Assembly: GCA_902573015.1 (NCBI GenBank) | Contig: CACGIE010000001.1 | Span: forward strand, 8,528-72,527 | From: an uncultured Candidatus Poseidoniales archaeon | GTDB taxonomy: Archaea; Thermoplasmatota; Poseidoniia; Poseidoniales; Thalassarchaeaceae | Length of the DNA stretch: 64,000 nt | Direction: 5' to 3' | Part shown: positions 1-64,000 of the stretch, piece by piece | Layout: every line of letters begins with the position of its first letter | Numbering within the stretch: the first letter of the stretch is position 1 | Made by a program: the position numbers and the translations under genes | The notes under the pieces: generated by a model | Told to the model about the DNA's origin: nothing | Database searches by the model: none | The model's input: only the letters and a program-made list of their open reading frames with translations

Positions 1-1018
1 CCACGTTATCACGCTCAATCCATTCAGAGATTGACATTTCTGTAATCACTACTGATCCAGGCATTAAAGATGGGACTGTAGATTCGGCCAGAATCGTTCT
101 CTCTGAAGATGATATCAGTCGCAATGTGCCAGATTGAGTATTATGATCATCAACATTTGTAAGTGTAATTGTAACAAAAACTCGACTTCCGGGAGAGGGT
201 TTTTCTGGGTTGAAAATAGCTTCCAATTTGATAGAGGATGAATCGACATAGGGAGCAGCAACAGATTCTGTTGTAATGTTCTGAGAAAAGATAGATGACG
301 TCCATTGTACCGGAATTGCCTGAATCGTAATCTCTGTAGTTTCTGGATTTCCTAAAGAGAAATCTATCACTCTGCGTCCAGGGTTTGCATCAATGAGGAT
401 TTCCTGTAAATTCTCAGTTCTTCCGGCTACTTCAGAAGATACTGCTAGTAGAATTGGTCGGGACTTTCCCTCGGATAGGAAAACGGAGACGTCAATTTCA
501 AGCCCTTCAGATGCAGACCAGAAAATTGAGTCTGTAGTTATATTGAGAATCTGACTATTTGAAACCTCAATAGACAGGTTTCCCCCCAAGTCAGTGTCCC
601 CTGTTTGACCTAGGACCGAGAGTTGCCAGTTGAATTCATTAGTACCTGGAAGCTCCAGGATGAAGCTGGTAGAAACCTCTCTGGTTGAGCCGGGGGAAAT
701 CGAGATATATTCTCCCTGAAATATTTGTTCGCTATCGGAATGTGTGATTTGGATAGATACCGAACCGCTGGAGTTGCCTTTGTTAGTTACTATCAATGAG
801 GCAGTGAGTGTATCTCCGACATAGGCTGGCTCGCCGGAGATTACTAGACCTGACCCACCTGAAGAAGTGAAATTAGTTGAGTTACTAGGAGAATCAGACT
901 TCATTTCTGAGGTTTTGTCATCAAGAATATCTGGTTCAGAGGCACTCTGAACCATGAGAATTTGAAGAAGAATTACCATGACGGAAATGAGGATTTGATT
1001 CCTCAATGTCACTTTCAT
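1..1018 (-). CDS. secreted/cell-surface repeat protein; start codon in window, 3' end runs off the left edge (partial)
   Basis: Own translation of the minus strand from the ATG at 1016-1018 gives MKVTLRNQILISVMVILLQILMVQSASEP..., a signal-peptide-like N-terminus. The sampled stretches I translated stay open down to position 2. It is missing from the ORF track because it is open-ended, and no competing ORF >=60 aa is listed here. The S/T/G-rich beta-type sequence resembles the C-terminal domains of the S8 protease at 38419-43180. Confidence 0.55.
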   Translation of the reverse strand, partial: MKVTLRNQILISVMVILLQILMVQSASEPDILDDKTSEMKSDSPSNSTNFTSSGGSGLVISGEPAYVGDTLTASLIVTNKGNSSGSVSIQITHSDSEQIFQGEYISISPGSTREVSTSFILELPGTNEFNWQLSVLGQTGDTDLGGNLSIEVSNSQILNITTDSIFWSASEGLEIDVSVFLSEGKSRPILLAVSSEVAGRTENLQEILIDANPGRRVIDFSLGNPETTEITIQAIPVQWTSSIFSQNITTESVAAPYVDSSSIKLEAIFNPEKPSPGSRVFVTITLTNVDDHNTQSGTLRLISSSERTILAESTVPSLMPGSVVITEMSISEWIERDNV

Positions 1019-1077
1019 GTATGATGGCTCGAATGGGCATCGTATGAATCAAACGCAGAAAAACACTCTGCATAGGG

Positions 1078-1085
1078 CTATAATA
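1078..1085 (+). promoter_or_regulatory. TATA-box-like element (CTATAATA) about 30 nt upstream of the ATG at 1112; implies a leaderless or near-leaderless mRNA
   Basis: AT-rich octamer in an otherwise mixed intergenic region, at the spacing typical of archaeal TATA-to-start distance. Confidence 0.3.
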
Positions 1086-1111
1086 GGGGCATTTGCTCGA
1101 TTCGAACAGAA

Positions 1112-1939
1112 ATGGACACTAGTGAACTGATGAGGGTGGCTCCGGATGAGCTTGCATCTGCCCTTCTAAACAGGAGAATGTTGCTCAAGGATAGCCTACC
1201 CGGAGTAATTAGGAATCTTGAGGCTGAAGAAGATACCCTATCCCCAAGGCTTGATAGGATGAAGAAATCCTTCGATGAAGCCAATGACAAGGTTGCCAAA
1301 TTCAAGGCCGAGAGGGATCACTTTCAGACCAGCGCTGGCATTCTAATTCCGGATGTGAAACGGATCAGGAAAAAACTGAATGAGTCTGGGGGAATGATCA
1401 GTCTTGATCCTAAATGGAAGAAGATGATGTTGCTGGAACAAATTGAAGAAATTGAGAACAAGATCCAGACATCAGCTTTAGACCATAAGTCCGAAAGGAA
1501 ACTACTAGAGAAAAGAAGATCGTTAATTTCCGAAAATGACAAATGGGTTAGAGACAGGAAGGACTCGAACCCGGAAATGGCGGAGTATCTGGAAAAGAAT
1601 AGAGAGATGTCTAAATTATTCAAGAAGGCGGATAAGGCACATTCTCAGATGATAGGTGCCGTTTCCAAAGCACAACCACTCTATGAGAAGTTAACTAGTG
1701 CCTCAGCAGAGATTAGAGAAATCAAGAGTCAATTGGACCGTGCTAAGGAGTTGCTTGCCCAGAGCGATAAAGCAATAGAATATTGGGAGAAGAGGATAGA
1801 AAATGGATTTGGAGATTTGGGACCAGGTTTCAGAGACCTCCTAAAGGGGCAAAAAAACGTTGATGCGGGGGGCAGTTCTTCTTTCGCCAAACGTTCTAGT
1901 AAATCGAAAGAAACGAAATCTAGAGGTGAAGAGGAATGA
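1112..1939 (+). CDS. archaeal coiled-coil protein, paralogue 1 of 3 (COG1340-like, function unknown)
   Basis: 275-aa K/E/R-rich heptad-like sequence. Shares ...KAERDHF... and ...LEQIEEIENKIQTSALDHKSERKLL... type motifs with the next two ORFs. Basic S/K-rich tail. Stop overlaps the next start (ATGA). Confidence 0.7.
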   Translation: MDTSELMRVAPDELASALLNRRMLLKDSLPGVIRNLEAEEDTLSPRLDRMKKSFDEANDKVAKFKAERDHFQTSAGILIPDVKRIRKKLNESGGMISLDPKWKKMMLLEQIEEIENKIQTSALDHKSERKLLEKRRSLISENDKWVRDRKDSNPEMAEYLEKNREMSKLFKKADKAHSQMIGAVSKAQPLYEKLTSASAEIREIKSQLDRAKELLAQSDKAIEYWEKRIENGFGDLGPGFRDLLKGQKNVDAGGSSSFAKRSSKSKETKSRGEEE

Positions 1940-2895
1940 ATGAGTCTTCAAAGTTTTACCAGAGTGATTTCCATGACCTGTCTGCAGAAGAAATGGAGGC
2001 AATGATTGCTGAAAAGAAGAGTACTTTGAGATCATTGGATTCAGAGAAGAGGGATCTACAGACGGAAAGGAAAGAGCAAGTACAGATTGTAAAGGCGCTC
2101 AGATCTGCAGTAGTTGGAATAGAGCAATCTGGGACTGGGAGAAAGAAGCTGCTGGGAGAGTTTCATTCCATGAGAAAACAGGCCAAGATTCACAGAGAAA
2201 AAAGAGATGAAATCAACGTAAGAGTCCCTCCTCCTTCGAAAATTCTAGAGGAGTGGCTTGGCGAGACCTACCTCACATTGACGAAAATCGACAATGACCT
2301 GACCGCAGTACCAATGTTGAATCCAGAATTATCGGCATTTAGCAGATTCTTCGAGATCCAGTCTTCAATCAAAAAGAAGAGGGAAGCAGAAAAATCTCAT
2401 TCGAAATATATTTCTAAGTTAAGTGAGATGCGAAAGATCTCCACCAAACTGGATCAAAATAAGGAAGAGTTCGGCAAGGCAAAATCTGAATTAAAGGAAA
2501 ATGTCGAAATCGAAGTAGACAAAATCAGTAGGAAAGACATACGCAAGATTAGTAGAAGTATTTCCTCTATTGATGAGAGAATTGAGGCTATCAAGATCGA
2601 AACAAATAGCGAAAGAAGTGTGTTGAAGAATCTCCAGAAGTACGCGAGGCTGTCTGCAGTCAGAGGCTCCTCCAGCATAGATGATATTCGCGGAATCGCC
2701 GCAAAGGGAGGTTATCTTAGCTCTGAAGAGCTAGGCCTGATACTAGAGACTGGTGGTTTTTCGTCAATTAATGATTCAAAAGATCCACTTCAAGAAGCAC
2801 CAAAACAGAGTCGATTACGTAAAAAGAAGACCAGGAAACTTGGCGTTTCTAGAAGAGGGGGGAGGAAAGGAAAGTCTGCCAGTCGTAGGGACTAG
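1936..2895 (+). CDS. archaeal coiled-coil protein, paralogue 2 of 3 (COG1340-like)
   Basis: 319 aa. HREKRDEINVRV matches KDRRDELNVKVR of paralogue 3. KGGYLSSEELGLILE matches SGDTLSDEDMMLLQ of paralogue 3. Strongly basic C-terminal tail (RLRKKKTRKLGVSRRGGRKGKSASRRD). Confidence 0.7.
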   Translation: MNESSKFYQSDFHDLSAEEMEAMIAEKKSTLRSLDSEKRDLQTERKEQVQIVKALRSAVVGIEQSGTGRKKLLGEFHSMRKQAKIHREKRDEINVRVPPPSKILEEWLGETYLTLTKIDNDLTAVPMLNPELSAFSRFFEIQSSIKKKREAEKSHSKYISKLSEMRKISTKLDQNKEEFGKAKSELKENVEIEVDKISRKDIRKISRSISSIDERIEAIKIETNSERSVLKNLQKYARLSAVRGSSSIDDIRGIAAKGGYLSSEELGLILETGGFSSINDSKDPLQEAPKQSRLRKKKTRKLGVSRRGGRKGKSASRRD

Positions 2896-2920
2896 AAGCT
2901 AAATAATCGGTATGGCTTAA

Positions 2921-3817
2921 ATGGAACTCCAAATTCGAAGCACTAGAGGGTTTACTTTGGGGCTCGAACAGTCGAATATCTCATCTGTTTTCGAAAAGAG
3001 TTCGGAATTGGTCAGCAAGAAGTTGGCCGAATACAAAGATCGTCGCGATGAGTTGAACGTTAAAGTAAGGACTCAGCTGGATAAGAGGAACGAAATAAAT
3101 CTGCAGGTAAAGCAGTTAATCACCGAAGTTCAGAAGCAGAAGAGCCTGAGGAACGAGGCTAATAGTAAGGTTGCTGAATTGAGGAAAATAAGACTAGAGA
3201 GAACAAACGAATTGAAGGATATTAGGGCAAAACTAAGGAGTTCGGTTGAGAAGAACGGTAGCCAGTCTGGAAAGAAGAGGAGTGGCCCTAGTTCTCGGAG
3301 TATTAGAGAACAAATGAACAAGCTTGAGTGGCGCCACCAAACTGGACAAATTAGTCCGAGTAAGGAGAAGGATTTCTTTGCAAAGATGAAGAGGTTGCAG
3401 GCAGATTTCAAAAGGCTCAAGAAAGAAGAAGAGGATAGTAGTTCAAGCGTTTTGAGAGAGGTTAGACAGGCAGAAAAAAGGCAGCAGAAGGCTCATGATG
3501 CAGTCACTGATGCATCAGAGAAATCCGAAGAAGCCCATTCACTAATGATGGAGTTATCAAATGAAGTTGACAGATTGAGGGGCATGGCAAATTCTGAGCA
3601 CTTGGGCCTAACTTCAACCAAATCGAATGCTGATGAGTTGCATAACAAGTATATCATTTCACTAAGGTGCATTCATTCAATGCAGGACATTCTGAAGCTA
3701 TCTGGTTCCAAGAAGGAGTACGAAGAAGAGAGAGTGGAGGTCTCCGACTTAATGTCCAGACTAATGAGTGGTGACACTCTTTCGGATGAGGACATGATGC
3801 TACTTCAGAGAAACTAA
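2921..3817 (+). CDS. archaeal coiled-coil protein, paralogue 3 of 3 (COG1340-like)
   Basis: 298 aa, continuous coiled-coil-type composition. Has the RDELN motif, a central LEWRHQTGQISPSKEKDFF motif and a C-terminal G.TLSDEDMMLLQ motif, which I recall as typical of the uncharacterised archaeal coiled-coil family. Confidence 0.7.
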   Translation: MELQIRSTRGFTLGLEQSNISSVFEKSSELVSKKLAEYKDRRDELNVKVRTQLDKRNEINLQVKQLITEVQKQKSLRNEANSKVAELRKIRLERTNELKDIRAKLRSSVEKNGSQSGKKRSGPSSRSIREQMNKLEWRHQTGQISPSKEKDFFAKMKRLQADFKRLKKEEEDSSSSVLREVRQAEKRQQKAHDAVTDASEKSEEAHSLMMELSNEVDRLRGMANSEHLGLTSTKSNADELHNKYIISLRCIHSMQDILKLSGSKKEYEEERVEVSDLMSRLMSGDTLSDEDMMLLQRN

Positions 3818-4750
3818 GTCATACAGACGGCCGTTTCTTCCATGCAGGATTTTGTCTGCTTCGAGATTTATCAACCAGCCTGGGATGAATATTCTGTAGT
3901 GCTCGATCATTGCCATGTGTATATCCAAAACCCACTTTTCGAGTAGCATGCTCCTAACAGTGCCAGAGATGCTCACCTCACCAGAGTCTCCCCTTCTCCT
4001 CTCGTTCACTATTTTGGAAATCTCCATTTTTAGCTTATCTACGCTAAGCCAATTCCCATTGGGGGGTTCTATTGACCTAATCTTCGGAGATCTTTGCATA
4101 CTTTCTGATTCACCAATGATGCTGAGCCTCTGAGACCATGGATCCTCCAGTATTGTCCATTCACCCTTTTCACTACTGCCACTAGGTCCATGCAAATCTC
4201 CTGAAACTCTCCAGATTAGAGCCTCTAGCAATATTGGTGATGATGAAAATCCCTCAATTCCTCGACTCGCAGTCCAAGAGTCTATGTCAATCTTCGAACT
4301 GAGAACTTGCATCTCCCCCTCATTGGAATAAGTGGAAACGTCATTAGATTCTACGTCATCTGAGTCTTCCAGAACAGCCGAGGCGACAAGCTCTCCAGAA
4401 AGAACCGCGCTTCCGATCCACTGCGAAATCTGTTTTGGGGAAACTATCTGAAATTTTGTTCCATCTAGGGAATCGCAATCAGAATGAGTTGCTCTCTCAC
4501 TAAGAATAAGGTGGAAACCATCTGGGGCATCCATCTCGAATCTGTCTAGCTCGCTTCTAGTAATAGGTAGAATTTCCTTAGGAGCATGCCAGATGAAGGT
4601 TCTTCGTGAATGAATGCCGAAGTCTGGTACTGCTGTGGCTAGGCCAATTGGTTTGAATGGAGACTCTGGAATCCCTATATCAAATGAGTCGAAGTCTACT
4701 GACCTGAGGCTAAGTAACTCTCGCAATACACCCTCCATAGCCCTAGGCAT
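3800..4750 (-). CDS. hypothetical protein (316 aa), last gene after rpl30e on the RNAP-operon strand
   Basis: Long ORF with no competing frame. No motif I can assign. It occupies the position where nusA-rps12-rps7 follow rpl30e in many archaea. Confidence 0.55.
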   Translation of the reverse strand: MPRAMEGVLRELLSLRSVDFDSFDIGIPESPFKPIGLATAVPDFGIHSRRTFIWHAPKEILPITRSELDRFEMDAPDGFHLILSERATHSDCDSLDGTKFQIVSPKQISQWIGSAVLSGELVASAVLEDSDDVESNDVSTYSNEGEMQVLSSKIDIDSWTASRGIEGFSSSPILLEALIWRVSGDLHGPSGSSEKGEWTILEDPWSQRLSIIGESESMQRSPKIRSIEPPNGNWLSVDKLKMEISKIVNERRRGDSGEVSISGTVRSMLLEKWVLDIHMAMIEHYRIFIPGWLINLEADKILHGRNGRLYDLVSLK

Positions 4751-4807
4751 ATGGCTGCGTCTTTCAATGGAACGCCATTATTCGGGGCCGAGACCCTGAT
4801 TTCTAAG

Positions 4808-5110
4808 TCAGACGTTTGGGGCTAGCTGCAGTAGATCGCTCTGTCCTGGATCGATTACGCACAGAGAACTGACAGGGAATGGCTTTCCACATGCAGCACC
4901 AAGCTGCCGGTTTACCATAGTAACCTGGTGAATTGGTACCGACGGATGCGAATTCCTCAAATCATCGATAAAAGACTCGGGACAATTAGAGGCAACCAGC
5001 ACTAACTTTGCACCTCCTTTGGTGCAGTGTGATACTGTCTGTCTTTGTCCAAAGACTAGTTCTCCTGAGTTAATTCCTTGCTTGAGTTGTCTTGCGATGT
5101 CCATCTTCAA
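4808..5110 (-). CDS. rpl30e: 50S ribosomal protein L30e
   Basis: 100 aa. GELVFGQRQT...GGAKLVLVASNCPE...GKPFPVSSLCVIDPGQSDLL matches the L30e/L7Ae-fold consensus. Conserved position directly after rpoA2. Confidence 0.85.
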   Translation of the reverse strand: MKMDIARQLKQGINSGELVFGQRQTVSHCTKGGAKLVLVASNCPESFIDDLRNSHPSVPIHQVTMVNRQLGAACGKPFPVSSLCVIDPGQSDLLQLAPNV

Positions 5111-5113
5111 ACC

Positions 5114-6694
5114 TCAGTTATTTTCATCGGGGATATAGAATAGTTCGACGCTGCCCGTTCCTAGCGCAACTGGTTGGCCTACGATGATGTTCTCTGTTAC
5201 TCCGGATAGGTTGTCTCTTTCTCCAATTACTCCAGCCTTCAGCAGATGTGTAACCGTGACCTCGAAAGCCGAACGTGCAAGGATGGAGTGCTTTGTCCCG
5301 CTTACACCATGACGACCAATTGCTCTAACCTCTCCACCGGTAGTCATCACATCTGAGACCATGATCAGGTGCCTCACGTCTACATCGAGACCTGCACCCT
5401 CGAGTGTATCCCACATTTCGTTAATTATCGCTTGTCTGGCGGCCTCTATACCAAGATAGTCATGTATCTCATTGATATTGTTCGTGTAAGTCCTTGATCG
5501 GTCCACTCCGTCGAACTCACTTACCTTTGATAGGTTTGAGCCGATTGTTGAGATGTAATATTCGCCTGTTTCGGACATTGGGCCCTGAACTGTAGCTCTG
5601 CTAATTCCTGGGAGACCCTTCAATCGTAGTTTCTTGATCTTGTCCTCGAGTTGCAGAAGAGCGGTGTAAGTAGGAGGGTCTGATGTAAGGGATGCAAGAT
5701 CTTCTTCCTTTGACACGCCTGGAATGATCCTTAGAGACTTTGGGCGGTCATCGTCATCGGCCTGCACATACAGTCTTAGAGCGCGTGAGAGCTTGTCTCT
5801 GACTTCTGCGCCAGTCATTTTCTTCAGCTTCATGTTTTTATTGTTTAGCTGTAGTAGTATGTTCCTCTGAGCGACATCGACGTCAATAGTTGCGATATCT
5901 ATAGCGGTGGTGGTCTCAATGGATGCTGCTAAGTCTCTAACCAACTTCTCATTAGTCCTCAGTGGCTTTCCCTTAGAATTCTTCTCGTCCATGTAAATTA
6001 TCATGGTTGGAGTTTGTGGTACCTTCCTAGCATCGACAATCTCGATTATCCTAGGTAGACCCTGGGTAACGTTTACTGTAGCCACACCTGCATAGTGGAA
6101 TGTACGCATCGTCATCTGAGTACCGGGTTCACCAATAGACTGGGCAGTGGTAATTCCTACTGCCTCGTGTGGAACGGCCTTTGCGTCATTGTAGAAGGTG
6201 CTTGCCGAATTGATTATTTTCTTGGCCTTGGCGGCTGTTACCTTCTTCTCCCCTCTGCTATGCAGCCCTTGGACAAGTTGGTCTATCATCCTTGGAGTCA
6301 AGTTTGAGTCGCTTTCCTCGGCTGCTTTGTTCAGCTGAATGAACATCTCATCTTCGATATCGACATCACGGAAGAGTTGCTTCATCTTGATTTCATAGTC
6401 GTAGTCCTGCAAAGGTAGTGAACGCTTCGTCCTCCTAGCTCTGGACACTGTTCTTCTGCGAACAATGGTCTTCTCGGTACTAGCTGCAGAAGCTCTGCTG
6501 GACTTTACTGAGCTGGCCATGACATCGTAGATTCTCTGAGAAGTTCCAGAGTCGATTCCACATATCTGGGCAATCTGACCTGGAGAGAGGCCCTTTACAT
6601 CGTCCCATTTGCGGTCATCAGCTAACTTGTGGGCATATTCCTCTTCGATTCCCAGATCCATCAGCTTCTTCTTAGTTGCACTCTTGACTACCAT
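5114..6694 (-). CDS. rpoA2: DNA-directed RNA polymerase subunit A'' with an N-terminal extension of about 130 aa
   Basis: [20 protein letters not shown] plus the C-terminal conserved blocks ([32 protein letters not shown]). 526 aa versus about 390 aa typical. Start overlaps the rpoA1 stop. Confidence 0.95.
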
Positions 6695-9600
6695 CAGTTA
6701 CCACCCCCAAGTGCATCGTTAAGCACCTGATCGACATCGAATGGACTTCCCTTTCTGCTTCTGGCAGGATCGGTCCCATCCTCTCCGTACTCGAATTGGA
6801 TAATGCGGTTTGCAGTATTTCTAACTGAGGCCTTTGTATCATTGGAAACCTTCAGATCGTCCATAGCATTGATCAGCCTTCTCTGCATGTAACCTGACTT
6901 ACTCGTTCTGACAGCCGTATCGACCAGTGATTCCCTACCGGAAACTGAAAGCATGAAGAATTCGGTTGGTTCGAGGCCTCTCTTGAAAGACGAAGAAACG
7001 AAACCCTTCTCCTTTGATCCCTTGACCTTCCTAGGGAAGTGGGAAAGGACTCTGTCTTGATATCCCCTCTCAAGACGCTTACCTCTAACTTTTGGCTGGC
7101 CAATGGACCCTGCCATCATTGCTAGATTGTCCATTGAACCTCTTGCTCCGGAGGTCGCCATAAGAACTGCTGAATTGTCATCTCCAAGTTGTGCCTTAGC
7201 GACGTTTCCAGTTTCCGCCTTTGCGGCGTCTAGGATTGTCAATATGTTCTCCTCGAGAGTCTCGTGTGGAGTTCTGCCTGGCCTTGCCTCGTACTTCCTT
7301 CCGTCCTTTCCGAACTTTTCTAGTTCGGAGTCAACACTAGCACTGGCCTCAGAGTTAATCCTCACTATCTCTTCCTTAGCCTCGGGAGGTAGGTCTTCGT
7401 CATCTATTCCAGTGGTGAATCCCATTGCTGTACAGATGGCGATTGTCATCTTTGTCATCTTATTGATGAAGTCTGCCCCCCTGTCTGTACCATGTGTCTG
7501 GACGACCGCATCTAGGAGCCGCCCATCCTCCGCTCCAATGCCTCTCTTGTCGATAGAACCAGAGACGTCTCCTTGTGATACCTTGACTTCTTCTCCAGCA
7601 CGATTCTTGAAGTTAAGAGTGAAGCCCCCCTTCACAAGAAGGCTGAAGACTTCGTTGCCCAACAGACCGGTCTGTCCGTTTCTCTCTACTGATGGAGGTA
7701 TTTCTCCCTCCCACCCAATAGAACTGAGGACATCCATTGCAACAGGCATTGGAAGGAAGGCCTCCCCGTTCGTCAAAAGGTAAGCACCCGTGATGTGATC
7801 GTGTATCCCGCCAATGACGCTGCCCCCATATCTAGGAGATATGATGTGCTCCTGGACCCTCATGAGGATTCTAGCCTCTGCCCTAGCTTCCTCACTCTGA
7901 ATTACGTGTAGGTTCATTTCGTCCCCATCAAAATCTGCATTGTAGGGCGTGCAGTCAGCAAGGTTGAATCTGAATGTCTTGCCTTCCATGACTCTTATTT
8001 CGTGAACTAGCATTGACATCCTGTGGAGTGATGGTTGTCTATTGAAAATGGTTACATCTCCGTCAATAAGGTGCCTTTCGACAACAACTCCTGGCCTTGG
8101 GTTTCCATCTCTATCGTACGTGCTTAATCGATCTTCTACTTCTGTAGGGTAGAGGTTTCCATGTTCATCCTCAATCTCTGGGCTTCCGCAGTGTGGGCAT
8201 CTCACCTCGAGGTGATCGGGAAGATAATCATCCGGATTCTCTACTTCCCACTTCCAGCGGTGATGTATTGCCGCATCTGGATCGTCTTCAGCAAGGGGGT
8301 TTCCATCTTCTCCCTCCCCTCTTAGGTTTGACAGAGTCCTATCCAAATCTACGCTCCACTCTGGAAGGAGCTCGTCTGTCATGGGGTCCCTCCGCATTTG
8401 CTCCTTCAAAACAAGACCTGGAAGGAAGTTTGGAGCCGGGAGGACCTCGTTCAAATCAGGCCTGTAACCCATGTACGGATCCTCTTCACTACCACAATGG
8501 CAATCTGGATTTAGACATCTAAATCCTGCCCAGATATACTTCGTTCTATCGGTAATCCTAACTCTGAACCTATCTCCTCTAATGATATAGTTGACACCAG
8601 GATGGACATCTGGACCCCTCAGGATCATCTGTCTGAGTTGTTCTCTGTTTCTACTAGTAGCCCTGATAGGTACAGTCAGCTCCTTGGCCGTCTTCACTGG
8701 GACTCCGACTTCGTTGATTCCGAGGTTCGGATCTGGGCTGATAACTGTTCTAGCACAGAAGTTAACTCTCTTTCCGGACAGATTACTCCTGAAGCGACCC
8801 TCCTTCCCCTTTAGCCTCTGAGATAAGGTCTTTAGTGGCCTTCCGGATCTGTGTCGAGCTGGTGGGATTCCACTGGTCTGATTATCGAAGTATGTGGTAC
8901 AATGATACTGCAGCAGTTCCCAGAGATCTTCAACTATCAGTTGTGGGGCTCCTGAATCACGATTTTCCCTGAGTCTCTGGTTAATCCTTAGAACGTCGAC
9001 TAACTTGTGTGTGAGGTCATCCTCAGATCTATCTCCACTTTCAAGAGTGATAGATGGCCTAACAGTAATTGGAGGAACTGGTAGTACCTTCATTATTGTC
9101 CATTCTGGTCTACTGACGTCTTTCTCCATTCCGAGGAATATTAGGTGCTCATCGGGTATCTTTTCGAGCCATTCTCGAATATCTCGAGCGTTCAGTTTGT
9201 GCTCTCCCTTGTCTGCCTTCTTTTCTTTGAAGGTTGTGGGCTTATCCAGAATTATCTTGCCTTGTTCCGAGCCGCAATGCATGCATATTGCACGCTTCGG
9301 ACCAGCACAAATATTCTCAATATCCTTGATGATTTTCTTGAATTCCCTACCACCAACTCCGTGCTTTAGGATTATGTCGTTCACTCTGTCTCTATAGTAG
9401 TCCTGCTCAGACTTCTCTGGATCGGTGGGATGCGTTTGCGGGGCATCGTGCAGCAAGGCCTTACTGCACGAATTGCAGGTTGTCTTCAAGCAAGTCTTGA
9501 TTAGCCCGGTGAATCCTATATGCATCACAGGTAGCTCTAGGGCTATGTGGCCGAAGTGACTTGGGCACTCTTCGTGCTTGTTCCCGCAGGTTTCACACCT

Positions 9601-9789
9601 GATTCCGGGATCGATTACTCCCATCTTCGGGTCCATGAGTCCTTGTTTGAATGCGTGACCATCGTCCTTGTAGGTGTCTGCTGTCTTTACTTCTACAGAT
9701 GACATCTTCCTTATCTCGTTTGGATCCATCAGTGTGAATCTAATCGAGTCTATTCTCTTGGGTATCTTTGCTGCATCTCGAGCACTCAT
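6694..9789 (-). CDS. rpoA1: DNA-directed RNA polymerase subunit A' with an internal Cys-rich insertion of about 145 aa
   Basis: N-terminal zinc motifs, [30 protein letters not shown] and the catalytic [12 protein letters not shown]. 1031 aa versus about 880 typical. Confidence 0.97.
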
Positions 9790-12700
9790 CTTCTATCCTC
9801 CAGTTCTAATCTCATTGCTACTCCAAGACTCTTCATTTCATCCAGGAGAAGTTTGAATGCATAGGAGGTCTGGACGCTATGGACGTCTGACCTATCGCCG
9901 CAGACAGGGCAGATTGTAGTCCTTCTCTTCCAATCGTAATATGCGATATGACCGCATCTGGGAGTGTTGCAGACCATAAGATTCCAGCCATCTGATTCAT
10001 CAAGAAGACGATCCTTGATTACCATGGATGCGCCATGAGAAATTAGACAGTCACGCTCCATCTCTCCGAATCTGAGGCCACCTTGCCTTGCTCTACCTTC
10101 TGTTGGTTGCCTAGTGAGGATTTGCACCCTTCCTCTGCTTCTAGCATGGAGTTTACTGCTAACCAGATGGTGGAGTCGCTGGTAATAGATGACGCCAACG
10201 AATGTATCGACAGGGAAACTCTCTCCTGTCTCTCCGTTAATCATCGACTCCCTACCGGTGTGCTTCAGACCGTTTCTAAGTAGGCCCGATCTGAGCGACT
10301 CTTCCTTTTCCCCGGTGAATGCGGTTCCATCTATTCTTCTGCCCTCCATGGATCCAACCTTTCCTCCGATCATCTCCAATACGTGGGCTACAGTCATTCT
10401 AGAAGGGATAGCGTGGGGATTGATGAGTAAATCAGGTATGACGCCGTCTTCTGTGAATGGCATATCTTCCTCATTTACCAGTCTACCAATTATTCCCTTT
10501 TGTCCGTGTCTGCTGGCGAACTTGTCTCCAAGTTCTGGAACCTTATTCGTCCTAAGAGTAATTCGGACTAGCCTACCTGAGTCGAGGGACTCTGTAACGA
10601 AGATGTTATCCACCCAGCCCTTCTCACCGTGACGAACGAGCATAGAGGACTCCCTCCGTTCCTGGGCCTGCAGGAATGCCCCGTGTGACTCTTCTAGGAA
10701 CCTAGGCGGGCTGGTTTTACCTACAAGGATAGATCTACCGCCTTCCTGACTGGTCAGCTCTACCTCTGGAACAGGTAGTCCGTCTCTTTCCAGATGAGAA
10801 TAAGAATCCCACGACTTGAGTCCTTTGATTTCATCAAGACCCGTGCCTGGAACCTCGATCCTCTCCTCTTGTCCGCCTGGGAATCTCTTGTTCTCTGCAT
10901 TGTAAGTCCTGACGAACGCAGATCTACCGAGGGCCCTCTCAACCGAGGCTTTGTTCATAATAACGGCGTCTTGCATGTTGTAACCGTGATGGCTGACGAT
11001 TGCAACAACGAAGTTCTGACCCCCAGGCCTTTCATCGAATTTAGTGGACTTCATAGCCCGTGTCCCCACAATTGATCTCTGGGGGTAGTGCATCACATGT
11101 GCACGGGTATCGGGTCTAAGTCTGAAATTGGCACTAGCCACTCCTAGACTCTGTTTGACCATCGCTGTTCCACCCGTAACCCTTGGTGTTGAGTTGTGTT
11201 CAGGATACGGGACTAGAGAGGCGCAAACGCCCATGATGAGTTGAGGGTCGATCTCTACGTGAGTATACACCAGAACTGTGTGATCCTTTTTCTCTTTCCT
11301 CTTGAGTGCGTCCATGTTTTCTTGGTAGTAGTTTAGTGGAACCTTGAATTTCTCTATCTTTGACTCACCATTGGGCATAGTTACTTCTGCAGACACCTCA
11401 GCATGTGATATTCCATGCTCTCCAAGGTTGGTCCACTGTACCTTTGATGGATTTATGGGACGTTTGTTCTTTGGGGATACTGAAGGCAAATCGAAAGGTC
11501 TTGGAGCTATCAAGAGGTCTTCTTCTTCTTCGGCATCTACCCATTCTACAACTCCCCCAGAGACAAGATCAGAAAATGTGATCTCGCCGCTTTCTAATGC
11601 TTCCAAGTGCATCTTTGTAATTTGCAGACTACCATGATCGATTATTAGAAGTGGGCGTAGCATCCTACCCCTATCGGTGTTGATGAAAACATCACGATTC
11701 TCATTGTCATGCCTGATACTTACCTCTGGTCTAATCCTACCTGATCTGCGTCTCCTCTTGAATTGGCTTACGAGCTTATGTGGCCTCTTGTGAAGGCCGA
11801 AGATATCTCCGTTAACATGTATCCTAGAGCCGTCTGCCCAGCCCTCGGGATTATCGTCTACTCCTGCTTCCTTCAATAATGCCTTGACATCCTCTTCGGG
11901 AACTTCCTCTGAGACGTCTATCATTTGTGCTGCATTCTTTACTAGACCACAATTTTGCCCCTCAGGAGTCTCGTTTGGACATAGTCTGCCCCATTGTGTA
12001 GGGTGCAAATCTCTTGCCTCGAAATGGGGCTGACTTCGAACGAGTGGGCTCGTGACCCTCCTCATATGAGACAGTGCAGACAAGTATGTTGTCCTATCAA
12101 GAAGTTGGCTTACTCCTGACCTCCCCCCGACCCAGTTTCCTGTAGCAAGAGCATGCATAATCTTGGTTGTAAGGACGTCAGGACGAAGGCAAGAAGAAAT
12201 TCTTAGTTCCCTCTTCCTATTGTGGTGCCTCTCCAATTGGTACTTCAAGTCTCGAGCCAGTTGCTGAAGGCTTACCCTGAAGAGATCCTCCACGAGATCC
12301 CCAGCTAGACGGACACGCTTGTTTGCGTAGTGATCCTTGTCATTAGGATCCTTATCCATGATGGCCATCTCTAGAACTTGCCTAGCAATACGACCCAGGA
12401 AAATTGCTTTCTTCTCCCTATTATCAAATTTCGATCCTAAGTGAGGCAGTAGTTCGTTATCGAGTAAGTTTTGGATTCTCGATTCTCTGTACTCCTTCTG
12501 CTGACCTGCTGCGAACTTCTTCTCCAACCAAGCTAGGGCCTCCTCAGATGTATCGACACCATACTCCTCATTATCCCTAAGATCGTTTAGGTTAGCCACG
12601 GTATACTTCATCGCCTCGGGAGGTCCTGCAATAGAGGCGAAGATATCCATATCCTTGGCTACTCCAAGTGCCCTCATCAGAAGTACCAGAGGAATGGGGG

Positions 12701-13478
12701 TAGTTCCCGCACTAGGGATCTTAACCATTAGCATTCCATCTCTTCTCTTTTCAACGTTCAGAGGCTTCCTTACGCCGTCTTTTTGGGAGAATATTTTCGC
12801 GACTTGGGTTTCATGGGCATACTTCTTGTTCTTCTCTACTGTTACCCTGTTTGGAGCGAGGTCCTCCATTGAAATCAGAACTCTCTCGGTCCCGTTGATA
12901 ATGAAGTAACCACCGGGATCAAGAGGGTCTTCGCCATACTTTCGTAGAAGTTGTGTATATCTCTCCGAATCCTCAGTAGAGGTTTCCGGGGCGAGGCGCC
13001 GATTCTCATCTGCATGGTTTGGGTTCAGGTTGCACCTAGCTGATCTAACCATTATCGGTAAATTCCCTATGTGGACGCTCGTTTCCTCCTGGAATCCCAT
13101 CTCGGATCCGGGAGATGGGGGCAAATCGTCACGAAAAATCTTGAAGTCTAGATAGACGGGTGAGAAGTAAGTAAGCTTCCTGAGTCTGCATTCCATTGGA
13201 GTTGCATGGTGTTCTGCCCCGTTGGCCTCCTTAATTGTGGGCCTGCCTAACCTAAGATTCTTTAGTCGGACAATGATTTCTTTATCTAAAAGATCGAGTT
13301 TGACTAATCCTCCCTCGTCATCTTCTACTGGTTCGTCACTACCGATTCTAATGTTCCGTACGATGTTCTCCATCCTACTCTCCTTACCGTCTCCGATAGG
13401 TATGCAGTCGTTGTACGAAGCAAGTTGGTGGTTCACTAGGCTTCTATGCTTGAAATAACTCTCAACAATCTCTCTCAA
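9786..13478 (-). CDS. rpoB: DNA-directed RNA polymerase subunit B (unsplit)
   Basis: 1230 aa. GGYFIINGTERV, RQPTEGRARQGGLRFGEMERDC and a C-terminal Zn motif CNTPRCG...CPVCG. A single ORF, not the B'/B'' split. Confidence 0.97.
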   Translation of the reverse strand: MREIVESYFKHRSLVNHQLASYNDCIPIGDGKESRMENIVRNIRIGSDEPVEDDEGGLVKLDLLDKEIIVRLKNLRLGRPTIKEANGAEHHATPMECRLRKLTYFSPVYLDFKIFRDDLPPSPGSEMGFQEETSVHIGNLPIMVRSARCNLNPNHADENRRLAPETSTEDSERYTQLLRKYGEDPLDPGGYFIINGTERVLISMEDLAPNRVTVEKNKKYAHETQVAKIFSQKDGVRKPLNVEKRRDGMLMVKIPSAGTTPIPLVLLMRALGVAKDMDIFASIAGPPEAMKYTVANLNDLRDNEEYGVDTSEEALAWLEKKFAAGQQKEYRESRIQNLLDNELLPHLGSKFDNREKKAIFLGRIARQVLEMAIMDKDPNDKDHYANKRVRLAGDLVEDLFRVSLQQLARDLKYQLERHHNRKRELRISSCLRPDVLTTKIMHALATGNWVGGRSGVSQLLDRTTYLSALSHMRRVTSPLVRSQPHFEARDLHPTQWGRLCPNETPEGQNCGLVKNAAQMIDVSEEVPEEDVKALLKEAGVDDNPEGWADGSRIHVNGDIFGLHKRPHKLVSQFKRRRRSGRIRPEVSIRHDNENRDVFINTDRGRMLRPLLIIDHGSLQITKMHLEALESGEITFSDLVSGGVVEWVDAEEEEDLLIAPRPFDLPSVSPKNKRPINPSKVQWTNLGEHGISHAEVSAEVTMPNGESKIEKFKVPLNYYQENMDALKRKEKKDHTVLVYTHVEIDPQLIMGVCASLVPYPEHNSTPRVTGGTAMVKQSLGVASANFRLRPDTRAHVMHYPQRSIVGTRAMKSTKFDERPGGQNFVVAIVSHHGYNMQDAVIMNKASVERALGRSAFVRTYNAENKRFPGGQEERIEVPGTGLDEIKGLKSWDSYSHLERDGLPVPEVELTSQEGGRSILVGKTSPPRFLEESHGAFLQAQERRESSMLVRHGEKGWVDNIFVTESLDSGRLVRITLRTNKVPELGDKFASRHGQKGIIGRLVNEEDMPFTEDGVIPDLLINPHAIPSRMTVAHVLEMIGGKVGSMEGRRIDGTAFTGEKEESLRSGLLRNGLKHTGRESMINGETGESFPVDTFVGVIYYQRLHHLVSSKLHARSRGRVQILTRQPTEGRARQGGLRFGEMERDCLISHGASMVIKDRLLDESDGWNLMVCNTPRCGHIAYYDWKRRTTICPVCGDRSDVHSVQTSYAFKLLLDEMKSLGVAMRLELEDRR

Positions 13479-13490
13479 TTAAATTCCTCC

Positions 13491-14078
13491 TTACGCGCTC
13501 TCCACAATTAGCCTGAATGCCACTGATTGTCCTGCAGATCTACTGTATCGAACGACTTTGACAACTCTATTTGCTAGCCATCCGGCAGGAAGTTCATCGT
13601 TCTCAGATTCTTCGACCTCTTTGATAACCTGAATTGCAGGATCGGTAATCAGAATTTTCGGCAGGAGTTCCTTTGCGAGCCTGTTCTTTCCAAAGGCATC
13701 ATCCGTTATGAGCCCCCATGGCTCAAGAATCTGTGCTTCATCCTCGATTGGGACTAGTTCATGATGAGGCACGAGTACATGGTTAAGCACATTGAATCTG
13801 TAGTCTCCAGTAGGGATGTCCTCATCCAGAAGTGCCTTTCGGGAGATAGTGATTCTGTTACTCTTACTCCTCTTACGAGAGCCAACATGTTCACTAATAA
13901 CGCCCATGATATGCTCAAGTTCGGAGACCCCATCCTCAAGGCCGACCTTTTTCGCGACCTGCTCCCTGGACATTCTCTTTATTGCGTCCAGATTTGCGTC
14001 GTCCGCCAACTTGTGTGCGTGATCCTCCGGGATCCCCAGCTCTATCAATCTCTTTTTTGTTGAGCTCTTTACTGCCAT
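13491..14078 (-). CDS. rpoH: DNA-directed RNA polymerase subunit H with an N-terminal extension of about 105 aa
   Basis: The C-terminal ~85 aa (NVLNHVLVPHHELV...LPKILITDPAIQ...VVKVVRYSRSAGQSVAFRLIV) match the RpoH/Rpb5 C-domain. 195 aa versus about 80 typical. First gene of the rpoH-B-A'-A'' order. Confidence 0.85.
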   Translation of the reverse strand: MAVKSSTKKRLIELGIPEDHAHKLADDANLDAIKRMSREQVAKKVGLEDGVSELEHIMGVISEHVGSRKRSKSNRITISRKALLDEDIPTGDYRFNVLNHVLVPHHELVPIEDEAQILEPWGLITDDAFGKNRLAKELLPKILITDPAIQVIKEVEESENDELPAGWLANRVVKVVRYSRSAGQSVAFRLIVESA

Positions 14079-14096
14079 GACTCTTCCCCCACCCAG

Positions 14097-14126
14097 AAAA
14101 AACGAGGGCCTGAGAAGCCGTCAGGC
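14097..14126 (-). terminator. hairpin (GCCUGA-CGGCUUC-UCAGGC) followed by U6, between the tRNA-Lys 3' end and the rpoH start
   Basis: Minus strand reads ...CAGGCCC G CCTGACGGCTTCTCAGGC CCTCG TTTTTT CTGGGTGGGGGAAGAGTC ATG. A 6-bp stem plus oligo-T is the usual archaeal termination or pausing signal. Confidence 0.35.
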
Positions 14127-14199
14127 GGGCCTGAGGGGATTCGAACCCCCGGCCACCGGGTTAAAAGCCCGGCGCTCTACCTGACTAAGCTACAGGCCC
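14126..14199 (-). tRNA. tRNA-Lys: tRNA-Lys (anticodon UUU), 74 nt, no encoded CCA
   Basis: Folded by hand from GGGCCTGTAGCTTAGTCAGGTAGAGCGCCGGGCTTTTAACCCGGTGGCCGGGGGTTCGAATCCCCTCAGGCCCG. 7-bp acceptor, D stem GCTT/GAGC, anticodon stem CCGGG/CCCGG with loop CTTTTAA, 5-nt variable region, and T arm GGGGG-TTCGAAT-CCCCT. Confidence 0.9.
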
Positions 14200-14394
14200 A
14201 TGGCTGATGCTGGGCTATCCTCCGACCCTAGGGGCCTTCAAAAGGCTTGCGCATAGTAAAGCTCTCGCAAATCAGCGAGGCGTCCGGGGGGAGCCGGTTC
14301 GAATCTCATTAATTCGCTTACGACATAAAGGTTGTTGAAGCCTCTAATAGCCAGTTAACACAACAATTTTGTCTCTAAACGAGTTGAAAAAATC

Positions 14395-15738
14395 ATGACG
14401 ACGACCAAAGTCTCATTGGAAGGAGTTGGGGAGTGGGAGGTTTTCTCACCTCAGACAGTTTATCCTCCGAGGGAGGATTCGTTATTACTATGCAGAGTCA
14501 TTTCAGAATTTACCCCCTTTCCAGGTACAAAGGCCCTAGAAATTGGCTGCGGATCAGGAATAGTTACTATGGCCTTAGCCACTCTTGGTTGGGAGGTTTC
14601 AGCCTGCGACTTGAATCCATTTGCAGTTTCTGCGACAAGAGGAAATATGGAGAATAACGGAATTCCTGGAAGTCATAGAATTATCGAATCCGGTGTAGGA
14701 GAAAATTTTGCTATCCCAGATGGAACAAGATTAGTGATATGGAATCTACCCTATCTTGAAAGAGAAGATGAGGACGATGAAATTGAGAAAATAGAGGAAA
14801 TTGCATGGTCTGAAATTCCAGGGAAGGGTTGGGGTGGAGAACTTCTGAATTTCTTAGATTCCCAACATAATGTGAATGGACTATTGGTATTGATGGTAAT
14901 GAAGACAGAACCAGAGGGAAAAAGCAAGGCCGTTGACTGGGAACGAAGGGGATGGACATCCCGTACACTTGGTTCAGAGAGGTTTGGGGTAGAAAAGATT
15001 GAGGTTGTGGCCTTTTGGAAGACCGGAGCGGGCCACTCTCCAACTATTATCGATACCTGCTCTTCGACAATGGAAGAAGTAATGGAAATATCGGGTGGAG
15101 ATTGGGTGAGAGTCATGTCCAGGATTCAGACGAATGGCAGAGGGAGGAAGAACTCCCAATGGATCTCAGAGGAAGGCGGAGTTTTTGCCACATGGAAATT
15201 AGGGTCGAACCTTATTGATGAGTTCTCTCCAGGAATAATCCAAACTAGTGTTGGAGCTGTTGTTTCCGAAGTTCTGGAAGCAGAAATGAAGTGGCCGAAC
15301 GACATTCTTAACAAAAAGGGAGAGAAGATGGGAGGGGTACTTGTAGAGTCTTCGAATGGCGAAGGTAGTGGAATTCGAATCGGGATAGGGATAAATCGGT
15401 TTAGTTTATCCAGAGAGAAGAAAATTCTAGGTTGTGGATGGGAAGAGACCCTTGGCAATGTTGATGCAAAGGAGATTTTTAATAAAATAGACAGGGGGAT
15501 TTCTTCTATTTTCGAAAAGAAGGATTTCTTGCCCCTCCCAAGCAAGGATAGCCTGGTTATCCAATCTTGGATTTCTCTATCAAAATCTCTATCCAGAGGT
15601 GTTGCTGTAAGACTGGGCAACGAAGTAGTTAGGCCCTCGGGATTGAACAAGTTAGGAGAGATACGGGTTACTGGGGGGTCTATTGGATGTGTAGATATTG
15701 GGGATCTGGACAAAATTGAGTGGTTGGGCTACAGGTAA
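14395..15738 (+). CDS. fusion protein: N-terminal HemK/Mtq2-type protein (glutamine-N5) methyltransferase domain plus C-terminal biotin-protein ligase (BirA catalytic) domain
   Basis: N-terminal half has VYPPREDSLLL, SAM motif LEIGCGSGIV, and LVIWNLPYL (an NPPY-type motif IV). C-terminal half has QTNGRGRKNSQWIS (GRGRxGRxW-type biotin-ligase motif), KWPNDIL and GIGINR. Confidence 0.8.
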   Translation: MTTTKVSLEGVGEWEVFSPQTVYPPREDSLLLCRVISEFTPFPGTKALEIGCGSGIVTMALATLGWEVSACDLNPFAVSATRGNMENNGIPGSHRIIESGVGENFAIPDGTRLVIWNLPYLEREDEDDEIEKIEEIAWSEIPGKGWGGELLNFLDSQHNVNGLLVLMVMKTEPEGKSKAVDWERRGWTSRTLGSERFGVEKIEVVAFWKTGAGHSPTIIDTCSSTMEEVMEISGGDWVRVMSRIQTNGRGRKNSQWISEEGGVFATWKLGSNLIDEFSPGIIQTSVGAVVSEVLEAEMKWPNDILNKKGEKMGGVLVESSNGEGSGIRIGIGINRFSLSREKKILGCGWEETLGNVDAKEIFNKIDRGISSIFEKKDFLPLPSKDSLVIQSWISLSKSLSRGVAVRLGNEVVRPSGLNKLGEIRVTGGSIGCVDIGDLDKIEWLGYR

Positions 15739-16022
15739 GATTTCAGACGTTCCCTTACTAGTCTAATCTTTCCGGAACTAGTGATGGTTTCAAATCCTGA
15801 AATCTCGTTCAGTTTTTCTAGAGCCTCTTGGTAGTCCGATAGAGTTGTCTTGAGTATGGCAAATGTTCTTTTAGACTGTTTCACCATATCGAATAGTTTC
15901 CATTCTAACCCATACATTCTTTCTCCTAGGAGTTTCTTCAAATTATCTCTTTGGATAGATTCATTGACTTGGAAAGCAACCCACCTGTGTTTGCCCCTTG
16001 CTGCCTTTTTTGGCTTCGGCAT
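15729..16022 (-). CDS. rnp2: RNase P protein component 2 (Pop5 family), tentative
   Basis: 97 aa. GKHRWVAFQV (compare the RxRYIAFxV consensus) and the C-terminal ITSSGKIRLVRERL (compare vSGTIkk) are the pattern I recall for archaeal Pop5. Confidence 0.55.
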   Translation of the reverse strand: MPKPKKAARGKHRWVAFQVNESIQRDNLKKLLGERMYGLEWKLFDMVKQSKRTFAILKTTLSDYQEALEKLNEISGFETITSSGKIRLVRERLKSYL

Positions 16023-16053
16023 GGTATCCCGAAGGGGTTTACCTTAACCAATA

Positions 16054-17286
16054 GTGGGTTCACGCGGATGTGTGAACAACGGTACTCATGAAGATCTTCG
16101 CAAGTCCGAAAGCGCGTTTACAATTTTCTCCGACCCGTCAACTCTCCCTCATATCGCCTTGCTAATAATATTCTCAGGTTCACTGTATGGTGCAATGAGT
16201 ATGGATTTATTCGGTTCAGAGAGTCAAGGCGCAGCAATATTTGTCTCCCTATCGATATCATACATGATTGCGGCATTGATTCGTCCCAGCAGAATTGGAA
16301 TATTCCTACTAACAGTGGAAAGTAATGGTGATGGGGTACTAAGGAGGAAGTACCTAACCAAGGGCGTAATTAAGACCCTGCCCGTTATTATCTTGGCAAC
16401 CCTAATCTGGTACGGCTTAAACACTATTCTAAACAAAGAAAATTTGAACGATTTGAAATTGATTCTAGCAATGATGTTCATTGCAATGTCGTTGTTTCAG
16501 GGACTTACTCTGACTGTAGGTTGGATTGAGTACGGTAGGAAAATCCGAGGCCAACCCAGAGATAGTAGGGCTGGAGTTTATCCATCGCTATTTAGGATAA
16601 CAATTTCTTTACTTTTACTCGCACCCCTAGTATGGTGGTTTGGATATGGCACTGTTAATCCATCAAATGCGAATTTCTCGACAAACTTGGTGTGGTTCAT
16701 TTTCCTAATCACAATTGTTTTTCTGGGAGTATTGATGGAGCGTTATACCAAATCATTCAGAGAGGGGTCAGAAGTAGATGGAGTAGTTCGTGACAGGGTT
16801 TATTTTCTTATTTTCTTAACTTCCTGCTGGCATCTCCTAAGTTCATGGAGAAGAGCTCCATTCACCGTAGAACAGTCTTCAGTCGGTCTCTTTATTGAAG
16901 AGAGCATTCTGATGTCAATTACTATCATTTTGGCAGTTTGGTCATTGTCAAAGAAAGGTCATAAGAGAGGTTGGAGAATTTTCCAAGGACAATCGGCAAT
17001 TTTCTGGGGGGTGTGTTTCGGCCTTGCTTATTGCGGTAGTGTATCTTCCTTGACTGTGCTTTCCGAGGGCAGCCTAATGACTACAACTGCTATCGGTCAC
17101 GCTATCACTGCTATTGTGATGTTAGCGATCTGTCCAATCGCCATCTCTCGGGTAGGGTTGTCAGAGGATTTAGAGGCACAAATTGAGATTTCAGAGCATT
17201 CGCTGACTCCTGAGGAAGTTCCTCATTCCCAATCTGCTAGAGTTGAGGAATCTGGTGACGAGGATATTGTTGAGATTATTCACTAG
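16054..17286 (+). CDS. polytopic membrane protein, unknown function (GTG start)
   Basis: 410 aa with about 10 hydrophobic segments and an acidic C-terminal tail. No family motif recognised. Confidence 0.6.
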   Translation: MGSRGCVNNGTHEDLRKSESAFTIFSDPSTLPHIALLIIFSGSLYGAMSMDLFGSESQGAAIFVSLSISYMIAALIRPSRIGIFLLTVESNGDGVLRRKYLTKGVIKTLPVIILATLIWYGLNTILNKENLNDLKLILAMMFIAMSLFQGLTLTVGWIEYGRKIRGQPRDSRAGVYPSLFRITISLLLLAPLVWWFGYGTVNPSNANFSTNLVWFIFLITIVFLGVLMERYTKSFREGSEVDGVVRDRVYFLIFLTSCWHLLSSWRRAPFTVEQSSVGLFIEESILMSITIILAVWSLSKKGHKRGWRIFQGQSAIFWGVCFGLAYCGSVSSLTVLSEGSLMTTTAIGHAITAIVMLAICPIAISRVGLSEDLEAQIEISEHSLTPEEVPHSQSARVEESGDEDIVEIIH

Positions 17287-18188
17287 AGGCCGCTAACAAC
17301 GGCTACAAGTCGTAATCTTCCAACTAAATCATCGCTTGCTCTAGCACCGAGAATAACCTGGCAATCCTCATCTAGGGTTGATACAAAGGCCTCTGAAACC
17401 ATGTTCAGGTGACCTAGCGTCATATCTGGCCCTCCCTCCACTTGTATCATACATCCTTTGGCCCCATCGATTGATATTTCTGATAGAGGTGAGTTTCTTG
17501 CAATCCTAACGACCTCGTCTGGATCCGAAGTAGTCCCATTACCGACTATTAGGGTCGCATTACCAGGTCTACCAACTATTGTTCGAAGATCCATCAGATC
17601 GAGATTCATCTTACCGACTCTAGCTAGAGTTGTTACCAGACCCTCGATTAATTCCCCTATCCATTCGGACCCCATCTTCCAGTCAGATTCCCGATGCCTG
17701 GCCTGCCATGCAAGTCTCTCAAGACTGACTCGAATGCAAAGATCAGAGTTCCTCTCTATCGAGGGAATGGCCTTGTCTGCAATAGCGGAACGTAGAGGTT
17801 GTTCGGCAAAGGGCATGCCAACAATACTGATTACAAGGCTGCCTGCCTCAGAGGATCGAGCGGCAATTTCTGCGGCCGCACCGGAACCGGTCCCGCCTCC
17901 TAAAGCGGCAAGGATGATTACGAGTTCAGAGTTTTTTAGCATGTCTTGGATGTTGGCCACTCCCTCGTTTAGCCGGTATGCAGCCAAATTTGGCAGTGCG
18001 GCGGTTCCCTTTCCACTTCCTGATGCATCCAGATGAAGGCAATGGGCTTCAAATTCAGAAGAGAACGAAGATTCATCGGCGTCAACAAGTAATAACTCGG
18101 ATAGTTGTTGACACCTCCCATGTGCTCGGGAAGACCAGTTGCAGCCTATCCCACCAACGCCGACAATCAGTATGGAGCTCGGTTCCAT
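17283..18188 (-). CDS. divergent short FtsZ/tubulin-superfamily GTPase
   Basis: 301 aa. IVGVGGIGCN (T1-like), ILAALGGGTGSGAAAEIA (tubulin/FtsZ signature GGGTGSG), GMPFAEQ, MNLDLMDL (T7-like NxDxxD), and C-terminal-domain-like IDGAKGCMIQVEGGPDMTL. No C-terminal linker or tail. Confidence 0.75.
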   Translation of the reverse strand: MEPSSILIVGVGGIGCNWSSRAHGRCQQLSELLLVDADESSFSSEFEAHCLHLDASGSGKGTAALPNLAAYRLNEGVANIQDMLKNSELVIILAALGGGTGSGAAAEIAARSSEAGSLVISIVGMPFAEQPLRSAIADKAIPSIERNSDLCIRVSLERLAWQARHRESDWKMGSEWIGELIEGLVTTLARVGKMNLDLMDLRTIVGRPGNATLIVGNGTTSDPDEVVRIARNSPLSEISIDGAKGCMIQVEGGPDMTLGHLNMVSEAFVSTLDEDCQVILGARASDDLVGRLRLVAVVSGL

Positions 18189-18222
18189 GGATTCGGAACC
18201 GAGGTAGCCAGTTTATATTGTT

Positions 18223-18576
18223 CTAATCGTAATCCAAATATCGTCGGTATCTTCTTCTTTCATCTCTGGCCCAAGCATTTTCCGGTTCCAGTGACAGTAC
18301 CTTGTCATAGTACTCAATAGCGATCTCGAAATCTGAGAGGTGCCTTCCATTGAGGTGCCCAAGTACATTCAAGGCCGGGATGCAGTTTGAATCGGACTTA
18401 ATCATAGAAAGAAGAATTCCCTCTGCTTCGCTAATTTCCATGGATTCCATCTTATCCTCTGCCTCCTCAAGTTGAGCGATTTGTTCGGGGCTGAGTGAGT
18501 AGATATTCTTCCACCTTGGGGAGGTCATGTTTGTGCACTCAAGACTAGGCGTTTGAAAGTTTTTGAAAAAGAGCAT
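18223..18576 (-). CDS. small TPR-like protein, immediately upstream of the FtsZ-like gene (alternative start at 18528)
   Basis: AIEYYDKVLSLEPENAWARDERRRY is a TPR-type helix pair. 35-nt gap to the FtsZ-like ORF on the same strand. Confidence 0.5.
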   Translation of the reverse strand: MLFFKNFQTPSLECTNMTSPRWKNIYSLSPEQIAQLEEAEDKMESMEISEAEGILLSMIKSDSNCIPALNVLGHLNGRHLSDFEIAIEYYDKVLSLEPENAWARDERRRYRRYLDYD

Positions 18577-18646
18577 TGCGTTCGGCCCCGAAGGGGCCGT
18601 AGTGGAACGTTAATATCCCCCTTTTTTCTGGAGCCAGATGTAGCAG

Positions 18647-19468
18647 ATGCTAGGTGAACGAAAGATGGCATCTAGACAGAAGACACTTGTGCTAATCTTA
18701 GTATCAGTATTTGTTGCAGGGTCTGGTGAGGCCCTGCATAGTGGTGTTGGAGGAAATGCAAATGGCCAAGGTGAGGTTTCCATTGCTGGGTGCACCTGTC
18801 ATGCAGAGGAGCCAGACAATTCTGTTACAGTTATTATCGATGGAGTTCCTTTCCATTATGCACCTGAAACCTCCTACGAGATGAAGTTGCAGCTAATTGG
18901 AGGGCCTGAGGCAAACCTTGATTCGCATACTGCCGGATTTGCCATGAGGGTCAGTGAGGGATCCCTCGACGCTTCAGAAGGATTCGAGTCAATGGTCCAA
19001 AATTGGGAAGGAGATGTGGCCACCCTAACACACACCGATGCGGGGTCGAGAACTTCTGATAGGTCGTGGATGTTTGTTTGGACGAGTCCGCCTGAAGGTT
19101 CCGGTTCAGTGGTTTTCAATGTAGCAGGGAACTCAGTAAATGGGGATCTAGCACCATCTAGTCTAGATCGTTGGAATCGTCTTACTGCCAGTATTGACGA
19201 AGGTGAAGACAATGGAAGAACAAAAACCGTTTTTTCAGGAAATGGGGATATTAACCCCCCAGCCCCTGTAGAAGGAAAGAAAGACATCCACAAAATGGGA
19301 GCTAAACTCCTAGCCCACTGGTTGGGACTCCTTGGATTCGGAGCAGTAATGCTAGTTATTTTGTTCTGCGGGCTATTCCTTAGATACGGATTCTCCAGGC
19401 ATTACAAGGGCAGAAGTAACCTACTGAGGCTAAGAATAAAGCATCTTAGAAGGGGCGATCAACTATGA
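18647..19468 (+). CDS. secreted, C-terminally membrane-anchored protein with a single CxCH motif (probable start at 18665); first gene of the Rieske/cyt b operon
   Basis: Signal-like MASRQKTLVLILVSVFVAGSGEA, motif IAGCTCHAEE, and a C-terminal TM (LLAHWLGLLGFGAVMLVILFCGLFL) with a basic tail. Its stop overlaps the next start. Confidence 0.6.
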   Translation: MLGERKMASRQKTLVLILVSVFVAGSGEALHSGVGGNANGQGEVSIAGCTCHAEEPDNSVTVIIDGVPFHYAPETSYEMKLQLIGGPEANLDSHTAGFAMRVSEGSLDASEGFESMVQNWEGDVATLTHTDAGSRTSDRSWMFVWTSPPEGSGSVVFNVAGNSVNGDLAPSSLDRWNRLTASIDEGEDNGRTKTVFSGNGDINPPAPVEGKKDIHKMGAKLLAHWLGLLGFGAVMLVILFCGLFLRYGFSRHYKGRSNLLRLRIKHLRRGDQL

Positions 19469-19914
19469 AAGACGACACTGTGATGAGGCTTTTGCGACAA
19501 GTAAAGTCTGGAAAGGTAAGCGTAGAAGATGCCAGAGTGGCTCTTGAAGATGCCGCGCTGACGGAAGAGGCCTTCGAAGCAGCAGTCAATCATGGAGTAT
19601 TCAACGAAGTCAAGCCCGGGACAATTGTAAGAGCTAGTCTTGCACCATCTGGGGATTCGTGGCTGATCATAATGGTAGGACTATGGGGGGTTCTTTGGAC
19701 TCTTTATTGGGCGGGAGCCCTAGCATACGGACTATACCAACACTGGGATCAGCAACTGCTCGCATTCAATCTGGCGATGACTCTTCTCACACTAATAATC
19801 ATGGGGATTGTATATCTAAAATATGTACTTCCGGATGTGATAATTGTCAAGCATAGGAGAAACAAGTACATTACAAGTCACGATACAAACTCTTGGAAAA
19901 AGTACGAGGTCTAA
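19465..19914 (+). CDS. small two-TM membrane protein with an N-terminal SHOCT-like helix
   Basis: 149 aa. LLRQVKSGKVSVEDARVALE, then two hydrophobic helices. 4-nt overlap upstream and 2-nt gap downstream. Confidence 0.5.
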   Translation: MKDDTVMRLLRQVKSGKVSVEDARVALEDAALTEEAFEAAVNHGVFNEVKPGTIVRASLAPSGDSWLIIMVGLWGVLWTLYWAGALAYGLYQHWDQQLLAFNLAMTLLTLIIMGIVYLKYVLPDVIIVKHRRNKYITSHDTNSWKKYEV

Positions 19915-19916
19915 AA

Positions 19917-20765
19917 ATGGCAAGGAAATTTAAGCTACGTCCTGTCTCATCTGAGGATGAGCTCGTTCACGAGAGGAGCGGTGCAATAGACAGAAGGGAG
20001 TTCATGAGGCTGTCTTTCAATACAGCAGCCGGATTGATCACTACTGCATCACTGGGCAGTGTCGGGTTCGCTTCTTTCCTAATGGGCCAAGCGGAAGGAG
20101 GTGCTTCGGACTCTTCCATAAAATTCTATGTCCCCAAGGGTTCAGATGTGTGGTACAGTAACATGGACAAGCAGCCCATGACGTTGCAATCTTTCGTAGA
20201 CGAGTCTGCAAACACAACTACCGGAATGGTTGGAGCCGCAGGACTTTGGTCCGGCTTACCCATCATTGCCACATACGTCCCACACGAGGAAAACAAAAAC
20301 AAGCCATTAGAAGCAGGCACCCCTAGATTCCAGATGATGGACGGATACACCGCCGGCGGTGCATATGTAGGATCCGGCTATGAAATCGAAGAAAAGGAGG
20401 AATTTGCATCGTTGAATATTCATGATAATCTGATCATTGTTTTCGCTAGATGTCCTCACTTATGCTGCATTCCCGGATGGCAATTGGTGAGTAATGACTT
20501 CACTGCAGATAGCTGGCTGCCTGGTGGAACTGACTCAAGTGGGAACAAATCATTCTGTATCTGCCACTCTAGCAGGTACGACCACACTGTTATAGAGAAG
20601 AATACAGCTAGAAATAGATCCAATGGACAGGAGTTTGACTTCATAGGAGTAAAGAAGACCGGTGGGCCTGCTCCGTACGGCATGCCACTGATTCCTTTCA
20701 CAGTAAGTGGAGGGGTTATTGAGGCACTTCCAGATTTCATGGACTGGTACACATTCTGCGGGTAG
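19917..20765 (+). CDS. Rieske [2Fe-2S] protein with a twin-arginine signal/anchor
   Basis: DRREFMRLSF (Tat motif), box I CPHLCC (20451-), box II CICHSS (20556-). I chose the ATG at 19917 over the TTG at 19893 in the track, because it follows the upstream stop directly. Confidence 0.85.
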   Translation: MARKFKLRPVSSEDELVHERSGAIDRREFMRLSFNTAAGLITTASLGSVGFASFLMGQAEGGASDSSIKFYVPKGSDVWYSNMDKQPMTLQSFVDESANTTTGMVGAAGLWSGLPIIATYVPHEENKNKPLEAGTPRFQMMDGYTAGGAYVGSGYEIEEKEEFASLNIHDNLIIVFARCPHLCCIPGWQLVSNDFTADSWLPGGTDSSGNKSFCICHSSRYDHTVIEKNTARNRSNGQEFDFIGVKKTGGPAPYGMPLIPFTVSGGVIEALPDFMDWYTFCG

Positions 20766-21647
20766 GTGAAAAATATGATTCAATTCTGGTTCCTATGGAT
20801 TTTCATTGCTTTCGTTGTTGTAATTGTCGCCTTCACACTCAGAAGAGAGAGGGACGATATGCCAAGGAAGGACATTCTGAGGGCAGTAGAGACAAATGCT
20901 GGCAGCATGGGTCTAGCCGAGAAGTTGTTCCTATGGGCTTTCTCTTGGCTAGACACCAGATTCAGGATCCAAGACTACTGGGGCATGAGCAAAGACTCCT
21001 ACTACAGCATGCATCGTCAGATGCCTTTGACTCATGCCGAGAAGTACAAACTGAGAATAATTTGGTATTGGTACCCGCTCTACTGCTTGGGCGGAATTTC
21101 ATTCCTGGCATTCATCATCTTGGTGATTACTGGTACCATTCTAGGATTCTACTATGTCCCGGGAGGGGATTTGGACTCTGATCCGACACCGGCCTATGCA
21201 TCGATGGAGTTCATCATGCTAGAGTTGCCTTTCGGATATATCATCAGGTCTATACACCATTGGGGAACGCACTTCTTTGTTGCTGCAGTTTTCCTACACA
21301 TGTGTAGAGTCTATTTCACTGGGGCATACAGAAACCCCAGGGAACTGAACTGGTTGATCGGAGTTGCTCTAATGTTCTTCTCCATTTTCTTCGGTTACTC
21401 TGGATATCTGCTGCCATGGGATAGTTTGGCCTTTGGGGCGGCCACCATCGGTATCAACATGGCCATGGCCACCCCTCTGATTGGGGAGTGGGTGGCTAAT
21501 GCTATGTTCGGAGGGACTACATTGACTGGTCAGACAGTAGTCAGGATGTACTTCCTTCACGTGTTCGTTCTGCCGCTGATTGTTACTGTTCTCATTCTGG
21601 CACATCTATTCATTGTCTGGGTACAGGGAATTGCGGAGCCGCACTGA
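20766..21647 (+). CDS. cytochrome b, N-terminal four-helix (b6-like) domain
   Basis: IRSIHHWGTHFFVAAVFLHMCRVYFTGAY, FSIFFGYSGYLLPWD, and MYFLHVFVLPLIVTVLILAHL. These give the two His pairs of helices B and D. Confidence 0.9.
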   Translation: MKNMIQFWFLWIFIAFVVVIVAFTLRRERDDMPRKDILRAVETNAGSMGLAEKLFLWAFSWLDTRFRIQDYWGMSKDSYYSMHRQMPLTHAEKYKLRIIWYWYPLYCLGGISFLAFIILVITGTILGFYYVPGGDLDSDPTPAYASMEFIMLELPFGYIIRSIHHWGTHFFVAAVFLHMCRVYFTGAYRNPRELNWLIGVALMFFSIFFGYSGYLLPWDSLAFGAATIGINMAMATPLIGEWVANAMFGGTTLTGQTVVRMYFLHVFVLPLIVTVLILAHLFIVWVQGIAEPH

Positions 21648-21656
21648 GGTGATTGG

Positions 21657-24471
21657 ATGGGGATTATAGAGAGATTTGGAAGAATTGCTGACACCTATGT
21701 TAGTGAGAAGGAGCAGCTCCTAGGGGCGGAAGAGGAAAGGAGGAGAGTGCATACTGGCCATGGTTTCTGGCCGACGGAAGTTCTCAGGGATACTATCATT
21801 TTCGCGTCGATAGTGATGGTAATTGCATTCTACTCTTGGATTATTCCCCCCCCCTCTGCACAATGCTGCAGATCCATATGCCCAGGCGGGCTTCGTTTTC
21901 CCGGATTGGTACGTTCTATTCTCTTACGGTTACCTAAGATGGGGAGAGTATTTGCCGCAATTCGACATCCCTGCTGGCCCGATAGGGGAGTTCTTTGGCC
22001 AGCCAATCGTGTCATGGAACGCCGGAGTATGGGGGGCGATGATCACTGGGCTCCCAGTTGCAATTCTTGCACTACCACCATTCATCATTGGAAAGAGGGA
22101 GAAGAGGGGGGTAGAGGACCCATGGTTCGCCACGGCGGGAGCGGTTTACCTAGCGCACGTATGGTTTATTTCTGTATTCTCGATTAACATCTTCCTGGAG
22201 ATGTATGGTCAGAATCGTAGTGATTACTGTTGGGCCGGGCCCCATGGGACCTTCTTCTGCGGTACTCAACCCCCGTGGACTGCTGAGGTATTCAATGCTG
22301 TTCCATGGATTCTCACAGGTGTTTTCATCTTCGTCGTATTATACTTCTCGGTGAGGAAATTCCTGATAGGTCCGATGGGCTCTAGGCTGACTCCCATTCT
22401 TGGCAGACAGGTCGCCGTAGGATCTGTGGTAGCCACCGTTCTCCTATGTACGGTTACTTGGCCGGTCTACGAAAACGGATTCTGGAATCAGAGAGGCCTG
22501 GGAACGATGGGATTCTGGGAGTACCAGTATGATGCCAAGCTCGTGGAGTTGGATGGAATAAGGGGGCAGCCGGGAGATACCCTAATCCATGTGGACAAGG
22601 GTCCCGTATGGGCGGAATGGGAGGACGAATGCCTTCCATACGAGCAAACGAGTACCCTGTCTGTCTGGGAAACTATGGAAGAGGGGACGACGCATTCTGA
22701 ATGGTGTATTTTGCCCGCAAAACATTTTGTTAACTGGGGAATTTTCCAACCAACTCGTAGTCAGATAGTAGATTTCAGCGGGGTGAACGGTCATGCCGAC
22801 ACACAAACGTCTAGGAATATTGGGGCGAATGAAATCATCTACCAAGGAGAAGATGATGGCAGTCCGATTTCAATTTCTGAGTCTATCCAGTTCGAGGTCG
22901 AGGATCTTGGCATATCCAAGGTTCAAACTGACATAGGTTGCAACTTCAGAACTACAGTAAGAAATGCTGGTGAGCACTCTCAGAGCCTGACTCTAACAGA
23001 TGATTCGGGGCAGGAACTTTGGTCCAACTCCGGCTCCACCTGCGAGTCAGGAACAATGTACCTCGATTCTGGAAGATCATACACGATTTCCTTCACTACC
23101 CTGTCCGAGCAGGTTAATGACTCGGTCACAATGATTTCAGACTTCTCAGCAGTTTCCTACCAGCCTCTACTGCTCAACGATGATGGGACTGCACTAATCA
23201 GATCAGAAGTCAGTCTCAGCGATGAGGAACTGGCATCCATGTCTGTCGCAAATCCCACCTACAAGAAGAATCCCAAGAGTCTTGATGCCAAGCTGATCTA
23301 CTCGATGTTCATACCATGCCTAGGAGTAGGGGCTCTTGTTTTCATGCTCCTCAGGAGCATGGCACGAGGATATGAATGGGAGATGAATAAGTGCTATGGA
23401 TGCGATTTGTGCGATGATGCCTGCCCTGTGAGGTTATTCAACGCTGGAGATAAACTGAACATAATCTACAACACCTGGAACAATGAAGACGACGGAGTCC
23501 CACTTTACTCGTGTCTAACCTGCACCGCCTGTACAAATGCCTGTCCACAATTAGTCGACTACGACTCATATATTGACATCAGAAGGAACCTTGTCGTAGG
23601 CGGCCCTCCTGCTACGGAAATCCCTCACACAGTGCTGCAAGCAGTACTAGCTGCTGAAGCAGAAGAAGACGCGGATGACTCATTCATCCCTGTAGAGGAG
23701 TACCCATTAGACTCTAGCATAGGTTACTATCCGGGATGTGTAGACTACATTGACCAGGAGATGGTCTTCAGTCACGTGAACAAGGGCACTATGGATCTCG
23801 GAGATGCCACAACTTCCGCATTCACGATTTTCGAGGAGATGGGCGAGGATGTGACATACCTAGGTCGCGACTTCCTGAAGTGCTGCGGACATGACCAGAA
23901 ATGGCAGGGGATGAGTGAGGTCTTCGAGAAGTTGAAGGCTTACAATCAAAAGAAGCTCGGAGAGAGTGGGATAGAGACTCTAGTAACTTCTTGTGCTGAG
24001 TGTTTCAGAACCTTCGCTTTGGACTATGAGTTAGATGACATGAAGGTAATGCACACCACAGAATTCCTTGTCGAGAAGGGTTTCGACATGGACTTGAAGT
24101 CAAACGATGAAGTCACCGTAACTTACCACGATCCATGCAGGCTGGGTAGGCAGATGAATATCTACGACGAGCCCCGGGACTTGGTAGGTTCTGTAGACGG
24201 GGTGAATCTAGTGGAAATGGAACATACCGGAGAAGACGCTCTCTGTTGTGGAGTCTCCAGCATGATGTCATGTAATGAGAACAGCAGGGCACTAAGAGTA
24301 CAGAGATTCGATGAAGTAAGGGAAACAGGGGCAGACATCATGCTGACATCTTGTCCGAAGTGTGTTGCTCATTTCGAGTGTCTAAAGTTCGAGGGAGATC
24401 CAAGACATGACTTCGAGATTCTAGATGTTGTAAGCTTCCTGGCTAGGCAGATAGAAGAGTCCAGGGGATAG
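21657..24471 (+). CDS. cytochrome b C-terminal (subunit IV-like) domain fused to an HdrD/GlpC-like 2x[4Fe-4S] + 2xCCG module; interrupted by a 1-nt frameshift in a C9 run (21846-21854)
   Basis: ORFs 21657-22187 and 21823-24471 join in the C9 run to give ...VMVIAFYSWIIPPPLHNAADPYAQAGFVFPDWYVLFSYGYLRW, that is helix E plus a PEWY-type loop. Downstream lie extra TMs, a hydrophilic domain of about 270 aa and one more TM. Then come CYGCDLCDDACP, CLTCTACTNACP, YYPGC..KCCGHD and YHDPC..LCCGVSS..SCPKC. Confidence 0.85.
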
Positions 24472-24474
24472 AGC

Positions 24475-24588
24475 ATGACCAAGATCGGTGACGTCCTGAA
24501 GAGGAGGACTGCTGAGCAGTCCAGAATTAGGAAGCAACTGAATTCAATGAGAGCAGAAGAGGAGGCCCTCCTGAAGGGGGGGGGATGA
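24475..24588 (+). CDS. 37-codon ORF ending in a G9 run; possibly the N-terminus of the downstream ferredoxin
   Basis: ATG lies 4 nt after the upstream stop. Translation is MTKIGDVLKRRTAEQSRIRKQLNSMRAEEEALLKGGG*. The ferredoxin frame is open back into the G9 run. Confidence 0.25.
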   Translation: MTKIGDVLKRRTAEQSRIRKQLNSMRAEEEALLKGGG

Positions 24589-24613
24589 CGCGGTTGCTTG
24601 GGTAAAGGAAGAG

Positions 24614-24808
24614 ATGTGCATAGGATGTGATCAGTGCACGATAGTTTGTGATGACGATGCCATAGAGTTGTACGATACACCGCTGGCCAGCCCAATTATG
24701 GAAATTGATGTAAATAGAAAGGCGAGAGTCCTCAGGGAACCCTGCACTGGATGCAAGCTTTGCGTACTTGCTTGCCCCACTGATGCGATAATAATGATTG
24801 ACAGGTGA
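24614..24808 (+). CDS. 2x[4Fe-4S] ferredoxin
   Basis: 64 aa with CIGCDQCTIVC and CTGCKLCVLACP cluster motifs. Confidence 0.75.
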   Translation: MCIGCDQCTIVCDDDAIELYDTPLASPIMEIDVNRKARVLREPCTGCKLCVLACPTDAIIMIDR

Positions 24809-24812
24809 TTGC

Positions 24813-25097
24813 ATGGGGAAGGATGATCCAGTCAGGTTCGGGGCAGAGTTTGGCCCTCACAGAACAAAGAGGGCGAGTGGGGTTTCATTGTCTACATTCA
24901 AGACCCTTGTGTGGGTTTCTAATCTTGGTGGCCTATTCCTATTCGCAATTGGAATGGAGTTGATGATAAGAGGGTCATTCTGGTTCGGAATCACTTGTAT
25001 AGTGATTGGAGTTGCCATCGCACTCTTCCCTTCGAACTATGAGATAGTAGGGATGGAGGAAATGGATGAAGGATGGTTGGCGGGGGAAGAAGAATAA
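24813..25097 (+). CDS. small two-TM membrane protein (ATG at 24813 preferred over TTG at 24798)
   Basis: Hydrophobic segments LVWVSNLGGLFLFAIGMELMI and FWFGITCIVIGVAIALF. Tightly packed in the operon. Confidence 0.45.
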   Translation: MGKDDPVRFGAEFGPHRTKRASGVSLSTFKTLVWVSNLGGLFLFAIGMELMIRGSFWFGITCIVIGVAIALFPSNYEIVGMEEMDEGWLAGEEE

Positions 25098-25379
25098 ATG
25101 GCAGGGACACCATTCCAGAATAGAGTCTGGAGTGAAATCAAAAATATCCCCGCGGGTCAAACCAGGACATACAAAGAAATCGCAGTTTTAATCGGAAATC
25201 CTGGATCATCAAGAGCTGTGGCCAATGCTTGTGCAGCCAACCCAAATCCAATCACAGTACCGTGTCATAGAGTAATTCGTTCTGATGGTAGGCACGGAGG
25301 ATACAGTGGACCCGGGGGATCTTCTAGGAAGAGTGCACTAATTTCATCGGAAAGAGAAATTACATCTAGAAATACTTGA
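25098..25379 (+). CDS. ogt: methylated-DNA--protein-cysteine methyltransferase, C-terminal (active-site) domain only
   Basis: 93 aa. TPFQNRVW..IPAGQTRTYKEIA...SRAVANACAANPNPITVPCHRVI contains the PCHRV active site and helix-turn-helix. The start directly abuts the upstream stop. Confidence 0.8.
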   Translation: MAGTPFQNRVWSEIKNIPAGQTRTYKEIAVLIGNPGSSRAVANACAANPNPITVPCHRVIRSDGRHGGYSGPGGSSRKSALISSEREITSRNT

Positions 25380-25529
25380 TGAATACGGCGAAAGAAGCTA
25401 TAGAAGCTATTGCCCAAATAAACATGTACGTACTCTGTTTCAGAGGAGATTCCCATAAATCTGAATCTTGTTCACTCATATTATGACCTCGGGATTTGAA
25501 ATTAGAATGTAAACATGACGGGAGTAAAA

Positions 25530-26174
25530 TCACAGCCATGGCAATAGTAGAACTAAGCCGCAGAGAGGGAAAAGAACCATTGTCGCATTGTCGTCAATTG
25601 CCTTCGTTGAGGGCAACTCACCGAGGACGGTCAAAGGGGCTAGCAAGATTGCTACAATTAAATCAGTACCAATCCAGAAATGACAACCAAGCCACACGCA
25701 GTAAGAAACAATTAGTCCAGAGATTATCGCCAATCTAAGGTCTCTCATCTTCCTCTTTACCTCGCCCATTGTGGGGTCGACTAGAGTCATACCTAGGATA
25801 ATTGGGGCCCCATACAGCCCCGCCTCCATTCCGTCTCCTTCTCCCTCAGGAGAAATTAGCAAGGCCAATGCTACTGCAAGAGCCCCCCATGCTAGCGCGG
25901 AAATCTGCCTGGACTCGTATTCTCTCTGGCCCACAATAACAATTCCTGTTCTAAGCCGTACAGCCTCAATAACAAGAATCAGAATACAAAATAAGCTAAC
26001 GAACTCCCTCATCTCTAGAGCGAAAAATGAGGAAATGTCTGATCCGTGGACATAGTATAGATAGGGTATACAAGCCATTGAGATGTGTGTAAGCCTTCTG
26101 AAAGCATGACCTCCAAACCCCCCTATTGAATGGTTTACGTGATCTACGAATAAGTCATTTTCATCTGATGACAC
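25530..26174 (-). CDS. polytopic membrane protein, unknown function; start abuts the meaB stop
   Basis: 214 aa with about 6 hydrophobic segments. No secure family motif. Confidence 0.55.
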   Translation of the reverse strand: MSSDENDLFVDHVNHSIGGFGGHAFRRLTHISMACIPYLYYVHGSDISSFFALEMREFVSLFCILILVIEAVRLRTGIVIVGQREYESRQISALAWGALAVALALLISPEGEGDGMEAGLYGAPIILGMTLVDPTMGEVKRKMRDLRLAIISGLIVSYCVWLGCHFWIGTDLIVAILLAPLTVLGELPSTKAIDDNATMVLFPLCGLVLLLPWL

Positions 26175-27059
26175 TTACAAACCACCTTCTCTAATGGATG
26201 AAACCAATATTTCGATGGCCTCTCTAACGGTTATAGAACCGTCACATAGTTCGGAGGCGATATTATCTATTTCGGGATGGGAAACTAGAATCGAATCCCA
26301 TTCAGAGATTAATCTCTCCATCATCATCATCTTTCCTCGTGTTTTCTGAGGTTCGCAATTCTCAATGATCTCTACTAGTTCATGAATACCATGTCCTTCT
26401 TTTGCAGAAACTAGGACAACATCGCGATTGTCATCGCTAGCGAGACTTAGTGAGGAGCGTATATGCTGTGCCGCTGAAGATGCACCTGGCAAATCTGATT
26501 TGTTAACGGCAATTACATCAGCCAACTCAAGAATCCCTGCTTTCTCTGCTTGGATGATGTCCCCCCTATCCGGACCGTCAACAAGAAGTAGTCTATCTAC
26601 CAAGGCAGCTATTCTGAATTCAGACTGTCCAGTTCCAACAGTCTCAACAATTATTCGAGTCCATCCGCATTCAGAGAGTACACCACATATCGGCCAAAGG
26701 ATAGGAGAAATGGCACCTGGAGTCTTGCCAGATGGTATAGACCGCACAAACACGTTCTCTCTCAGATCGTCTCCCTCCATTCTGATTCTATCAGCAAGCA
26801 AAGAGCCACCGGATAACGGAGATGTGGGATCTAGGGCAAGTACGGCGATACGTTCACCTAAAGATGCCCATTTCCTGACCATCTGTCCGATAAGAGTTGA
26901 TTTTCCCGATCCAGGAGGCCCTGTGACTCCGAGAATCCATCCTGTCGCGGAGTTGATACTTGGTGAGTCCCCGGATTCAGAAATTGCAGAAATGAGCATT
27001 GATAGGCTTCTTCGATCGCCTAATTTTGCTGATTCCAATAGATCACTTATGTCAGTCAT
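26175..27059 (-). CDS. meaB: methylmalonyl-CoA mutase-associated G-protein chaperone (MeaB/ArgK family)
   Basis: GVTGPPGSGKSTL P-loop, VLALDPTSPLSGGSLLADRIRM, and VNKSD. Start moved to the internal ATG at 27059 (MTDISDLL...). The track ORF extends to 27104. Confidence 0.88.
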   Translation of the reverse strand: MTDISDLLESAKLGDRRSLSMLISAISESGDSPSINSATGWILGVTGPPGSGKSTLIGQMVRKWASLGERIAVLALDPTSPLSGGSLLADRIRMEGDDLRENVFVRSIPSGKTPGAISPILWPICGVLSECGWTRIIVETVGTGQSEFRIAALVDRLLLVDGPDRGDIIQAEKAGILELADVIAVNKSDLPGASSAAQHIRSSLSLASDDNRDVVLVSAKEGHGIHELVEIIENCEPQKTRGKMMMMERLISEWDSILVSHPEIDNIASELCDGSITVREAIEILVSSIREGGL

Positions 27060-27492
27060 TCCAATTCCACCCCGAATCGTCTCCGACTCCAACTGGATTT
27101 CCATTTTGTTTTCGAATCAGAGCCTCATTCAAGAAATCCAAAACATCCGAAGTGGGAGTTCCGGGGCCGAAGACCGCTCGGACGCCCGATCGAAATAGGG
27201 CTTCTATATCTCTTTCCGGAATAATCCCTCCCGCGAAAACAATGACACTTCCTAGTCTATTCTCTTTTAGCTGCTCGCAAATCTTTGGTATTAGAGAATC
27301 ATGTGCTCCAGAGAGCGTAGATAGGCCGAGAACCTCTGCATCTTCGTCGTTTACAATACGTACAATCTCCTCTGGAGACTTTCTGAGACCGGTATAGATG
27401 ACATCATGGCCCCCATCTCTCAATGCTCTGGAGACGACTTTTGCTCCTCTGTCGTGCCCATCTAGTCCAGGTTTGGCAATCACAATTCGCAT
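27052..27492 (-). CDS. methylmalonyl-CoA mutase, B12-binding (small/C-terminal) subunit
   Basis: MRIVIAKPGLDGHDRGAKVVSRALRDGGHDVIYTG carries the DxHxxG B12-binding motif. Start chosen at the ATG at 27490-27492. The longer track ORF would overlap the divergent pccB start. Confidence 0.88.
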   Translation of the reverse strand: MRIVIAKPGLDGHDRGAKVVSRALRDGGHDVIYTGLRKSPEEIVRIVNDEDAEVLGLSTLSGAHDSLIPKICEQLKENRLGSVIVFAGGIIPERDIEALFRSGVRAVFGPGTPTSDVLDFLNEALIRKQNGNPVGVGDDSGWNWND

Positions 27493-27559
27493 GTTTATGT
27501 AAGTTGCAAGTGGCAATATGACTTCAAGCAACCGCATATGAAATTCTATTTTCTCAGGA

Positions 27560-29146
27560 ATGCTCATGTGCGGCCTATTCCCATTCCCCCTTGTGAGTGG
27601 AAACTCTGACAAGATTGACGAGCTTAGGCGACGGAAGGCGAAGTCTCAATCGGGAGGGGGCCAAAAGAGGGTTTCTGCGCAACACGCTAAAGGGAAGATG
27701 ACAGCGAGAGAGAGGATCCAGGAATTACTAGATGAGGACTCATTCACTGAAGTTGATGCTTTGGTAGAGCACAGGTGTAGAGACTTTGATATGGATAGGA
27801 ATGTAATCCCTGGAGATGGAGTAGTTTGTGGTTATGGAACCATTGATGGAAGATTAGTTTACTGCTTTGCTCAAGATTTCACTGTATACGGTGGATCCCT
27901 AGGTGAGATGCACGGGCTTAAGATATGCAAGATTCTAGACATGGCACTGAAAACAGGAGCTCCAGTAATTGGTCTGAATGATAGTGGTGGTGCAAGGATT
28001 CAGGAAGGGGTCGCCAGTTTGGGTTCCTATGCGGAGATTTTCTTCAGAAATGTCAGATCGAGTGGAGTCATTCCACAGATTTCTGTCATCATGGGCCCAT
28101 GTGCTGGAGGAGCAGTATATTCGCCTGCGATTACTGATTTCGTTGTAATGGTTGAAGAGACCTCTCACATGTTCATTACTGGTCCAGAAGTTATCAAGAC
28201 CGTTACGAATGAAGAAGTAGGCTTCGAAGATTTAGGGGGAGCAACCACACATGCAACAAAATCAGGAGTAACTCACTTCACCGCAAAGGATGATCATGTA
28301 GCATTGGACATAGTTAGGGAGCTGGTTTCACTAATTCCATCCAACAACCTAGACATTGCCCCTTCGATTGAGACTAGTGACCCTCTGGAGAGAAGTTGTG
28401 ATTCTCTGGACTCTCTTGTACCCGAAGATCCCAGTCGACCCTACGACATGGGTGAGGTAATTCAGGAGGTTCTAGACTTGGATAGTTTTCTAGAAATTCA
28501 GGATGGTTTTGCTCCGAATATAATTATTGGACTAGGTAGGCTTGGGGGGCAGTCGATCGGAGTAGTGGCAAACCAACCAATGCATTTAGCAGGTTGTTTA
28601 GATATCGATGCCTCAGTTAAAGCAGCAAGATTTGTGCGCTTTTGTGACGCATTCAACATCCCACTGTTGACTTTTGTTGACGTTCCCGGTTTTCTACCAG
28701 GTGCTAGCCAGGAGTGGGGTGGCATAATCAGGCACGGTGCCAAACTACTCTACGCCTTTGCAGAGGCAACAGTTCCAAAGATGACAGTTATCACAAGGAA
28801 GGCGTATGGTGGTGCCTATGATGTGATGTCATCGAAGCACATTAGAGGGGATTACAACATTGCTTGGCCGACTGCTGAACTCGCAGTGATGGGTGCAAAG
28901 GGGGCCGTGCAAATCATCCATAGGAGGAGAATAGATAGTTCGAAAAATCCCGAGCAGGAGAGACAGAGGCTAGTTGACGATTACGAGGAGTCATTTGCAA
29001 ACCCATACAAGGCTGCTGCATTGGGTTATCTTGACGATGTTATCGTACCTTCTGAAACTAGGTCTGCCCTAGTAAAGGCATTAGGCGCAATTCTGGAGAA
29101 AGAAGAGCCTAGGCCCGAGAAGAAGCATGGAAATATCCCGTTGTGA
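27560..29146 (+). CDS. pccB: propionyl-/methylmalonyl-CoA carboxyltransferase (acyl-CoA carboxylase beta subunit); start uncertain (27560, 27566 or GTG 27593)
   Basis: KIDELRRRK...[63 protein letters not shown] and VANQP..LAG together form the typical carboxyltransferase family pattern. Confidence 0.92.
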
Positions 29147-29150
29147 TATC

Positions 29151-29348
29151 ATGAGTGTTGGGGAATTAGAGCCTGAGGAAATAGTCGCAGTTATCTCAGC
29201 AGTACTATTGAGCGGGGAATTGGGGGAGGCAATTGCACCTTCTAAGGGGAGAGAACCTGGAAGTAACTGGTCGGTTTCGCATAGAATGATGGCTTCGGGA
29301 AACTCCTCATTGCTAAACTCCAAATCAAGTAGGAGCTCTAAGAGGTGA
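29151..29348 (+). CDS. small subunit-like ORF (65 aa), possibly acyl-CoA carboxylase epsilon-like
   Basis: ATG lies 5 nt after the pccB stop. ELEPEEIVAVISAVLL resembles the short helical motif of carboxylase/decarboxylase small subunits. Weak evidence. Confidence 0.35.
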   Translation: MSVGELEPEEIVAVISAVLLSGELGEAIAPSKGREPGSNWSVSHRMMASGNSSLLNSKSSRSSKR

Positions 29349-29764
29349 GTAGTTTGTCTGAGAAGAAGAAAGTAACTGTTAATGGAGTAGAGTACGAAGT
29401 GGAGATTCGATTCGATGATGGGAAATGGGAGGTTTCCATAGATGGAAATTTGTACGAAGTCGAGATAGATCAAGGGTCGAGGCGAGGCCGGCGGAAGGAG
29501 CGAGATTCTAACAGAGGAGGGAGGGCGAGTTCAGGACTTATTTCCTCAGCGATTCCAGGAAAAATAGTGTCATTACTAGTTTCTGAAGGTGATAAAGTAG
29601 AGAGCGGTAGTGTAGTAATTGTACTTGAAGCGATGAAGATGCAAAACGAAATTAAGGCAGGTATTGATGGAAAGGTTGAGAAAATCATGTGCAAACCGGG
29701 GGAGAGAATTGAGGCGAATGTTCCTCTGATGGAAATTGTGGATAGCAAAAAAGAGGGTGAATGA
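29345..29764 (+). CDS. biotin carboxyl carrier protein (biotinyl domain)
   Basis: C-terminal VIVLEAMKMQNEIKA contains the biotinyl-lysine motif (E)AMKM. GTG start overlaps the upstream stop. Confidence 0.85.
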   Translation: MSSLSEKKKVTVNGVEYEVEIRFDDGKWEVSIDGNLYEVEIDQGSRRGRRKERDSNRGGRASSGLISSAIPGKIVSLLVSEGDKVESGSVVIVLEAMKMQNEIKAGIDGKVEKIMCKPGERIEANVPLMEIVDSKKEGE

Positions 29765-29994
29765 TGGCTACTTGCGATTTCGATGATTGCTCGTCCAAAG
29801 CAACACTTGTTAGCAGGCTTTCTCCAAATGGATATCTTGTCTCAAGTGGAAAGAAGGCATATTCTTTCAGAGAGGCATACGAACGATTCAACTATTGCAG
29901 AGACTGCCATGATAATCTAATGAAAGAAGCCTGGAACAGAGTGAGGAGTTCTGGTTCAAAAAATGAGGATCACGTTGCCCCGACTGCGGTTTAG
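29761..29994 (+). CDS. small Cys-containing protein (Cx4C...Cx2C), hypothetical
   Basis: 77 aa. ATGA overlap with the BCCP stop suggests co-translation. Confidence 0.35.
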   Translation: MMATCDFDDCSSKATLVSRLSPNGYLVSSGKKAYSFREAYERFNYCRDCHDNLMKEAWNRVRSSGSKNEDHVAPTAV

Positions 29995-30032
29995 AGCGGC
30001 ATATTCATCGAACACCTCGCTCATCGGGATTC

Positions 30033-31256
30033 ATGAGGAGTTACGTAAGTCACCTAGAATGTGCATATTCGGGAGAGAGGTTTGATCGTGGAATCGTCCA
30101 CACAATATCCACAATAGGGAAGCCGATAGTCGTAAAATATGATTTGGAGAGACTATCTAAGGAGATCACTAGAAGTTCTATCGAAGATTCGAAAAAACCT
30201 GGATTCTGGAGGTATTCGCCTCTTCTACCTGTAACATTGGAGGAGAATATGGTTTCTCTCGGAGAGGTAATTACTCCTTTGATCAGACTTGAAAATCTCT
30301 CTACTATTTTAGGATTCGAGGCTGAATCAGTTTTCATCAAAGATGAGTCGAGGCTACCTACTGGGTCATTCAAGGCTAGAGGACTTGGTATGGCAGTCTC
30401 AATGGCCAAAGAACTAGGAATTAGGCATCTTTCAATTCCAACCAATGGAAATGCGGGATCTGCCTTGGCAGCATACGCATCCAGAGCAGGTATACGTTGC
30501 ACAGTTCTTTGTCCGGACAATACTCCAGAAATCAACATAAGGGAGACACAGATTCAAGGTGCTTCTACCCATATTGTTAATGGTTTAATCGGCGAGTGTG
30601 GAAGTATAATTTCAGATGGAATGGAAGAGATAGACTGGTTCGCAGTCTCGACTCTGAAAGAGCCTTACAGAATCGAAGGCAAGAAAACCATGGGTCTTGA
30701 GCTTGCTGAGCAGATGGATTGGAATCTTCCGGATGTAATATTCTACCCCACGGGAGGGGGAACTGGAATTATTGGAATGTGGAAGTGCTTTCACGAGCTG
30801 AAAGAGCTCGGGTGGATCGACTGTAAATTGCCCAAGATGATATCAGTACAGTCGACAGGATGCGCGCCAATAGTCAAGGCATGGGAAGAGGGTAGTGAAT
30901 TCGCAGAATTCTGGGAAAATGCGGAGACGATCTCTTCTGGCATCAGAGTACCGTCGGCTCTCGGTGACTTCCTGATCTTGGACGCTGTAAGATCATCAGG
31001 AGGATTAGCGATGGCAGTATCTGACGAGGAGACTTTGGAAATACAGGAGCGAGTTGGAAAGAAGGAGGGATTGCTCCTATGCCCAGAGGGTGCTGCAGTA
31101 ATAGCCGCATACCGAGAATGTATCAAGACTGGCTCAGTCTCAACGAATGATTCTGTAGTCCTTTTCAATACGGCGACGGGTCTGAAATACCCAATGCCAG
31201 AGGTTGTTTCTTCAATTGATAAGAATAATGTTGATTACTCTATATTCTCTAAATGA
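30033..31256 (+). CDS. thrC: threonine synthase-family PLP enzyme
   Basis: LPTGSFKARGLGMAVSMAKELG (PLP-lysine motif of the ThrC/TrpB fold), NGNAGSALAAYA and GGGTGIIG. 407 aa. Confidence 0.65.
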   Translation: MRSYVSHLECAYSGERFDRGIVHTISTIGKPIVVKYDLERLSKEITRSSIEDSKKPGFWRYSPLLPVTLEENMVSLGEVITPLIRLENLSTILGFEAESVFIKDESRLPTGSFKARGLGMAVSMAKELGIRHLSIPTNGNAGSALAAYASRAGIRCTVLCPDNTPEINIRETQIQGASTHIVNGLIGECGSIISDGMEEIDWFAVSTLKEPYRIEGKKTMGLELAEQMDWNLPDVIFYPTGGGTGIIGMWKCFHELKELGWIDCKLPKMISVQSTGCAPIVKAWEEGSEFAEFWENAETISSGIRVPSALGDFLILDAVRSSGGLAMAVSDEETLEIQERVGKKEGLLLCPEGAAVIAAYRECIKTGSVSTNDSVVLFNTATGLKYPMPEVVSSIDKNNVDYSIFSK

Positions 31257-31911
31257 GCCCCAGTGCATCCTCTATCCGATTTAATTCCGGACCGGTTGAG
31301 CCTGAGCCTACTAACGCGTGTGTATCGCTAGCACAGCATCCAGCGCCAACGAACGGGGAGCCGAAAGTCACAGTTCCGACCATAACGGGGGCCTGCATTG
31401 CTTGCTCTATCGCCTCTGCTTCTGCACTCTTAACGTCAGGATGGATCAGGACTCCGTTGTTGTTTGCCACCATCATACTTCCAACAGTTCCATGACCTGC
31501 AACCTGAGAGCGAATTGCTGTCACGGATAACACGTCTGAAATCATCTCCGCTCCAGCAACCGGTATTGTCGGACTTACTATGGCCCCTTTGTCATTACAT
31601 TCGATTAGATTCCCAGCAGCATTGACTCCGCTCTCCAGAATTACCACATCTCCGAAGCTGGATAATTCGTCCAAGTCATCCTGTGTTGCAATATCTGCCA
31701 CTGCCACTCCCTTCTTATTTCCGCGAATCAGACTCCCCAGGAGGGCGGATCCGCCGATTGTAATCCTATGGGATTCCATATCAAATGATGACTCAATCTC
31801 GTTTGCTATCTCTTCTTCCAACGTACTGGGCATGAATAGAACATCCCCGACGACACTTAGGTAAACTCCAACTTGAGAGTGTCCGAGTATATCACCGGTG
31901 GAAATTGGCAT
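31249..31911 (-). CDS. eif6: translation initiation factor 6 (aIF6)
   Basis: From the internal ATG at 31909-31911: MPISTGDILGHSQVGVY... with pentein repeats (GNLIECNDKGAIVSP, GSMMVANNNGVLIHP, PFVGAGCCASDTHALVG). 220 aa, the normal aIF6 size. The upstream 77 codons of the track ORF overlap the 5S rRNA. Confidence 0.9.
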   Translation of the reverse strand: MPISTGDILGHSQVGVYLSVVGDVLFMPSTLEEEIANEIESSFDMESHRITIGGSALLGSLIRGNKKGVAVADIATQDDLDELSSFGDVVILESGVNAAGNLIECNDKGAIVSPTIPVAGAEMISDVLSVTAIRSQVAGHGTVGSMMVANNNGVLIHPDVKSAEAEAIEQAMQAPVMVGTVTFGSPFVGAGCCASDTHALVGSGSTGPELNRIEDALGLI

Positions 31912-31940
31912 CTTGACACCTGAATTGACTACGTCTATCG

Positions 31941-31950
31941 TTAAAATTTT
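31941..31950 (-). promoter_or_regulatory. AAAATTTTAA element between 5S rRNA and aIF6: candidate oligo-T terminator for the rRNA unit and/or TATA box for a leaderless aIF6 mRNA
   Basis: It is the only AT-rich element in the 60-nt gap, about 30-40 nt upstream of the aIF6 ATG. Confidence 0.3.
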
Positions 31951-31971
31951 GTTGCGGGGAGGTGAAGGAGA

Positions 31972-32092
31972 GTGGCACAGCGACGGCCTTTCCCGTGGGC
32001 TTTCGCACCACAGTACCGGAACCGACGCAGGAGGGCTTGACTTCCGGGTTCGATATGGGACCGGGTAGGACCCCTCCGCTATGGCCGTGCAC
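31972..32092 (-). rRNA. rrf: 5S rRNA (121 nt)
   Basis: Minus strand reads GTGCACGGCCATAGCGGAGGGGTCCTACCCGGTCCCATATCGAACCCGGAAGTCAAGCCCTCCTGCG...GGGAAAGGCCGTCGCTGTGCCAC. Helix I closes 5'-GUGCACGGC with GCUGUGCCAC-3'. Conserved CCGAAC and AGUA-type loop regions are present. Confidence 0.9.
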
Positions 32093-32110
32093 AACTCTTC
32101 CTTCGAATGT

Positions 32111-32144
32111 GAATTGATATGCTCTTTTGGACAGAGACTCACAT
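32111..32144 (-). other. 3' arm of the pre-23S processing helix (pairs with 35069-35102)
   Basis: Plus-strand gaattgatatgc at 32111-32122 is the exact reverse complement of gcatatcaattc at 35091-35102. Extended imperfect pairing follows (acagagactcacat versus atgtgaggcctctg...). Confidence 0.6.
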
Positions 32145-32164
32145 GTAGTGTGTATCTCGAAATT

Positions 32165-35046
<2,882 letters not shown>

Positions 35047-35068
35047 TTATTTCTTATTGTACTCACTA

Positions 35069-35102
35069 ATGTGAGGCCTCTGGTGTCCAGGCATATCAAT
35101 TC
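35069..35102 (-). other. 5' arm of the pre-23S processing helix (pairs with 32111-32144)
   Basis: See the partner entry. The long inverted repeat brackets the mature 23S only, as expected for archaeal bulge-helix-bulge excision. Confidence 0.6.
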
Positions 35103-35283
35103 TGGTTTCTCGGGCCACTACGTCTCCCCGCAGGGCGCAGCAGCCTCAACCACTTACCCTGATAGGCAATCTATCAGAGCGCACAAAGCAGGCTTGCGAC
35201 CAACCTATGGTATTTGAACAAGACGGGAGACTAGCCACATCGGACAAAGCAGAACAACAGTGCAAACTAACGAAATTTTAGAG

Positions 35284-35493
35284 TTATGGGGCATGATTTA
35301 TTCCATAAGGTATGCGTATTTCTTCAAGCACATTAGGAGCAAACTCAATGCCATATGGCAAGTCAAATTCTTCGTATCTGATGTCATCTTGATTTTCAGG
35401 AGTTTTTTGATTATGGCCGCAAGCGTGACATATTCCGATTTGAAGCAGTTCCATCCCACAAACATCGCATGTAGTGGTTATTCGATCTCCCAT
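35284..35493 (-). CDS. small zinc-ribbon protein with duplicated PYGI motif, hypothetical
   Basis: 69 aa. CDVCG...CHACG, then DLPYGIEFAPNVLEEIRIPYGINHAP. Confidence 0.4.
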   Translation of the reverse strand: MGDRITTTCDVCGMELLQIGICHACGHNQKTPENQDDIRYEEFDLPYGIEFAPNVLEEIRIPYGINHAP

Positions 35494-35497
35494 CTAC

Positions 35498-37105
35498 TCA
35501 CTCCAACTCATAATCAATCTTCGACTCTCTTGGCGGTGGTCCGTATATCATTGGAGTGAGGGATAAAGATGCCAACATCATCGCTCCAATGATAGTTGCC
35601 GGAATGAGTCCATTATCCCATTGAATTGCGTACCTGACAACGCAGTAAACAGTCGCCAGTGCTACACTCAGAAGCATTATTGGATAACCAGTTTTGAAGA
35701 ATCTATTGAAAGATATGTCATGACCAGATTCCTCCGCGAGTCCAGCAGCAACAACGTTTGCAGAAGCCCCGATTATGGTACCGTTTCCACCCAAGCAGGC
35801 TCCTAGTGCCAATGCCCATGCAAGAGGCCCCAGTTGCAATCCTAATTCTGGATCTTCTGCTAGCTTAATTACCACAGGAACCATAGTAGCCGTATACGGT
35901 ATGTTATCAATAAAAGCAGAAGCTATAGCGGACACCCATAGTAGCAGAAGTACAGAAATCATCAGTCTATTTTCCTCTGAGGCTCCCTTTATCGTATCTG
36001 AAATTCCATCTGCTATAGTGTCAATCATCCCCATGTTCTCAAGACCGTGGATCATGATAAATAATCCAGCAAAGAAAATTATTGTTGTCCATTCGACTCC
36101 ATCTAATTGTTCCTCTACATGGTGCGGCGAGGTTACCAGAAGCATCAGAACTGCACCCCCTAAGGCTATTGTAGCGACTGTAAGTAATGGGTGATGGAAT
36201 GCGGAGTGCGCGAAGAATGCTATGATGACTAATGCCAAAATCGCACCTGATTTCTTTAGCAATTTTACATCCTTTATCCCATACCTGAGCCTCAGTAGGT
36301 CCACGTTCCGATGTTTTTCGCCCGATAGTCCATCGGATTCCAACTTAGATAGCAACCAGAAGGAAGGAGCCATCGCGATTACCACGGCTGGTCCAACATG
36401 GATGATGAAATCAAGGAACGTAATGCCCTGATCTGCTAAGCCGGTTCCAGATAGGGCCTGTGTAGATAGTTGGGCGCCGATTATGATGTTTGGAGGATCT
36501 CCGATTTGTGTTGCTGCTCCCCCGATGTTCGAAAACATTACTTCTGCGATAATGAGTGGCACGGGTTCTAAGTCCAGGACCTTGGCAATCTGTATGGTAA
36601 CCGGAACGATTAGCAAAATTGTCGTTACGTTGTCTAGGAAGGCGGAAAATACGGCCGTTATCGTACACAATATGACCGAAAGCCGCCATATGGAACCTCC
36701 ACTAAGAGCATAAGCTTGCACGGCGGCCCACTCGAAAACCCCTGTTTTTCCCAGAATGTCGACTATTACCATCATACCGATCAATAATCCTATTGTTTCC
36801 TCATCGATCCAGGTAACAATGGTCCCAAGGTCGGGCCCATCACCCACGACGTGTAGGGTTACAACAGCCGCTATCCCCCCTAGTGCTGCAGCAAGGGCTC
36901 TGTGGACTACCTCGAAAATAATCAGTGTATAGACCGCGATTAGAATGGCGAAAGATGCAGGCACTGCCCAGCTGGGCATCTCTGGCGGCTCCCATATTCC
37001 AGAGCTGGAGGATGCAGCCATTACAGACGGTAAGAAAATGATTAGTAACATTATGGCGTAGGTCGCAGAAGTAATCCGACTTCTTGCTATACTGAAGATG
37101 TTCAT
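35498..37105 (-). CDS. ArsB/NhaD-superfamily anion/ion permease
   Basis: 535 aa with about 12 TM segments. SAFLDNVTTILLIVPV and a second ASAFIDNIPYTATMVPV repeat are typical of the ArsB/NhaD/CitMHS-type fold. Confidence 0.75.
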   Translation of the reverse strand: MNIFSIARSRITSATYAIMLLIIFLPSVMAASSSSGIWEPPEMPSWAVPASFAILIAVYTLIIFEVVHRALAAALGGIAAVVTLHVVGDGPDLGTIVTWIDEETIGLLIGMMVIVDILGKTGVFEWAAVQAYALSGGSIWRLSVILCTITAVFSAFLDNVTTILLIVPVTIQIAKVLDLEPVPLIIAEVMFSNIGGAATQIGDPPNIIIGAQLSTQALSGTGLADQGITFLDFIIHVGPAVVIAMAPSFWLLSKLESDGLSGEKHRNVDLLRLRYGIKDVKLLKKSGAILALVIIAFFAHSAFHHPLLTVATIALGGAVLMLLVTSPHHVEEQLDGVEWTTIIFFAGLFIMIHGLENMGMIDTIADGISDTIKGASEENRLMISVLLLLWVSAIASAFIDNIPYTATMVPVVIKLAEDPELGLQLGPLAWALALGACLGGNGTIIGASANVVAAGLAEESGHDISFNRFFKTGYPIMLLSVALATVYCVVRYAIQWDNGLIPATIIGAMMLASLSLTPMIYGPPPRESKIDYELE

Positions 37106-37137
37106 TGTATGCCCCTCTGATATCGAGAATATGAACG

Positions 37138-37419
37138 CTACTGGCCACTGGCCTTACAAAAGACTGCAACATTGCCTCTTTGAAATATCACAGAAGAGTT
37201 AGATTCATCCGCTATCCTGGTGAAAATCTGGTTTCTATCCCCCTTATTCGGTGCCATTCCTTTGTTTATCTTGAGCTTGACAACGATCCTTTTTTCCAGT
37301 TGGTTCTCTAATTCAGAAATCAAACTGGAATTAACTCCATCTTTTCCGATTCTAATGGAGACTCGCAACGACTCGCTTTTGGCCAATTTAAGCATATTTG
37401 ACAGTGGTCGTTTCTTCAT
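37138..37419 (-). CDS. YhbY/CRM-domain RNA-binding protein
   Basis: 93 aa. The pattern L..LAKS..L.V.IRIGKDGV...LI.EL...L....VVKLKI... matches the YhbY fold consensus. Overlaps the rnp4 stop by 4 nt. Confidence 0.65.
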   Translation of the reverse strand: MKKRPLSNMLKLAKSESLRVSIRIGKDGVNSSLISELENQLEKRIVVKLKINKGMAPNKGDRNQIFTRIADESNSSVIFQRGNVAVFCKASGQ

Positions 37420-37745
37420 TGTTTATCACCATTAATACTCAGAATCTCGCGATTCACTCGCCCACACCTAAGGCATGTTCTGAAAATAACTTTTGATGTC
37501 ACTCTAATCCTAGATGTTTGTCCAGGCAATAGAGATTTCTTACAAGACCGGCAAATCATTTTTTTTACGCCGCGGCTTGGTCTTTTTCCATGTTTCTTTC
37601 CGATAGCCAGAATGTGCTTAGCGGCTGTATCGGAGGTTTGCGAATCGTTAGGTAGAGATCGTTCGAATATTGTCTCTAGGAAATCCACGGATTCCTTCGC
37701 TTGTTCATTTTTATTGGTCCTTGTTCTTCGACTCCGTCTGGCCAT
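37416..37745 (-). CDS. rnp4: RNase P protein component 4 (Rpp21/Rpr2 family)
   Basis: 109 aa. ICRSCKKSLLPGQTSRIRV....RTCLRCG is the Rpr2 zinc-ribbon pattern. Basic N-terminus. Confidence 0.72.
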   Translation of the reverse strand: MARRSRRTRTNKNEQAKESVDFLETIFERSLPNDSQTSDTAAKHILAIGKKHGKRPSRGVKKMICRSCKKSLLPGQTSRIRVTSKVIFRTCLRCGRVNREILSINGDKQ

Positions 37746-37755
37746 TTTTTCGACC

Positions 37756-38379
37756 TCAAAGATAAGTCAATATCTTGGAAATGGATCGTGCGACTTCTTC
37801 AATGGATCCAGTCCCTTCTACTGCGTGTAGTATTCCTTTTTCCATGTACCAATCGCCAAGTGGCTTTGTTTGTTCGTGGTAGGATGATAGCCGCATCCTC
37901 ACTGTTTCCTCGTTATCGTCCTTCCTCTGGACAAGACGGTGTGCGATTTCAGTAGGAGGGGGTTTGAAAGTGATATGATAGATTTCACCGTTTTCAGGGT
38001 CCATCCTCCTGCCTACAATCCTGTTTACTATATCTTCATCTGGAACCTCTATGGAGATGACTGTCGATACCTCAGTAATCGATTCAAGGGCCTCTGCTTG
38101 AGGGATTGTCCTCGGAAACCCATCGAATAAGACCCCATTGCTGGCGTCAGATTCATACATTCTGTCTTTAATCAGTCCAATAATCACATTATCTGGTACT
38201 AGTTGTCCTGCCTCCATATATTTCTTAGCCTCTAAACCTAGTTCCGTCTCCTTGGATAGGGCCAATCTAAGCATATCCCCGGTTGAAACCTGAGGCTTGC
38301 CAGTCAATTGTACGATCTTATCTGCCTGAGTCCCCTTGCCCGCTCCGGGAGGTCCAAACAGTACTATTGAGCCTGTCAT
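37756..38379 (-). CDS. adk: adenylate kinase (bacterial-type long form, no Zn lid)
   Basis: LFGPPGAGKGTQ, STGDMLR, GFPRT and RKDDNEETVRMRL. Confidence 0.93.
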   Translation of the reverse strand: MTGSIVLFGPPGAGKGTQADKIVQLTGKPQVSTGDMLRLALSKETELGLEAKKYMEAGQLVPDNVIIGLIKDRMYESDASNGVLFDGFPRTIPQAEALESITEVSTVISIEVPDEDIVNRIVGRRMDPENGEIYHITFKPPPTEIAHRLVQRKDDNEETVRMRLSSYHEQTKPLGDWYMEKGILHAVEGTGSIEEVARSISKILTYL

Positions 38380-38418
38380 GAATTTACGGCGCGAGAAGTC
38401 ACAGAAAAATGAACCGGC

Positions 38419-39252
38419 TCAGGGACCGTTCTGTTCCCACCAAAGATGCCCATATGCTGCCCATTGCTCCATTGACCACCCATCTGGAAGTCCGGTGATT
38501 GGTAGCGGCATCGCTCCTTCGGGAACTTGGTGAGTAGGGAGAGTGGGGACAGTTGCCTGAAGCGTTTCATTGATCTCTGACTCCGAGACCCCCCCGGTAA
38601 CAACGTCCCCTGTTGTGTAGGTATCTAGAGCAGCCGCTCTTCTTTCTTCCTTTGTCCCTGCCTGGAGGGCTGATCCTCGAGGAATCAGTTCTTCATCCGA
38701 ATCAACTGGGGAGAATTCCTGTCTGGCCCTAATCCCAAGTGAGATTAGTGCACCCAATACAACTACGAACAGTACTGCTAGAGTCCAAGCTGGGAGGCCT
38801 AAAGTTTCGAACAATCCTGATATGCCCCCTTGATTGGAGGATTTGGATTTGCTGACATCAAAAACAAAGGACGAGTTAGTCAGAGTTGCCGTGCTGTCCT
38901 GAGATGTTGAGTTGGCGTAGAATCGCAATTGAGTGAGTCCGTCCTCTGCCGATTTTCTAGGGGTTATTGAGACTGTAATTTCGTAATGATTCCCTGGTTC
39001 TAATTCCTCTGCTGGCCATTGGTATTTTACGGTCCAACCATCGATTTCTTCATGATTGATTAATATCGGGGATTCGGTGTTACCCTTGTTTTGCACTACC
39101 AATACCAGAGTTGTTTCCTCCCCCTCGGCAATTCCCTGAATGCTGGGGGTCTCAGATTGAGCTTCCAGCCAAACTGAGGGTAGGACTGTTACATCCAAAT
39201 CTAATGTGACTGTTTCAGTGGAGAGGCTGGGCGATGTGGACTGTATTATCAC
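38419..39252 (-). CDS. C-terminal part of the S8 protease gene: last beta-domain, TM anchor and cytoplasmic tail. Separated from 39260-43180 by a 1-nt frameshift in a G8/C8 run.
   Basis: No signal peptide of its own. TM segment LPAWTLAVLFVVVLGALISLGI followed by RARQ. The frame is open upstream into the C8 run at 39278-39285. Confidence 0.7.
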   Translation of the reverse strand: MIIQSTSPSLSTETVTLDLDVTVLPSVWLEAQSETPSIQGIAEGEETTLVLVVQNKGNTESPILINHEEIDGWTVKYQWPAEELEPGNHYEITVSITPRKSAEDGLTQLRFYANSTSQDSTATLTNSSFVFDVSKSKSSNQGGISGLFETLGLPAWTLAVLFVVVLGALISLGIRARQEFSPVDSDEELIPRGSALQAGTKEERRAAALDTYTTGDVVTGGVSESEINETLQATVPTLPTHQVPEGAMPLPITGLPDGWSMEQWAAYGHLWWEQNGP

Positions 39253-39259
39253 TGGAACC

Positions 39260-42200
39260 TTATTCGATAGAGTTCCTGGGGGGGGTTCCGCTAGGTAACT
39301 GTAGAGCGATATTGACTACAGAGTCCCGATTCATGTCCATGGAGAAAGTGCTTCCTGTCAGGAAGCCTCCGGACCAACCCTCAGGAAGAGTGCCTAGTGT
39401 GAGTTCAATCAACAGTGGTACGTTTCCAGAATTGTGCAAGAAAATATTGGCATTCCCATCCCTACCCAAAGAGATTGAGAATCCTTCTTCAGCCTGTACG
39501 TCCAGAGTTGTGATTTCTTTAACTTCTAGGACCGTCGCATTAGTGACGATATTGTCGTCTAAAGTAGTCTTGATAGTCACGGTGTTTCTGTCACCTTTTA
39601 CTGAAGCTAGGGGAACAATAGTCCTGATAATTATTCTAGATTCTGAACCGGGATCGATATCTGTTTGTATTGTTGTGTCCTCTCCCAATGGAGGATCTTC
39701 GTCGTATAGATAAACCTGTATTGGCCAAGTATTGCTAGATGATAATGCCCTTACGTCGAAATTTAGTGGAATATTTCCCCTGTTGGAAATTGTCAGTATT
39801 GTAGAAATTGTGTCTCCATTTTGTACTGCACGAGATTCAGTTATGGCTACGGGTCCTAATTCGTTTCCTTCAATATCTGAAATCTGGGTTGAGAATGCCC
39901 TGCTCTCTAGAACCTCGACTGTGGCTGTCTCCGTAGTTTGCAGATTTGGATCATTAACCGAAGTTGTGATGCAGGTTACTAGATTTGTATCTCCTGCGAG
40001 GATACCAGAAGAGGCTGGCGGGACCTTTACGCGAATAGGGACAGGAACGAATTGGAGCCTGCTGAGCGGACCAATTGTTACTTCGGGAACTTGGCTGCTT
40101 CCTACGTGAACAATCCATCTATCTTCTGTTTCACAGGAAATTCCGTATTCAGTGGGGCCATTTCCTATGTTCCTAACTGATAGTGTAAAAAGCGCGAATT
40201 CGTTTGGTTCGGCCCCTAGATCTTCTGTCCCAGCAGGAACAGTGAAGAGTCCCTCAACCCGGTCTATATCGACAGAAAGTCGAACAGAATGCGAAATTGT
40301 TGGTGCCATCTTGTCGTATAGAATCAGGTCAGTCACGAAATGTCCGGGGAGTGCGAATCTACTCTCCACGTCAGCATCTTCGTCTGTTAAATTAAGAGAA
40401 ATTAGGACTCTGTCTCCAGACTCTCCCGATGGAGACAGAACCCATGGTCCTGAATCGCTAAGGGTCTCGGACCACTCATCCTGAGGAGACGACATGATTC
40501 CTGAATCTCCTATTTCCTGGACTGCAGAAATCGAAAGTTCCACGGTGGTTTCCGAAGTTCCTTCGTTAACTAACTCCAACTGGAAGTTTGCCCAGCTCTC
40601 AGTGCTGGGGTTGATGTCCCTATTCCTAGCAGACTGAGACTCGACGAAATCAGTAGGATAAGACCCATCTGCCATTAGGGGTATGATTCTTACACCAATC
40701 TCTGTAACGTTGAATTCTAGATCGAAGATGTTGTTATTCGTCCCGATGGTCTCGTCGTTCAATTCATCAACTTGAGAAAGGTAATCTAGGGTTAGTCTGA
40801 CCAAGTGAGTCCCGGTCGACTGGAATGAGTGGTAAATAGAGAATGTCTCTATCTGCCCCCCCGGTAATGAGGGCATTGAGTATGTCCCTATTTCGTTTCC
40901 ATCGGTCACATCTTCAAGAGATATTGAGTACTGTCCAGTTGGAGCTGCAGCCTGATTTATCCAGGAAAGTTGCAGGGAAATTGTGTCCCCCTTTAGAGGA
41001 CTGGTTTCTGAACTGAAGATGGAATTGGGAACTACTGTTAAGTCGGCCTCTTGCAATTCGATTGCGTTGGAAGAAACAACCAGTGAGAAGTCTTGGGAGA
41101 ATCCGCCTGAATGCCCTATCTTGACTGTCCAAATTCCTGATTCAGTAGACGCGATTCTGACCCTCTCTAGATTGTTCAAAATGTCGATTTTGCCAGTTGA
41201 CTGACTAAAACCATTTGCGAAGTCGTTACCGTTGAACTGCTCTCCCGAAGGCGAGGTTACGACTAAGTCTAGATCGTTTACTAGCCGACTTGTATTCTGG
41301 TCTGCTGATGCGGACCCTTCCCTGTCGTTCCAAGACAGAGTGGCATCAAGTGCGTTATTCCCGGAAACTTCGAAGGTATAGATGAAACTATGGCCGGGTA
41401 AGAGATTTCTATCCTGATCCAAAAATAGCGTTTGATTTATCCCGTTGCTTTGGGGGAAAATACTGTTTGAGATGTTTAGTTGCCCCCAACCCTCTTGCGG
41501 GTTTGGGACATCTAATTCTCCAATATCTTCGGCACCGTTTACGAGTATTGCTCTAATCAAATCAGAGTTTGGGGACGTCATTCCGACTTCCTCTCTCAGG
41601 AACTGTCGAACCATTGCTGAAGCACCCGCCACCACCGGAGTAGCCATAGAAGACCCACTTAGGGTCATGTAGAGTGGAGTTGTTCCATCGGTATGCAACG
41701 ACTCTGAGCAACTACCTCCTGTAGTTAGGTCGGCCTCTTGTGCTCTAGCAGAGCAGATCATAACACCTGGTGCAACCAATTCGGGCTTTATTCGGCCATC
41801 GGAAGTAGGTCCTGATGATGATTCGTCAGAGACCTGTCCTACGGGTTCAGAACCGAATGCTCCTGTTGTGGAAGCACCAACAGTGAGGGAATTCTTTGCC
41901 GTGCTCGGAGATGCGACACCCGAGTTTGACATATCTCCCGATGAGAAGATAACTAACATCTCTGGATAGTCGTTCGCGAATAAATCAATTGATCTGGAAT
42001 CGGAAGTGTACTCGCCGACCAGGTTCTCGCTACCCCAACTGTTTGTGTGGATATTTGCATCGTTCAGAAAGGAGTGTTCGAACATATCGTACAGAGAACC
42101 CCACCGTGCGAGTATTCCAGAACTATCCACTTCTAACTGGTAGAAATGAAATGTAGACTCGGGGACAATGCCCGTAGAATTTGAGTCTCCCGACCCGTCC

Positions 42201-43180
42201 CCCAGAAGAGTGGCGGTAACATGGGTGCCGTGGCCAGTGTTTGAGTCAGCACCAGAGCTGTCTGGACCAAATAGGTTGTAGATCGGATTTCGGAGACGAT
42301 TTCCGAAGTCACCGTGATCTACGTCAAGGCCCGTATCTGAAATTCCTATGACTTCTCCCTCTCCACGTAAATCTAATTCAGATAGTGATCTTGCATAGTC
42401 TACTCCTGAGATTATGCTAGCATTTGAATTGTGTATTGCAAGGACCGGACCCATCTCCACCCTTAGAACGCGGAAATCTGTAGCAAGAGAGGAGATTAGA
42501 GATGTTTTAGCGGATTTTACCTTGCACAGATATTTGTCGCAGTGAGACTGCGCATGTAATTCTCCCGTTTTCTCGAAAAGTTCCCTTTCAAGATTTGATA
42601 GATCTTCGGGAGAGTTAGAGGGAGAAGGAGTGATGTCGAGATCGATTAGGGCCCCATCCAGATCCATTAACGGGTACAGTGTCTTAGAAATCTTCCACGT
42701 CGTTGGAAACTGGCCGACCCACCTAACTTGATTCAATTCTTGGATGGTATTGATTTGCTCGCCTATTCTCGATGATGCAATGCTAATGACGACGGAATCA
42801 TCAGGAAAATGATCAATAATTTGTATTCCTAGGAAATTTAACGAGTCCTCCAGTTCCTGTAGGTCGGAGCTATGGGACTGAACAATGAATAGTCTTCCAT
42901 CATTGAATTCGGAGAGGCCTATCTTTTCCCATGGTCCTGCTGGGGTAGATTCAGTCAGAGGATCGAATTGTCCGAATGGTGAGTGGATTAATCCTGAAGA
43001 CTCACTAATTGGATGATTGCCAATTGATGGATTATGAAGAACTACCCAATTATTTTCTGTTATGGGTGAGGACATAGATTGTGTCCTTTCTTCATCAATA
43101 CTTTCCATTGAAATTTTAGAAGAAATTGGTGAAAGTAAAATCAAAGAAACTGCAAAGTAAATTGCTTTTGCAGAAGTCAT
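39260..43180 (-). CDS. giant secreted subtilisin-like (S8) serine protease with many Ig/CARDB-like beta domains
   Basis: Signal peptide MTSAKAIYFAVSLILLSPISS. Catalytic triad motifs ISDTGLDVDHGDF (Asp), GHGTHVTATLLG (His) and SGSSMATPVVAGASAMV (Ser). About 800 aa of repeated beta-type domains follow. Confidence 0.9.
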   Translation of the reverse strand: MTSAKAIYFAVSLILLSPISSKISMESIDEERTQSMSSPITENNWVVLHNPSIGNHPISESSGLIHSPFGQFDPLTESTPAGPWEKIGLSEFNDGRLFIVQSHSSDLQELEDSLNFLGIQIIDHFPDDSVVISIASSRIGEQINTIQELNQVRWVGQFPTTWKISKTLYPLMDLDGALIDLDITPSPSNSPEDLSNLERELFEKTGELHAQSHCDKYLCKVKSAKTSLISSLATDFRVLRVEMGPVLAIHNSNASIISGVDYARSLSELDLRGEGEVIGISDTGLDVDHGDFGNRLRNPIYNLFGPDSSGADSNTGHGTHVTATLLGDGSGDSNSTGIVPESTFHFYQLEVDSSGILARWGSLYDMFEHSFLNDANIHTNSWGSENLVGEYTSDSRSIDLFANDYPEMLVIFSSGDMSNSGVASPSTAKNSLTVGASTTGAFGSEPVGQVSDESSSGPTSDGRIKPELVAPGVMICSARAQEADLTTGGSCSESLHTDGTTPLYMTLSGSSMATPVVAGASAMVRQFLREEVGMTSPNSDLIRAILVNGAEDIGELDVPNPQEGWGQLNISNSIFPQSNGINQTLFLDQDRNLLPGHSFIYTFEVSGNNALDATLSWNDREGSASADQNTSRLVNDLDLVVTSPSGEQFNGNDFANGFSQSTGKIDILNNLERVRIASTESGIWTVKIGHSGGFSQDFSLVVSSNAIELQEADLTVVPNSIFSSETSPLKGDTISLQLSWINQAAAPTGQYSISLEDVTDGNEIGTYSMPSLPGGQIETFSIYHSFQSTGTHLVRLTLDYLSQVDELNDETIGTNNNIFDLEFNVTEIGVRIIPLMADGSYPTDFVESQSARNRDINPSTESWANFQLELVNEGTSETTVELSISAVQEIGDSGIMSSPQDEWSETLSDSGPWVLSPSGESGDRVLISLNLTDEDADVESRFALPGHFVTDLILYDKMAPTISHSVRLSVDIDRVEGLFTVPAGTEDLGAEPNEFALFTLSVRNIGNGPTEYGISCETEDRWIVHVGSSQVPEVTIGPLSRLQFVPVPIRVKVPPASSGILAGDTNLVTCITTSVNDPNLQTTETATVEVLESRAFSTQISDIEGNELGPVAITESRAVQNGDTISTILTISNRGNIPLNFDVRALSSSNTWPIQVYLYDEDPPLGEDTTIQTDIDPGSESRIIIRTIVPLASVKGDRNTVTIKTTLDDNIVTNATVLEVKEITTLDVQAEEGFSISLGRDGNANIFLHNSGNVPLLIELTLGTLPEGWSGGFLTGSTFSMDMNRDSVVNIALQLPSGTPPRNSIE

Positions 43181-43241
43181 TCGCTTTTCGGAGGCTAGGG
43201 CCTCTTTTGACTATTGACTATTTCCGGGCTGACCAAACATG

Positions 43242-44282
43242 TCATGTAGAATAGTAAGTACTGATGGCTGAATCGGTCTTTTCGACTGATATCCTCCAGT
43301 CTTCTTCGGCACCCATTAGTGCCCTTATGCAATCTATATTCTCCGGGATTACGTCACTCTCTTGGTGTATGGCTTGAAAGTAATATAGCCGGTCTCCCAC
43401 GAGTTTCACTCCGTCCTCCCAAACGAATATTTCATGCAAGTCTCCCCACTTTCTACCTATATCTCTGGCCATCTCCATCACCTCTGCAGTAGTGGGGATT
43501 CTATCATCGGCGCCATTCATGATGATTACCCGGGGAGTGTGCGACCACATTTCGATTATCGACTCTGTAGATAGACCGTGACCCTTTGGTAAATCTGCAA
43601 TAATACAGTGAACATGCATTATTGTGGTGGGAACTGCGACCGCGAGGCTATTTATCTCAATCTCGGGTTTTACCGTCATGACATCTGGTCCATGATGGCT
43701 AGGGACCTTGAGAACGGGTTTGATCGCATTAATCGGGCCCTTGCCGGAGTCTCCTGGATCAGCCGCACGCCTCACCATTGTACACTCAACTTTCAACGAG
43801 CCACAGTGCTCGAATAGTGGCACAAGTGTTCTAGATAGGCCAGTAGTATTGCAAGAAACTACTCTTGTTCCTTCGGCGTTCAAATTCTCCTTGTGATTAG
43901 CGGACGAAGTGTAAGAGAGACCTGTGAGATCATGTTTTTCTCCTCCTTGGAAAATATATTTTACTCCTGCAGAGAGATATTTCTCGAGATTCTCAGCACC
44001 CAATTTACCAGGCGCACAATCTACAACCACATCCGCGATCGAAAGTAAATCGGAAAGCCCCCCAGAGCAACCATAACCCTTTTTCTCGAAGAGGGATATT
44101 CTTTCTTTATCGTCGAAGGTGCAGTACAGGGGGAAGCCTTTCTTTATCGCCAGTTCACAACCGAAGCTTGGACCAGTCTTGGTAACTCCAACGACTTCCA
44201 TGTCATCTTGTGCGTCTACCGCATCTGCTACTCGCTTGCCTATCGTACCGAATCCATTAATTGCCACTTTTATGGTTCCCAT
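43242..44282 (-). CDS. gap: glyceraldehyde-3-phosphate dehydrogenase, archaeal type II
   Basis: KVAINGFGTIGKRVADAV and the active-site VVSCNTTGLSR. 346 aa. Confidence 0.93.
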   Translation of the reverse strand: MGTIKVAINGFGTIGKRVADAVDAQDDMEVVGVTKTGPSFGCELAIKKGFPLYCTFDDKERISLFEKKGYGCSGGLSDLLSIADVVVDCAPGKLGAENLEKYLSAGVKYIFQGGEKHDLTGLSYTSSANHKENLNAEGTRVVSCNTTGLSRTLVPLFEHCGSLKVECTMVRRAADPGDSGKGPINAIKPVLKVPSHHGPDVMTVKPEIEINSLAVAVPTTIMHVHCIIADLPKGHGLSTESIIEMWSHTPRVIIMNGADDRIPTTAEVMEMARDIGRKWGDLHEIFVWEDGVKLVGDRLYYFQAIHQESDVIPENIDCIRALMGAEEDWRISVEKTDSAISTYYST

Positions 44283-44413
44283 TATCTAATCCCCATGTTG
44301 TTGCCTATGAAGTTCCTAGTCTGAAGGATGCCTATGAACATAGCGAATTCGGGAAGAGTCAATAATGGGTCGCCTCCTTCTGATTACAGAGTATTACAAA
44401 GGGGAGGACCAAA

Positions 44414-45955
44414 GTGAAGGAGTTGGCAATCAAGAGTATGAAACTCAATAGAGATCTGGATAGATACGTCGAGCAGGCTCTCGAGCAAGGTAGGCCAGTG
44501 AAAATTGGATGGGGAAGAGCGGGAGACGAGAGGCCGAAGGATGGAGAGTTTGGTGTACTAACACACTTGCCGGAAGGGGCCAAGGTACTATGTCTGGGGA
44601 ATCTAGGACCATTAGTAGGAGCTGCAAATAGAGGCGGAACCCTGACTCTTAGAGGAAGTGCTGGTTCAATGTTGGCGTCATTCCATGTCAAAGGAAAGAC
44701 GGTGGTTGAGAAGGATGTGGGAGATAAAGCTGGATTTGGGATGCAAGGTGGAGAGATAACCATCCAAGGGTCTTCTGGAAGTGAAACAGGTTCAGCCATG
44801 AGCGGAGGAGTCATGTTGGTCAGAGGTCATGCTGGAGACTACCTGGGTTCTAGAATGTCTGGAGGATCTGTTATTGTTATGGGTTCAGTAGGGTCAGATC
44901 CTGGAACCGGAATGACTGGAGGGAGGATTATTGTCTCGGGGAGCTGCCCTCCCCCACCCGATGGTGTAGAGATGAGATCGATAAAGAAATCAGAAATCAA
45001 AGAGTTCGCAAAAAACCTAGAGCCTATGGGACTTGAGCTAAATGAGGACGCATTGGTTCTAGAGCCTAGTGAGGAAATTCATGCTGAAGATAAGCTCCCG
45101 GAGTGCTCAATCCTAGAAGGATTTGAGAAGATTTCCTTGCACCCCAATGAAGACTCTCTGGCAGAAAATGCCGTACTGGATCACTATACACTTCTTGTAC
45201 AGAATGGCTCAGATTCAGAAGGTGCGCTACTTGAAATTCCCTGGTTAATTAGCTGCCAGACTACATTTGGTTCCGAAGAATGGGACGAGGTAGCAGCGCC
45301 AGCAATTGTTCGCTCCGAAACTAGGGCAACCGACCTGCTTCTAGTGGGCAAGAAAGAGTTCGCAGATTCAATCGACTTTGTTAGTAATTGCTCTGGACTA
45401 ATTTTTGATATTACTGATTTTCCTGGCCTTAATGACTCAGAAATTGAGGCTATGGTGATTTCTTTGAGAAGCAGGATGGATAATAATGCAATAATTCTTC
45501 TCAGGGGAAGGATTGACAGAATTGAGAGGGTGTTCAGATTAGTGATGGACTTGGAACTGGACGGTGCAGTAGTAATCGGTTCAACCCCCGGTGGTTCAAG
45601 ACTTGCATCTTCCCTCCCGAAGATTGGCCTTGCATCGAAGGCAATGGGGATTGGTGAGACGGGTAAGTTCGTGATGCTGGAGATCGACTTTGAGCCGGAG
45701 GCCAAGGATATGCTAATCGCCGTAGCATCTGGTTGTACTGCGATAGTTTCTCCTCACATGGGTGGTAGCGTGTATTCAAAGATTGAGGATCTTGGAAATG
45801 AAATACGAGGTTGGATGAGAGACATAGGAGTTGATCGAATAGACAGGATTGGAAGGAGGAATCTCAGAGCCAACGACTATGATACTGCTGCAATATCTGG
45901 ACTGAGGCTTGTGGGATATGAACGTCCTCTGAAAATGTGGTTAGAACTAGGGTGA
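44414..45955 (+). CDS. GXGXG-motif (GltB C-terminal/FwdC-like beta-helix) domain fused to a degenerate glutamate-synthase-like barrel; function unknown (GTG start)
   Basis: Repeats GMQGGEITIQGSSGSETGSAMSGGVMLVRGHAGDYLGSRMSGGSVIVMGSVGSDPGTGMTGGRIIVSG. The C-terminal half ends EIRGWMRDIGVDRIDRIGRRNL, like the GltS FMN-domain C-terminus, but I see no Fe-S or FMN motifs. Confidence 0.65.
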   Translation: MKELAIKSMKLNRDLDRYVEQALEQGRPVKIGWGRAGDERPKDGEFGVLTHLPEGAKVLCLGNLGPLVGAANRGGTLTLRGSAGSMLASFHVKGKTVVEKDVGDKAGFGMQGGEITIQGSSGSETGSAMSGGVMLVRGHAGDYLGSRMSGGSVIVMGSVGSDPGTGMTGGRIIVSGSCPPPPDGVEMRSIKKSEIKEFAKNLEPMGLELNEDALVLEPSEEIHAEDKLPECSILEGFEKISLHPNEDSLAENAVLDHYTLLVQNGSDSEGALLEIPWLISCQTTFGSEEWDEVAAPAIVRSETRATDLLLVGKKEFADSIDFVSNCSGLIFDITDFPGLNDSEIEAMVISLRSRMDNNAIILLRGRIDRIERVFRLVMDLELDGAVVIGSTPGGSRLASSLPKIGLASKAMGIGETGKFVMLEIDFEPEAKDMLIAVASGCTAIVSPHMGGSVYSKIEDLGNEIRGWMRDIGVDRIDRIGRRNLRANDYDTAAISGLRLVGYERPLKMWLELG

Positions 45956-45959
45956 ATTA

Positions 45960-47714
45960 ATGCCTACTTTAGACTTCAAACACTCTATTCTCGAATTTGT
46001 ACAGAAGATCAATGGAATTGACCACAGATGGGAAGAATGGTCAGATTGGCTCCCCGACATTGGTTGCCCCGTTGATAGAAATGACGAACAGTCGGTAGAA
46101 GTAGAGGTGTTTCCGGATCGTCCAGACCTACTAAGTCATGAGACGATGAGTAGGGCGTCCAGGTCATTCCTTTGTCTAAGTGAGGAAGATGCCGACATGG
46201 CTGTAAAAACGGGTGAAATTTCTCTAACAGTTGATCCTCAACTGGCAAGTGTGAGGCCCGTTGTAATGGGAGCAGTTGTTAGAGCCGTAAATACTGGTGC
46301 TGATTCTGATGAAAGGGGGGATTTCATCCAGAGTCTGATGGACCATCAAGAAAAGTTGCATATGACACTCGGGAGAAAGCGAAGATTCGCTTCGATCGGA
46401 GTCCATGATCTCAATACACTCAGACCCCCATTTCGAGTAACAACTGTGTCGTCAGAATTTTCCTTCACCCCTCTGGCTAGTACTGAGGGCATGAGCATTG
46501 AGAAAATACTTACAGAACATCCCAAGGGAATAGAATATGCCCATCTCATGCAAGATCTGAAGGAGTTTCCGGTAATTCTGGACTCTGATGACAAGGTGCT
46601 ATCATTCCCCCCAATAATCAATGGAAGTCACACCACAGTAAGCGAAGAAACTACTGACTTTTTCATCGATGTAACGGGTTGGGACAGAAGAGCGTGTGAA
46701 GCATCGCTACTTCTCGTTTGTCTGTCTATGTCTGAGAGAGGAGGAGAAATTGAGAGTATCCAACTAAATGACACTGACGGAGAGCAGCATTTGACTCCAA
46801 AAGGAGAAGCCATGACTCATCGGGTTCCAGACAGCCTAATTGAGAAAATTCTGGGAATAAAATTGAGCTCAGAAGATTTGTCATCTTCAATCAAAAAAAT
46901 GGGCGGTACATTAGAAGAAAGTCGCACCGTTACAGATGGTCCTAACCAGAGGGGAAGATGGTCGGACTGTGTAGTTGGAGAGGTCGAGCATCTAATCAAA
47001 ATGCCTCGATGGAGGAGCGACATCATGCACCCAGTTGATATTGTGGAAGATATCGCGATCGGTTTCGGTTTCCAGAATCTTCCGCTGAAGCTTTCTACAA
47101 CACATCTTGATGCACTCCCATTGAAGAGCTCTAACCTGAAGAGGAGGGTTGGCGAGAGCATGAGGGCGTGCGGTCTCCAAGAAGTGCAGAGCCTGACCCT
47201 TTCAAACGAAAGAGACCAGTTCGAAAATGTTAGATGGCCAAATGAAGGATATGTTACAGAGATAGCAAATCCAATAACATCAGATCACACTCTTCTAAGA
47301 CAATACGTCCTGCCCTCGCTACTAAGACTGCTTGCAGCCAATCGCCATCATGAGCTACCACAGAGGATTTACGAACTAGGAGATGTCATCCGAGATTCGA
47401 AGAACTTCCTACGAGCGGCGTGGGCGTGTGCAGAAGTAGGCAGTGGATTCACTTCTTCAAAGGGCATTGTCCAAGCCCTTCTTCGAGATATGGGTGCGAT
47501 TCAAGATGATGTTGAATTCAGGCCGACAGATGCTGAGGATGGACCTTGGATAAGTGGAAGGGGGGGCCATGTTTTTATTCAAGAAGAGAAGATTGGGGAG
47601 TTCGGAGAGATTGATCCGAAAGTTAGCGGCTTTTTCGGAATTAAATCTCCAATTCAAGCAGGAGAGATCGACTTAGAGGCAATATACAGGATAGTCCCTG
47701 ATCCGATATCCTAG
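45960..47714 (+). CDS. pheT: phenylalanyl-tRNA synthetase beta subunit (archaeal type)
   Basis: MPTLDF...VEVEVFPDRPDLLSHETMSRA is the archaeal PheT N-terminal pattern. 584 aa. C-terminal catalytic-like fold motifs are present. Confidence 0.82.
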   Translation: MPTLDFKHSILEFVQKINGIDHRWEEWSDWLPDIGCPVDRNDEQSVEVEVFPDRPDLLSHETMSRASRSFLCLSEEDADMAVKTGEISLTVDPQLASVRPVVMGAVVRAVNTGADSDERGDFIQSLMDHQEKLHMTLGRKRRFASIGVHDLNTLRPPFRVTTVSSEFSFTPLASTEGMSIEKILTEHPKGIEYAHLMQDLKEFPVILDSDDKVLSFPPIINGSHTTVSEETTDFFIDVTGWDRRACEASLLLVCLSMSERGGEIESIQLNDTDGEQHLTPKGEAMTHRVPDSLIEKILGIKLSSEDLSSSIKKMGGTLEESRTVTDGPNQRGRWSDCVVGEVEHLIKMPRWRSDIMHPVDIVEDIAIGFGFQNLPLKLSTTHLDALPLKSSNLKRRVGESMRACGLQEVQSLTLSNERDQFENVRWPNEGYVTEIANPITSDHTLLRQYVLPSLLRLLAANRHHELPQRIYELGDVIRDSKNFLRAAWACAEVGSGFTSSKGIVQALLRDMGAIQDDVEFRPTDAEDGPWISGRGGHVFIQEEKIGEFGEIDPKVSGFFGIKSPIQAGEIDLEAIYRIVPDPIS

Positions 47715-47908
47715 TTCTCATCTTCGTCTTCAGAGAGAAGTTTCATTGCGTTCAAGAACTGCTTATTCTTCAGATGGCTTTTGTCATCCTTTTTTTCCTC
47801 TTTCTTTCCAGATTTTTTCTCATACTCAACCACATTCCTCATGTAATTCGTACGAGATACTTTCGATTTCGAGGGTTTCTTCTTCTTGAAGGGCCATATG
47901 GGTCCCAT
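47711..47908 (-). CDS. small lysine-rich protein with acidic tail, hypothetical
   Basis: 65-aa ORF in an otherwise unoccupied gap. Composition only. Confidence 0.3.
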   Translation of the reverse strand: MGPIWPFKKKKPSKSKVSRTNYMRNVVEYEKKSGKKEEKKDDKSHLKNKQFLNAMKLLSEDEDEN

Positions 47909-47999
47909 GTGACGTGAGCGGAGAGTGATGACATCATATTTTCCCTATTTTGAGTCGTTAAACAGTAGTTTTGATGGAATTAGTTCTGTTGGAGTGGGC

Positions 48000-48737
48000 A
48001 TGCTTGCACGGCACATAGGGGTGGACGAGGCCGGAAGAGGCCCCGCCATTGGGCCACTAGTTGTTTCAGCGCTTAATATTCCTGAGAGAGACAGGTCGAT
48101 TCTCAGAGATTTGGGAGTCGATGATTCGAAGAATCTGAGTAAAAAGAATAGGAATCGCCTGTATAAGGAGATTTTATCATACACTGAATCATTAGATTGG
48201 ACCATTGGTTTGGTAATTTGTGATGCAAGAAGAATAGACGAGTGGATGGATGACGAGAATCTGAATTCGTTAGAGGTGCTCCTCTTTTCCGAAGCAATAG
48301 GAGATGCTGCTGAACCCGGGGGAAATCTAGAGATTTTTCTCGATGCATGTGACGTTGATGAAGAGAGGTTCGGTAGGATGGTGTCCAAGACTCTTGGAGA
48401 TGGTTGGCATGATTGTAAGATTTATTCAGAGCACAAGATGGATTCCAGAGATGAAGTCGTTGCAGCGGCAAGCATCATTGCCAAAGTAAGTAGGGACTCA
48501 GCGATGGAAGAGCTGTCACAGGAATTGAATATTGATCTAGGTTCTGGATATCCCTCGGACCCCAAGACCAGGGGGGCCCTAGAGATATTGTGTCAGGAAG
48601 AAGTTCTTGCGGATTGTATCAGAAGAAAATGGGCGAATGTTAAGAGAACCTGGAGCAGGAGCCACAATCGCCCCATTCAAACAAGAGCGAATGAACGAAA
48701 CGGAGTGTTTCAATCGGCTTTAGATGAATGGGAATAA
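48000..48737 (+). CDS. rnhB: ribonuclease HII
   Basis: IGVDEAGRGPAIGPLVV (DEAGRG active-site motif), DDSKNLS, LDACDVDEERF and ASIIAKV. Start placed at the ATG at 48000. The track ORF begins at 47925. Confidence 0.88.
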   Translation: MLARHIGVDEAGRGPAIGPLVVSALNIPERDRSILRDLGVDDSKNLSKKNRNRLYKEILSYTESLDWTIGLVICDARRIDEWMDDENLNSLEVLLFSEAIGDAAEPGGNLEIFLDACDVDEERFGRMVSKTLGDGWHDCKIYSEHKMDSRDEVVAAASIIAKVSRDSAMEELSQELNIDLGSGYPSDPKTRGALEILCQEEVLADCIRRKWANVKRTWSRSHNRPIQTRANERNGVFQSALDEWE

Positions 48738-48781
48738 TAAGAATGGTGAAATGTAACCAATGTCTGGTTCAGATGTAAAAT

Positions 48782-50491
48782 ATGACTGAGGAGGAAGTTT
48801 TCGGTCTGGAAGATCGGGATGCGGTTCGCAAGTATGCATTACAGAACGCTATAGAGTACAGCGGCAAAGGACAGTCTGGAAGCGTTCTAGGTAGAGTTCT
48901 TGCAGAGAGAGAACAACTGAGAACCCGTGTCAAGAGCCTACTACCGTTTGTAGAGAAAGAGGTCACAAGGGCTAATTCTATAGCTCGTGAAGAAGGAATC
49001 GAAGGGGTTCGTAAAGAGTTGGAGATTTTAGCTCCAGAGGCCCTAGATAGGGAGAGACATAAGAAAAATGAGGGTTTGAGGGATCTTCCAGGAAATACAT
49101 CAGAAGTAATCCTGAGATTCGCCCCTAATCCCAATGGCCCTTTATCCATAGGACATTCAAGAGGAGTGACTATCAATTCCCTGTACGCAGATAAATACCA
49201 AGGCAAAATAGTACTCAGGTTTGATGATACCGATACTAAGGTAAAACCTCCAATTGTTGATGCCTATGCTTGGATAGAAGAAGAGTTCGAATGGATGTCA
49301 GGAAAGGCTGCGGATGTGGTGATTAGAGCTAGCGAACGGATGCCAATATATCTCCAACACGCTGAGAAGATGTTGATTGGGGGTTTTGGCTATGTTTGCA
49401 AATGTACTGCTGAGGATTTTCGTGAGTTCAGAGTTTCAAAGACTGAATGTCCATGTAGAGATAATTCGGTCCAGCAGAACATGGACGATTGGAGCAAAAT
49501 GAACTCTGGAGAGATTGATGAGGGAGGAGCTGTTGTTAGGGTAAAGACCGAAATGGATCTGCCGAATCCCGCTTTGAGAGACTGGCCCGCACTAAGGATT
49601 CAGCATTCCCCGCATCCTATAGTTGGCGACACGTACAAGGTCTGGCCTCTGTTAGATTTCCAAAGCGCCATTGAAGATCATCTGCAAGGAGTAAGCCACA
49701 TCATCAGAGGAAAGGATTTGATGGATAGCACAAGAAAGCAGACTATTCTTTACGAACACTTCGGTTGGGAATATCCTGAGCCATTGTATTGGGGCAGGGT
49801 GAAGATCCATGAGTTTGGAGGTTTCTCTACCTCTGGGATGTCTTCATCCATCGATTCGGGTAAATTCTCGGGATGGGACGATCCGAGGCTTCCTACACTC
49901 AGAGCAATGCGGCGTCGCGGATTTGATCCTCGCTCTCTAGCAGAGCTTTGGGAAGAAGTTGGCCTTACTCAGAAGGATATCTCAATCTCGCTGAAGACAT
50001 TGGAGTCATTTAATTCTAGAATAATAGACGGGGATTGCGAAAGAAGGGTTTTCGTTTCGAATCCAAAAAGTCTGGATCTTAGTGCCGAAAATATCCCCTC
50101 AAGAGTGATGATGGCAAGACATCCAGATGGCGAAATAGAGGGTTTCAGGGTGTGGGAAGTCGGGATGACTGTATCGATTCAAGATAGTGACTTTGTCGAA
50201 GGAAAGCTGAGGCTGAAAGACTTCGCCGATATCATAATCTCAGGTTCATCTGCAACCATAGAGTCGGTTGATAGGGGCGATGATCGGAAAATAGTACATT
50301 GGATTCCAGAGAAGTTGTCCTTAGAAGCGATACTGTCAGTACCTGATGGTGAGGAGATTTCTGAGGTAAATGGGGTTCTAGAGGACTTTGAACTCACAGA
50401 GGGAGAAGTATACCAACTTGAGCGAGTCGGTTTTGCTAGATTCGAAGGGATTCATGACGGGATTGCAAGGCTCCTGTGGCTACACAATTAG
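48782..50491 (+). CDS. gltX: glutamyl-tRNA synthetase (archaeal type)
   Basis: LRFAPNPNGPLSIGHSRG (HIGH-type motif) and HIIRGKDLMDST. 569 aa, typical of archaeal GluRS. Confidence 0.9.
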   Translation: MTEEEVFGLEDRDAVRKYALQNAIEYSGKGQSGSVLGRVLAEREQLRTRVKSLLPFVEKEVTRANSIAREEGIEGVRKELEILAPEALDRERHKKNEGLRDLPGNTSEVILRFAPNPNGPLSIGHSRGVTINSLYADKYQGKIVLRFDDTDTKVKPPIVDAYAWIEEEFEWMSGKAADVVIRASERMPIYLQHAEKMLIGGFGYVCKCTAEDFREFRVSKTECPCRDNSVQQNMDDWSKMNSGEIDEGGAVVRVKTEMDLPNPALRDWPALRIQHSPHPIVGDTYKVWPLLDFQSAIEDHLQGVSHIIRGKDLMDSTRKQTILYEHFGWEYPEPLYWGRVKIHEFGGFSTSGMSSSIDSGKFSGWDDPRLPTLRAMRRRGFDPRSLAELWEEVGLTQKDISISLKTLESFNSRIIDGDCERRVFVSNPKSLDLSAENIPSRVMMARHPDGEIEGFRVWEVGMTVSIQDSDFVEGKLRLKDFADIIISGSSATIESVDRGDDRKIVHWIPEKLSLEAILSVPDGEEISEVNGVLEDFELTEGEVYQLERVGFARFEGIHDGIARLLWLHN

Positions 50492-50573
50492 TGAAGTTGA
50501 ATTTCCTTTAAACTGGCATATTTTCTCTGAAAGTTTGCGTGGCATTGAAGGGGCCCGTCCGAATCAGAGTAAC

Positions 50574-52583
50574 GTGGAAGGCGCCAGTTCAAGATTTGCA
50601 GTCATTTTTTCCTCGATGATGATAATGGTAGTTTTTTCTCCCATGATGGCTAATGCTCAAGAGAACAATGACTGCTGTGAATCTCCAGATGAGTTCGATT
50701 TATTCTTGATAGGAGACGCAGATAGTGGGCAACTGACCCCATTCTCTAATGAATTAGAGGAGGAGAAGTCCATGGAAGTGACTTCATCGGTTTTTGGAGA
50801 GGTTGAAATCGGTACCTGGATGATTGTTTGGGGAGAATCAGGGAGTTATTCTTCGGGAACGTGGACTTTCACCATCCCATATGAAGTGAAGGACTCTACT
50901 GGGGTATCTGCGAACGCAACAGTTGTAGTAAAGGTCGGCGGAAGTACATACGAAAGCTCGGGACAGCTCCCGGCAGTTTATCTAAGCGAATCGGGTGAGC
51001 TTTCTATTCCAATAGAGGTGCAAGACGGTCAATACTCTAAAAATGATAAGATCGAGATCACATTCTCAGTTAGGAGTATGATTTTTTCGAATCCGGGTAG
51101 TGAATCTGGAATAAACTTCTACTGGGGCTCAGAAGAGTATGCGGCTGCAATGTCCATGTCATTCCCGCTAGTAAATGTGGAAATTCGTGATGCTAGTGTC
51201 AAGGGAAGTCTGGTTTTCTTTCCAGTTAGACTGAGTTCTGGCTTTGGGGACAGAATATGGACCTCTTCATCTGGTGGCCTAATGGTTCAGAATGTTGAAA
51301 TCGCAGAAAGCCCGATTGTTAACTCCAATGAAGACTGGGTGGATGTGACGTTTGTTTGGGATCCTAGTGAGAGCAACGGAGGTTCGGTTAGGACTGATTT
51401 CCATATTTCTCTTCAGGGCTCACTAGTAATTGAAGCTAATAAAATTCATGATATTACGCTCGGCCAGGACACAGGAGACAATAGTTGGTATCCTGAGGAA
51501 GAGCCCCCTCGGACTGGAGGCTCGGGACTTGATGTTGAAATCAACTGCAAATATGACGGCAACTCTATTGAGAGAAAGACGACTATATCATTCGACGGTG
51601 CTATGTCTCAATGGATGAGATGGGGGCTAGACAATATTGGAAATAAGAGCCTGGGGTCAAACAGTTGGTGGAGAAATCTGAATACATTTTCAGATCAGGT
51701 TAGCTCTTCGGAGAAGCAGAATGGGAGAGTGGACAATTCAGAGTTGTCGGCCTTAGAAACCCATCTTAGAGGCTCGAAGACCGATCTTAAATCGTTCCTT
51801 TCCAGTGGTTTGATGGTTGATCCAGAGGCTGTTTTTGGCGTGGATCCAGTCAATTTCGGCCCTTTGGAGATTAGCATAGACTTGGGGGCTTCTAGAGCAT
51901 TTAATTCAGACTCTATTTCAATAAGAGTTTCATCGACATACTACGTCTCCGATAGTGGCTCCAGACAAGCACTGATTGAGGATTTTGTAAGACCGGGGGG
52001 CTATGATTTCTGGGATACGGTGGGACTCTCATTCGAGATAAGAACAGGAATGCTTTCTGGTTTCGGAGGGATATACCTAGACAATGAAGAGATAGACTAT
52101 ACTCATAGGAGGTGGATATTGATGGAAATAATCACTATGGAGAGTTCCGATATCGAATCCGATACAGACTTCAGAATGGAGTTTGGCGCCGAAAACGCCC
52201 TCCTCTTCAGTCCATTGATATCAGCAATGATTTCAGTATTCGCTCTTTGCTTGGCTCTAGGAATTGGCATGGCTCTAACTAGGAGGAGGACAAGAGCACC
52301 AAGTATGATTATGATTGGAGTTCTGGGCGTTCTATCGCTATCCATTTACTGGTTCGGTTTACCCATGCCAATAGTTCTAGGGGTTGTTAGTTCCAGCATA
52401 CTCCTTGTTTTCCCGGCTTCAGTAATTTCTCCGGTTGTTGAAGATGCGGGAGTTCAGAGAAATTCGAATAAGGGCGGAATGGTGAGATGTCCTTCGTGTG
52501 GAAAGAAAGTTCCTGTCGAGTCAGATATTAGACCACTGAGGATTGATTGCCCAGCATGTGGAAGCACCCTAAGGATCGAATAG
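50574..52583 (+). CDS. large surface protein with signal peptide, C-terminal TM helices and a cytoplasmic zinc ribbon; start uncertain (TTG 50535, GTG 50574 or ATG 50616)
   Basis: Signal-like FAVIFSSMMIMVVFSPMMANA, an extracytoplasmic region of about 520 aa, and TMs near FSPLISAMISVFALCLALGIGMAL and MIMIGVLGVLSLSIYWF. It ends VRCPSCGKKVPV...IDCPACGSTLRIE. Confidence 0.65.
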   Translation: MEGASSRFAVIFSSMMIMVVFSPMMANAQENNDCCESPDEFDLFLIGDADSGQLTPFSNELEEEKSMEVTSSVFGEVEIGTWMIVWGESGSYSSGTWTFTIPYEVKDSTGVSANATVVVKVGGSTYESSGQLPAVYLSESGELSIPIEVQDGQYSKNDKIEITFSVRSMIFSNPGSESGINFYWGSEEYAAAMSMSFPLVNVEIRDASVKGSLVFFPVRLSSGFGDRIWTSSSGGLMVQNVEIAESPIVNSNEDWVDVTFVWDPSESNGGSVRTDFHISLQGSLVIEANKIHDITLGQDTGDNSWYPEEEPPRTGGSGLDVEINCKYDGNSIERKTTISFDGAMSQWMRWGLDNIGNKSLGSNSWWRNLNTFSDQVSSSEKQNGRVDNSELSALETHLRGSKTDLKSFLSSGLMVDPEAVFGVDPVNFGPLEISIDLGASRAFNSDSISIRVSSTYYVSDSGSRQALIEDFVRPGGYDFWDTVGLSFEIRTGMLSGFGGIYLDNEEIDYTHRRWILMEIITMESSDIESDTDFRMEFGAENALLFSPLISAMISVFALCLALGIGMALTRRRTRAPSMIMIGVLGVLSLSIYWFGLPMPIVLGVVSSSILLVFPASVISPVVEDAGVQRNSNKGGMVRCPSCGKKVPVESDIRPLRIDCPACGSTLRIE

Positions 52584-53429
52584 TCATATCTGACCTAATG
52601 AGATAAGCAAATCTGCAATCTCGTTGGCTGCTTCTACAGGTTTTTTTGTATCCCAAAATGAGTTGGCCCTGAAAATCTGAGATGATAGATCCGATTCCCA
52701 ATTTGGAGCAACTACGCAATGCCAGAGTAGTTCCTCGACTCTGGTCGTTGAAGGGACCTTTGAATTGAAAATTGGCATAGCCAGTTCTCCCATTATTCGT
52801 TCTCTTTTCTCTAAATTGGAAGTTTTCCAAAGATCAGTTACTCTCCATAATTCGGTATCTTCAATCCATGGGTAATTATCAGATTCTGGAGATTTTACCT
52901 CAGTCACAGGAACTACTCTGATTACTCCTTGTTCAGAAAGATAGTCTCGGAGGAAGGAGTAAACTGGATCGTATGCCCTATCAAGTGAGTCGCCAATCCA
53001 ATTCCCTGAAAGGATCCAAGGTCTTAACCTTCTGAGCCTTTCACTGCTGGGATTGATCTCAGTAGCTAGAAAATGCGCTTGTGCTACAGTAGATAGTGGC
53101 CCCTTCCTGGAGTCTCCGGAACTACCCCTAAGCCCTTCAACGACGAACTCGGAGATTACAATCCCATTATTCGAGGTTCTTCCTATACCAGAGTCTTCAG
53201 CGACGCGCACGAATGTCTCTGAATCTGGACTTTGATCTGTGAATCTTCTACGATAAGGAAGGCCCGAATCAAGAAGTGCAGCCTCGATGGGAGATAGAGT
53301 TAATGCCCCTCTGATATTTGGTTCAGAGATTAGGAGTATCTTCTTCTTTCTATTACAAACTTCTCTTGCAAAGTTACGAAATGGTTCCCTAATGGAAGAG
53401 AAAACGTCGAGCTCTGATATATCTCTCAC
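52584..53429 (-). CDS. hypothetical protein; possibly a truncated, catalytically degenerate DHH (RecJ/GAN/Cdc45-like) domain
   Basis: 281 aa. KKILLISEPNIRGALTLSPIEAALLDSGLPY lines up by eye with the DHH motif I/II region (v.ivsH.DaDGitSaail...L), but DxD/DHH residues are replaced. Lies directly downstream of rps15. Confidence 0.4.
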   Translation of the reverse strand: MRDISELDVFSSIREPFRNFAREVCNRKKKILLISEPNIRGALTLSPIEAALLDSGLPYRRRFTDQSPDSETFVRVAEDSGIGRTSNNGIVISEFVVEGLRGSSGDSRKGPLSTVAQAHFLATEINPSSERLRRLRPWILSGNWIGDSLDRAYDPVYSFLRDYLSEQGVIRVVPVTEVKSPESDNYPWIEDTELWRVTDLWKTSNLEKRERIMGELAMPIFNSKVPSTTRVEELLWHCVVAPNWESDLSSQIFRANSFWDTKKPVEAANEIADLLISLGQI

Positions 53430-53466
53430 AATGCCTCGTATGAGAGGGAGTACAAATCTCTAGTGA

Positions 53467-53922
53467 TTACTCGACCATTAGCCTTAGTTGGTCCCTCTTG
53501 TAGGTCCAATCTGAGTCAATCTGATTGTTCTCCCTGTAGTATCTAGAAAGCCGTCTGATCTTGGATTCACACAGTTCTAGCTGCCTTCTATTATGGATAT
53601 CCTTGGAATTCTGAGTGAGGTGGTCAATCAATCTCAGAGCTCTCCTCATCAGGCTCATGAGATCTTCCGGTAGCTTTCCGGACTTGCCCAGTCTCCCCAG
53701 GGTTTGAGAAATTCTTTCCCCGGTCACAAGTCTTACGTTAGGAACTCCATGTTTGTCCCTAAGTATGGTGCCAATTGATGCGTTTGAGTTTCCTTCTTCG
53801 GAGAGTTGAAGAATTAGTTCCTCAACTTCCTTCTTATCAGAATTTGACCACTCTGGAGGAGTCTGAGAATGGGGTTTGCTGGAACCGCTGGTCCCCTTTC
53901 CCTTACTGTGCATCCTAGACAA
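53467..53922 (-). CDS. rps15: 30S ribosomal protein S15 (uS15, S13e type)
   Basis: MSRMHSKGKGTSGS..P....PEW, IGTILRDKHGVP, PEDLMSLMRRALRL..HL and ESKIRRLSRYY. Confidence 0.92.
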   Translation of the reverse strand: MSRMHSKGKGTSGSSKPHSQTPPEWSNSDKKEVEELILQLSEEGNSNASIGTILRDKHGVPNVRLVTGERISQTLGRLGKSGKLPEDLMSLMRRALRLIDHLTQNSKDIHNRRQLELCESKIRRLSRYYRENNQIDSDWTYKRDQLRLMVE

Positions 53923-53995
53923 TTGTATTCCTCAGGAGCCCGGCGACCTGCTGTCCCTCTTTAACCGCTACGCCGTGAATGACATTGATATTGGG

Positions 53996-55774
53996 TCAAA
54001 GCCTATGTCTTGACTTTGCCAGTTTTCCTGGTCCAAATGGCCATTCCCACCCTGGTGCAACTGCCCTAGCAGAGCCCAGGAGTTCACCTTCCTGAATTAC
54101 AGCCAATTCGTCGCTAATAAGGATAGAGGGGTCATAATCCGCAATCATGTTCGGGAAGATATCCCCTGTCCATTCAATTTCAGGAAAAAGTTCTACTTTC
54201 CTAAGTATGCCAAGGCTCCACAGATCCTTGAGGCTGGCCTTTGAGAATAGGAATCTACCCCTTCGAGGGTCCCATTTTGCCATCTGTTCTCCATCTTTCG
54301 AGATGGTGAAGATTGGTGGCCTCCCTCGTATCTGACAACCATCTAGCCATTCATCAGAGCCCAATTTGAACCTAGATATAGATTTCAGCTTCTCCTCCCT
54401 AGGGCTGAAATCTAATTCTCCAGACTCATTTTCGAACGAGGAAGATACGGCTTCCTTCAGTCTAGCTAGGGAGTCCTTTGACCCCGCTGATTCTCCCTTC
54501 CTAGTATCGATTTCATTTATTCCAACTAAGCCAGTTTCTATTCCGGAATGATTTACAATAGAAGAATAGCCAACCCTCTCAACGAGTCTACTTAGCATCT
54601 GTCTGATTATCGATAATTCATCTTTATCCCAATCTCCCGTTACAGGGATGTCGTAGTGTGCAGCAGGCCAAATATCCTCCAATTCCCTAGGAACTAATCC
54701 CAGAGGGGATGTGACCATGACCTCATGCACTCTTCTATTGCCTATTGATTTCCTAAATCTAAAGTGGCTTTTTGATAGCCTGTAGGGCTTCTTGGCAGAA
54801 CAAGGAAGTAATACCAAGACGTCTCTCATTCTCATAGAGGGCTCATATTTCTCTGAAATCTCCTCCCTCCAAAGACGGATTGTTACATCGTTCCTACTTT
54901 CGAATGAGTGACATCTTAATTGTGTTCCAAACTGTACAGAGCTTTGTGTCATACCTAGTTTTCCAGACTTCTCGAGAGTAAGTTGATCATGCCGCCTAAG
55001 ATGCTCCACGGACCTAGGACTAGACTTACTCTGAAGTTCAGCCAACTCCCTCAATGAACCTGCCCTAATTGCAGACCTAGTGGATGAAATTGAATTGGTC
55101 CACATTTGACACTGGGAGGCCATTGAGCAGTCCTCCTTGGTTGAAGGCTCAGGGAGTCTTGGTCCGGATTCAGTCAGTAGTACGCCGAGTGATGAGGCTT
55201 GTCTGGATCTAGCCAGATCAAAAATGTCTACCCCCATCCAAGAAAGTAGTGCGCAATTGTCAGGACCCGATATCCCAGGGGCCCAAATCAATGAGGATGG
55301 GAAGTGAGTTCTGATGGTAAAGAGTGCAGTTTCAATCAATCCAGTATTTTTCGAAAGCTGTGGGGCATCCATTAACGCAATTATGGAAGGCTGGAAGCTC
55401 GATTTTAGTAAGGATGAGTCGTGGTGCAATGAACTCCAAGTTACTGGTAAAAACTCAGTACCAGAGGGGAATTCACCAGAGTTTGAGTCAATTAGGCTGG
55501 GCGGAAGGGATAAGCCCTGAGAAGCTGCCCATGTGTCTTTTCTATCGAATGGGTAGCATAATTTTGCACGTGTAGATATTTCCATTGAAGAAGGGATCAC
55601 AGAGTTATCTAATTTCAGATTCAACGGAGCGATGGAAATTGGCAATTCAGGGTCATTTTCGCCGATGATAAGACATGGGGAATATGATTCGGGAGAATTC
55701 CTATCTCCAATAGAGAATAGTCTGGAGAACCTATCTCTGGAGATAGTGCTCCTAGCTAGGGGCCGCTCTTCCAT
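53996..55774 (-). CDS. arcS: archaeosine synthase ArcS (TgtA2-like: TGT-like N-domain, Cys/Lys-motif central domain, PUA)
   Basis: 592 aa. LLPCSAKKPYRLSKSH (central ArcS motif) and a C-terminal PUA-like ...ISDELAVIQEGELLGSARAVAPGWEW. Confidence 0.72.
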   Translation of the reverse strand: MEERPLARSTISRDRFSRLFSIGDRNSPESYSPCLIIGENDPELPISIAPLNLKLDNSVIPSSMEISTRAKLCYPFDRKDTWAASQGLSLPPSLIDSNSGEFPSGTEFLPVTWSSLHHDSSLLKSSFQPSIIALMDAPQLSKNTGLIETALFTIRTHFPSSLIWAPGISGPDNCALLSWMGVDIFDLARSRQASSLGVLLTESGPRLPEPSTKEDCSMASQCQMWTNSISSTRSAIRAGSLRELAELQSKSSPRSVEHLRRHDQLTLEKSGKLGMTQSSVQFGTQLRCHSFESRNDVTIRLWREEISEKYEPSMRMRDVLVLLPCSAKKPYRLSKSHFRFRKSIGNRRVHEVMVTSPLGLVPRELEDIWPAAHYDIPVTGDWDKDELSIIRQMLSRLVERVGYSSIVNHSGIETGLVGINEIDTRKGESAGSKDSLARLKEAVSSSFENESGELDFSPREEKLKSISRFKLGSDEWLDGCQIRGRPPIFTISKDGEQMAKWDPRRGRFLFSKASLKDLWSLGILRKVELFPEIEWTGDIFPNMIADYDPSILISDELAVIQEGELLGSARAVAPGWEWPFGPGKLAKSRHRL

Positions 55775-55836
55775 CGGCTATCGATGGAAGCATTTCGCTT
55801 GAAGGATTCTAAGACCTAGTTGTTCTCGCGATAACT

Positions 55837-56937
55837 ATGGAGGGCCGGAATCTCGCGATTTCTATAGCAGTATTTGCGATGATTTCCTTGACAAAGGGTG
55901 CTGTTGCCGATTCGGATTTTCTGATTGAAGAGGACTTAGACTCGCCTGAAACAATATGGGGTTCAGAAGGAGTAGGGGGCAATTGGATTATAGTGCCAGA
56001 GAATAATTCTACCATACTAGGAACCTTCGAATTGAATGACTCTGTTGACCTGTATGCTATTGAGATTTCATCTTCAAACTGGACAACAATTAGATTCTCT
56101 GTATCTGGTAACGACTCGGTGAGCATTAGCATACAAAGACTCAATCAAAGTACTTGGTCAATAGAAGAGTATGCCAACGAAGACATTGGCGAGATTTCAC
56201 TGGATCAAGGATTCCATGCAATAAGGCTGGAGAGGCTAGGAAGTTACGAGGAGGAAGTGGATTATCGATTCATCATTAGGAACATGGGGAGCTTCGATGA
56301 ATCAGGAGAGTATGTGAATCTAGCTTGGATGTTCGCTCCTTTCTATGTATTCGCCGGTTTATTCCTGATCCTTCCAATGCTGGTAGTAATCTGGTGGAAT
56401 AGGGGAAATATTCTATCTTCGTCCTTTGGAAGCAGCGAATTGGAAGAGAGTGAGATACAGGTTTTGAGTTTACTGAGGGAAAGATTCTCCGCCGATAAGA
56501 GCAGCGTGGATTTTGAGGAAATTAATGAAGCGCTTTCAACTCTAGGCAGAGATTCTTGGAATGCAATTTCTGAAGAGTTCGGAAAACCAGAGATAAGACA
56601 TTTCACGGAAAATATAGATATTTCATTGTGGCGACTGAAGGGGGGTTCTGGATCATTTCTAATAGGAATTAAGACAGATCGATCGAAATGGGAAATGGCG
56701 GCGATTAGAATCGACACTCCGCTTGGTGAGCCGATAAAAATTGACAGTGTCGTTCCTGAAATGATGTTCCAGGATGACGAAATATATCTCGGAAATCTGG
56801 AAGAGGGAACTACTACCTTTATTCAGCTAGAAGTTATTGGTAAAGCTCCAGGGGCAGAAATACACATCTCTGGAATAGTTGAGGGGAGTCCGATTGCAGC
56901 GGTTCCACCAAAGACCATAGCAATGGAGGAAGAATAA
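55837..56937 (+). CDS. single-pass membrane protein: signal peptide, small extracellular beta domain, TM, cytoplasmic domain; unknown function
   Basis: MEGRNLAISIAVFAMISLTKGAVA, and TM FAPFYVFAGLFLILPMLVVIWW. Confidence 0.6.
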   Translation: MEGRNLAISIAVFAMISLTKGAVADSDFLIEEDLDSPETIWGSEGVGGNWIIVPENNSTILGTFELNDSVDLYAIEISSSNWTTIRFSVSGNDSVSISIQRLNQSTWSIEEYANEDIGEISLDQGFHAIRLERLGSYEEEVDYRFIIRNMGSFDESGEYVNLAWMFAPFYVFAGLFLILPMLVVIWWNRGNILSSSFGSSELEESEIQVLSLLRERFSADKSSVDFEEINEALSTLGRDSWNAISEEFGKPEIRHFTENIDISLWRLKGGSGSFLIGIKTDRSKWEMAAIRIDTPLGEPIKIDSVVPEMMFQDDEIYLGNLEEGTTTFIQLEVIGKAPGAEIHISGIVEGSPIAAVPPKTIAMEEE

Positions 56938-56939
56938 CT

Positions 56940-58082
56940 CTAACGGCCCCTTCTAGAGCTGGCTTCCTCCCTAATTCTCTCTTCTACCGGAGGAATTGAT
57001 TCTTCAAGTTCAGCTCTGATTTCTTTGATCTTATTCTTGAGAGAACGAGTAGTCTTTTTTGGAGATTGAAGTCTGAGAACTACAGTAACTGAACCTCTTC
57101 TGGAAGAGTTTCCATTGAAGGGTAGGCCCCTTCCATGAATGGTGATTGTTTCGCCCGGATTAGAGCTAGGGGGCACCTTTATTGTCAGATTTTCAGAATC
57201 GATATGGGGTATCTCTACTGTAGTTCCCAGTGTCAGGTCAGCGAAACTAAGTGGAAGTGCCATTAGAAGATCCGCCCCATCTCTTTCGAACCATTGGTGT
57301 TTTTCTACATCTATCTCGATGTATAGATCTCCTGGATATCCGTTTAGAGAGTTTGGAGCTTCGCCCTGTCCGCGCATTCTAAGACGATTACCCGATGTGA
57401 TTCCCGGACTAACAGAGAATTTTACCCTAATTGACTGCAATGATCTACCATCCCCCTTACATTCGGAGCAGGGGTCAGTGACAATCCTCCCGGAACCCCT
57501 GCATGGTGCGCAATCCTTCCTTACTCGTTGTCTGAATGGACCGATCATCGAAATCTCATCAATCCTACCCCTTCCCTCGCAAGAGGGGCAAGTTCTAGAT
57601 CCTCCTTCGATATTTGATCCGGAGCCATTGCATGGAGGACAATTCTTCAGTACTTCAATTTCTATATCATCATCCAAACCATCCATCGCAGCCTGAAACG
57701 GGACTGAATGTCTGACCAAGAGGTCGGATCCATGTGATCTGTCTTGCTGCTGACCACCGAAGAATTGACTAAAAATTGATTCAAAGCCTCCTCCGAATAG
57801 GTCATCAAAATTGATATCTACGCCCTGAAAGCCACGAGATCCGAATGGGGATCCTCCTGGTCTTTCGTGACCAAAGACATCGTACTTCCTCCTTTCTTCT
57901 GGATTGGAAAGTATTGCGTATGCCTCTTGGATCTCCTTGAACATTGATTCTGCCTCGGGGTCATCAGGGTTCTTGTCTGGGTGGTATTTTCTAGCCAATG
58001 AACGAAATGACTGTTTTATTTGGTCCTCGGAAGCATCCTTGGAAATGCCAAGAACATCGTAATAGTCTCGCTTACCAGACAT
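56940..58082 (-). CDS. dnaJ: chaperone DnaJ
   Basis: J domain DYYDVLGISKDAS...KYHPDKN, a G/F region, and four CxxCxGxG repeats (CPPCNGSG, CPSCEGRG, CAPCRGSG, CSECKGDG). Confidence 0.95.
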   Translation of the reverse strand: MSGKRDYYDVLGISKDASEDQIKQSFRSLARKYHPDKNPDDPEAESMFKEIQEAYAILSNPEERRKYDVFGHERPGGSPFGSRGFQGVDINFDDLFGGGFESIFSQFFGGQQQDRSHGSDLLVRHSVPFQAAMDGLDDDIEIEVLKNCPPCNGSGSNIEGGSRTCPSCEGRGRIDEISMIGPFRQRVRKDCAPCRGSGRIVTDPCSECKGDGRSLQSIRVKFSVSPGITSGNRLRMRGQGEAPNSLNGYPGDLYIEIDVEKHQWFERDGADLLMALPLSFADLTLGTTVEIPHIDSENLTIKVPPSSNPGETITIHGRGLPFNGNSSRRGSVTVVLRLQSPKKTTRSLKNKIKEIRAELEESIPPVEERIREEASSRRGR

Positions 58083-58127
58083 AGGCCCGACTTAGGCCCC
58101 GAAAGGAGTCATATCAACCGTTCCCCA

Positions 58128-58964
58128 TCAATTCATGAAAGAACCACATGATGTGCAATAATCTGAAACTGCGTCGTTATACGTGGAGCATGAGTTACAG
58201 AATCTAGTTTTCTTTTGTGTACCGTCTGGAATCACCCACTGAGAGCCTCCAGCAGAACTAAACGAACGAGAATCATCGATTCTCTCTTTAGTAATGGATT
58301 GTTTTTTCTTTACTTCTTGCTTATGCTTTTCCGCTCTCTTGTTTGCTGATTTATCGACCAAAGAAGAGAAGAAATTCGCTACTAACTCCCGAATTTTTCT
58401 CTCAGGCAATTTTTGTTCGTCCTTTCTTTCCTTGATGATTTCAATTCCATCCACAGAAACAGAATATTCAGAGTCACCTTCATTGTGCTCTAATTCTTCC
58501 AATTCTCTATTGAGTTGACCTATACTGCCTTGCATCCTCCTCCTCGAGTGTGAGGCCTTTCTCCCCTTGAAGTCAGAATGCGCCCTTGCCTCTAGCCTCT
58601 GAATAGCCAGATCCCCCTTTTCCCAGAGGCCCTTATCTTCCATTTTGTAGGTTCTAGACAGGGCATCTATGGCCTTAGAGCGACGGAATTCGTGATCAAG
58701 CACTCGAGAGTACCTAAAGGCCATAATTATCCCAATTGTCGTAGCAAATAAATGAGTCAGGATCTGCCCTAAATTGTCATTTGTAAGGGCTTCATCTAGT
58801 TCAGGAGATAGGGTCCTGAATGCAATTACAATGATATTTGGAATCATAATTAGTGCAAGTGAGACTAGGCCAGAACGTTGGACCATGGATAATCGTGAGT
58901 TGAAATTGGTTTGAATTTTCGTGAAAAATGGACAATTCTGGTTATCACTATTAATACCCAGCAA
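58128..58964 (-). CDS. membrane protein with coiled-coil segment and C-terminal zinc ribbon, hypothetical (possible start at 58886)
   Basis: Two TM segments, a K/E/R-rich central region, and the ending CNSCSTYNDAVSDYCTSCGSFMN. Confidence 0.5.
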   Translation of the reverse strand: MLGINSDNQNCPFFTKIQTNFNSRLSMVQRSGLVSLALIMIPNIIVIAFRTLSPELDEALTNDNLGQILTHLFATTIGIIMAFRYSRVLDHEFRRSKAIDALSRTYKMEDKGLWEKGDLAIQRLEARAHSDFKGRKASHSRRRMQGSIGQLNRELEELEHNEGDSEYSVSVDGIEIIKERKDEQKLPERKIRELVANFFSSLVDKSANKRAEKHKQEVKKKQSITKERIDDSRSFSSAGGSQWVIPDGTQKKTRFCNSCSTYNDAVSDYCTSCGSFMN

Positions 58965-58975
58965 TTCCGAAGAGT

Positions 58976-59461
58976 ATGGATCCCAAGGTACGTGTTTCTA
59001 CATTAATCCGAAGTCATGACGATCCGGACAAGGTCAAAGACTCTGTCACATCGATCTTTCCTGACTGGGAACCTAGTAATTTCCCAGAGAAATCCCCATT
59101 TCCTGTGACAAGAAGTTCAGAGGTAATTTCTGCAGAAATTCAGTCTATTGATTTTTTTCTATCGATCCTAAGGGAAAATAGAGTCCTGGACACCGCACTG
59201 GATGCCATGGCAATGAAGGCCCACGAGGGAGGGACGGTGTTCTATCTCTCTAGACAATCTGCCGCTATTGGGAAGGTTTCCTTCGTACTAGAGGGAAATG
59301 CACTTGGAGGTTTGATTGAAGTCAAATTGGATGGAAAGGACATAGAGATATGGCTAGAGCAACAGACTTGGCATATTGGAAGAGAAAGGGTCCCCAGGGA
59401 AGTAGGTGACGAGTATTCTATGGACTCCGATGGGGATGCCTCGGAATGGTTCCAATCATAA
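58976..59461 (+). CDS. UPF0201/COG1931-like predicted RNA-binding protein
   Basis: VRVSTLIRSHDDPDKVKDSV.SIFP, ILRENRVLDTALDAM and FYLSRQSAAIGKVSFV match my recollection of the archaeal UPF0201 family (..ptEd.eKV...; lnKQaA..G.v.f). Confidence 0.6.
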   Translation: MDPKVRVSTLIRSHDDPDKVKDSVTSIFPDWEPSNFPEKSPFPVTRSSEVISAEIQSIDFFLSILRENRVLDTALDAMAMKAHEGGTVFYLSRQSAAIGKVSFVLEGNALGGLIEVKLDGKDIEIWLEQQTWHIGRERVPREVGDEYSMDSDGDASEWFQS

Positions 59462-59596
59462 TGAGAGTCATCTAGTCTAAGTACGAACTACCGGATATTA
59501 TTTTCCCAATCTGGTATCGTACCAGTTGTCCATAGTTCTCATCTTCAGGTTTAGAATAGTCGGCAAATTCATGCCCTCGTAATATTCGCAGGCATT

Positions 59597-59929
59597 GTGG
59601 CGGAAGAGTACGTGGTCCAGATTGAGACCTCTGAAAAACAGGGATTCAGGCCTCTTGGGGTCGTATCTGCAATCTGGAGTGAGCTTAGTGGTGGAATCGG
59701 GCCATGGGGAGCAGTGCGGCCCCTATTTGCAGTAGCTCTCTCACTAGTTCCTTTCCTATTCCTTGGACAGCATTTCAACAGGCAGCACAGAAAGGCTGGA
59801 GAGTGGTTCTTAATCCAGTTTCCATTAATCCCTGCCTTTCTATGGCCGTTCTTATTCGTATGGTCTATTGCTGATGCTTGGTGGATCTCTAGTGGGATTG
59901 TAGCTTCATCACAGAATAGCCTGGACTAG
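59597..59929 (+). CDS. small membrane protein, hypothetical (GTG start)
   Basis: 110 aa with 2-3 hydrophobic segments. Confidence 0.4.
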   Translation: MAEEYVVQIETSEKQGFRPLGVVSAIWSELSGGIGPWGAVRPLFAVALSLVPFLFLGQHFNRQHRKAGEWFLIQFPLIPAFLWPFLFVWSIADAWWISSGIVASSQNSLD

Positions 59930-60462
59930 AAATCATCTCTCAGAGAAAGTGGACTGAAAAGAGCCCCTGGACTAGAAGCACCGGAGAGTTGTTTCCTTAT
60001 TTCGAATTCCCAATCTCTAAGTTCCTGTAAGGCTGGAACAAATTCCATTTGGCTCTCATTCAGAATTGTCCTAACCATCGTATCTAGAATGTCCATTCTG
60101 TCGTTATCTACCCTGTCAATTAACTTCTCTAGGGGGAATGACTCGATTCCAGGGAGTTCGATGTTTTCTTTCTCAGAATCTACTGGTAATGGATTCAAGA
60201 TAGCCAGTGGAAGTTCCTCCCCTGCTACTTCTGCGGCTTTCTCGAGAGATTCTAGTACAATTCTGATGTATTTTGAGACGACCAGTGCGACTTCGATTAT
60301 TGGCATACTTAGCTGATTTGTTAGATGAACCATATTTTCTCTGAGGAAAAGCAACTTCTCGTTCACCTCCGAGTTCGGAGTAGGAACGGTTCTCCCTTCA
60401 TCCATGATATTGTGAGGAGGCAGTAGCAAATGAAATGTAGAGTTAAGAAGTTCTGTCATCAT
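59926..60462 (-). CDS. hypothetical cytoplasmic helical protein, immediately downstream of the giant TSP3-repeat gene (alternative start at 60405)
   Basis: 178-aa ORF. Same strand as, and overlapping or abutting, the 3' end of 60443-64000. Confidence 0.5.
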   Translation of the reverse strand: MMTELLNSTFHLLLPPHNIMDEGRTVPTPNSEVNEKLLFLRENMVHLTNQLSMPIIEVALVVSKYIRIVLESLEKAAEVAGEELPLAILNPLPVDSEKENIELPGIESFPLEKLIDRVDNDRMDILDTMVRTILNESQMEFVPALQELRDWEFEIRKQLSGASSPGALFSPLSLRDDF

Positions 60463-63400
60463 AGCGAATTGGTGATCCGCTATTCCCCCTTATCCCATCC
60501 AACAGATCATCGTCTATCTCGAAGAAGTCATTCAACCAGTCCCCATCTGTATCCCAATTCGTAGGATCTGTGCCATCTGCGACCAAATCTCCGTCAATGT
60601 CCAGAATCCACCAACCATAGGCATACTCTCCCAGGCCAATGTTTGGAAGATGGAATCGATCTCCTGCAATCCTGTTGAACTCGTCGGTCCATGCCCCGTT
60701 AACCATGGTGACGTCGTTACTGGAGTTCACATCTTGGTATGAAACATCATTGTCGTCGATAATTAATGCATAAAGCATATCTTCGTCATTTATCCTGTTA
60801 ATCCTGAGGTAATTTGAGTCGGCTGTACTGGATCCTGAACAGGTTCCCAGGAGAGTCTCGCGAAGTTGCCACCACTCTTCGACATCATCACCTGAGCAGT
60901 CAAAGAGAGCTGATGCCCTAACTATGGAAGGGGAGGAGAGAGTAGCGTTTACAACTGCGTAGTATTCCTGGAAGTTGTTGTATGGGACATAATCACAGAC
61001 ACTCCCGGAGCAATCCCATTCTCCGTCATTATCCGCATCCTGAGTAGCATCGCTAGGGTCTGTAGCGTCATGGGTGAACCATGTCCAATCTAATTGAGGC
61101 CTGGTAATCTGTCCATCGGAAAACTGGATGGGTTTCCAATTCTGAGGCGTCACTTCGATCCACTGAACCTGAATTTTCAAGAAAGAAGACCAATTATCGT
61201 TAGTCTCGTTCCAACCCCTGTGGAACTCATAGAAATCTGGCATCATGTCTCCATCTGTATCATTATCCAATGGATTTGTTCCATACTTGAACATCTCTCT
61301 GCCATCTGAGAGGCTCATGTCTTGGCGATAGTCTACGACTACTCCATTGACAATAACGGGCACCATCATAACAGAGTCTGAGTCGGAATCCGGATCCAGC
61401 GGCCCTGTCCCATTTCTGTATTCCATAATATTGGTGAAATATAGGGAGTTGGCCCCGTTTCCAAACTGCTGATCATCTGAAAATGGAGAAAATGACCTAT
61501 CCTCCCAGACACCCTGAATTGCTGGATTATCCAGAATATCCCTATCCAACCAACCGTCTGCATCTGGGTCATAATCGACATCTAGAGGATTCAATGGGTT
61601 TAGCGACCAACGTAGTGAGTTTACTGGTAGAATCTCTGAATATACTGAATAGCAGTATTCCCAACCATCTGGCATCCCGTCTCCATCGGAGTCGCCGTCT
61701 GTGGGATCGCTGATGCCAATCAGAGATCTGTTGAAGTTATCGGGGTCTTCCTGGTTAATCAGCCCCATCTTCTCAGACGATTTCAAGCTCTTTGTGGAGA
61801 ATATGGAGTAAAGCCGATCCCATGCTGCTGAATTGGACAGTCCCTCCTCCTCGATTAGCGCATTTACGGTATCTCTTCCGTATGATACCGCAGTAGTTCC
61901 ATTTGGAACGTTCCCAACCTCTAGCCTCTTTCCGTACCACCTAGAGTCGAACTCAGCTAGATTGTCGAATGACTCAGAGTCAGAAATCTCACCATCCCCA
62001 TTGCAGTCAAACGAATCCTCATCGGAATCAAAATCTACATCAGTGTCGGTGAGGGGATTCATTGTCCATTTGTTCTCCTCGAGATCCCATTCAGAGAACC
62101 AGTACTCATACCCATCAACCATTCCATCCCTGTCAGTATCGGGATCCTTTGGGTCGGTTACTCCGAATATTGCTTGTAGCATCGGCTTTGCTGGCATCCC
62201 TGACTTCCATTCGAGGTACTGGTCCATTCCAAGGTCAGCCCTCCCCTCTTTACTGAATAAAATCCTAAAAACTCTATTTTCGAAGGCTAAGTTATCGATT
62301 TCTCGGGCTTCATCGCCAAAGGTTGGTACGCCCAGTGGATAGGTTTCCCCATTAATCGGTAAGTTGGAGGTTAGATTCAATTCCACCAAGTCTCCGACCC
62401 CATCTCCATCCGAGTCATACCCGCCCTGATTTGGAACTAGGGGATTTAGTGTCCATACTGAGTCAGTTGAGTTCCAAGTGGTGAAAATTACTTCTATCCC
62501 ATCTAACAACCCGTCCCCATCAGTATCGGGGTTGTTGGGATCAGACGAAGTGCCTGTTAAGCCAGCCTGTTCTGTCGACAGAAAATGACCAAATGATAGT
62601 GACGATTCTGCACCGATCCAGGGAGTCTCGACAAGAGCTCCGGCCGCGTCAGTCAGGTAGAACTGAGGAGATGAGATTGAGGGGTCTGACTCACTTATTT
62701 CGCTATCAATTGAATTATACTCTTCCCAATTTGACATTCCATCCAAATCTGGATCCCCTAGCCCGTCTCCTCCGTTAACTGGATTTAGGGTCCAGTCATC
62801 ATCAAACAAACTCCACCTGGCATTGAAAATCTCCCAACCATCTGGCATCCCATCGTTGTCCGAGTCTGAATTTAGAGGATCTGCCGAACCGATATCCTCT
62901 GTAGGCAGTCCAATCCACAGTGACAAGTAGTATTCACCGGTTCTCTCTCCGAATGCCTCGTTTGCCAGACCTTGCCATGAGTGGTGGGGCAAGGAGGAGG
63001 TGAAATTATCGGGATATTCAATTCCAGAGTGAGTTGAGTCCTGTAGAAGGATTTCTGATTTCATGTGATATTCTAACCAGTTAACAAAGGCCTCTTCTTG
63101 ATCAATGAGTCCGTTTTTGTTTACATCGAAACCATCGCCATCCGGATTCTTTAGTGCGTCAGAGCCATTCATTGGATTTATTCCTGAACTAGATGAGGGC
63201 CAGTTGCAGGAGTATCTTGCCTCCCAACCATCTGGTAGTGAGTCTCCGTCTGAGTCGACTTGGTTGGGGTTAGTAGGAGTCCAATTTAATACTGAATCGG
63301 GGGACTCCCCATGAGATTGAATTCCCGTAAGTATCGATCTTTCCCGCAGCCTTTCCCACTCGTACTCGCAAAGATTTGTCAGACCGTCGCCATCTGCGTC

Positions 63401-64000
63401 TTCGTTCGCATCATCTGGGTTATTCGGATCCAAAGTCCAGTCGTTTCCCCCAGTATATACGTCCCCTATCCATCTCCTATGCTTTACTTCCCATCCGTCC
63501 GGCATCCCATCGCCATCCGAATCGGGATTGGTCGGATCAGTGGGCAAATCACTACCACCGCTGGATCCGGTCCCAGTCCACCCACCCATGTGGACATCTG
63601 ATGCAGATTGACCAAGGGCAGAATCACAGAGATATTGTTGATTGAGATAATGACACTCGAAGTTAGTGGGATCTAGGAACCATCCCCAGTATTCTTCGCC
63701 ATCGGTTAGACCATCTCCATCAGTGTCTGAAACTCTGGGATCTGTGCCATTGTATCCGTATTCAGAGGGAGCTGTGAAGCGATATTCTTCCAAATTACTC
63801 CAGTATCTGTCAAATCCGAAACCGATTCCGACGCCGATAGACACTCCATCTGCGTCATTATCCCTTGAGCCATCGAATGGGTCTGTTGGATCCAGCCCAT
63901 AGGCAAACTCCCAACCATCGGGCATCCCATCTAGATCAGAGTCATGTGAGTGTGGGTCCATTGGCGCGATATTCATGAATCTCCCTGGGGATATTCCAGC
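60443..64000 (-). CDS. giant secreted protein built of thrombospondin type-3-like Ca-binding repeats (DxDxDG..DGWE); 5' end beyond the right edge (partial)
   Basis: At least 10 copies of motifs such as DSDGDGMPDGWE, DSDNDGMPDGWE, DTDRDGMVDGYE and DTDGDGLLDGIE, alternating with W(T/S)LNP(L/V). The frame upstream of the first ATG (63976) is open to position 64000 (AGISPGRF-MNIAP...), so the track start is probably internal. Confidence 0.85.
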   Translation of the reverse strand, partial: AGISPGRFMNIAPMDPHSHDSDLDGMPDGWEFAYGLDPTDPFDGSRDNDADGVSIGVGIGFGFDRYWSNLEEYRFTAPSEYGYNGTDPRVSDTDGDGLTDGEEYWGWFLDPTNFECHYLNQQYLCDSALGQSASDVHMGGWTGTGSSGGSDLPTDPTNPDSDGDGMPDGWEVKHRRWIGDVYTGGNDWTLDPNNPDDANEDADGDGLTNLCEYEWERLRERSILTGIQSHGESPDSVLNWTPTNPNQVDSDGDSLPDGWEARYSCNWPSSSSGINPMNGSDALKNPDGDGFDVNKNGLIDQEEAFVNWLEYHMKSEILLQDSTHSGIEYPDNFTSSLPHHSWQGLANEAFGERTGEYYLSLWIGLPTEDIGSADPLNSDSDNDGMPDGWEIFNARWSLFDDDWTLNPVNGGDGLGDPDLDGMSNWEEYNSIDSEISESDPSISSPQFYLTDAAGALVETPWIGAESSLSFGHFLSTEQAGLTGTSSDPNNPDTDGDGLLDGIEVIFTTWNSTDSVWTLNPLVPNQGGYDSDGDGVGDLVELNLTSNLPINGETYPLGVPTFGDEAREIDNLAFENRVFRILFSKEGRADLGMDQYLEWKSGMPAKPMLQAIFGVTDPKDPDTDRDGMVDGYEYWFSEWDLEENKWTMNPLTDTDVDFDSDEDSFDCNGDGEISDSESFDNLAEFDSRWYGKRLEVGNVPNGTTAVSYGRDTVNALIEEEGLSNSAAWDRLYSIFSTKSLKSSEKMGLINQEDPDNFNRSLIGISDPTDGDSDGDGMPDGWEYCYSVYSEILPVNSLRWSLNPLNPLDVDYDPDADGWLDRDILDNPAIQGVWEDRSFSPFSDDQQFGNGANSLYFTNIMEYRNGTGPLDPDSDSDSVMMVPVIVNGVVVDYRQDMSLSDGREMFKYGTNPLDNDTDGDMMPDFYEFHRGWNETNDNWSSFLKIQVQWIEVTPQNWKPIQFSDGQITRPQLDWTWFTHDATDPSDATQDADNDGEWDCSGSVCDYVPYNNFQEYYAVVNATLSSPSIVRASALFDCSGDDVEEWWQLRETLLGTCSGSSTADSNYLRINRINDEDMLYALIIDDNDVSYQDVNSSNDVTMVNGAWTDEFNRIAGDRFHLPNIGLGEYAYGWWILDIDGDLVADGTDPTNWDTDGDWLNDFFEIDDDLLDGIRGNSGSPIRYDDRTS

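What the first reader, a model, noticed from the sequence alone, without database searches (positions are those of the whole stretch)
8092..8526. ~145-aa Cys-rich insertion in RpoA' between the conserved ...[10 protein letters not shown]... and ...[10 protein letters not shown]... blocks
Residues ~422-566 read [12 protein letters not shown] ... [19 protein letters not shown] ... and have no counterpart in the archaeal/eukaryotic consensus as I remember it. Sulfolobus A' and yeast Rpb1 have only about 15-20 residues there. The insert starts and ends with Cys pairs (Cx4CxC ... CxxC), consistent with a split zinc ribbon enclosing an acidic, Pro/Asp-rich loop. In Rpb1 the homologous segment belongs to the dock region near the RNA exit and the TFIIB-ribbon binding surface. 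That placement rests on my memory of the alignment and is inference.
Basis: partly seen in the sequence, partly recalled or inferred. Interest (0 to 1): 0.6.

Follow-up and report, generated by a model that had tools for sequence, protein, structure and literature searches.

The report
Zinc-binding domain inserted in RNA polymerase dock
The largest RNA polymerase subunit of the abundant ocean archaea Marine Group II carries an extra, conserved, acidic domain of about 145 residues with four invariant cysteines, placed beside the site where initiation factor TFB docks; I found no other lineage that has it and no paper in the library searched that describes it.

Summary
RpoA' (Rpo1N; window 6694-9789, minus strand, 1031 aa) has about 145 residues (aa 421-566, window 8092-8529) where Pyrococcus has about 7 and yeast Rpb1 about 11.

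- Distribution: present in 372 of 401 Poseidoniales (Marine Group II) genomes searched, including 67 of 67 high-quality ones. It is missing from all 20 other Thermoplasmatota that I aligned, including the sister order.
- Uniqueness: a profile search of 1.84 billion proteins found the domain only in this subunit or its fragments.
- Conservation: four Cys are invariant (C425, C430, C531, C534; Cx4C...CxxC). Motifs APNFLPG, CPHCGS and EDRLxTxD are also invariant. dN/dS is about 0.02-0.05 in the two pairs where dS could be estimated.
- Structure: AlphaFold predicts a compact alpha/beta domain (pLDDT 80-94 in context), not a loop. No solved structure matched it.
- Charge: net -9 to -22, while the rest of A' is +3.
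- Position: a co-fold places the TFB zinc ribbon on residues 401-420, directly before the insert, and touching P451 inside it. This pass may reflect memory of solved Pol II-TFIIB complexes.

Best reading: a lineage-specific, probably zinc-stabilised extension of the dock that acts as a protein-interaction surface at the TFB and RNA-exit face. The function is inferred. First readers of this scan noted the same insert in at least eight other genomes.

The parts
6694..9789 (-). rpoA' (rpo1N), the N-terminal part of the largest RNA polymerase subunit, 1031 aa. Its start overlaps the rpoB stop and its stop overlaps the rpoA'' start.
   Evidence: ORF list and translation. Pfam Rpb1 domains 1-5 at E 1e-97 to 7e-20. 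PDB Rpo1N hits at E about 1e-277. Overlap sequences shown.
8092..8529 (-). The inserted domain, residues 421-566, about 145 aa, net charge -22, pI 4.3.
   Evidence: Gap in the alignments to all solved RNAPs. Outgroup alignment. Charge. Coordinates checked by translation.
8530..8589 (-). Canonical dock strand and helix (residues 401-420, [20 protein letters not shown]) directly before the insert. This is the predicted TFB zinc-ribbon contact surface.
   Evidence: Co-fold interface residues 72, 79-84, 86-87 and 90-91 of the 330-659 segment correspond to 401, 408-413, 415-416 and 419-420. Translation.
8500..8517 (-). First Cys knuckle, CLNPDC (C425, C430; Cx4C). Both Cys are invariant. The following C432 is variable.
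   Evidence: Alignments A2 and A3 of 32 sequences. Translation.
8416..8436 (-). Invariant motif APNFLPG (residues 452-458). The preceding P451 is the only insert residue that confidently touches the TFB ribbon in the co-fold.
   Evidence: Invariant columns. Interface residue 122 of the segment corresponds to P451.
8182..8199 (-). Second Cys knuckle, CPHCGS (C531, C534; CxxC), invariant.
   Evidence: All 32 members give sub-threshold zinc-ribbon Pfam matches on this knuckle.
8113..8136 (-). Invariant C-terminal motif EDRLxTxD (residues 552-559), which leads back into the conserved PG-VVERH strand.

Best explanation
The segment is a lineage-specific sequence insertion: an independently folding alpha/beta domain of about 16 kDa spliced into the tip loop of the dock domain of Rpo1N. 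It was acquired once in the ancestor of Poseidoniales (Marine Group II) and has been kept under strong purifying selection.

Its base is probably clamped by a structural zinc ion held by four invariant cysteines. C425 and C430 lie just after the entry strand. C531 and C534 lie about 100 residues later. The enclosed module therefore projects from the polymerase surface.

The domain is strongly acidic, so it is unlikely to bind DNA or RNA. It sits at the rim of the surface where the TFB zinc ribbon docks, which is also the surface the nascent RNA runs along as it exits. It does not cover that site.

I propose that it works as a built-in protein-interaction platform that enlarges the dock. It would modulate TFB-dependent recruitment and/or TFB release at promoter escape, or recruit a lineage-specific partner to the RNA-exit face.

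Shown here: the insertion, its position, its distribution, its conservation, its charge and a confident predicted fold. Inferred: zinc binding, the spatial relation to TFB (prediction only) and the function.

My odds: real folded surface domain of RNAP about 0.9; binds Zn through the four Cys about 0.75; main role in initiation or TFB handling about 0.35.
For: Insertion and site:
- PDB alignments leave residues 420-566 unmatched.
- The context model aligns to all RNAP structures over only 160-182 of 330 residues at Z about 15-16.

Lineage restriction:
- Every same-order genome aligns through the insert. All 163 other Thermoplasmatota genomes searched give split matches only.
- 20 outgroups aligned by MAFFT have 8-10 residues at this position.
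- 372 of 401 order genomes match, and 67 of 67 high-quality ones do.
- 406 loci were found in the species genome collection. The best 80 that carry a specific lineage name are all titled Marine Group II, Poseidoniales or Thalassarchaeaceae.
- An exhaustive HMM search of 1.84e9 proteins gave 26 hits. The two long ones are A' subunits. The 13 of the 24 short ones that I read are fragments or frameshifted pieces of A'.

Selection:
- Invariant C425, C430, C531 and C534 plus several motifs.
- dS is saturated in most pairs. In the two pairs where it could be estimated, omega is 0.02-0.05.

Fold:
- pLDDT 76.8 when folded alone, and 80-94 across the insert when folded in context.

Charge:
- Net -9 to -22 and pI 4.3-4.7, against +3 and pI 8.1 for the rest of A'.

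Zinc-knuckle likeness:
- All 32 members give sub-threshold zinc-ribbon Pfam matches on CPHCGS.

Neighbourhood of the TFB site:
- Co-fold of A' 330-659 with TFB residues 3-50: score 0.62, best of 3 controls 0.01.
- That mark was reached by 58 of 80 solved complexes and 2 of 110 mismatched pairs.
- The three runs agree in at least 82% of contacts, and the partner's pLDDT is at least 63.
- The interface covers 401, 408-413, 415-416 and 419-420, plus P451 of the insert.
- Like complexes (Pol II-TFIIB) are solved, so this pass may come from memory. It shows likeness, not binding.

Literature:
- The TFB ribbon binds the RNAP dock and recruits RNAP (PMC7289017, PMC13502027).
- RNA exits along the dock (PMC7111264).

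No RNA-level excision seen:
- Contigs from four metatranscriptome runs of one study bridge both junctions with no joint that skips the insert. This is weak evidence, because DNA carry-over is not excluded.
Against: - No metal or structural data exist.
- No Pfam zinc-ribbon family reaches its gathering score.
- In the co-fold only one insert residue touches the ribbon with confidence. The TFB ribbon is itself acidic. A direct insert-ribbon role is therefore weakly supported.
- The TFB ribbon of this clade has no indel or obvious matching change.
- No partner protein was identified.
- The insert evolves about twice as fast as the core (61% against 79% mean identity).
Confidence: 0.6

Rival explanations
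1. The domain serves the elongation or termination side rather than initiation. From the rim of the RNA exit channel it would steer nascent RNA by charge repulsion. Alternatively it would dock a post-initiation partner, such as termination factor aCPSF1/FttA, Spt4/5, the Rpo4/7 stalk, or a trailing ribosome.
For: RNA leaves the enzyme along the dock (PMC7111264). The domain is strongly acidic. In the co-fold it barely touches the TFB ribbon, with a single contact.
Against: No partner was tested, and nothing in the sequence points to RNA-processing or ribosome contacts. The position relative to the exit path could not be measured without coordinates.
Confidence: 0.25
2. The domain has a purely architectural role. 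An extra zinc-clamped domain would stabilise or help assemble the enzyme in this lineage, for example by buttressing the dock against Rpo2 or the Rpo3/11 platform, without any factor-binding function.
For: Invariant Cys4 and buried-looking hydrophobic motifs such as APNFLPG and HxRW. High pLDDT only when the RNAP context is present (80-94 against 76.8 alone) suggests packing against the core.
Against: Related Thermoplasmatota, including the sister order, do without it. A conserved net charge of -9 to -22 over a 16-kDa surface domain is more than a buttress would need.
Confidence: 0.12
3. The segment is a mini-intein or other self-removing or mobile element, so the mature polymerase lacks it.
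For: Its size of about 145 aa is in the mini-intein range. Inteins are known in archaeal RNAP subunit genes (from my own knowledge).
Against: The junctions lack the intein signature: the insert begins A-G-F and ends N-P-R-P followed by G, with no His-Asn followed by Cys, Ser or Thr. There is no Hint or intein Pfam hit even at E<=1. No Hint-fold match appeared in the PDB searches. It lies in a surface loop, not a catalytic motif. It is fixed in 372 genomes with lineage-wide co-divergence. Its GC content is not anomalous.
Confidence: 0.02
4. The segment is a non-functional, tolerated loop expansion made of low-complexity acidic sequence.
For: The segment is acidic and rich in Pro and Asp. It evolves faster than the core.
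Against: 32 invariant positions including four Cys. Omega of 0.02-0.05 in the two measurable pairs. A confident predicted fold with defined strands and helices. Length conserved within about 8 residues across the order.
Confidence: 0.03

Closest known systems
Canonical dock domain of Rpb1 / Rpo1N, the binding site of the TFIIB/TFB zinc ribbon
   Same: The insert lies inside this domain, replacing the short loop that corresponds to Rpb1 residues about 418-428. The strand and helix predicted to bind the TFB ribbon (residues 401-420) are retained (PMC7289017, PMC13502027).
   Different: Every solved archaeal and eukaryotic enzyme has 7-25 residues at this point. Here there is a 145-residue Cys4 domain.
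Lineage-specific sequence insertions of bacterial RNAP beta and beta' (SI1, SI2, SI3, the Thermus beta' non-conserved domain; BEAN and HABAS domains, PMC11515920)
   Same: An independently folded domain spliced into a surface loop of a universally conserved large subunit. It is restricted to one lineage and follows the organismal tree.
   Different: It occurs in an archaeon, in the dock. It is cysteine-rich. Foldseek and VIA-align returned no structural match, so membership in the BBM2/SBHM, BEAN or HABAS fold classes was neither shown nor excluded. That paper treats archaeal domains as shared by all archaea and does not mention zinc, the dock or Poseidoniales.
'Dock II' domain of metazoan Pol I subunit RPA1 (PMC9438803)
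   Same: A lineage-restricted domain built into the largest subunit. It does not bind DNA and is proposed to be a factor-docking platform.
   Different: Despite its name it sits in the foot (human RPA1 residues 1060-1155), not the dock. It is a truncated HMG box with a basic patch and has no zinc site.
Bacterial beta' zinc-binding domain at the RNA exit channel (from my own knowledge; not tested here)
   Same: A Cys4 zinc element of the largest subunit that borders the RNA exit path.
   Different: It is N-terminal, small, basic and universal in bacteria, and it contacts nucleic acid. The present domain is acidic, encloses a module of about 100 residues, and lies on the dock.

Membership tests
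RpoA' / Rpo1N (largest RNAP subunit, N-terminal part) | Pfam Rpb1 domains 1-5 in order, above the gathering scores | tested here: met
   PF04997, PF00623, PF04983, PF05000 and PF04998 at 324, 205, 92, 80 and 72 bits.
RpoA' / Rpo1N (largest RNAP subunit, N-terminal part) | Catalytic NADFDGD motif and the NRQPSLH block | tested here: met
   Both are present in the translation and aligned to PDB chains.
RpoA' / Rpo1N (largest RNAP subunit, N-terminal part) | Operon context rpoB - rpoA' - rpoA'' | tested here: met
   Flanking ORFs at 9786-13478 (RpoB, PDB E=0) and 5114-6694.
Dock-domain insertion (position) | Lies between the residues that align to Rpb1 about 415-417 and 429 | tested here: met
   phmmer stretches: query 412 aligns to Rpb1 415 in 9mu7, and query 567 aligns to yeast Rpb1 429 in 1i3q. 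That these residues belong to the 'dock' rests on my memory of the published Pol II domain map.
Dock-domain insertion (position) | Adjacent to the TFB/TFIIB ribbon-binding surface | tested here: met
   Co-fold score 0.62 against a best control of 0.01. The interface is 401-420 plus P451. This is a prediction only and may come from memory of solved Pol II-TFIIB complexes.
Cys4 zinc ribbon / zinc knuckle domain | Two Cys pairs (CxnC) conserved among relatives | tested here: met
   C425, C430, C531 and C534 are invariant in 32 sequences whose inserts are 50-90% identical to the window's.
Cys4 zinc ribbon / zinc knuckle domain | Match to a curated zinc-ribbon family above its cut-off | tested here: not met
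   The best matches are PF23451, PF13248 and PF24463 at 16-18 bits against cut-offs of 27-28. They cover only the second knuckle.
Cys4 zinc ribbon / zinc knuckle domain | The four Cys converge on one metal, and zinc is bound | not testable with these tools
Intein (Hint domain) | N-terminal Cys, Ser or Ala at the junction, and C-terminal His-Asn followed by Cys, Ser or Thr | tested here: not met
   The junctions read W-A-G-F-R-C at the start and N-P-R-P-G-V-V at the end.
Intein (Hint domain) | Hint fold or an intein Pfam family | tested here: inconclusive
   No intein Pfam hit at E<=1. No Hint structure appears among the Foldseek or VIA results. Absence from a fold search does not exclude the fold.
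Bacterial-type RNAP insertion folds (BBM2/SBHM, BEAN, HABAS) | Structural match to those domains in solved bacterial RNAPs | tested here: inconclusive
   Foldseek best E 0.77, and VIA-align wide found no Z>=2. A missing match does not show that the fold differs.

The most novel reading that the evidence does not exclude
The insert is a built-in, cis-acting initiation-factor-like module. By flanking the TFB-ribbon site it would change how RNAP is recruited to TBP/TFB promoters, or how TFB is expelled at promoter escape. It might also select among the two to three TFB paralogues of this clade. Marine Group II would then have a mechanistically distinct variant of archaeal transcription initiation.
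Probability: 0.2. Interest if true: 0.7.

Novelty: new variant of a known kind. Interest (0 to 1): 0.55.

Why it matters
Lineage-specific insertion domains are a well-studied theme in bacterial RNA polymerase. In the literature I could search, the archaeal enzyme is treated as architecturally uniform. Here a whole, ecologically dominant archaeal order carries a conserved 16-kDa domain. The domain has no detectable relative outside this subunit and no match among solved structures. It lies on the surface that recruits the enzyme to promoters and past which the transcript exits.

Earlier notes of this scan also report extra N-terminal modules on RpoH and RpoA'' of the same genome. Together these suggest an unusually decorated archaeal polymerase.

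The finding gives a concrete, testable handle on transcription in an uncultured group: zinc content, deletion in recombinant enzyme, and cryo-EM. It also gives a clean molecular synapomorphy for Poseidoniales.

Tried and rejected
- Fold searches with the insert-only model found nothing usable. Foldseek against PDB had a best E of 0.77. VIA-align against 48,161 chains gave no Z>=2. ESM Atlas returned only RNAP clusters at TM<=0.42.
- The protein-language look-alike search, with RNAP families excluded, had a best score of 0.75, which is below chance level.
- The profile search against PDB sequences gave only a spurious repeat hit (Tako8) and a non-significant Spt4 zinc-ribbon match at E 0.48.
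- The intein reading was rejected; see the rival explanations.
- 'Dock II' of Pol I, recalled as a possible homologous site, turned out to lie in the foot.
- I tested whether the insert compensates for a missing factor. PF02002 (TFE-alpha) was not detected in 21 of 22 high-quality Poseidoniales genomes. It was equally undetected or weak in many Thermoplasmatota families that lack the insert (f19 7 of 8, f6 10 of 14). There is therefore no specific correlation, and the Pfam model may simply miss divergent TFE.
- dN/dS could not be computed in most pairs because dS is saturated.
- The metatranscriptome contigs show continuity across the insert, but they cannot prove transcription or rule out DNA carry-over.
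- Literature searches for a prior description (terms: Marine Group II or Poseidoniales, RNA polymerase, insertion, zinc, dock) found none. This library does not hold most subscription-journal papers.

Full report
**What is there.** The window carries the archaeal RNA polymerase operon on the minus strand: rpoB (9786-13478), rpoA' (6694-9789) and rpoA'' (5114-6694). The rpoA' product is 1031 aa and matches Pfam Rpb1 domains 1 to 5.

In a phmmer search of PDB sequences, Pyrococcus furiosus Rpo1N aligns to residues 10-419 (chain 5-401) and again from 567 (chain 409). About 147 residues here therefore stand where that enzyme has about 7. Yeast Rpb1 resumes at residue 429 opposite our 567, and another Rpb1 reaches 415 opposite our 412.

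**Who has it.** Public record titles of the closest loci name the clade. They read Marine Group II euryarchaeote, Candidatus Poseidoniales or Candidatus Thalassarchaeaceae. This fits the taxonomy of Rinke et al. (PMC6461757).

- In a sample of 201 genomes of the phylum, all 38 members of the window's order aligned through the insert. The exception was one truncated at a contig end. All 163 genomes outside the order gave only split matches to the flanks, including the two of the sister order in the same class.
- I fetched 20 of those outgroups and aligned them. Each has 8-10 residues at the site.
- Across 401 genomes of the order, 372 have the gene segment, including 67 of 67 high-quality genomes. 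Nearly all are single full-length matches at E below 1e-130. The one weak match that I checked (G196) lies at a contig end, and the other few weak ones may be truncated in the same way.
- A scan of one genome per prokaryotic species found 406 loci encoding the insert.
- An exhaustive HMMER profile search of 1.84 billion representative proteins found only 26 hits. The two long ones are A' subunits. The 13 of the 24 short ones that I read are fragments or frameshifted pieces of A' that still carry the flanking RNAP motifs.

The domain therefore has no detectable free-standing relative and no relative in another protein context. By parsimony it arose once at the base of Poseidoniales.

**Is it constrained.**
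- In 32 sequences whose inserts are 50-90% identical to the window's, 32 positions are invariant. These include C425, C430, C531 and C534, and the motifs GFRC, APNFLPG, CPHCGS and EDRLxTxD.
- Indels are confined to three short loops.
- Mean pairwise identity is 61% in the insert against 79% in the rest of A'. Synonymous sites are saturated in most pairs. In the two pairs where dS could be estimated, omega is 0.02 and 0.05 in the insert, against 0.009 and 0.037 in the rest.
- GC content is unremarkable.
- Contigs from four marine metatranscriptome runs of one study bridge both junctions with no joint that removes the insert. This is weak evidence, because DNA in RNA libraries cannot be excluded.

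**What it looks like.** AlphaFold2 on the insert alone gives pLDDT 76.8. Folded within residues 330-659, the insert scores 80-94 throughout. It shows a strand at the first Cys knuckle and a hairpin at 461-480. Helices lie at 444-449, 482-489 and 504-517. Three short strands follow the second knuckle. It is therefore predicted to be a compact alpha/beta domain whose entry and exit are pinned by the two Cys pairs, not a loop.

- Against all solved RNAPs, the context model aligns over only 160-182 of its 330 residues (Z about 15-16). No archaeal, Pol I, Pol II or Pol III enzyme has a counterpart.
- The isolated domain matched nothing in the PDB or the ESM Atlas. It matched no Pfam family above threshold. 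All 32 members give sub-threshold zinc-ribbon matches on CPHCGS.
- The domain is strongly acidic in all members: net -9 to -22, pI 4.3-4.7. The remainder of A' is net +3 with pI 8.1.

**Where it sits.** The insertion replaces the loop that corresponds to Rpb1 residues about 418-428. From my memory of the published Pol II domain map, this belongs to the dock.

Independent support comes from a co-fold of residues 330-659 with the N-terminal zinc ribbon of the genome's own TFB.

- The score is 0.62 and the best of three controls is 0.01. That mark was reached by 58 of 80 solved complexes and 2 of 110 mismatched pairs.
- The three runs agree in at least 82% of contacts, and the partner's pLDDT is at least 63.
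- The ribbon lies on Y401, the strand 408-413, R415, T416, I419 and W420. This is the segment immediately before the insert.
- Only P451, next to the invariant APNFLPG motif, touches the ribbon with confidence.
- Pol II-TFIIB complexes are solved, so this pass may come from memory. It shows that the canonical ribbon site is retained and not occluded, and that the insert borders it. It does not show binding.

The literature states that the TFB ribbon recruits RNAP through the dock (PMC7289017, PMC13502027). It also states that RNA exits along the dock (PMC7111264).

**How it most likely works.** I read it as a zinc-clamped, acidic extension of the dock that offers a new protein-binding surface at the initiation and RNA-exit face. 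It could modulate TFB recruitment or release, or bring in a lineage-specific partner. The charge argues against nucleic-acid binding.

The main rival is a post-initiation role at the RNA exit, in termination, Spt4/5 or stalk contacts, or ribosome coupling. It is not excluded, because the insert makes only one predicted contact with the ribbon and the ribbon is itself acidic. A purely architectural role is possible. Intein and junk-loop readings are rejected on junction residues, conservation and predicted fold.

**Known or new.** The kind of feature is well known in bacteria: a lineage-specific domain inserted in a large RNAP subunit (PMC11515920). Metazoan Pol I offers a conceptual parallel in its 'dock II' platform, which however lies in the foot (PMC9438803). 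An insertion in the archaeal dock, with this Cys4 architecture and no relative outside this subunit, was not described in any paper I could find. The proteins are in public databases, annotated simply as subunit A'. First readers of this scan noted the same insert in at least eight other genomes, which fits its order-wide distribution. I class it as a new variant of a known kind.

Noticed in passing
window 11268-11486 (-), RpoB residues 665-737: RpoB (1230 aa) has about 73 extra residues, with no Cys and mixed or basic in character, between the positions that align to P. furiosus Rpo2 630 and 634. All Poseidoniales sampled align through this segment. Most other Thermoplasmatota give split matches with almost no spacer. 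Some families align through part of it, and one genome (G095) aligns through all of it at 49% identity. It is therefore a variable region and not strictly clade-specific.
   Followed up: partly
G000 contig C13 (L163:1474-2397, +) and relatives: The TFB orthologue (307 aa, canonical ribbon) is 84-100% identical across the whole order, far more conserved than A' (about 68-70% between families). Most genomes of the order also carry a second TFB paralogue at about 38% identity, and often a third ribbon-containing ORF. The window's own genome, 63% complete, shows only one.
   Followed up: partly
Poseidoniales genomes, six-frame Pfam search: The Pfam TFIIE_alpha family (PF02002) was not detected in 21 of 22 high-quality Poseidoniales genomes. 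It was also missing or weak in many other Thermoplasmatota families. Either TFE-alpha is very divergent in much of the phylum or it is absent.
   Followed up: no
window 9786-9789 and 6694: The rpoB stop overlaps the rpoA' start (ATGA), and the rpoA' stop overlaps the rpoA'' start by one base (TGATG). This suggests translational coupling along the operon.
   Followed up: no
outgroup genomes G199, G142, G080: Some non-Poseidoniales Thermoplasmatota have open frames of 1600-1980 aa over the A' match. This may mean a fused A'-A'' gene.
   Followed up: no
window 5114-6694 and about 13764-14078 (notes of earlier agents): Earlier notes of this scan report extra N-terminal modules on RpoA'' and RpoH of this genome. 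With the A' dock insert and the RpoB segment, the enzyme would have four lineage-associated additions. I did not re-test those notes.
   Followed up: no

Follow-up and report, generated by a model that had tools for sequence, protein, structure and literature searches.

What sits at the N-terminus of RpoH (H), a subunit of archaeal RNA polymerase described as being without any N-terminal domain, in the order Poseidoniales, and what might it do there? The question is raised by a stretch of 64,000 nucleotides, referred to here as a whole as the window, whose source is an MGIIb (Thalassarchaeaceae) archaeon. A first-pass annotation of this DNA had observed that RpoH carries an unusual N-terminal extension resembling that of RpoA'' and that archaeal RpoH normally lacks such a domain, which is indeed what the literature states (PMC3906176, PMC2847245). 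The minus strand of the window contains an archaeal RNA polymerase operon in the order tRNA-Lys(UUU), rpoH, rpoB, rpoA', rpoA'' and rpl30e, with rpoB-rpoA'-rpoA'' directly downstream of rpoH:

14124..14199, minus strand: tRNA-Lys(UUU), identified by ARAGORN, about 45 nt upstream of rpoH and bounding the 5' end of its ORF
14079..14095, minus strand: Shine-Dalgarno-like purine-rich stretch GGGTGGGGGAAGAGTC, recognised from the sequence and abutting the rpoH ATG on its upstream side
13491..14078, minus strand: rpoH, an ORF of 195 aa with N-terminal module, basic linker and Rpb5_C core
9786..13478, minus strand: rpoB, unsplit
6694..9789, minus strand: rpoA'
5114..6694, minus strand: rpoA'', an ORF of 526 aa with module, longer basic linker and Rpb1 domain 5 core
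4808..5110, minus strand: rpl30e

The start of rpoA'' overlaps the stop of rpoA' by 1 nt. A stretch similar to that ahead of rpoH, GGGGGTGG, precedes rpoA'', and the start codons of both genes are preceded by a purine-rich GGTGG stretch. The close upstream tRNA-Lys, together with the Shine-Dalgarno-like motif, fixes the position of the rpoH start; the same tRNA gene lies 44-57 nt upstream of rpoH in 15 of 17 sampled species.

The Pfam core of RpoH (PF01191, Rpb5_C) covers residues 95-191 (48.5 bits against a cutoff of 23.5, model positions 1-73), and that of RpoA'' (PF04998, Rpb1 domain 5) begins at residue 149 (160.1 bits against a cutoff of 28.5), with the A'/A'' split at about positions 47-66 of the latter profile. 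Since the cores begin only at these residues, both subunits have long N-terminal extensions. The extension of RpoH had been put at about 105 aa, the coordinates 13764..14078 given for it being the first 105 codons of rpoH; its existence holds, and by the start of the Pfam core its length is about 94 aa, divided into a module (residues 1-65) and a linker (residues 66-94). The N-termini of the two subunits are homologous, as had been claimed, and the likeness continues beyond the first 27 residues, where a recount by eye again gives 19 identities: BLASTP aligns RpoH 1-74 with RpoA'' 1-72 at 32/74 identical and 50/74 positive positions, with one 2-residue gap (E=3e-15). Identical residues are encoded by different synonymous codons in the rpoH and rpoA'' modules, so that the likeness resides at the protein level and the two are old paralogous segments, not products of a recent DNA duplication. 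No third copy was found in the window by tblastn and a profile HMM in six frames (next best E=0.07). The layout of the two proteins is as follows:

13884..14078, minus strand: RpoH module, residues 1-65; five helices in the AF2 model, SAM-like/(HhH)2 class by Foldseek, pN/pS 0.20
13974..14078, minus strand: most conserved core of the RpoH module, residues 1-35, delimited by the pN/pS of the first 11 codons and by identity within carrier families (see below)
13797..13883, minus strand: RpoH linker, residues 66-94; basic by charge and predicted disordered by pLDDT, pN/pS 0.25
13494..13796, minus strand: RpoH core, Rpb5 C-terminal domain, residues 95-195; Pfam match, beta/alpha core in the AF2 model
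6506..6694, minus strand: RpoA'' module, residues 1-63; BLASTP, HMM 108.9 bits
6416..6505, minus strand: RpoA'' basic linker, residues 64-93; net charge +10

Residues 1-35 of RpoH comprise the basic tail MAVKSSTKKRL, helix 1, the G-I hairpin, helix 2 (AHKLADD) and the start of helix 3. The N-terminal 11 residues carry a net charge of +4 and the folded body -5/-6. The basic linker reported ahead of the core is present after each module, at net +7 in RpoH (counted over residues 66-82) and +10 in RpoA''; these module-to-core linkers are 30-80 residues long, flexible and strongly basic. In other assemblies, the RpoA'' linker is a site of frameshifted gene calls.

The relatives of these proteins bear on whether the extension is genuinely translated. 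A search with full-length RpoH gave 1016 homologues, the top 120 of which span 182-222 aa (mostly 195, nearly all 193-205) and are 72-97% identical across the full length. When each GTDB species was represented by a single genome, a scan confirmed at least 507 matches to the module. The best 80 loci are all of RpoH type and all from Poseidoniales or Marine Group II; 76 of these 80, from Poseidoniales species representatives, have one uninterrupted ORF (195-205 aa) whose start coincides with that of the module, and the remaining four are interrupted by contig ends. A divergent RpoH from Poseidoniaceae (MGIIa), 216 aa in length, also contains both the module and the Rpb5_C core. Its presence in MGIIa and MGIIb alike makes the module an ancestral feature of the order Poseidoniales, and a 2-residue indel relative to RpoA'' that is common to the RpoH modules of both families places the duplication before the MGIIa/MGIIb split. 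The module-bearing RpoA'' is represented by an orthologue cluster of 523-aa proteins with 216 members, named subunit A'' by several sources. Comparison of 76 RpoH orthologues put pN/pS at 0.20 in the module, against 0.25 in the linker and 0.24 in the Rpb5 core; synonymous sites were close to saturated. In the first 11 rpoH codons the ratio falls to 0.045 (pS 0.75), the protein being almost invariant. An RNA or translation signal in these codons was considered and rejected, as their synonymous sites are saturated and the codons differ between carriers of the module.

A reading in which translation of RpoH and RpoA'' begins near their cores, and what lies upstream is non-coding or a small gene of its own, would accommodate the many database gene calls of 47-129 aa that hold the module alone (and which dominated our first word-indexed search), as well as one long-read assembly in which the module and the A'' core occupy separate overlapping ORFs. 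The short calls, however, were rejected as stand-alone proteins, being either contig-end fragments, some with adapter-derived tails, or linker frameshifts, whose tails match the +1 frame of the window's linker DNA. Against this highly improbable reading stand also the intact ORFs, a purifying selection as strong as in the core, the conservation of the linker as protein, and the lack of any in-frame Met between RpoH residue 58 and the core. The N-terminal extension of RpoH and RpoA'' is thus confirmed as real coding sequence, for which the first-pass annotation had argued; in RpoH it is under purifying selection, and the non-coding or artefactual reading is essentially excluded.

The fold of the module was predicted with AF2. 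In the model of full-length RpoH, built on a 30-sequence alignment, helices occupy about residues 6-13, 18-25, 30-34, 38-45 and 52-65 (pLDDT about 80), followed by a segment of pLDDT <50 (residues 67-101) and then the Rpb5-type core. A module-only model from 46 diverse sequences again has five helices (mean pLDDT 76.6, pTM 0.58), residues 1-3 of the module having pLDDT <50. The predicted arrangement corresponds to (HhH)2 topology, with hairpin loops of 3 and 6 residues and a connector helix between them. When compared with the PDB by Foldseek, the module found as its top matches the SAM domains of SARM1 (probability up to 0.94, TM 0.60-0.65, E=0.5-1, 18-21% identity) and, further, the C-terminal (HhH)2 domain of UvrC (probability 0.91, TM 0.63), FANCM-FAAP24, the N-terminal domains of RAD51 paralogues and RadA, and the (HhH)2 of NusA. 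All E-values exceed 0.5 and none is significant, so the proposed structural check did return (HhH)2 domains among the neighbours, equally with SAM domains and at no significant level. A Foldseek search of BFVD for viral structural relatives likewise gave no significant match.

In sequence, too, no family match reaches significance. Of the two subunits, only RpoA'' matches Pfam HHH_5, and does so below threshold (12.1 bits, cutoff 27, E=0.3); 2 of the 46 module sequences match that family, at E>=0.07. Alignment by hhalign with the N-terminal domains of RadA/Rad51 (sequences verified against PDB) gave 25% probability and was out of register, and a profile search of PDB sequences returned noise (E>=0.7). 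The 46 sequences have no consistent Pfam family, with scattered sub-threshold matches to Sigma70_r4_2 in 6 and to HHH-type families in 5 and no match to SAM; Pfam (2025) holds no model for the module. Hairpin 1 contains G15, conserved at 90% or more, followed by I/V. Hairpin 2 is canonical in the RpoA'' type, where it is the only canonical HhH-pattern match among the long ORFs of the window, and is variable or poorly conserved elsewhere. The invariant residues of the module, H22 and A25-D26-D27, are not classical HhH DNA-contact residues. The suggestion of a two-hairpin HhH unit is therefore partly supported: a five-helix bundle with two HhH-like units is predicted, but a significant match to HhH domains in sequence or structure did not emerge. 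The moderate-confidence model and its non-significant matches predict a fold of the SAM-like/(HhH)2 class, which is not a family assignment. The module is a new domain family, for which no match in Pfam, PDB or the literature was found here.

Among known domains of this class, the (HhH)2 domains of Rad51/RadA, UvrC, NusA AR and FANCM/FAAP24 share the five-helix two-hairpin topology (Foldseek TM 0.52-0.68) and a similar residue pattern, L..xGI....a.KL ... I.GI....A.kI; unlike them, the module has an acidic body and an invariant ADD motif, and the likeness lies below every significance threshold. SAM domains resemble it in their long C-terminal helix and give the best Foldseek probabilities (0.94), but they serve in protein interactions and occur essentially in eukaryotes and bacteria. 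Haloarchaeal eL32 offers a precedent: in this one archaeal lineage, a core information-processing protein has an (HhH)2-type domain fused to its N-terminus, and eL32 chains match the N-terminal domain of RadA (E about 1e-6 to 1e-8). That extension differs from the module in acting in the ribosome instead and in belonging to a different, recognisable HHH_5-like sequence family.

The place of the two subunits in the enzyme offers a first clue to function. By Pol II architecture, the position of the A'/A'' split corresponds to the cleft/foot region of the polymerase's shelf module. H is located in the lower jaw, tightly bound to A'', and in initiation complexes it can be cross-linked to downstream DNA between +10 and +20 (PMC2847245); in addition, Rpo13 sits beside Rpo5 with its basic tail in the DNA channel (PMC2675907). 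As H directly adjoins A'' in the lower jaw (shelf), by the downstream DNA channel, the two tethered modules would emanate beside the DNA entry channel, and DNA contacts would be their most likely role. From the structures and cross-linking of the Sulfolobus, Pyrococcus and yeast enzymes we infer that the module lies close to DNA. We tentatively propose that the modules and their basic linkers may serve as paired, tethered, sequence-independent nucleic-acid (DNA) contacts at the lower jaw. One module, at the N-terminus of H, and another, at the N-terminus of A'', would each be held by a flexible basic linker; the basic tail, first hairpin and basic linker would grip downstream DNA, and this grip would act in open-complex formation and early elongation. 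Counted in favour of such a role are the homology and conservation of the two copies, the selection on the RpoH module and linker, the predicted five-helix fold with (HhH)2 and SAM domains as its Foldseek neighbours, the charge of the tail (+4) and linkers (+7 and +10) and, among the carriers described below, the DNA-associated fusion partners (a TFIIB cyclin repeat and an SMC/OLD-like ATPase). Counted against it are the lack of a significant match to any DNA-binding HhH family in sequence or structure, the acidic folded body (-5/-6) with its non-classical invariant residues H22 and A25-D26-D27, and the poor conservation of the second hairpin outside RpoA''. DNA binding itself is likewise inferred.

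Three known systems occupy comparable positions or have a comparable architecture. The jaw of eukaryotic Rpb5, like the module, is an extra domain N-terminal to the Rpb5/RpoH assembly domain, in the lower jaw at downstream DNA (PMC2847245). The two differ in that the Rpb5 jaw is a rigid alpha/beta domain of about 140 aa, whereas the module is a 65-aa five-helix bundle on a disordered basic tether of about 30 aa and, unlike the jaw, is duplicated on A''. No likeness to the N-terminal domain of Rpb5 was found by Pfam at E<=1, nor was there an Rpb5 chain among the 50 listed of 72 Foldseek matches (E<=10). From the lower-jaw position of H and A'', the analogy that had been drawn with this jaw is plausible, although Sulfolobales Rpo13 and the bacterial alpha-CTD would be the closer functional analogies. 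Two alpha-CTDs are present per bacterial enzyme, each a small HhH-containing helical domain on a flexible tether that contacts DNA and factors. In comparison, the module is N-terminal, sits on other subunits and on the downstream, not the upstream, side, and its copies are paralogous, not identical; the alpha-CTD family PF03118 is absent from the 25 listed of 33 Pfam families matched by the 46 module sequences (E<=5). Rpo13 is not known from mobile-element proteins. Like the module, it is a lineage-specific small helical element by Rpo5/H, and its flexible, highly basic segment has been suggested to extend to downstream DNA (PMC2675907), but it is a separate 104-aa subunit with a helix-turn-helix, whereas the module is a fused N-terminal domain. 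Rpo13 did not appear in the PDB profile search (E<=10) or in the Foldseek list, though Rpo13-containing chains are in the PDB.

The module was also sought outside RNA polymerase, in an exhaustive HMMER profile search over 1.84 billion representative proteins. This gave only 208 clusters, which fits a narrow lineage distribution. Among the 150 clusters that were listed, 10 are RpoH, 12 are RpoA'', 54 are too short to classify and 74 have an unrelated tail of at least 60 aa; the latter form about 40 similarity groups, a few of which are frameshifted RpoA''. RNA polymerase is not the module's only setting: roughly 30-40 unrelated families, most of them ORFans, begin with its first ~35 residues. 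The carriers include:

P0298: an ORFan of 1292 aa
P0322: a protein of 851 aa with an AAA_15/AAA_21 (SMC/OLD-like) ATPase
P0293 and P0305: zinc-ribbon proteins
P0300: a truncated TFB-like protein of 193 aa, consisting of the module and one TFIIB cyclin repeat (25.9 bits against a cutoff of 23.6)
P0288: a protein with two tandem modules
several further families: proteins of 150-340 aa without a Pfam or PHROG match

In these proteins, the module is always at the extreme N-terminus, except in P0322 and a few fusion calls. Carrier contigs consist of unidirectional ORFans; P0305 is flanked on both sides by tyrosine-integrase genes, and a relative of P0298 was sourced from the Tara 0.1-0.22 um size fraction. 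This contig context points to Marine Group II mobile elements or viruses as the likely source of the carriers. A scan of IMG/VR gave 169 pattern matches, none of them confirmed, tblastn against INPHARED gave no match, and PHROGs yielded nothing informative for the carriers and their neighbours. P0303 (2474 aa, 18 partial matches) was rejected as a carrier, as it is a tandem-repeat protein with a chance 'KLADEFNFDDVK' likeness. The conserved N-terminal triple-helix bundles in the Charybdis elements of Poseidoniales (bioRxiv 10.1101/2025.08.03.668216) proved to be a different thing.

Within six carrier families, residues 1-35 are 58-74% identical, residues 36-65 18-49% and the remainder 31-41%, which indicates that the functional core consists of the basic tail and the first helix-hairpin-helix; the motif shared by this core includes x-D-L-G-[IV]. 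In a neighbour-joining tree of 62 columns, drawn without support values, the carrier modules nest within the RpoH-IIb, RpoH-IIa or RpoA'' types: P0305 is 72% identical to RpoH-IIb, P0322 61% to RpoH-IIa and P0298 58-63% to RpoA''. Such nesting in host types suggests repeated exchange between polymerase genes and elements.

These observations bring in another reading, in which the module would be a protein-protein docking domain, either SAM-like or engaged in (HhH)2-(HhH)2 pairing as in NusA-AR2/alpha-CTD and ERCC1/XPF. The H and A'' copies would then pair together or bind a common host factor, and element or virus proteins would use host-type copies to dock on, or compete with, host RNA polymerase. 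We regard this as somewhat unlikely, even though it agrees with the SAM oligomerisation domains at the top of the Foldseek matches, with the acidic folded body, with the peak of conservation at residues 1-35 in six unrelated carrier families, with the nesting of carrier modules in the RpoH-IIb, RpoH-IIa and RpoA'' clades, with the setting of carriers among ORFans or between tyrosine integrases, and with the truncated TFB-like carrier. On the other side, the tree is drawn from 62 residues and lacks support values, the same pattern could arise without function if the 5' ends of host genes had recently been captured, and none of IMG/VR, INPHARED and PHROGs identified the element contigs as viral.

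A more specific version, which we consider unlikely, is that the module of ~35-65 residues would be a Poseidoniales-specific RNA polymerase docking tag, host-type copies of which have been captured repeatedly by elements or viruses. The H-type and A''-type copies would form or bind a common lower-jaw site, and capture may have occurred via integration at the tRNA-Lys gene adjoining rpoH. If true, elements would deliver a TFB-like factor, an ATPase and large ORFans to the host polymerase, or displace host modules, and would thereby take over transcription by molecular mimicry in an archaeal lineage that is uncultured and globally abundant.

It is also conceivable, if quite improbable, that the N-terminal ~35 residues are mainly a signal for a modifying or targeting system (such as lysine methylation/acetylation, chromatin/nucleoid anchoring or an assembly chaperone) and play no functional part in the enzyme as it transcribes. 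Almost no variation is seen in the first 11 residues, though they are predicted unstructured, the module is nearly always found at the extreme N-terminus, and the lysine-rich KS[AS]TKK[KR] motif is one that we take to resemble histone-tail-like substrates. On the other hand, no modifying enzyme or receptor was identified, and selection in RpoH acts on the linker and the remainder of the module, too.

The strict conservation of residues 1-35 and the carriers' tracking of host type fit a specific partner over generic DNA binding. The acidic body, this conservation and the presence of host-type copies on elements fit better with docking and mimicry or with a recognition signal than with DNA contacts. 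Tethered DNA contacts at the lower jaw would remain our tentatively favoured role on account of the position of H and A''.

Full-text searches found no literature linking the RNA polymerase of Marine Group II/Poseidoniales to such a domain. What distinguishes the Poseidoniales enzyme among archaeal RNA polymerases is an accessory domain of a new family but known fold class: in this globally abundant order, RpoH has an N-terminal domain, and that domain is duplicated on the neighbouring A''. The polymerase would then carry a pair of tethered accessory domains on the side where DNA enters. Should this hold, it would represent a third independent solution at a position where eukaryotes have the Rpb5 jaw and Sulfolobales have Rpo13, and its architecture would be reminiscent of the bacterial alpha-CTDs. 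The function of the module is accessible with recombinant proteins, without cultivation, and its occurrence on mobile-element-like proteins offers a concrete handle on the interplay between viruses or elements and host transcription in the uncultured Marine Group II.

Besides RpoH and RpoA'', some 30-40 unrelated protein families, most of them ORFans, begin with the ~65-aa module that heads these two subunits, above all with its residues 1-35. The proteins and loci concerned lie outside the window:

Carrier proteins (non-RNA polymerase proteins headed by the module): P0293, P0298, P0305, P0321, P0322, P0324, P0342, P0358, P0371 and others
Carrier loci: L081-L087 and L089-L093

The carrier contigs are short, their ORFans all run in one direction, and no match to them was found in Pfam, PHROG, IMG/VR or INPHARED; they probably represent mobile elements or viruses, so far unknown, that have Marine Group II archaea as their hosts. 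A small protein of 186 aa, P0288, consists of two modules in tandem, with nothing else recognisable. Another carrier, P0300 (193 aa, L086:314-895), known from a single 970-bp contig, combines the module with one TFIIB cyclin repeat (PF00382, 25.9 bits vs a cutoff of 23.6) and resembles a shortened TFB, with the module standing in place of the zinc ribbon and B-reader.

The module gene of P0305 is flanked on both sides by genes for tyrosine recombinases of the Phage_integrase family (L089:32-3751), and its module is 72% identical to that of the RpoH of MGIIb (Thalassarchaeaceae). The gene upstream of rpoH is as follows:

14124..14199 (-): tRNA-Lys(UUU)

This tRNA gene lies 44-57 nt upstream of rpoH in 15 of the 17 loci sampled from the best 80 rpoH-type loci of the species-representative scan, order-wide. 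Since tRNA genes are common sites of integration, one might speculate that imprecise excision at tRNA-Lys(UUU) allowed such elements to capture the 5' end of rpoH.

In several assemblies, including a pilon-polished long-read contig of 1.5 Mb, rpoA'' is frameshifted within its basic linker, giving a module-only ORF and a 432-aa A'' core (L088:4001-5573; P0004, P0005, P0013, P0028, P0039, P0095 and P0254). The most likely explanation is an indel error in A/G-rich DNA; a genuine split or a programmed frameshift is less likely.

Two further subunit regions carry additional sequence:

~8097..8517 (-): insertion of ~140 aa in RpoA' (residues ~425-565)
13494..13796 (-): Rpb5_C core of RpoH (residues 95-191)

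The 1031-aa RpoA' matches Pfam Rpb1 domain 2 in two separate stretches, between which lies the insertion, a further lineage-specific polymerase addition containing Cys-x2-Cys motifs (CLNPDCHC..., RCPHCGSPE). The RpoH core contains an acidic insertion of ~24 aa, as its 97 residues cover 73 model positions; in some relatives (RpoH of 205-216 aa) the insertion reaches ~35-45 aa.

Other genes around the operon include:

1112..3817 (+): tandem trio of Lys/Glu/Ser-rich coiled-coil proteins (275, 319 and 298 aa)
3800..4750 (-): conserved ORF of 313-316 aa downstream of rpl30e, also at L088:5949-6890
14395..15738 (+): 447-aa protein in which a small SAM-dependent methyltransferase domain (PrmA/MTS-like) is fused to a biotin/lipoate protein ligase domain

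Two of the three coiled-coil proteins match DUF7121, and a DUF7121 gene also adjoins the RNA polymerase operon in L088. The ORF behind rpl30e, which gave no Pfam hit, occupies the usual position of nusA in archaeal RNA polymerase operons.

A precedent for the fusion of an HhH domain to a core information-processing protein in one archaeal lineage is provided by the haloarchaeal ribosomal protein eL32 (234-241 aa), the N-terminal segment of which matches the (HhH)2 N-terminal domain of RadA in a PDB search (E ~1e-6 to 1e-8).

Follow-up and report, generated by a model that had tools for sequence, protein, structure and literature searches.

What kind of respiratory complex is encoded by a gene cluster in which a Rieske/cytochrome b pair is joined to an HdrD-like iron–sulfur module, and in which direction do electrons run through it? 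The cluster belongs to a Marine Group IIb (MGIIb) archaeon of the Thalassarchaeaceae, Poseidoniales (GCA_902573015.1, contig CACGIE010000001.1, positions 8,528–72,527, forward strand), and lies on the plus strand at positions 18647–25379 of the window, that is, of the whole stretch of 64,000 nt that was analysed. Marine Group II (MGII) has been reported to have haem-copper oxidases without a canonical bc1 complex, to carry an unexplained lone 'RnfB', and to degrade proteins and fatty acids, the latter through acyl-CoA dehydrogenases (PMC6336850). Our reading, to which we give an even chance, is that the cluster represents, in MGII, an undescribed archaeal family of quinol oxidoreductases of the Rieske/cytochrome b6 type, in which electrons most likely run inward.

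Layout and reading frames of the cluster

Eight genes (g1–g8) were found, all on the plus strand, with spacing that ranges from an overlap of 4 nt to a gap of 9 nt. The first-pass annotation had described nine closely spaced plus-strand genes; the strand and the spacing held, while the ninth gene, a 37-codon ORF (24475–24588), was rejected as the N-terminus of the ferredoxin g6, severed by an extra G. Removal of one G gives a product of 110 aa, and a single 110-aa ORF was found in all 12 relatives inspected. The extra G lies in a G9 homopolymer (24576–24584, +), and a C9 homopolymer (21846–21854, +) likewise carries one extra C that causes a +1 frameshift in g5, where relatives read CCC CCN CCN in frame. 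A third coding homopolymer, G8 at 39278, has the same +1 error in an unrelated 1586-aa gene, so that each of the three coding homopolymers of at least 8 nt in the window carries exactly one extra base. It indicates that the C9 and G9 frameshifts arose in sequencing or assembly. As given, the window sequence does interrupt g5 and g6, and if both frameshifts were real, the strain would hold a decaying or phase-variable, non-functional cluster. The error shared by all three runs, and the frames outside them, which are intact and 95–99% identical to uninterrupted relatives, make this highly improbable.

A TATA-like box (TTAATAT; 18608–18614, +) was read from the sequence 33–39 nt upstream of the g1 ATG, and it is a candidate archaeal promoter that would give a near-leaderless transcript. 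The order g1–g7 was kept across the 80 related genomes fetched, with g7 itself in 76 of the 80 loci. The tight packing first described is true of the window but not of the g5–g6 junction in most related loci, where the gap is below 60 nt in just 11 of 77 loci and an opposite-strand 111-aa gene intervenes in 42 of 77. The cluster is best seen as two modules, g1–g5 and g6–g7. The last gene, g8 (25098–25379, +), is a short Ogt with only the C-terminal domain and its PCHR motif, as had been annotated (PF01035, E = 8e-32; TIGR00589 also matches). It occurs in 66 of the 80 MGIIb loci but in neither MGIIa nor the distant clusters. Ogt is a co-oriented passenger outside the complex; without this gene, the earlier proposal of a non-canonical Rieske/cytochrome b complex is supported.

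Subunits and their conservation

The second gene, g2 (19465–19914, +), encodes a small subunit with two TM helices (residues 67–85 and 98–116) and an N-terminal SHOCT-like helix. The two-helix topology first described was confirmed; the match to Pfam DUF7318 (E = 1.7e-5; 25.3 bits, under the cutoff of 27) and the SHOCT-like match are both weak. Pairwise, g2 matches the DUF7318 protein of locus L089 (E = 1e-5), and a DUF7318 gene directly precedes the Rieske gene in L089, L090, L091, L092 and the P0124 contig. The Rieske [2Fe-2S] protein g3 (19917–20765, +; the ORF opens at TTG 19893 and the likely start is ATG 19917) is divergent, with no Pfam match, a best PDB match of merely E = 0.14, and a match to TIGR01416 (E = 5e-8) below the cutoff. 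The DRREFMR motif and the CPHLCC...CICHSS boxes bear out its annotation as a Tat-type Rieske protein, and DRREFMR, C-x-H-x-C-C and C-x-C-H-x-S are common to all loci. The cytochrome b N-domain was equally well recognized in g4 (20766–21647, +), a cytochrome b6-type subunit with helices A–D and an extra N-terminal TM helix (PF00033, E = 6e-42; PDB cytochrome b6, E = 1.6e-41). In the alignment its YCLGG falls on the haem-ci Cys35 motif and the four haem-ligand His are present; both features are conserved across loci.

The subunit IV–HdrD-like fusion was confirmed in g5 (21657–24471, +), although its frame as read is broken by the extra C. The repaired product has 937 aa, and homologues of 926–942 aa match over 100% of its length. 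It begins with subunit IV helices E–G carrying PDWY, followed by two extra TM helices, a variable beta-sandwich ectodomain, another TM helix and an HdrD/EtfD-like module of 2x[4Fe-4S] and two CCG domains (CCG, E = 9e-23). Six TM helices are predicted, with the Fe-S module on the cytoplasmic side and the variable domain outside. Among MGII orthologues the subunit IV, Fe-S and CCG parts show 81–94% identity and the ectodomain 42%; all Cys ligands of the Fe-S/CCG parts are invariant, both CCG motifs are complete, and CAEC is kept. The module was matched by the TfrB, LdhH, GlpC, GlcF and DsrK profiles, of which TfrB (thiol:fumarate reductase) was the best-scoring named one. Its closest solved structure is M. 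smegmatis EtfD (9ojn; sequence E = 2e-21, fold E = 8e-14), with LutA as the second-best fold match. Since every relative has the HdrD-like module joined to subunit IV within one reading frame, an unrelated GlpC-like gene lying beside an ordinary bc complex was rejected.

The outer protein g1 (18647–19468, +) has a Reeler fold, is exported by Sec and is anchored at its C-terminus. Its signal peptide, its invariant GCTCH and the TM helix at its C-terminal end agree with its first description as a secreted anchored CxCH protein. It matches the NCBIfam choice-of-anchor V profile NF041895 (82.5 bits; cutoff 42), and its ectodomain in the AF2 model, where confidence is low around GCxCH, matches the F-spondin reeler domain (E = 4e-6). 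In 30 homologues, C49, C51, H52, H129 and the anchor motif HxMGAxLxAHWLG do not vary, and GCxCH is retained in 74 of 74 loci. The first-pass annotation saw no cytochrome c1/f, blue-copper protein or terminal oxidase in the cluster, and none is encoded anywhere within the 64-kb window. At the g1 position, locus L082 has a multihaem cytochrome c whose C-terminal anchor resembles that of g1; no g1-type gene adjoins the cluster in three distant clusters. As an anchored multihaem cytochrome c replaces g1 in some relatives, g1 probably occupies the cytochrome c1/f position, and its suggested use by the high-potential branch gains support.

The ferredoxin g6 (24475–24808, +; frame broken at G9) has 2x[4Fe-4S], as had been noted, but its N-terminus, a charged helix of ~45 aa, had been missed. 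Its ferredoxin domain is of the polyferredoxin/PsaC type. Because it gives an rnfB-like match (TIGR01944, 46 bits, below the cutoff of 68.7), g6 is probably the 'orphan RnfB' of MGII. The protein g7 (24813–25097, +; the ORF opens at TTG 24798) has the two TM helices first assigned to it (residues 37–55 and 59–77) and accompanies the ferredoxin. The g6–g7 pair is inverted in MGIIa with g7 still adjoining the ferredoxin, and an 82-aa 2-TM protein follows a polyferredoxin in L084. It is possible that g7 is a membrane anchor for g6.

Conservation extends beyond MGII. The four-gene core (DUF7318 2-TM protein, Rieske, cytochrome b6, fusion) recurs in Thermoplasmata and Geothermarchaeales with unrelated flanks, and in these distant clusters the fusion gene is always abutted or overlapped at its end by a gene for a cytoplasmic Fe-S partner, either a polyferredoxin or modules of the HdrA/MvhD type. 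In L091 the fusion is accompanied by an FrhB-like F420-binding protein, an HdrA-like protein and MvhD. These modules bring electrons in or bifurcate them at a flavin, and the membrane branch would be their acceptor. HdrB-, HdrC- and HdrA-like genes follow the fusion gene in L082, and a LUD_dom-Fer4-CCG protein is encoded ~4 kb downstream in L090 and L092.

Relation to known complexes and direction of electron flow

The core resembles cytochrome b6f and Firmicute b6c in a cytochrome b split after helix D, four haem His, the haem-ci Cys of YCLGG, a PEWY-type Qo motif (here PDWY) in subunit IV, and a Tat-exported Rieske protein. In b6f, ferredoxin electrons are proposed to enter cyclic flow at haem ci, on the cytoplasmic side. 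Unlike these complexes, the MGII cluster has no cytochrome f or c subunit and has the Reeler-fold GCxCH protein instead, its subunit IV is extended by three TM helices, an ectodomain and a covalently attached HdrD-like Fe-S module, its cytochrome b has an extra N-terminal helix, and its Rieske protein is very divergent. The CbsAB-SoxLN-OdsN set of Sulfolobus has the same gene order, with an exported, anchored redox protein ahead of a small membrane protein, Rieske and cytochrome b, and there too an exported non-cytochrome-c protein replaces cytochrome c1. However, CbsA is a glycoprotein with a single haem b and bears no relation to the Reeler fold, the cytochrome b SoxN is not split, and there is no Fe-S/CCG fusion.

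On the cytoplasmic side, EtfD (Rv0338c/9ojn) and the syntrophic ETF:methylmenaquinone oxidoreductase EMO likewise have 2x[4Fe-4S] and two CCG fused to a haem-b domain. In M. smegmatis EtfD, electrons from ETF pass through the CCG and [4Fe-4S] clusters and haem b to menaquinone (PMC13083937). The membrane part of EtfD is a 5-TM mono-haem domain and not a Rieske/cytochrome b complex. EtfD also has CTG in the first CCG domain, with a linear [3Fe-4S], and a His ligand at the second, and these render its clusters non-catalytic; the MGII protein keeps CCG/CCG and CAEC and has no counterpart to the disordered EtfD tail of about 260 aa. HdrDE, DsrMK(JOP), HmeCD, TmcBC and QmoABC also couple a cytoplasmic HdrD-type module to membrane b haems and the quinone pool, and relatives of the MGII cluster also have HdrA-like and MvhD-like modules, which resembles Qmo and Hdr. 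Their membrane partner is a NarI/HdrE-type dihaem cytochrome, whereas that of MGII is a Rieske/cytochrome b6 Q-cycle machine, and the MGII host lives aerobically and has neither methanogenic nor sulfate-reducing pathways (PMC6336850).

The intact cofactor motifs, conserved in about 80 genomes, argue for a complex III analogue. The first-pass annotation had proposed that the Qo-site split sends one electron outward and the other through the b haems to the cytoplasmic Fe-S/CCG chemistry, or the reverse. With EtfD as the closest solved relative and F420/HdrA-type partners in relatives, the reverse is favoured, and electrons most likely run inward to quinone. On the outer side, g1 in the place of cytochrome c1/f would pass the Rieske electron towards a terminal oxidase. 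The Fe-S/CCG module of g5, together with g6, which g7 probably tethers to the membrane, would form a cytoplasmic electron wire that links soluble low-potential carriers with haem bH/ci, where quinone is reduced. The Qi site would be fed by reduced ferredoxin or by a flavoprotein, for instance ETF, with reductant from the oxidation of 2-oxoacids, amino acids and fatty acids, and the same complex would re-oxidise quinol at Qo. EtfD offers a parallel with menaquinone, and ferredoxin is proposed to act likewise at chloroplast b6f during cyclic flow. The CCG/CCG and CAEC of g5, where EtfD has CTG and His, speak against an inward wire, and TfrB as the best named profile leaves room for thiol/disulfide chemistry.

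These last features belong to an outward-driven reduction, which we consider rather unlikely. Quinol at Qo would then deliver one electron to Rieske/g1 and the other through haems bL and bH to the HdrD-like module, which would reduce g6 or a cytoplasmic disulfide of a low-molecular-weight thiol or protein, as a quinone-based bifurcation or redox loop. HdrDE and DsrMK set the precedent, with quinol electrons passing through haem b to a CCG site. Both CCG are complete as in catalytic HdrB/HdrD, and the TfrB profile is that of a thiol-oxidising or disulfide-forming enzyme. Complete CCG, however, also occur in the non-disulfide enzymes LutA, GlcF, GlpC and SdhE, and LutA is the second-best fold match. 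GshA adjoins the ferredoxin in the one MGIIa place inspected and in one MGIIb locus, but no more than 3 of about 90 loci show this adjacency, and MGII are aerobes with no known heterodisulfide. The Hdr-like genes after the fusion in L082 can be read both ways, as the presence of its own HdrB/C suggests a wire-like role for the fused module in that locus. Moving the bH electron into low-potential Fe-S against the membrane potential would also be unfavourable in an energised aerobe.

It is somewhat less probable that the HdrD-like module only anchors one soluble flavoprotein dehydrogenase of the ETF, lactate, glycolate, glycerol-3-phosphate or succinate type, in the role of GlpC, GlcF, LutA, SdhE or strictly EtfD, with g6 as a mere accessory cluster carrier. 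The LdhH, GlpC and GlcF profiles, the EtfD and LutA folds, the LUD_dom-Fer4-CCG protein of L090 and L092, and fatty-acid degradation by MGII through acyl-CoA dehydrogenases (PMC6336850) are consistent with such docking. But none of the Poseidoniales loci has a dehydrogenase or ETF gene linked to the cluster, only the ferredoxin and its 2-TM protein are conserved as neighbours, and the partners in distant lineages belong to the HdrA, MvhD or polyferredoxin type and not to GlpAB, GlcDE or LutBC. The literature calls the locus simply an 'MGII-specific complex III' (PMC6336850), and the Fe-S/CCG domain of an ordinary complex III analogue might carry no respiratory flux, being structural, an assembly factor or a redox/oxygen sensor that regulates the complex. 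We regard this as improbable, because the Fe-S/CCG parts are among the most conserved, with every Cys ligand invariant, and a dedicated Fe-S partner gene stays coupled to the fusion across phylum-level distances.

Significance for Marine Group II

Tully (2019) described an 'MGII-specific complex III' with cytochrome b and Rieske, plus an 'orphan RnfB' (PMC6336850). These are the same genes as the present cluster, the identity of the RnfB with g6 being probable, and no canonical bc1 partners are reported in MGII, in line with the first-pass annotation. The subunit IV–HdrD fusion, the Reeler/GCxCH subunit and the physical linkage of 'RnfB' to the cytochrome b cluster are not described there. We found no description in the literature of this architecture, with an Fe-S-fused membrane core and a new kind of outer subunit in the usual place of cytochrome c1/f. 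It appears to be the sole respiratory gene cluster of complex-III type in MGII, which are abundant ocean archaea.

Gene content and reading frames of the cluster

All substantial ORFs between positions 18647 and 25379 lie on the + strand, and from one gene to the next there is either an overlap of 4 nt or a gap of no more than 9 nt. The first-pass annotation had described this region as a tightly packed operon of nine genes. The tight packing was confirmed, and the gene list was essentially right with two corrections, namely that the cluster holds eight genes (g1 to g8) and that the frames of g5 and g6 had to be repaired. Of the four homopolymers of at least 8 nt in the window, two are located inside the cluster. 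A C9 run (21846-21854, +) splits the ORF starting at 21657, which reads MGIIERF...GFWPTEVLRD...WIIPPP and is the start of subunit IV, from an 882-codon ORF called from 21823, which carries on ...PPPLHNAADPY...FPDWY. Deletion of one C gives a 937-aa g5, which is covered to 100% by homologues of 926-942 aa at 73-95% identity. A G9 run (24576-24584, +) terminates the "37-codon ORF" formerly listed as a gene of its own; with one G deleted, this ORF becomes part of the 110-aa ferredoxin g6, and exactly this protein is encoded by a single ORF in 12 of 12 relatives inspected.

One extra base was also found in a G8 run (39278-39285) affecting the minus-strand ORFs 39260-43180 and 38419-39252, and deletion of one base merges the two into a clean 1586-aa ORF without an internal stop. 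Because the merged ORFs match uninterrupted relatives and the same +1 error recurs at G8, the frameshifts are regarded as homopolymer over-calls and the genes are counted as eight. Programmed frameshifting and pseudogenes were ruled out by the occurrence of the same +1 error at all three coding homopolymers, and a real pseudogenisation of the cluster is considered extremely improbable. These frameshifts, which split key genes, are flagged as annotation errors, and homopolymers may have broken up further genes of assembly GCA_902573015.1. On manual inspection, one TATA-like box was seen upstream of g1, and g2-g8 contained no T runs of T5 or longer.

Elsewhere in the window, archaeal 23S (32162-35050) and 5S (31972-32092) rRNA genes are located on the minus strand, and a tRNA gene at 14126-14199. 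A 16S rRNA gene was not found anywhere in the 64 kb, and the rRNA genes appear to be unlinked. Of three tandem genes at 1112-3817 (+), two match DUF7121 (E 2e-7 and 3e-16); these are uncharacterised archaeal paralogues unrelated to the cluster.

Conservation in Poseidoniales and in distant archaea

Relatives of the fusion gene g5 were detected in 499 genomes by a scan of the GTDB species genomes. The best 80 of these 499 all belong to Poseidoniales (Marine Group II, MGII), mostly to Thalassarchaeaceae (MGIIb), and the top match is 99% identical. Among these 80, every locus of sufficient length carries g1 to g7, in an unchanged order. The flanks (CetZ-like tubulin, TPR and MeaB) are also syntenic among the Poseidoniales loci, so synteny within the family says little by itself and distant homologues are the informative comparison. 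A search of 1.8 billion representative proteins revealed shorter subunit IV::HdrD fusions of 540-790 aa (33-41% identity, no ectodomain), and a profile search added about 45 more clusters, with source labels including "Thermoplasmata archaeon" and "Candidatus Geothermarchaeales". The distant contexts have unrelated flanks and share a core of a DUF7318 2-TM protein, a Rieske protein, cytochrome b6 and the fusion. A Pfam match to DUF7318 was recorded in 5 of 8 contexts, and in the remaining three (L081/L082, L086 and L087 of MGIIa) its position is filled by an unannotated small protein. The conservation of the neighbourhood, which the first-pass annotation had proposed to check, was thus observed both within Poseidoniales and beyond.

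In the distant clusters, the core is directly followed by a cytoplasmic Fe-S partner, usually with overlapping stop and start codons. The partner is a polyferredoxin in L084, a Fer4-FlpD fusion in L090 and L092, a flavoprotein with polyferredoxin and FlpD in L086, HdrC-, HdrB- and HdrA-like proteins with MvhD in L082, and an HdrA-like protein in L089. On the Geothermarchaeales MAG contig L091 (3707-12784), the fusion is followed by an FrhB-like F420-binding protein, a 1019-aa HdrA-like protein and MvhD/FlpD, and further along by a separate HdrD-like protein, a GcvH-like protein of the lipoate-carrier type and a GlcD/GlcF-like pair; this gene set resembles the Hdr-like systems of sulfur oxidisers, which depend on a lipoate-binding protein. 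The partner of Poseidoniales is reduced to the 110-aa ferredoxin (g6) and a 2-TM protein (g7).

A conserved gene for a 111-aa membrane protein lies on the opposite strand between g5 and g6 in 42 of 77 MGIIb loci (for example L001 10811-11146, minus). In the window this gene is missing (24471 to 24475), and the tight g5-g6 junction seen here occurs in only 11 of the 77, so that the window shows a minority arrangement. The ferredoxin and 2-TM pair forms a separable module, which in L087 of MGIIa lies in inverted orientation on the opposite strand. In this MGIIa relative (L087/L088 12147-15573, minus), a case noted together with locus L068, the inverted pair lies downstream of genes for a glutamate-cysteine ligase of the GshA family and an amidotransferase resembling asparagine synthase, which may form a thiol-cofactor pathway. 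An insert of ~2 kb after Ogt in 43 MGIIb loci is explained by the amidotransferase without the ligase, and neither gene is present in the window. A thiol link via GshA was rejected, as GshA adjoins the ferredoxin in only 3 loci, which is probably local synteny. The short Ogt (g8) turned out to be a passenger that occurs in 66 of 80 MGIIb loci and in none of the other loci; its 93-aa product has the C-terminal domain with VPCHRV and lacks the N-terminal domain.

Predicted redox subunits of the complex

Every defining feature tested for the Rieske/cytochrome b superfamily and for its b6-type split is present in the MGII cluster, but cytochrome f is missing. The g4 product aligned with cytochrome b6 in the PDB (E 1.6e-41), with the four haem bL/bH histidines aligned and conserved. 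It ends after helix D and g5 begins with helix E, the b6f-type split of cytochrome b, and the PEWY-type Qo motif of the ef loop (PDWY) is invariant in g5 in 82 of 82 loci. YCLGG of g4, which is retained by 86 of 87 loci, is aligned to the FYCLGG motif of cytochrome b6, whose cysteine binds haem ci in b6f, and is a putative haem-ci site. In the distant cluster L089, where the cytochrome c has six haems and the partner is HdrA-like, this motif is replaced by FYYLGG (2209-2940), so that haem ci is probably not shared by all members of the family.

The Rieske protein g3 (19893-20765) is very divergent, with a best PDB match of E 0.14 and a partial match to TIGR01416 (E 5e-8); the Pfam Rieske model did not match MGII g3 and matched its positional counterparts in L081, L090 and L092. 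The boxes CPHLCC...CICHSS, with the [2Fe-2S] ligands and the disulfide cysteines, are conserved in all loci, and the twin-arginine motif is retained with both boxes (C-x-H-x-C-C and C-x-C-H-x-S). The canonical Rieske box I is C-x-H-x-G-C. The extra cysteine of box I in g3 is kept in MGII and in most distant members, not in L082 (CTHLSC).

The fusion g5 has six predicted TM helices. With a cytoplasmic N-terminus as in subunit IV, the predicted topology would place residues ~285-535 outside and the Fe-S/CCG module inside. An AF2 model (mean pLDDT 72) suggested a beta-sandwich for the outer part and a fold of the HdrB/LutA/EtfD type for the inner part. Identity between MGII orthologues amounts to 81-94% in the regions of subunit IV, [4Fe-4S] and CCG and to only 42% in the ectodomain. 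We take the ectodomain to be a surface-exposed, non-catalytic domain; a redox or catalytic role was rejected, since it is a generic, poorly conserved beta-sandwich (GOLD-like matches) with four Cys and no metal motif. In many non-MGII relatives, cytochrome b begins with Big_5 repeats, a predicted extracellular array of 500-600 aa (L084 898-3174; L086 5426-7924; L090 7343-9973; L092 7366-9984), whereas MGII have their large ectodomain within the fusion with subunit IV. The complex thus seems always to require a bulky outer domain that evolves fast, and different genes provide it.

The inner module of g5 matched Pfam Fer4_8/9/10 and CCG (E 9e-23, two stretches), and all its cysteines are invariant. 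Like HdrD, it contains two [4Fe-4S] motifs and two CCG motifs (Cx31-39CCx35-36CxxC). However, HdrE, the NarI-type dihaem cytochrome b that partners HdrD in the heterodisulfide reductase HdrDE with CoM-S-S-CoB as substrate, is absent from the MGII cluster, and the HdrD-type module is instead joined by fusion to cytochrome b6/subunit IV. Its closest solved relative is M. smegmatis EtfD (sequence E 2e-21, fold E 8e-14). It is reported that the first CCG of EtfD is degenerate (CTG, with a linear [3Fe-4S] cluster), that a His ligand is found at the second cluster and that the membrane domain is a 5-TM mono-haem b domain (PMC13083937). The folds are alike, but g5 has CCG in place of CTG and CAEC in place of CPHC, and its membrane part is subunit IV; it was not classed as an EtfD.

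The ferredoxin g6 consists of a clostridial-type 2x[4Fe-4S] domain after a charged helix of about 45 residues. Its score against TIGR01944 (rnfB) was 46.1 bits, below the cutoff of 68.7, with only profile positions 101-163 matched, and it does not qualify as RnfB. Tully 2019 reported a lone "RnfB" without RnfACDEG in MGII (PMC6336850). Because of the sub-threshold match, g6 is very likely this lone "RnfB".

Neither the cluster nor the 64-kb window encodes a CxxCH protein, in agreement with the earlier remark that cytochrome c1/f is lacking here. The outer position is probably occupied by g1, a Sec-exported anchored protein with CxCH, which passed NF041895 (NCBIfam choice-of-anchor V, 82.5 bits against a cutoff of 42) and whose modelled ectodomain resembled the Reeler domains 3coo and 2zou (Foldseek E 4e-6 to 5e-6, TM-score to target ~0.56). 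In 30 g1 homologues, GCTCH, ~20 residues past the predicted signal-peptide cleavage site, and His129 are invariant, and the anchor and tail, HxMGAxLxAHWLGLLGF...GRSNLLRLRIKHLRRGDQL, are unusually conserved. The CxC pair provides the only extracellular cysteines, and the GCxCH loop is modelled at low confidence. Two genes similar to g1, with GCYCH and an identical type of anchor, are found in the distant cluster L086 (31% identity over 222 aa). L082 and L089 instead start with a gene for a five- or six-haem cytochrome c in place of g1, and the similarity of the L082 cytochrome to g1 is confined to the anchor (pairwise E 8e-5). It is mainly because of this replacement at the same position that g1 was placed in the cytochrome c1/f role; it is a candidate for an electron acceptor of the Rieske protein of a new type. 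A relationship of g1 to cytochrome f or cupredoxins was rejected: the PDB profile search gave only chance matches, Foldseek returned Reeler and generic Ig-like folds, and there is no C-terminal C..H..M copper loop.

Proposed electron path and meaning for Marine Group II

MGII are described as aerobic heterotrophs that live on proteins and fatty acids, with haem-copper oxidases and without canonical bc1 (PMC6336850). All cofactor-binding motifs of a b6-type Q-cycle core are intact. The Fe-S/CCG module is covalently joined on the predicted cytoplasmic side, and its genetic coupling to an Fe-S partner, either soluble or anchored, is constant. In EtfD, the CCG clusters, two cubane clusters and the b haem carry electrons from ETF to menaquinone (PMC13083937). 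Based on the intact core, the attached module, EtfD as the closest relative and the F420-binding and HdrA-type partners, of which those in L091 fit a membrane branch that acts as acceptor, we propose that quinol would be oxidised at Qo, one electron would pass from Rieske through g1 to the oxidase, and the b-haem chain would serve a Qi site that also takes electrons from cytoplasmic ferredoxin-type carriers via g6 and the fused module. The scheme as a whole is given an even chance of being correct, and the narrower claim, that of an analogue of complex III with an electrical connection to the cytoplasm, is made with good confidence.

The first-pass annotation had put forward, next to its reverse, an outward scheme in which a Qo electron would travel through the b haems to CCG chemistry. 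The g5 module has both full CCG motifs and CAEC, where the CTG and His ligand of EtfD make its clusters non-catalytic, and its best named profile is the thiol enzyme TfrB. However, full CCG motifs are also found in plain electron-transfer proteins, no substrate disulfide is known, the adjacency of GshA is sporadic, and the electron step would be energetically uphill in an energised aerobe; we therefore consider this direction unlikely. Somewhat less probable still is that the module serves as a dedicated docking site for a dehydrogenase, and a module that carries no electron flux at all is the most doubtful of these readings. If the complex were a quinone-based electron-bifurcating machine, the Qo split would let one electron reach oxygen via a new class of extracellular redox protein with a Reeler fold and a CxCH-bound metal or haem, and the other would run along the b haems and through non-cubane CCG clusters of catalytic type, reducing cytoplasmic ferredoxin or a thiol disulfide in an aerobic archaeon of global abundance. 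Even with inward flow, g1 would be a functional stand-in for cytochrome c1/f that was not known before. These novel readings are considered unlikely.

Full-text searches on Rieske, cytochrome b, HdrD, CCG, MGII and ETF topics found no description of a subunit IV-HdrD fusion, of the g1 family in a c1/f role or of a link between "RnfB" and cytochrome b genes. The fusion is not mentioned in PMC11237513, PMC9287336, PMC4429474 or a 2024 Asgard preprint, and Tully 2019 notes only an "MGII specific (complex III)" (PMC6336850). The modules are familiar. Their combination and the probable replacement of c1/f, together with the ecological weight of the host, make the complex worth biochemical work.

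MGII are among the most abundant archaea of the surface ocean and, to our knowledge, have not been brought into culture. Depictions of their respiratory chain leave a gap at complex III and an unexplained lone "RnfB". Our analysis joins these two into one conserved gene set, which belongs to a wider archaeal family with a DUF7318 protein, Rieske, cytochrome b6 and a subunit IV::HdrD fusion. The set would be a natural case of a Q-cycle enzyme covalently wired to cytoplasmic Fe-S carriers, which bears on two long-running questions, the entry of ferredoxin electrons into b6f-type complexes at haem ci and the re-oxidation of ferredoxin in aerobic archaea that rely on ferredoxin-dependent oxidoreductases.

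Follow-up and report, generated by a model that had tools for sequence, protein, structure and literature searches.

A cytochrome b subunit fused to an HdrD-like Fe-S module in the Rieske/cytochrome b6 complex of Thermoplasmatota archaea

Positions 21657 to 24471 of a 64,000-nucleotide stretch of DNA from an uncultured Candidatus Poseidoniales archaeon (the window) hold the gene for a third core subunit, which belongs to a Rieske/cytochrome b6 complex typical of Thermoplasmatota archaea. In a single chain, this subunit joins a membrane domain of the cytochrome b C-terminal type to an HdrD-like iron-sulfur module that is predicted to lie in the cytoplasm. We show the architecture and predicted topology of the subunit, its operon and the conservation of that operon, and the finding points to a link between complex III and cytoplasmic electron carriers that is undescribed in the searchable literature. 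The gene and its parts are as follows:

21657..24471, + strand: gene for the fused subunit, 937 aa after removal of one C; split into two open reading frames as assembled
21846..21854, + strand: C9 homopolymer with one extra base, the cause of the apparent frameshift; true length probably C8
21657..22467, + strand: membrane domain, aa 1-270 (hydropathy, positive-inside pattern and profile matches)
21901..21912, + strand: Qo motif PDWY, aa 82-85, within the p-side ef loop (from the sequence itself)
22468..23292, + strand: extracytoplasmic hydrophilic domain, aa 271-545, 275 aa (hydropathy, alignment and AF2)
23293..23349, + strand: sixth transmembrane helix, aa 546-564, which returns the chain to the cytoplasm (hydropathy)
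23392..23547, + strand: HdrC-like 2x[4Fe-4S] ferredoxin domain with motifs CYGCDLCDDACP and CLTCTACTNACP (Pfam and family profile)
23725..24372, + strand: two HdrB-like CCG domains (Pfam PF02754 found twice, E 9e-23)

As assembled, the gene consists of two overlapping open reading frames, 21657-22187 (176 aa) and 21823-24471 (882 aa), whose frames are offset by +1 and which an earlier note on this DNA had read as one protein of about 937 aa. The C9 run at 21846-21854 is the sole plausible junction between them. Deletion of one C from the run gave a joined product of 937 aa that reads ...SWIIPPPLHNAADPY... at the junction, and 14 of 14 aligned intact homologues have the identical reading, which bears out the single-protein interpretation. 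In the relatives L083 and L085, the run is interrupted and shorter by one base. Independent Marine Group II (MGII) assemblies contain more than 120 homologues that are intact over the full length (926-942 aa, 73-95% identity, 100% coverage), so a local homopolymer error most likely accounts for the frameshift. These full-length homologues lie on many independent contigs (ENA, JGI, NCBI, Tara, and Logan), so a chance join was rejected, as was a chimeric assembly of the cytochrome b and HdrD-like halves, a possibility the earlier note had raised. The joined frame is under strong purifying selection relative to L083 (dN/dS 0.015 over the whole frame). A second homopolymer insertion, G9 at 24576-24584, splits the adjoining ferredoxin gene. 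Programmed frameshifting or phase variation at the C9 run was rejected because there are relatives without the run, because the next gene has a second +1 lesion and because selection on the joined frame is strong. It is highly improbable that the gene is an artefact or dead, with its halves joined by mis-assembly or as a pseudogene decaying in this genome: although it and the adjoining ferredoxin gene are both frameshifted as assembled, the C9 and G9 lesions are both +1 insertions in 8-to-9-base G/C homopolymers, a sequencing-error pattern, internal stops are absent over 882 codons, the low dN/dS includes the part upstream of the run, and the intact homologues lie on independent contigs.

The membrane domain is predicted to have a cytoplasmic N-terminus and helices E, F, G, and H of the cytochrome b C-terminal/subunit IV type, followed by a lineage-specific fifth transmembrane helix at aa 252-270. 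Hydropathy analysis gave six transmembrane segments (aa 46-64, 126-144, 162-180, 214-232, 252-270, and 546-564) and the 275-aa hydrophilic stretch, in agreement with the helix count of the earlier note. Based on these six segments, the K+R counts of successive short loops (7/1/4/1/4, a positive-inside pattern) and the known N-in orientation of subunit IV, the N-terminus is predicted to lie on the n-side, the Qo loop on the p-side and the Fe-S/CCG module in the cytoplasm, the face to which the module had been assigned from helix parity. The PDWY motif at 21901-21912, located where the earlier note had placed it, was invariant in 14 of 14 diverse family members and was found in every locus scanned.

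The membership of the window protein in PF00032/subunit IV is supported transitively, since the direct Pfam score of the joined protein was below threshold (Cytochrom_B_C, PF00032, 12.2 bits vs. a cut-off of 20.7, E 0.22). Fused relatives that match the window protein at phmmer E values of 2e-10 to 3e-7 pass PF00032 with 22.5-32.6 bits; the proposed Pfam search thus succeeded with the relatives and fell short with the window protein itself. A profile of aa 1-270 searched against the PDB matched b6f subunit IV (PetD) only, with a best E of 0.023, and the family profile matched the C-terminal half of QcrB (E 4e-11), bc1 cytochrome b (E 6e-10), and PetD (E 3e-6), so the proposed identity of the N-terminus as subunit IV or the cytochrome b C-terminal domain stands at the family level. 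Like PetD and the C-terminal half of bc1/QcrB cytochrome b, the subunit is encoded directly 3' of a b6-type cytochrome b (Rieske at 19917-20765, b6 at 20766-21647, and subunit start at 21657) and has an n-side N-terminus, helix E, an ef loop with P[DE]WY and helices F and G. The archaeal protein also has helix H, as long cytochrome b does, but it is about 670 residues longer, which comprise two transmembrane helices, the outside domain and the Fe-S/CCG module.

The outside domain (aa 271-545) is acidic and rich in beta strands and varies more than the remainder of the protein, with a dN/dS of 0.047 vs. 0.004-0.009 elsewhere in the gene. It is an MGII-specific insertion that is missing in the shorter fusions P0185, P0195, and P0178, and four of its cysteines were invariant in 15 aligned MGII sequences. 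AF2 placed strands at aa 393-503 (pLDDT 65-85). Foldseek returned only weak GOLD/MAM-like matches (E ~1e-3) and a Pfam search of the domain gave no family. The sixth transmembrane helix is followed by a family-wide junction motif, RGYE[WY]EMNKCYGC.

The soluble module begins with the two CxxCxxCxxxCP motifs CYGCDLCDDACP and CLTCTACTNACP, of which all eight cysteines are invariant, and Pfam Fer4_8, Fer4_9, and Fer4_10 scored above threshold in this dicluster domain. The cysteines of the first CCG domain (CCG1) are C694, C742, C743, C779, and C782, with the spacing C694-x47-CC-x35-CxxC, and those of the second (CCG2) are C827, C863, C864, C899, and C902, with the spacing C827-x35-CC-x34-CxxC; all ten were invariant in the alignment of MGII homologues. 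The four cysteine motifs quoted in the earlier note are therefore present and invariant, and the dicluster plus double CCG module of HdrD type that it described was recovered by Pfam. Its comparison of the domain order to HdrD, GlpC, and SdhE holds for the HdrD type but only in part for SdhE, which has no dicluster domain. The AF2 model was made for a full-length homologue from a 47-row alignment (mean pLDDT 60) and reached a pLDDT of 80-90 over the CCG domains; the membrane part was poor (pLDDT 45-60).

None of the NCBIfam equivalog models, Hdr models included, reached its cut-off with the joined protein. The best partial matches were TfrB, LdhH, GlpC, and GlcF, all far below their cut-offs (e.g., 108.9 vs. 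385), and DsrK (33.6 vs. a cut-off of 400) and TmcB also gave partial matches. An assignment to TfrB, GlpC, GlcF, DsrK, or HdrD was rejected because these matches were partial and far below cut-off. Since its partner is a Rieske/cytochrome b6 pair and no Hdr equivalog was found at cut-off, the module, judged by its sequence, should be called HdrD-like, not HdrD. The family profile of the dicluster/CCG module matched EtfD at E 1.5e-34, HdrC at E 2.4e-8 and HdrB at E 7.6e-8, and Foldseek matched the CCG region to EtfD (E 3e-13), LutA (TM 0.77), and HdrB (TM ~0.65).

The best match of the soluble module in both sequence and fold was mycobacterial EtfD (Rv0338c/MSMEG homologue, PDB 9ojn; PMC13083937). 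In EtfD, too, a haem-b protein of the membrane is joined covalently to two cubane [4Fe-4S] sites and two cytoplasmic CCG domains, and EtfD serves as an Fe-S wire from a cytoplasmic carrier (ETF) through a b haem to menaquinone (PMC13083937). The membrane parts differ, as that of EtfD is a five-helix, NarI-like, single-haem domain and that of the archaeal protein is of the cytochrome b C-terminal type; the alignment of EtfD to the window protein starts only at the second dicluster motif. Thr and His substitutions, with Cys-Thr in CCG1 and a His that completes the D2 cluster, give EtfD a linear [3Fe-4S] cluster and a non-catalytic noncubane cluster (PMC13083937), whereas the archaeal protein keeps all ten HdrB-type cysteines. 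The window protein reads KCCGHD and CAEC and has a Glu at the position of EtfD His583. The relatives P0185 (CVG) and P0195 (CTG) resemble EtfD at CCG1.

The fused gene lies in an operon with these neighbors:

18647..19468, + strand: choice-of-anchor-V (Reeler-like) protein, first gene of the operon (NCBIfam NF041895, 82.5 bits vs. a cut-off of 42)
19465..19914, + strand: small membrane protein of the DUF7318 type (Pfam PF24002, E 1.7e-5, just below cut-off; synteny kept)
19917..20765, + strand: Rieske iron-sulfur protein (Tat motif DRREFMRL, box I CPHLCC, box II CICHSS)
20766..21647, + strand: cytochrome b6-type subunit, 293 aa (Pfam PF00033, E 6e-42; best PDB matches b6, E 1.6e-41)
24475..24808, + strand: 2x[4Fe-4S] ferredoxin gene, ~110 aa after repair; split by G9
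24798..25097, + strand: 99-aa membrane protein, kept downstream in many loci

The hallmarks of a Rieske/cytochrome b complex were all present, namely the CPHLCC and CICH boxes, the His pairs and PDWY. The Rieske gene matched NCBIfam Rieske_proteo at E 5e-8, below the cut-off of that model, and its position is kept in more than 60 loci. The b6-type subunit has four haem-ligand His, a YCLGG motif and an N-terminal extension with one transmembrane helix; in the PDB search, its Cys35 and His residues aligned with b6 structures. The Cys of YCLGG corresponds to the residue that binds haem ci/cn in b6. The choice-of-anchor-V protein is outside-facing and C-terminally anchored, with an invariant G-C-x-C-H and His129 among 45 homologues. 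It is a candidate for the electron acceptor on the p-side, and the operon contained neither a c-type cytochrome nor a cupredoxin. The DUF7318-type protein is probably an accessory subunit. The repaired ferredoxin matched Fer4_21 (E 6.8e-13), and relatives have an intact Fer4 gene of 110-122 aa at this position. A Pfam search of the 99-aa membrane protein gave no family.

The survey for the same fusion suggested in the earlier note returned an operon conserved in about 80 loci from Thermoplasmata, Marine Group III (MGIII), Poseidoniia, and other MAGs. The gene order is choice-of-anchor-V, DUF7318, Rieske, cytochrome b6, fused subunit and ferredoxin or flavodoxin-ferredoxin, and the order Rieske, b6, subunit IV was the same in more than 60 loci. 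Among the ~80 loci, the dicluster domain was always fused after the last transmembrane helix through a conserved GYEYELNKCY junction, and the CCG module was either fused to the subunit or encoded by the next gene. It is a separate adjacent gene in MGIII and in most Thermoplasmata loci. The fusion is real but is not peculiar to the window; it represents one form of an operon that occurs throughout the phylum and often has a gene of its own for the CCG module. The downstream partner is a ferredoxin in MGII, flavodoxin plus ferredoxin or ferredoxin plus ferredoxin in MGIII, a polyferredoxin in one Thermoplasmata clade (L001) and, in another (L002), an FAD protein with a Fer4 protein and FlpD/MvhD.

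By its alignment column, the haem ci Cys is present in the b6 of the window and in 38 of the fetched loci. All scorable loci with this Cys carry the Fe-S module (two loci were cut at a contig end) and it is missing in 11 of 11 scorable loci whose subunit IV has no Fe-S module, an association given as raw locus counts that do not account for shared ancestry. In a large epipelagic MGIII clade, Ser replaces the Cys but the Fe-S module is kept, so, as read from the alignment, haem ci is not obligatory.

Rieske/cytochrome b complexes are normally closed Q-cycle machines: the low-potential electron goes back to quinone without leaving the membrane. The archaeal b6-type complex, in which the haem ci Cys is mostly kept, has a conserved Fe-S module on its n-side, together with a dedicated ferredoxin or flavodoxin. 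Helices E-H would complete the cytochrome b fold and supply the PDWY Qo motif on the outside, and the MGII chain would make two further membrane crossings around the beta-rich domain before the cubane pair and the CCG domains in the cytoplasm. The module may act as an Fe-S wire between the n-side haems (bH and the covalent haem ci) and the ferredoxin/flavodoxin-type carrier encoded directly downstream. We infer less firmly that electrons flow inward: from reduced ferredoxin, formed for example by 2-oxoacid:ferredoxin oxidoreductases, they would reach haem ci/bH by way of the CCG and cubane clusters and then quinone at Qi, and the quinol formed there would be oxidized at Qo. Much as EtfD feeds ETF electrons to menaquinone, the complex would then let ferredoxin electrons enter the respiratory chain through a part of its own structure.

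This wire with inward flow from ferredoxin to quinone is, in our analysis, the best explanation, and we put its probability at about even. Inward flow is favored because EtfD, by far the closest characterized homologue of the soluble module (E 1.5e-34 vs. 1e-8 for HdrB/C), carries electrons from a cytoplasmic donor to quinone. On the basis of analogy and physiology only, input to quinone is tentatively favored over output. Against a simple relay, both CCG domains have the complete HdrB-type Cys set, unlike EtfD; this full set is the catalytic, disulfide-reducing configuration and may indicate a thiol/disulfide substrate rather than a simple relay. For the wire count the conserved operon, its downstream carriers and the association of the haem ci Cys with the module; against it count the Ser-bearing MGIII clade and the report of a complex I in MGII (PMC6336850), an enzyme that may already deal with ferredoxin. 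Slightly short of even probability, in our estimate, is the proposal that Thermoplasmatota, the very abundant MGII and MGIII among them, have a type of complex III not recognized before, that its Q-cycle haems are hard-wired through HdrCB-like clusters to cytoplasmic ferredoxin or flavodoxin and that the complex works as a ferredoxin:acceptor oxidoreductase or, reversibly, as a quinol-driven ferredoxin/disulfide reductase. The first mode may conserve energy and the reductase mode may be powered by Qo bifurcation.

The earlier note had suggested output instead, with quinol bifurcation at Qo sending the low-potential electron through bL and bH/ci into the Fe-S/CCG module. The other quinol electron would go to the Rieske protein and a high-potential acceptor, Qi would be bypassed or also served, and the module would reduce a cytoplasmic ferredoxin, flavodoxin or disulfide. 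This arrangement would explain the full C..CC..CxxC signature of catalytic HdrB/HdrD in both CCG domains and would mirror HdrDE and DsrMK, in which a membrane cytochrome b feeds a cytoplasmic CCG protein; the partial DsrK and TmcB matches and the HdrA-like FAD, polyferredoxin and FlpD/MvhD genes downstream in one clade also fit it. HdrDE and DsrMK/HmeCD/TmcBC have the same cytoplasmic dicluster plus double CCG module, with the full CCG Cys signature, on a dihaem membrane cytochrome, but these cytochromes b are of the NarI/HdrE type, without a Qo site or Rieske protein. They reduce CoM-S-S-CoB or the DsrC trisulfide, whereas the archaeal hosts are aerobic heterotrophs. Against output, the operon showed neither a thiol cofactor gene nor a DsrC-like one. 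With archaeal 2-oxoacid:ferredoxin oxidoreductases, the hosts should produce, rather than lack, reduced ferredoxin, and the exported electron would have to overcome the membrane potential and reach a carrier near -400 mV. At CCG1, the CVG or CTG of some family members resembles the non-catalytic site of EtfD. EtfD also runs the opposite way, and the ferredoxin/flavodoxin neighbors fit either direction; we consider it unlikely that the low-potential electron is exported to a disulfide or to ferredoxin. The description of the hosts as aerobic heterotrophs (PMC6336850) counts against output as well; in its favor, similar ideas have been put forward for anammox Rieske/cytochrome b complexes (PMC12954380) and a bacterial PDWF-FeS clade (PMC4122944).

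Doubtful to a greater degree is that the module collects electrons for a cytoplasmic dehydrogenase of the LutA, GlcF, GlpC, or TfrB type, or for an ETF, with the complex merely a membrane and quinone anchor and the adjoining ferredoxin incidental. The best partial NCBIfam matches were to such proteins (TfrB, LdhH, GlpC, and GlcF), LutA matched in fold (TM 0.77), EtfD was the top match, and MGII are noted for fatty-acid and protein catabolism (PMC6336850). The NCBIfam scores are, however, far below their cut-offs, and it is the ferredoxin/flavodoxin carrier that is conserved in the ~80 loci, not a dehydrogenase or ETF gene.

A conceptual precedent exists in bacteria. Cytochrome b of the PDWF-FeS clade is fused to a 4Fe-4S domain and MvhD (Kao and Hunte, 2014; PMC4122944), and anammox Rieske/cytochrome b complexes have extra n-side subunits (PMC12954380). 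Both join a full cytochrome b, Qo motif included, to cytoplasmic 4Fe-4S, MvhD, or flavin domains, and were taken to mean that cytochrome b can serve other bioenergetic complexes or deliver low-potential electrons (PMC4122944; PMC12954380). Both come from outside the archaea and lack the operon of the window; the PDWF-FeS clade has no Rieske gene in its cluster and no CCG domains, and in the anammox complexes the NAD(P)-type subunits are separate. As the earlier note had supposed, no description of a Rieske/cytochrome b subunit with an HdrD/CCG module was found in the searchable literature, which does not include subscription-only papers. Genes of this kind currently carry the labels "Fe-S oxidoreductase" or "heterodisulfide reductase subunit D," and these labels mask the missing subunit IV of complex III. 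MGII also have an "MGII-specific complex III" and an orphan "RnfB" that have lacked an explanation until now (PMC6336850).

A functional wire would give electrons a new way into or out of the respiratory chain in archaea that are among the most abundant of the ocean. It would extend the HdrD/EtfD/DsrK theme of a membrane cytochrome with a CCG module to the Rieske/cytochrome b superfamily. A route from ferredoxin to plastoquinone has long been proposed for b6f and is debated for cyclic electron flow. A hard-wired complex III would be a natural, covalently built version of the b6f route from ferredoxin to haem ci, and a functional wire would provide a natural test of electron exchange between the n-side haems of a b6-type complex and ferredoxin, an exchange that bears on photosynthetic cyclic electron flow.

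The gene for the fused subunit is interrupted in the window, where it appears as two overlapping open reading frames that the earlier note had taken for a single protein of about 937 aa. The relevant features are:

21657-22187, + strand, ORF 1, 176 aa
21823-24471, + strand, ORF 2, 882 aa, overlapping ORF 1 with the frames offset by +1
21846-21854, + strand, run of nine C (C9) inside the overlap of the two ORFs
24475-24808, + strand, ferredoxin gene directly downstream of the fused subunit, split by a +1 insertion (G9 at 24576-24584)

Removal of one C from the C9 run restored an unbroken 937-aa product with the junction reading ...FYSWIIPPPLHNAADPYAQAGFVFPDWY..., and a search of 5.8 billion proteins detected more than 120 uninterrupted homologues (926-942 aa, 73-95% identity, 100% query coverage), many of them each present on tens of independent contigs (ENA, JGI, NCBI, Tara, Logan). 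Where named, the homologues came from Ca. Thalassarchaeaceae or Euryarchaeota MAGs, which are Marine Group II (MGII), and were labeled "Fe-S oxidoreductase," "heterodisulfide reductase subunit D" or "4Fe-4S dicluster domain-containing protein." The junction was IPPPLH in every aligned homologue, and the C run of close relatives was interrupted and one base shorter. The joined frame had a dN/dS of 0.015 between the window and a relative (84% DNA identity, 95% protein identity), with low values on both sides of the C9 run. The ferredoxin gene is split into 37-aa and 64-aa ORFs and is a single intact Fer4 gene of 110-122 aa in relatives; the repaired protein matched Fer4_21 (E 6.8e-13). Given the intact homologues, the shorter runs, the low dN/dS and this second +1 lesion downstream, the fusion is real and widespread, the two ORFs are one protein as proposed, and a homopolymer-length error in this assembly is the best explanation for the frameshift. 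Elsewhere in the window, a minus-strand ORF of 1306 aa (39260-43180) has a G8 run (39278-39285) 18 nt ahead of its stop, and a 277-aa ORF (38419-39252) follows directly on the same strand in a frame shifted by one. Here, too, a homopolymer frameshift may have split one protein, of about 1590 aa.

Pfam located a 4Fe-4S dicluster domain at aa 575-631 of the joined protein and two CCG domains (E 9e-23). Both CxxCxxCxxxCP motifs were invariant among the aligned homologues, as were the complete signatures of CCG1 (C694-x47-C742C743-x35-C779xxC782) and CCG2 (C827-x35-C863C864-x34-C899xxC902), which bears out the two pairs of cysteine motifs read earlier from the sequence. Hydropathy analysis revealed six TM segments (aa 46-64, 126-144, 162-180, 214-232, 252-270, and 546-564), and the Lys plus Arg counts in successive short loops (7, 1, 4, 1, and 4) follow the positive-inside rule for a chain with both termini in the cytoplasm. 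This pattern would place the PDWY loop and a 275-aa hydrophilic stretch (aa 271-545) outside and the Fe-S/CCG module in the cytoplasm, the n-side location suggested in the earlier note. Subunit IV is known to be oriented in the predicted way, and no export signal was found for the cluster-bearing domain, consistent with cytoplasmic placement. In the AF2 model the acidic outside domain is rich in beta structure (aa 393-503, pLDDT 65-85), and it evolves faster than the rest of the gene (dN/dS 0.047 vs. 0.004-0.009). Its four Cys were invariant among the aligned MGII sequences, and it matched no Pfam family and had no convincing solved-fold match.

The N-terminus had been assigned to the C-terminal part of cytochrome b. 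The Pfam PF00032 search of the joined protein did not reach threshold (12.2 bits, E 0.22, aa 71-173), but the assignment was upheld by four other lines of evidence. The six best PDB matches of the MGII N-terminal profile (292 residues) were all b6f subunit IV (best E 0.023), with GHxFWPTEVLRD...AADPYAQAGFVFPDWY aligned against YGEPAWPNDLL...ADPFATPLEILPEWY. An exhaustive phmmer search of 1.84 billion representatives with the membrane and outside part yielded only 87 relatives; distant relatives matched the ef loop and helix F at E 2e-10 to 2e-5, four of them (P0178, P0182, P0185, and P0195) scoring above the PF00032 cut-off and P0184 falling 0.1 bit below it, and all five also have the dicluster domain, with or without 2xCCG. 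A profile built from these non-MGII members matched actinobacterial QcrB in its C-terminal half (E 4e-11), bc1 cytochrome b (E 6e-10) and PetD (E 3e-6) over helices E to H. Lastly, the gene lies directly 3' of a b6-type cytochrome b gene (Pfam E 6e-42; best PDB matches b6, E 1.6e-41), whose product has four His ligands and Cys35 of a YCLGG motif aligned with b6 structures. In b6 this Cys binds haem ci/cn. Directly upstream of the b6 gene lies a Rieske gene with a Tat motif and CPHLCC/CICH boxes.

The C-terminal 373 residues had one strong solved match, the Mycobacterium smegmatis ETF:menaquinone oxidoreductase EtfD (9ojn; single sequence, E 5.7e-22), and the family profile of the soluble module matched EtfD (E 1.5e-34), then HdrC (E 2.4e-8) and HdrB (E 7.6e-8). 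Where the AF2 model is confident (pLDDT 80-90), its fold matches EtfD (E 3e-13), LutA (TM 0.77) and HdrB (TM about 0.65). All NCBIfam equivalogs scored far under their cut-offs (TfrB, 108.9 vs. 385; GlpC, 44 vs. 278; DsrK, 34 vs. 400). EtfD is a membrane b-haem protein with a linear [3Fe-4S] and a noncubane [4Fe-4S] cluster in its CCG domains plus two cubanes, which form a wire with 7-9 Å steps from the cytoplasm through haem to menaquinone, with ETF as the electron source (PMC13083937). Unlike EtfD, the archaeal protein retains both Cys in each CCG motif and has Glu at the site of the EtfD His that seals the D2 cluster; its CCG set has the HdrB-like configuration, which is catalytic for disulfide cleavage in Hdr. 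In the fused relatives P0185/P0234/P0235 and P0195, CCG1 reads KCVGHDQ or KCTGHDQ rather than KCCGHDQ. Because these resemble the Cys-Thr of EtfD, which gives the linear [3Fe-4S] cluster, the CCG1 cluster type probably varies between clades.

A genome survey of the kind called for in the earlier note covered one genome per GTDB species and gave 142 confirmed loci, of which 80 were fetched and their stop-to-stop ORFs searched with the window proteins. It recovered the operon across the phylum, with the CCG module in both fused and split states. The recurring gene order was choice-of-anchor-V/Reeler-like, DUF7318, Rieske, cytochrome b6, subunit IV+dicluster, 2xCCG, a ferredoxin-containing protein and a small membrane protein, and the distant relatives had the same order. 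Loci came from Thermoplasmata MAGs, Marine Group III (MGIII), Poseidoniia and MAGs labeled Methanomassiliicoccales; one Halobacteria MAG also had the subunit IV+dicluster form, and the fetched Halobacteriales and Hydrothermarchaeota MAGs had subunit IV alone. MGIII and most Thermoplasmata encode the CCG module on its own (about 300 aa), directly 3' of subunit IV+dicluster, and complete fusions occur in MGII and in three further clades, of the P0185 (about 583 aa), P0195 (about 626 aa) and P0178 (about 789 aa) types. Among the aligned family members, an added segment of TM, outside domain and TM between helix H and the dicluster is confined to MGII; the junction that comes after the final TM helix, (R)GYE[YW]E[LM]NKCY[GQ]C, was kept in all fusion states. 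The archaeal operon also occurred in bacteria-labeled MAGs (L012, Nitrosomonadaceae; L016, Chloroflexota; L073, Proteobacteria). Since L012 and L016 are essentially identical to MGIII loci in gene order and protein sizes, these three loci probably reflect contamination during binning and not lateral transfer. In clades with short fully fused subunits, cytochrome b6 is greatly extended at its N-terminus (stop-to-stop ORF lengths 629-1090 aa; L001-L007, L040, L043-L044, and L047-L048). Gene calls and Pfam showed products of 758-832 aa with a Big_5 Ig-like domain in L001 and L002. Like the outside domain of MGII, the extension is a lineage-specific decoration on the outside.

The operon begins in the window with the following gene:

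18647-19468, 273-aa protein of the choice-of-anchor-V (Reeler-like) type; signal/TM at the N-terminus, TM and basic tail at the C-terminus

Its G48-C49-x-C51-H52 and H129 were kept in at least 96% of 45 homologues, with C51 and H52 in 45 of 45, and these residues may form an unusual site for haem or a metal. The protein is a candidate outside acceptor for the Rieske protein, as neither cytochrome c1/f nor a cupredoxin is encoded in the operon.

A low-potential carrier is encoded downstream of the CCG module. In MGII it is a 110-aa 2x[4Fe-4S] ferredoxin, and MGIII has fusions of the flavodoxin+ferredoxin or ferredoxin+ferredoxin kind (Flavodoxin_1, E 7.5e-27). One Thermoplasmata clade (L001) has a polyferredoxin, and another (L002) has an FAD protein, a Fer4 protein and FlpD/MvhD. 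Examples of the carrier genes, which by lineage encode flavodoxin+2x[4Fe-4S] ferredoxin, ferredoxin+ferredoxin, or an HdrA-like FAD protein with polyferredoxin and FlpD/MvhD, are:

L018, 9894-10931
L046, 9862-10740
L003, 7290-8636
L002, 9909-13074

That the gene 3' of the CCG module differs by lineage suggests lineage-specific cytoplasmic partners for one membrane complex. The haem ci Cys was found in the window and 38 fetched loci, with the Fe-S module in all scorable ones, and the position was Thr, Ala, Met or Ser in 11 of 11 scorable loci without an Fe-S domain on subunit IV. A large epipelagic MGIII clade (L009-L035 and L041) has YSLGG in place of YCLGG (Cys to Ser, helix A) and retains subunit IV+dicluster, the separate CCG protein and the flavodoxin-ferredoxin partner. 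The association of the haem ci Cys with the Fe-S module is suggestive, as a statistic that ignores phylogeny.

Earlier work on MGII names an "MGII specific (complex III)" along with an RnfB-like Fe-S protein that is an orphan (PMC6336850); the window ferredoxin has a weak rnfB match and may be that protein. The MGII-centered literature searched did not mention heterodisulfide reductase, and the search found no paper combining CCG, Rieske, cytochrome b and Thermoplasmat*. Two precedents come closest. Cytochrome b of the bacterial "PDWF-FeS" clade carries either a fused 4Fe-4S domain with MvhD or a fused ferredoxin with a flavin domain, and the clade lacks a Rieske gene (PMC4122944); the anammox Rieske/cytochrome b complexes are proposed makers of NAD(P)H (PMC12954380). 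The precedent literature ties the PDWY motif to low-potential (menaquinone-type) systems. Rieske/cytochrome b6 complexes that bear an HdrD-like module on the n-side are widespread and mis-annotated in public data and, as far as searched, undescribed.

The fusion architecture first noticed in the window was confirmed: a b6-type Rieske/cytochrome b core has a third subunit that puts an HdrC/HdrB-like cluster chain on the cytoplasmic face, and a ferredoxin or flavodoxin carrier is co-encoded with it in an arrangement conserved over a phylum. We infer that the cluster chain electronically connects this carrier with haem bH/ci. The HdrD-like n-side module of the earlier note stood, but we favor the opposite direction of electron flow. 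Its output model, quinol-driven reduction of ferredoxin or a disulfide powered by Qo bifurcation, is a serious rival, as the CCG signature is intact and of the catalytic type, HdrDE/DsrMK offer an analogy, and HdrA/MvhD-like neighbors occur in one clade. A role as anchor for a dehydrogenase or for ETF is weaker, since no dehydrogenase or ETF gene is conserved nearby. CCG modules such as GlpC, LutA, GlcF and EtfD typically connect cytoplasmic donors with quinone, and reduced ferredoxin from 2-oxoacid oxidoreductases is expected in these aerobic heterotrophic archaea. Electron input is favored because of this usual role, because EtfD, the nearest characterized relative, runs inward, because the reaction would be strongly downhill, and because the hosts are expected to make reduced ferredoxin; electrons would pass from ferredoxin or flavodoxin through the CCG and cubane clusters to haem ci/bH and on to quinone at Qi.
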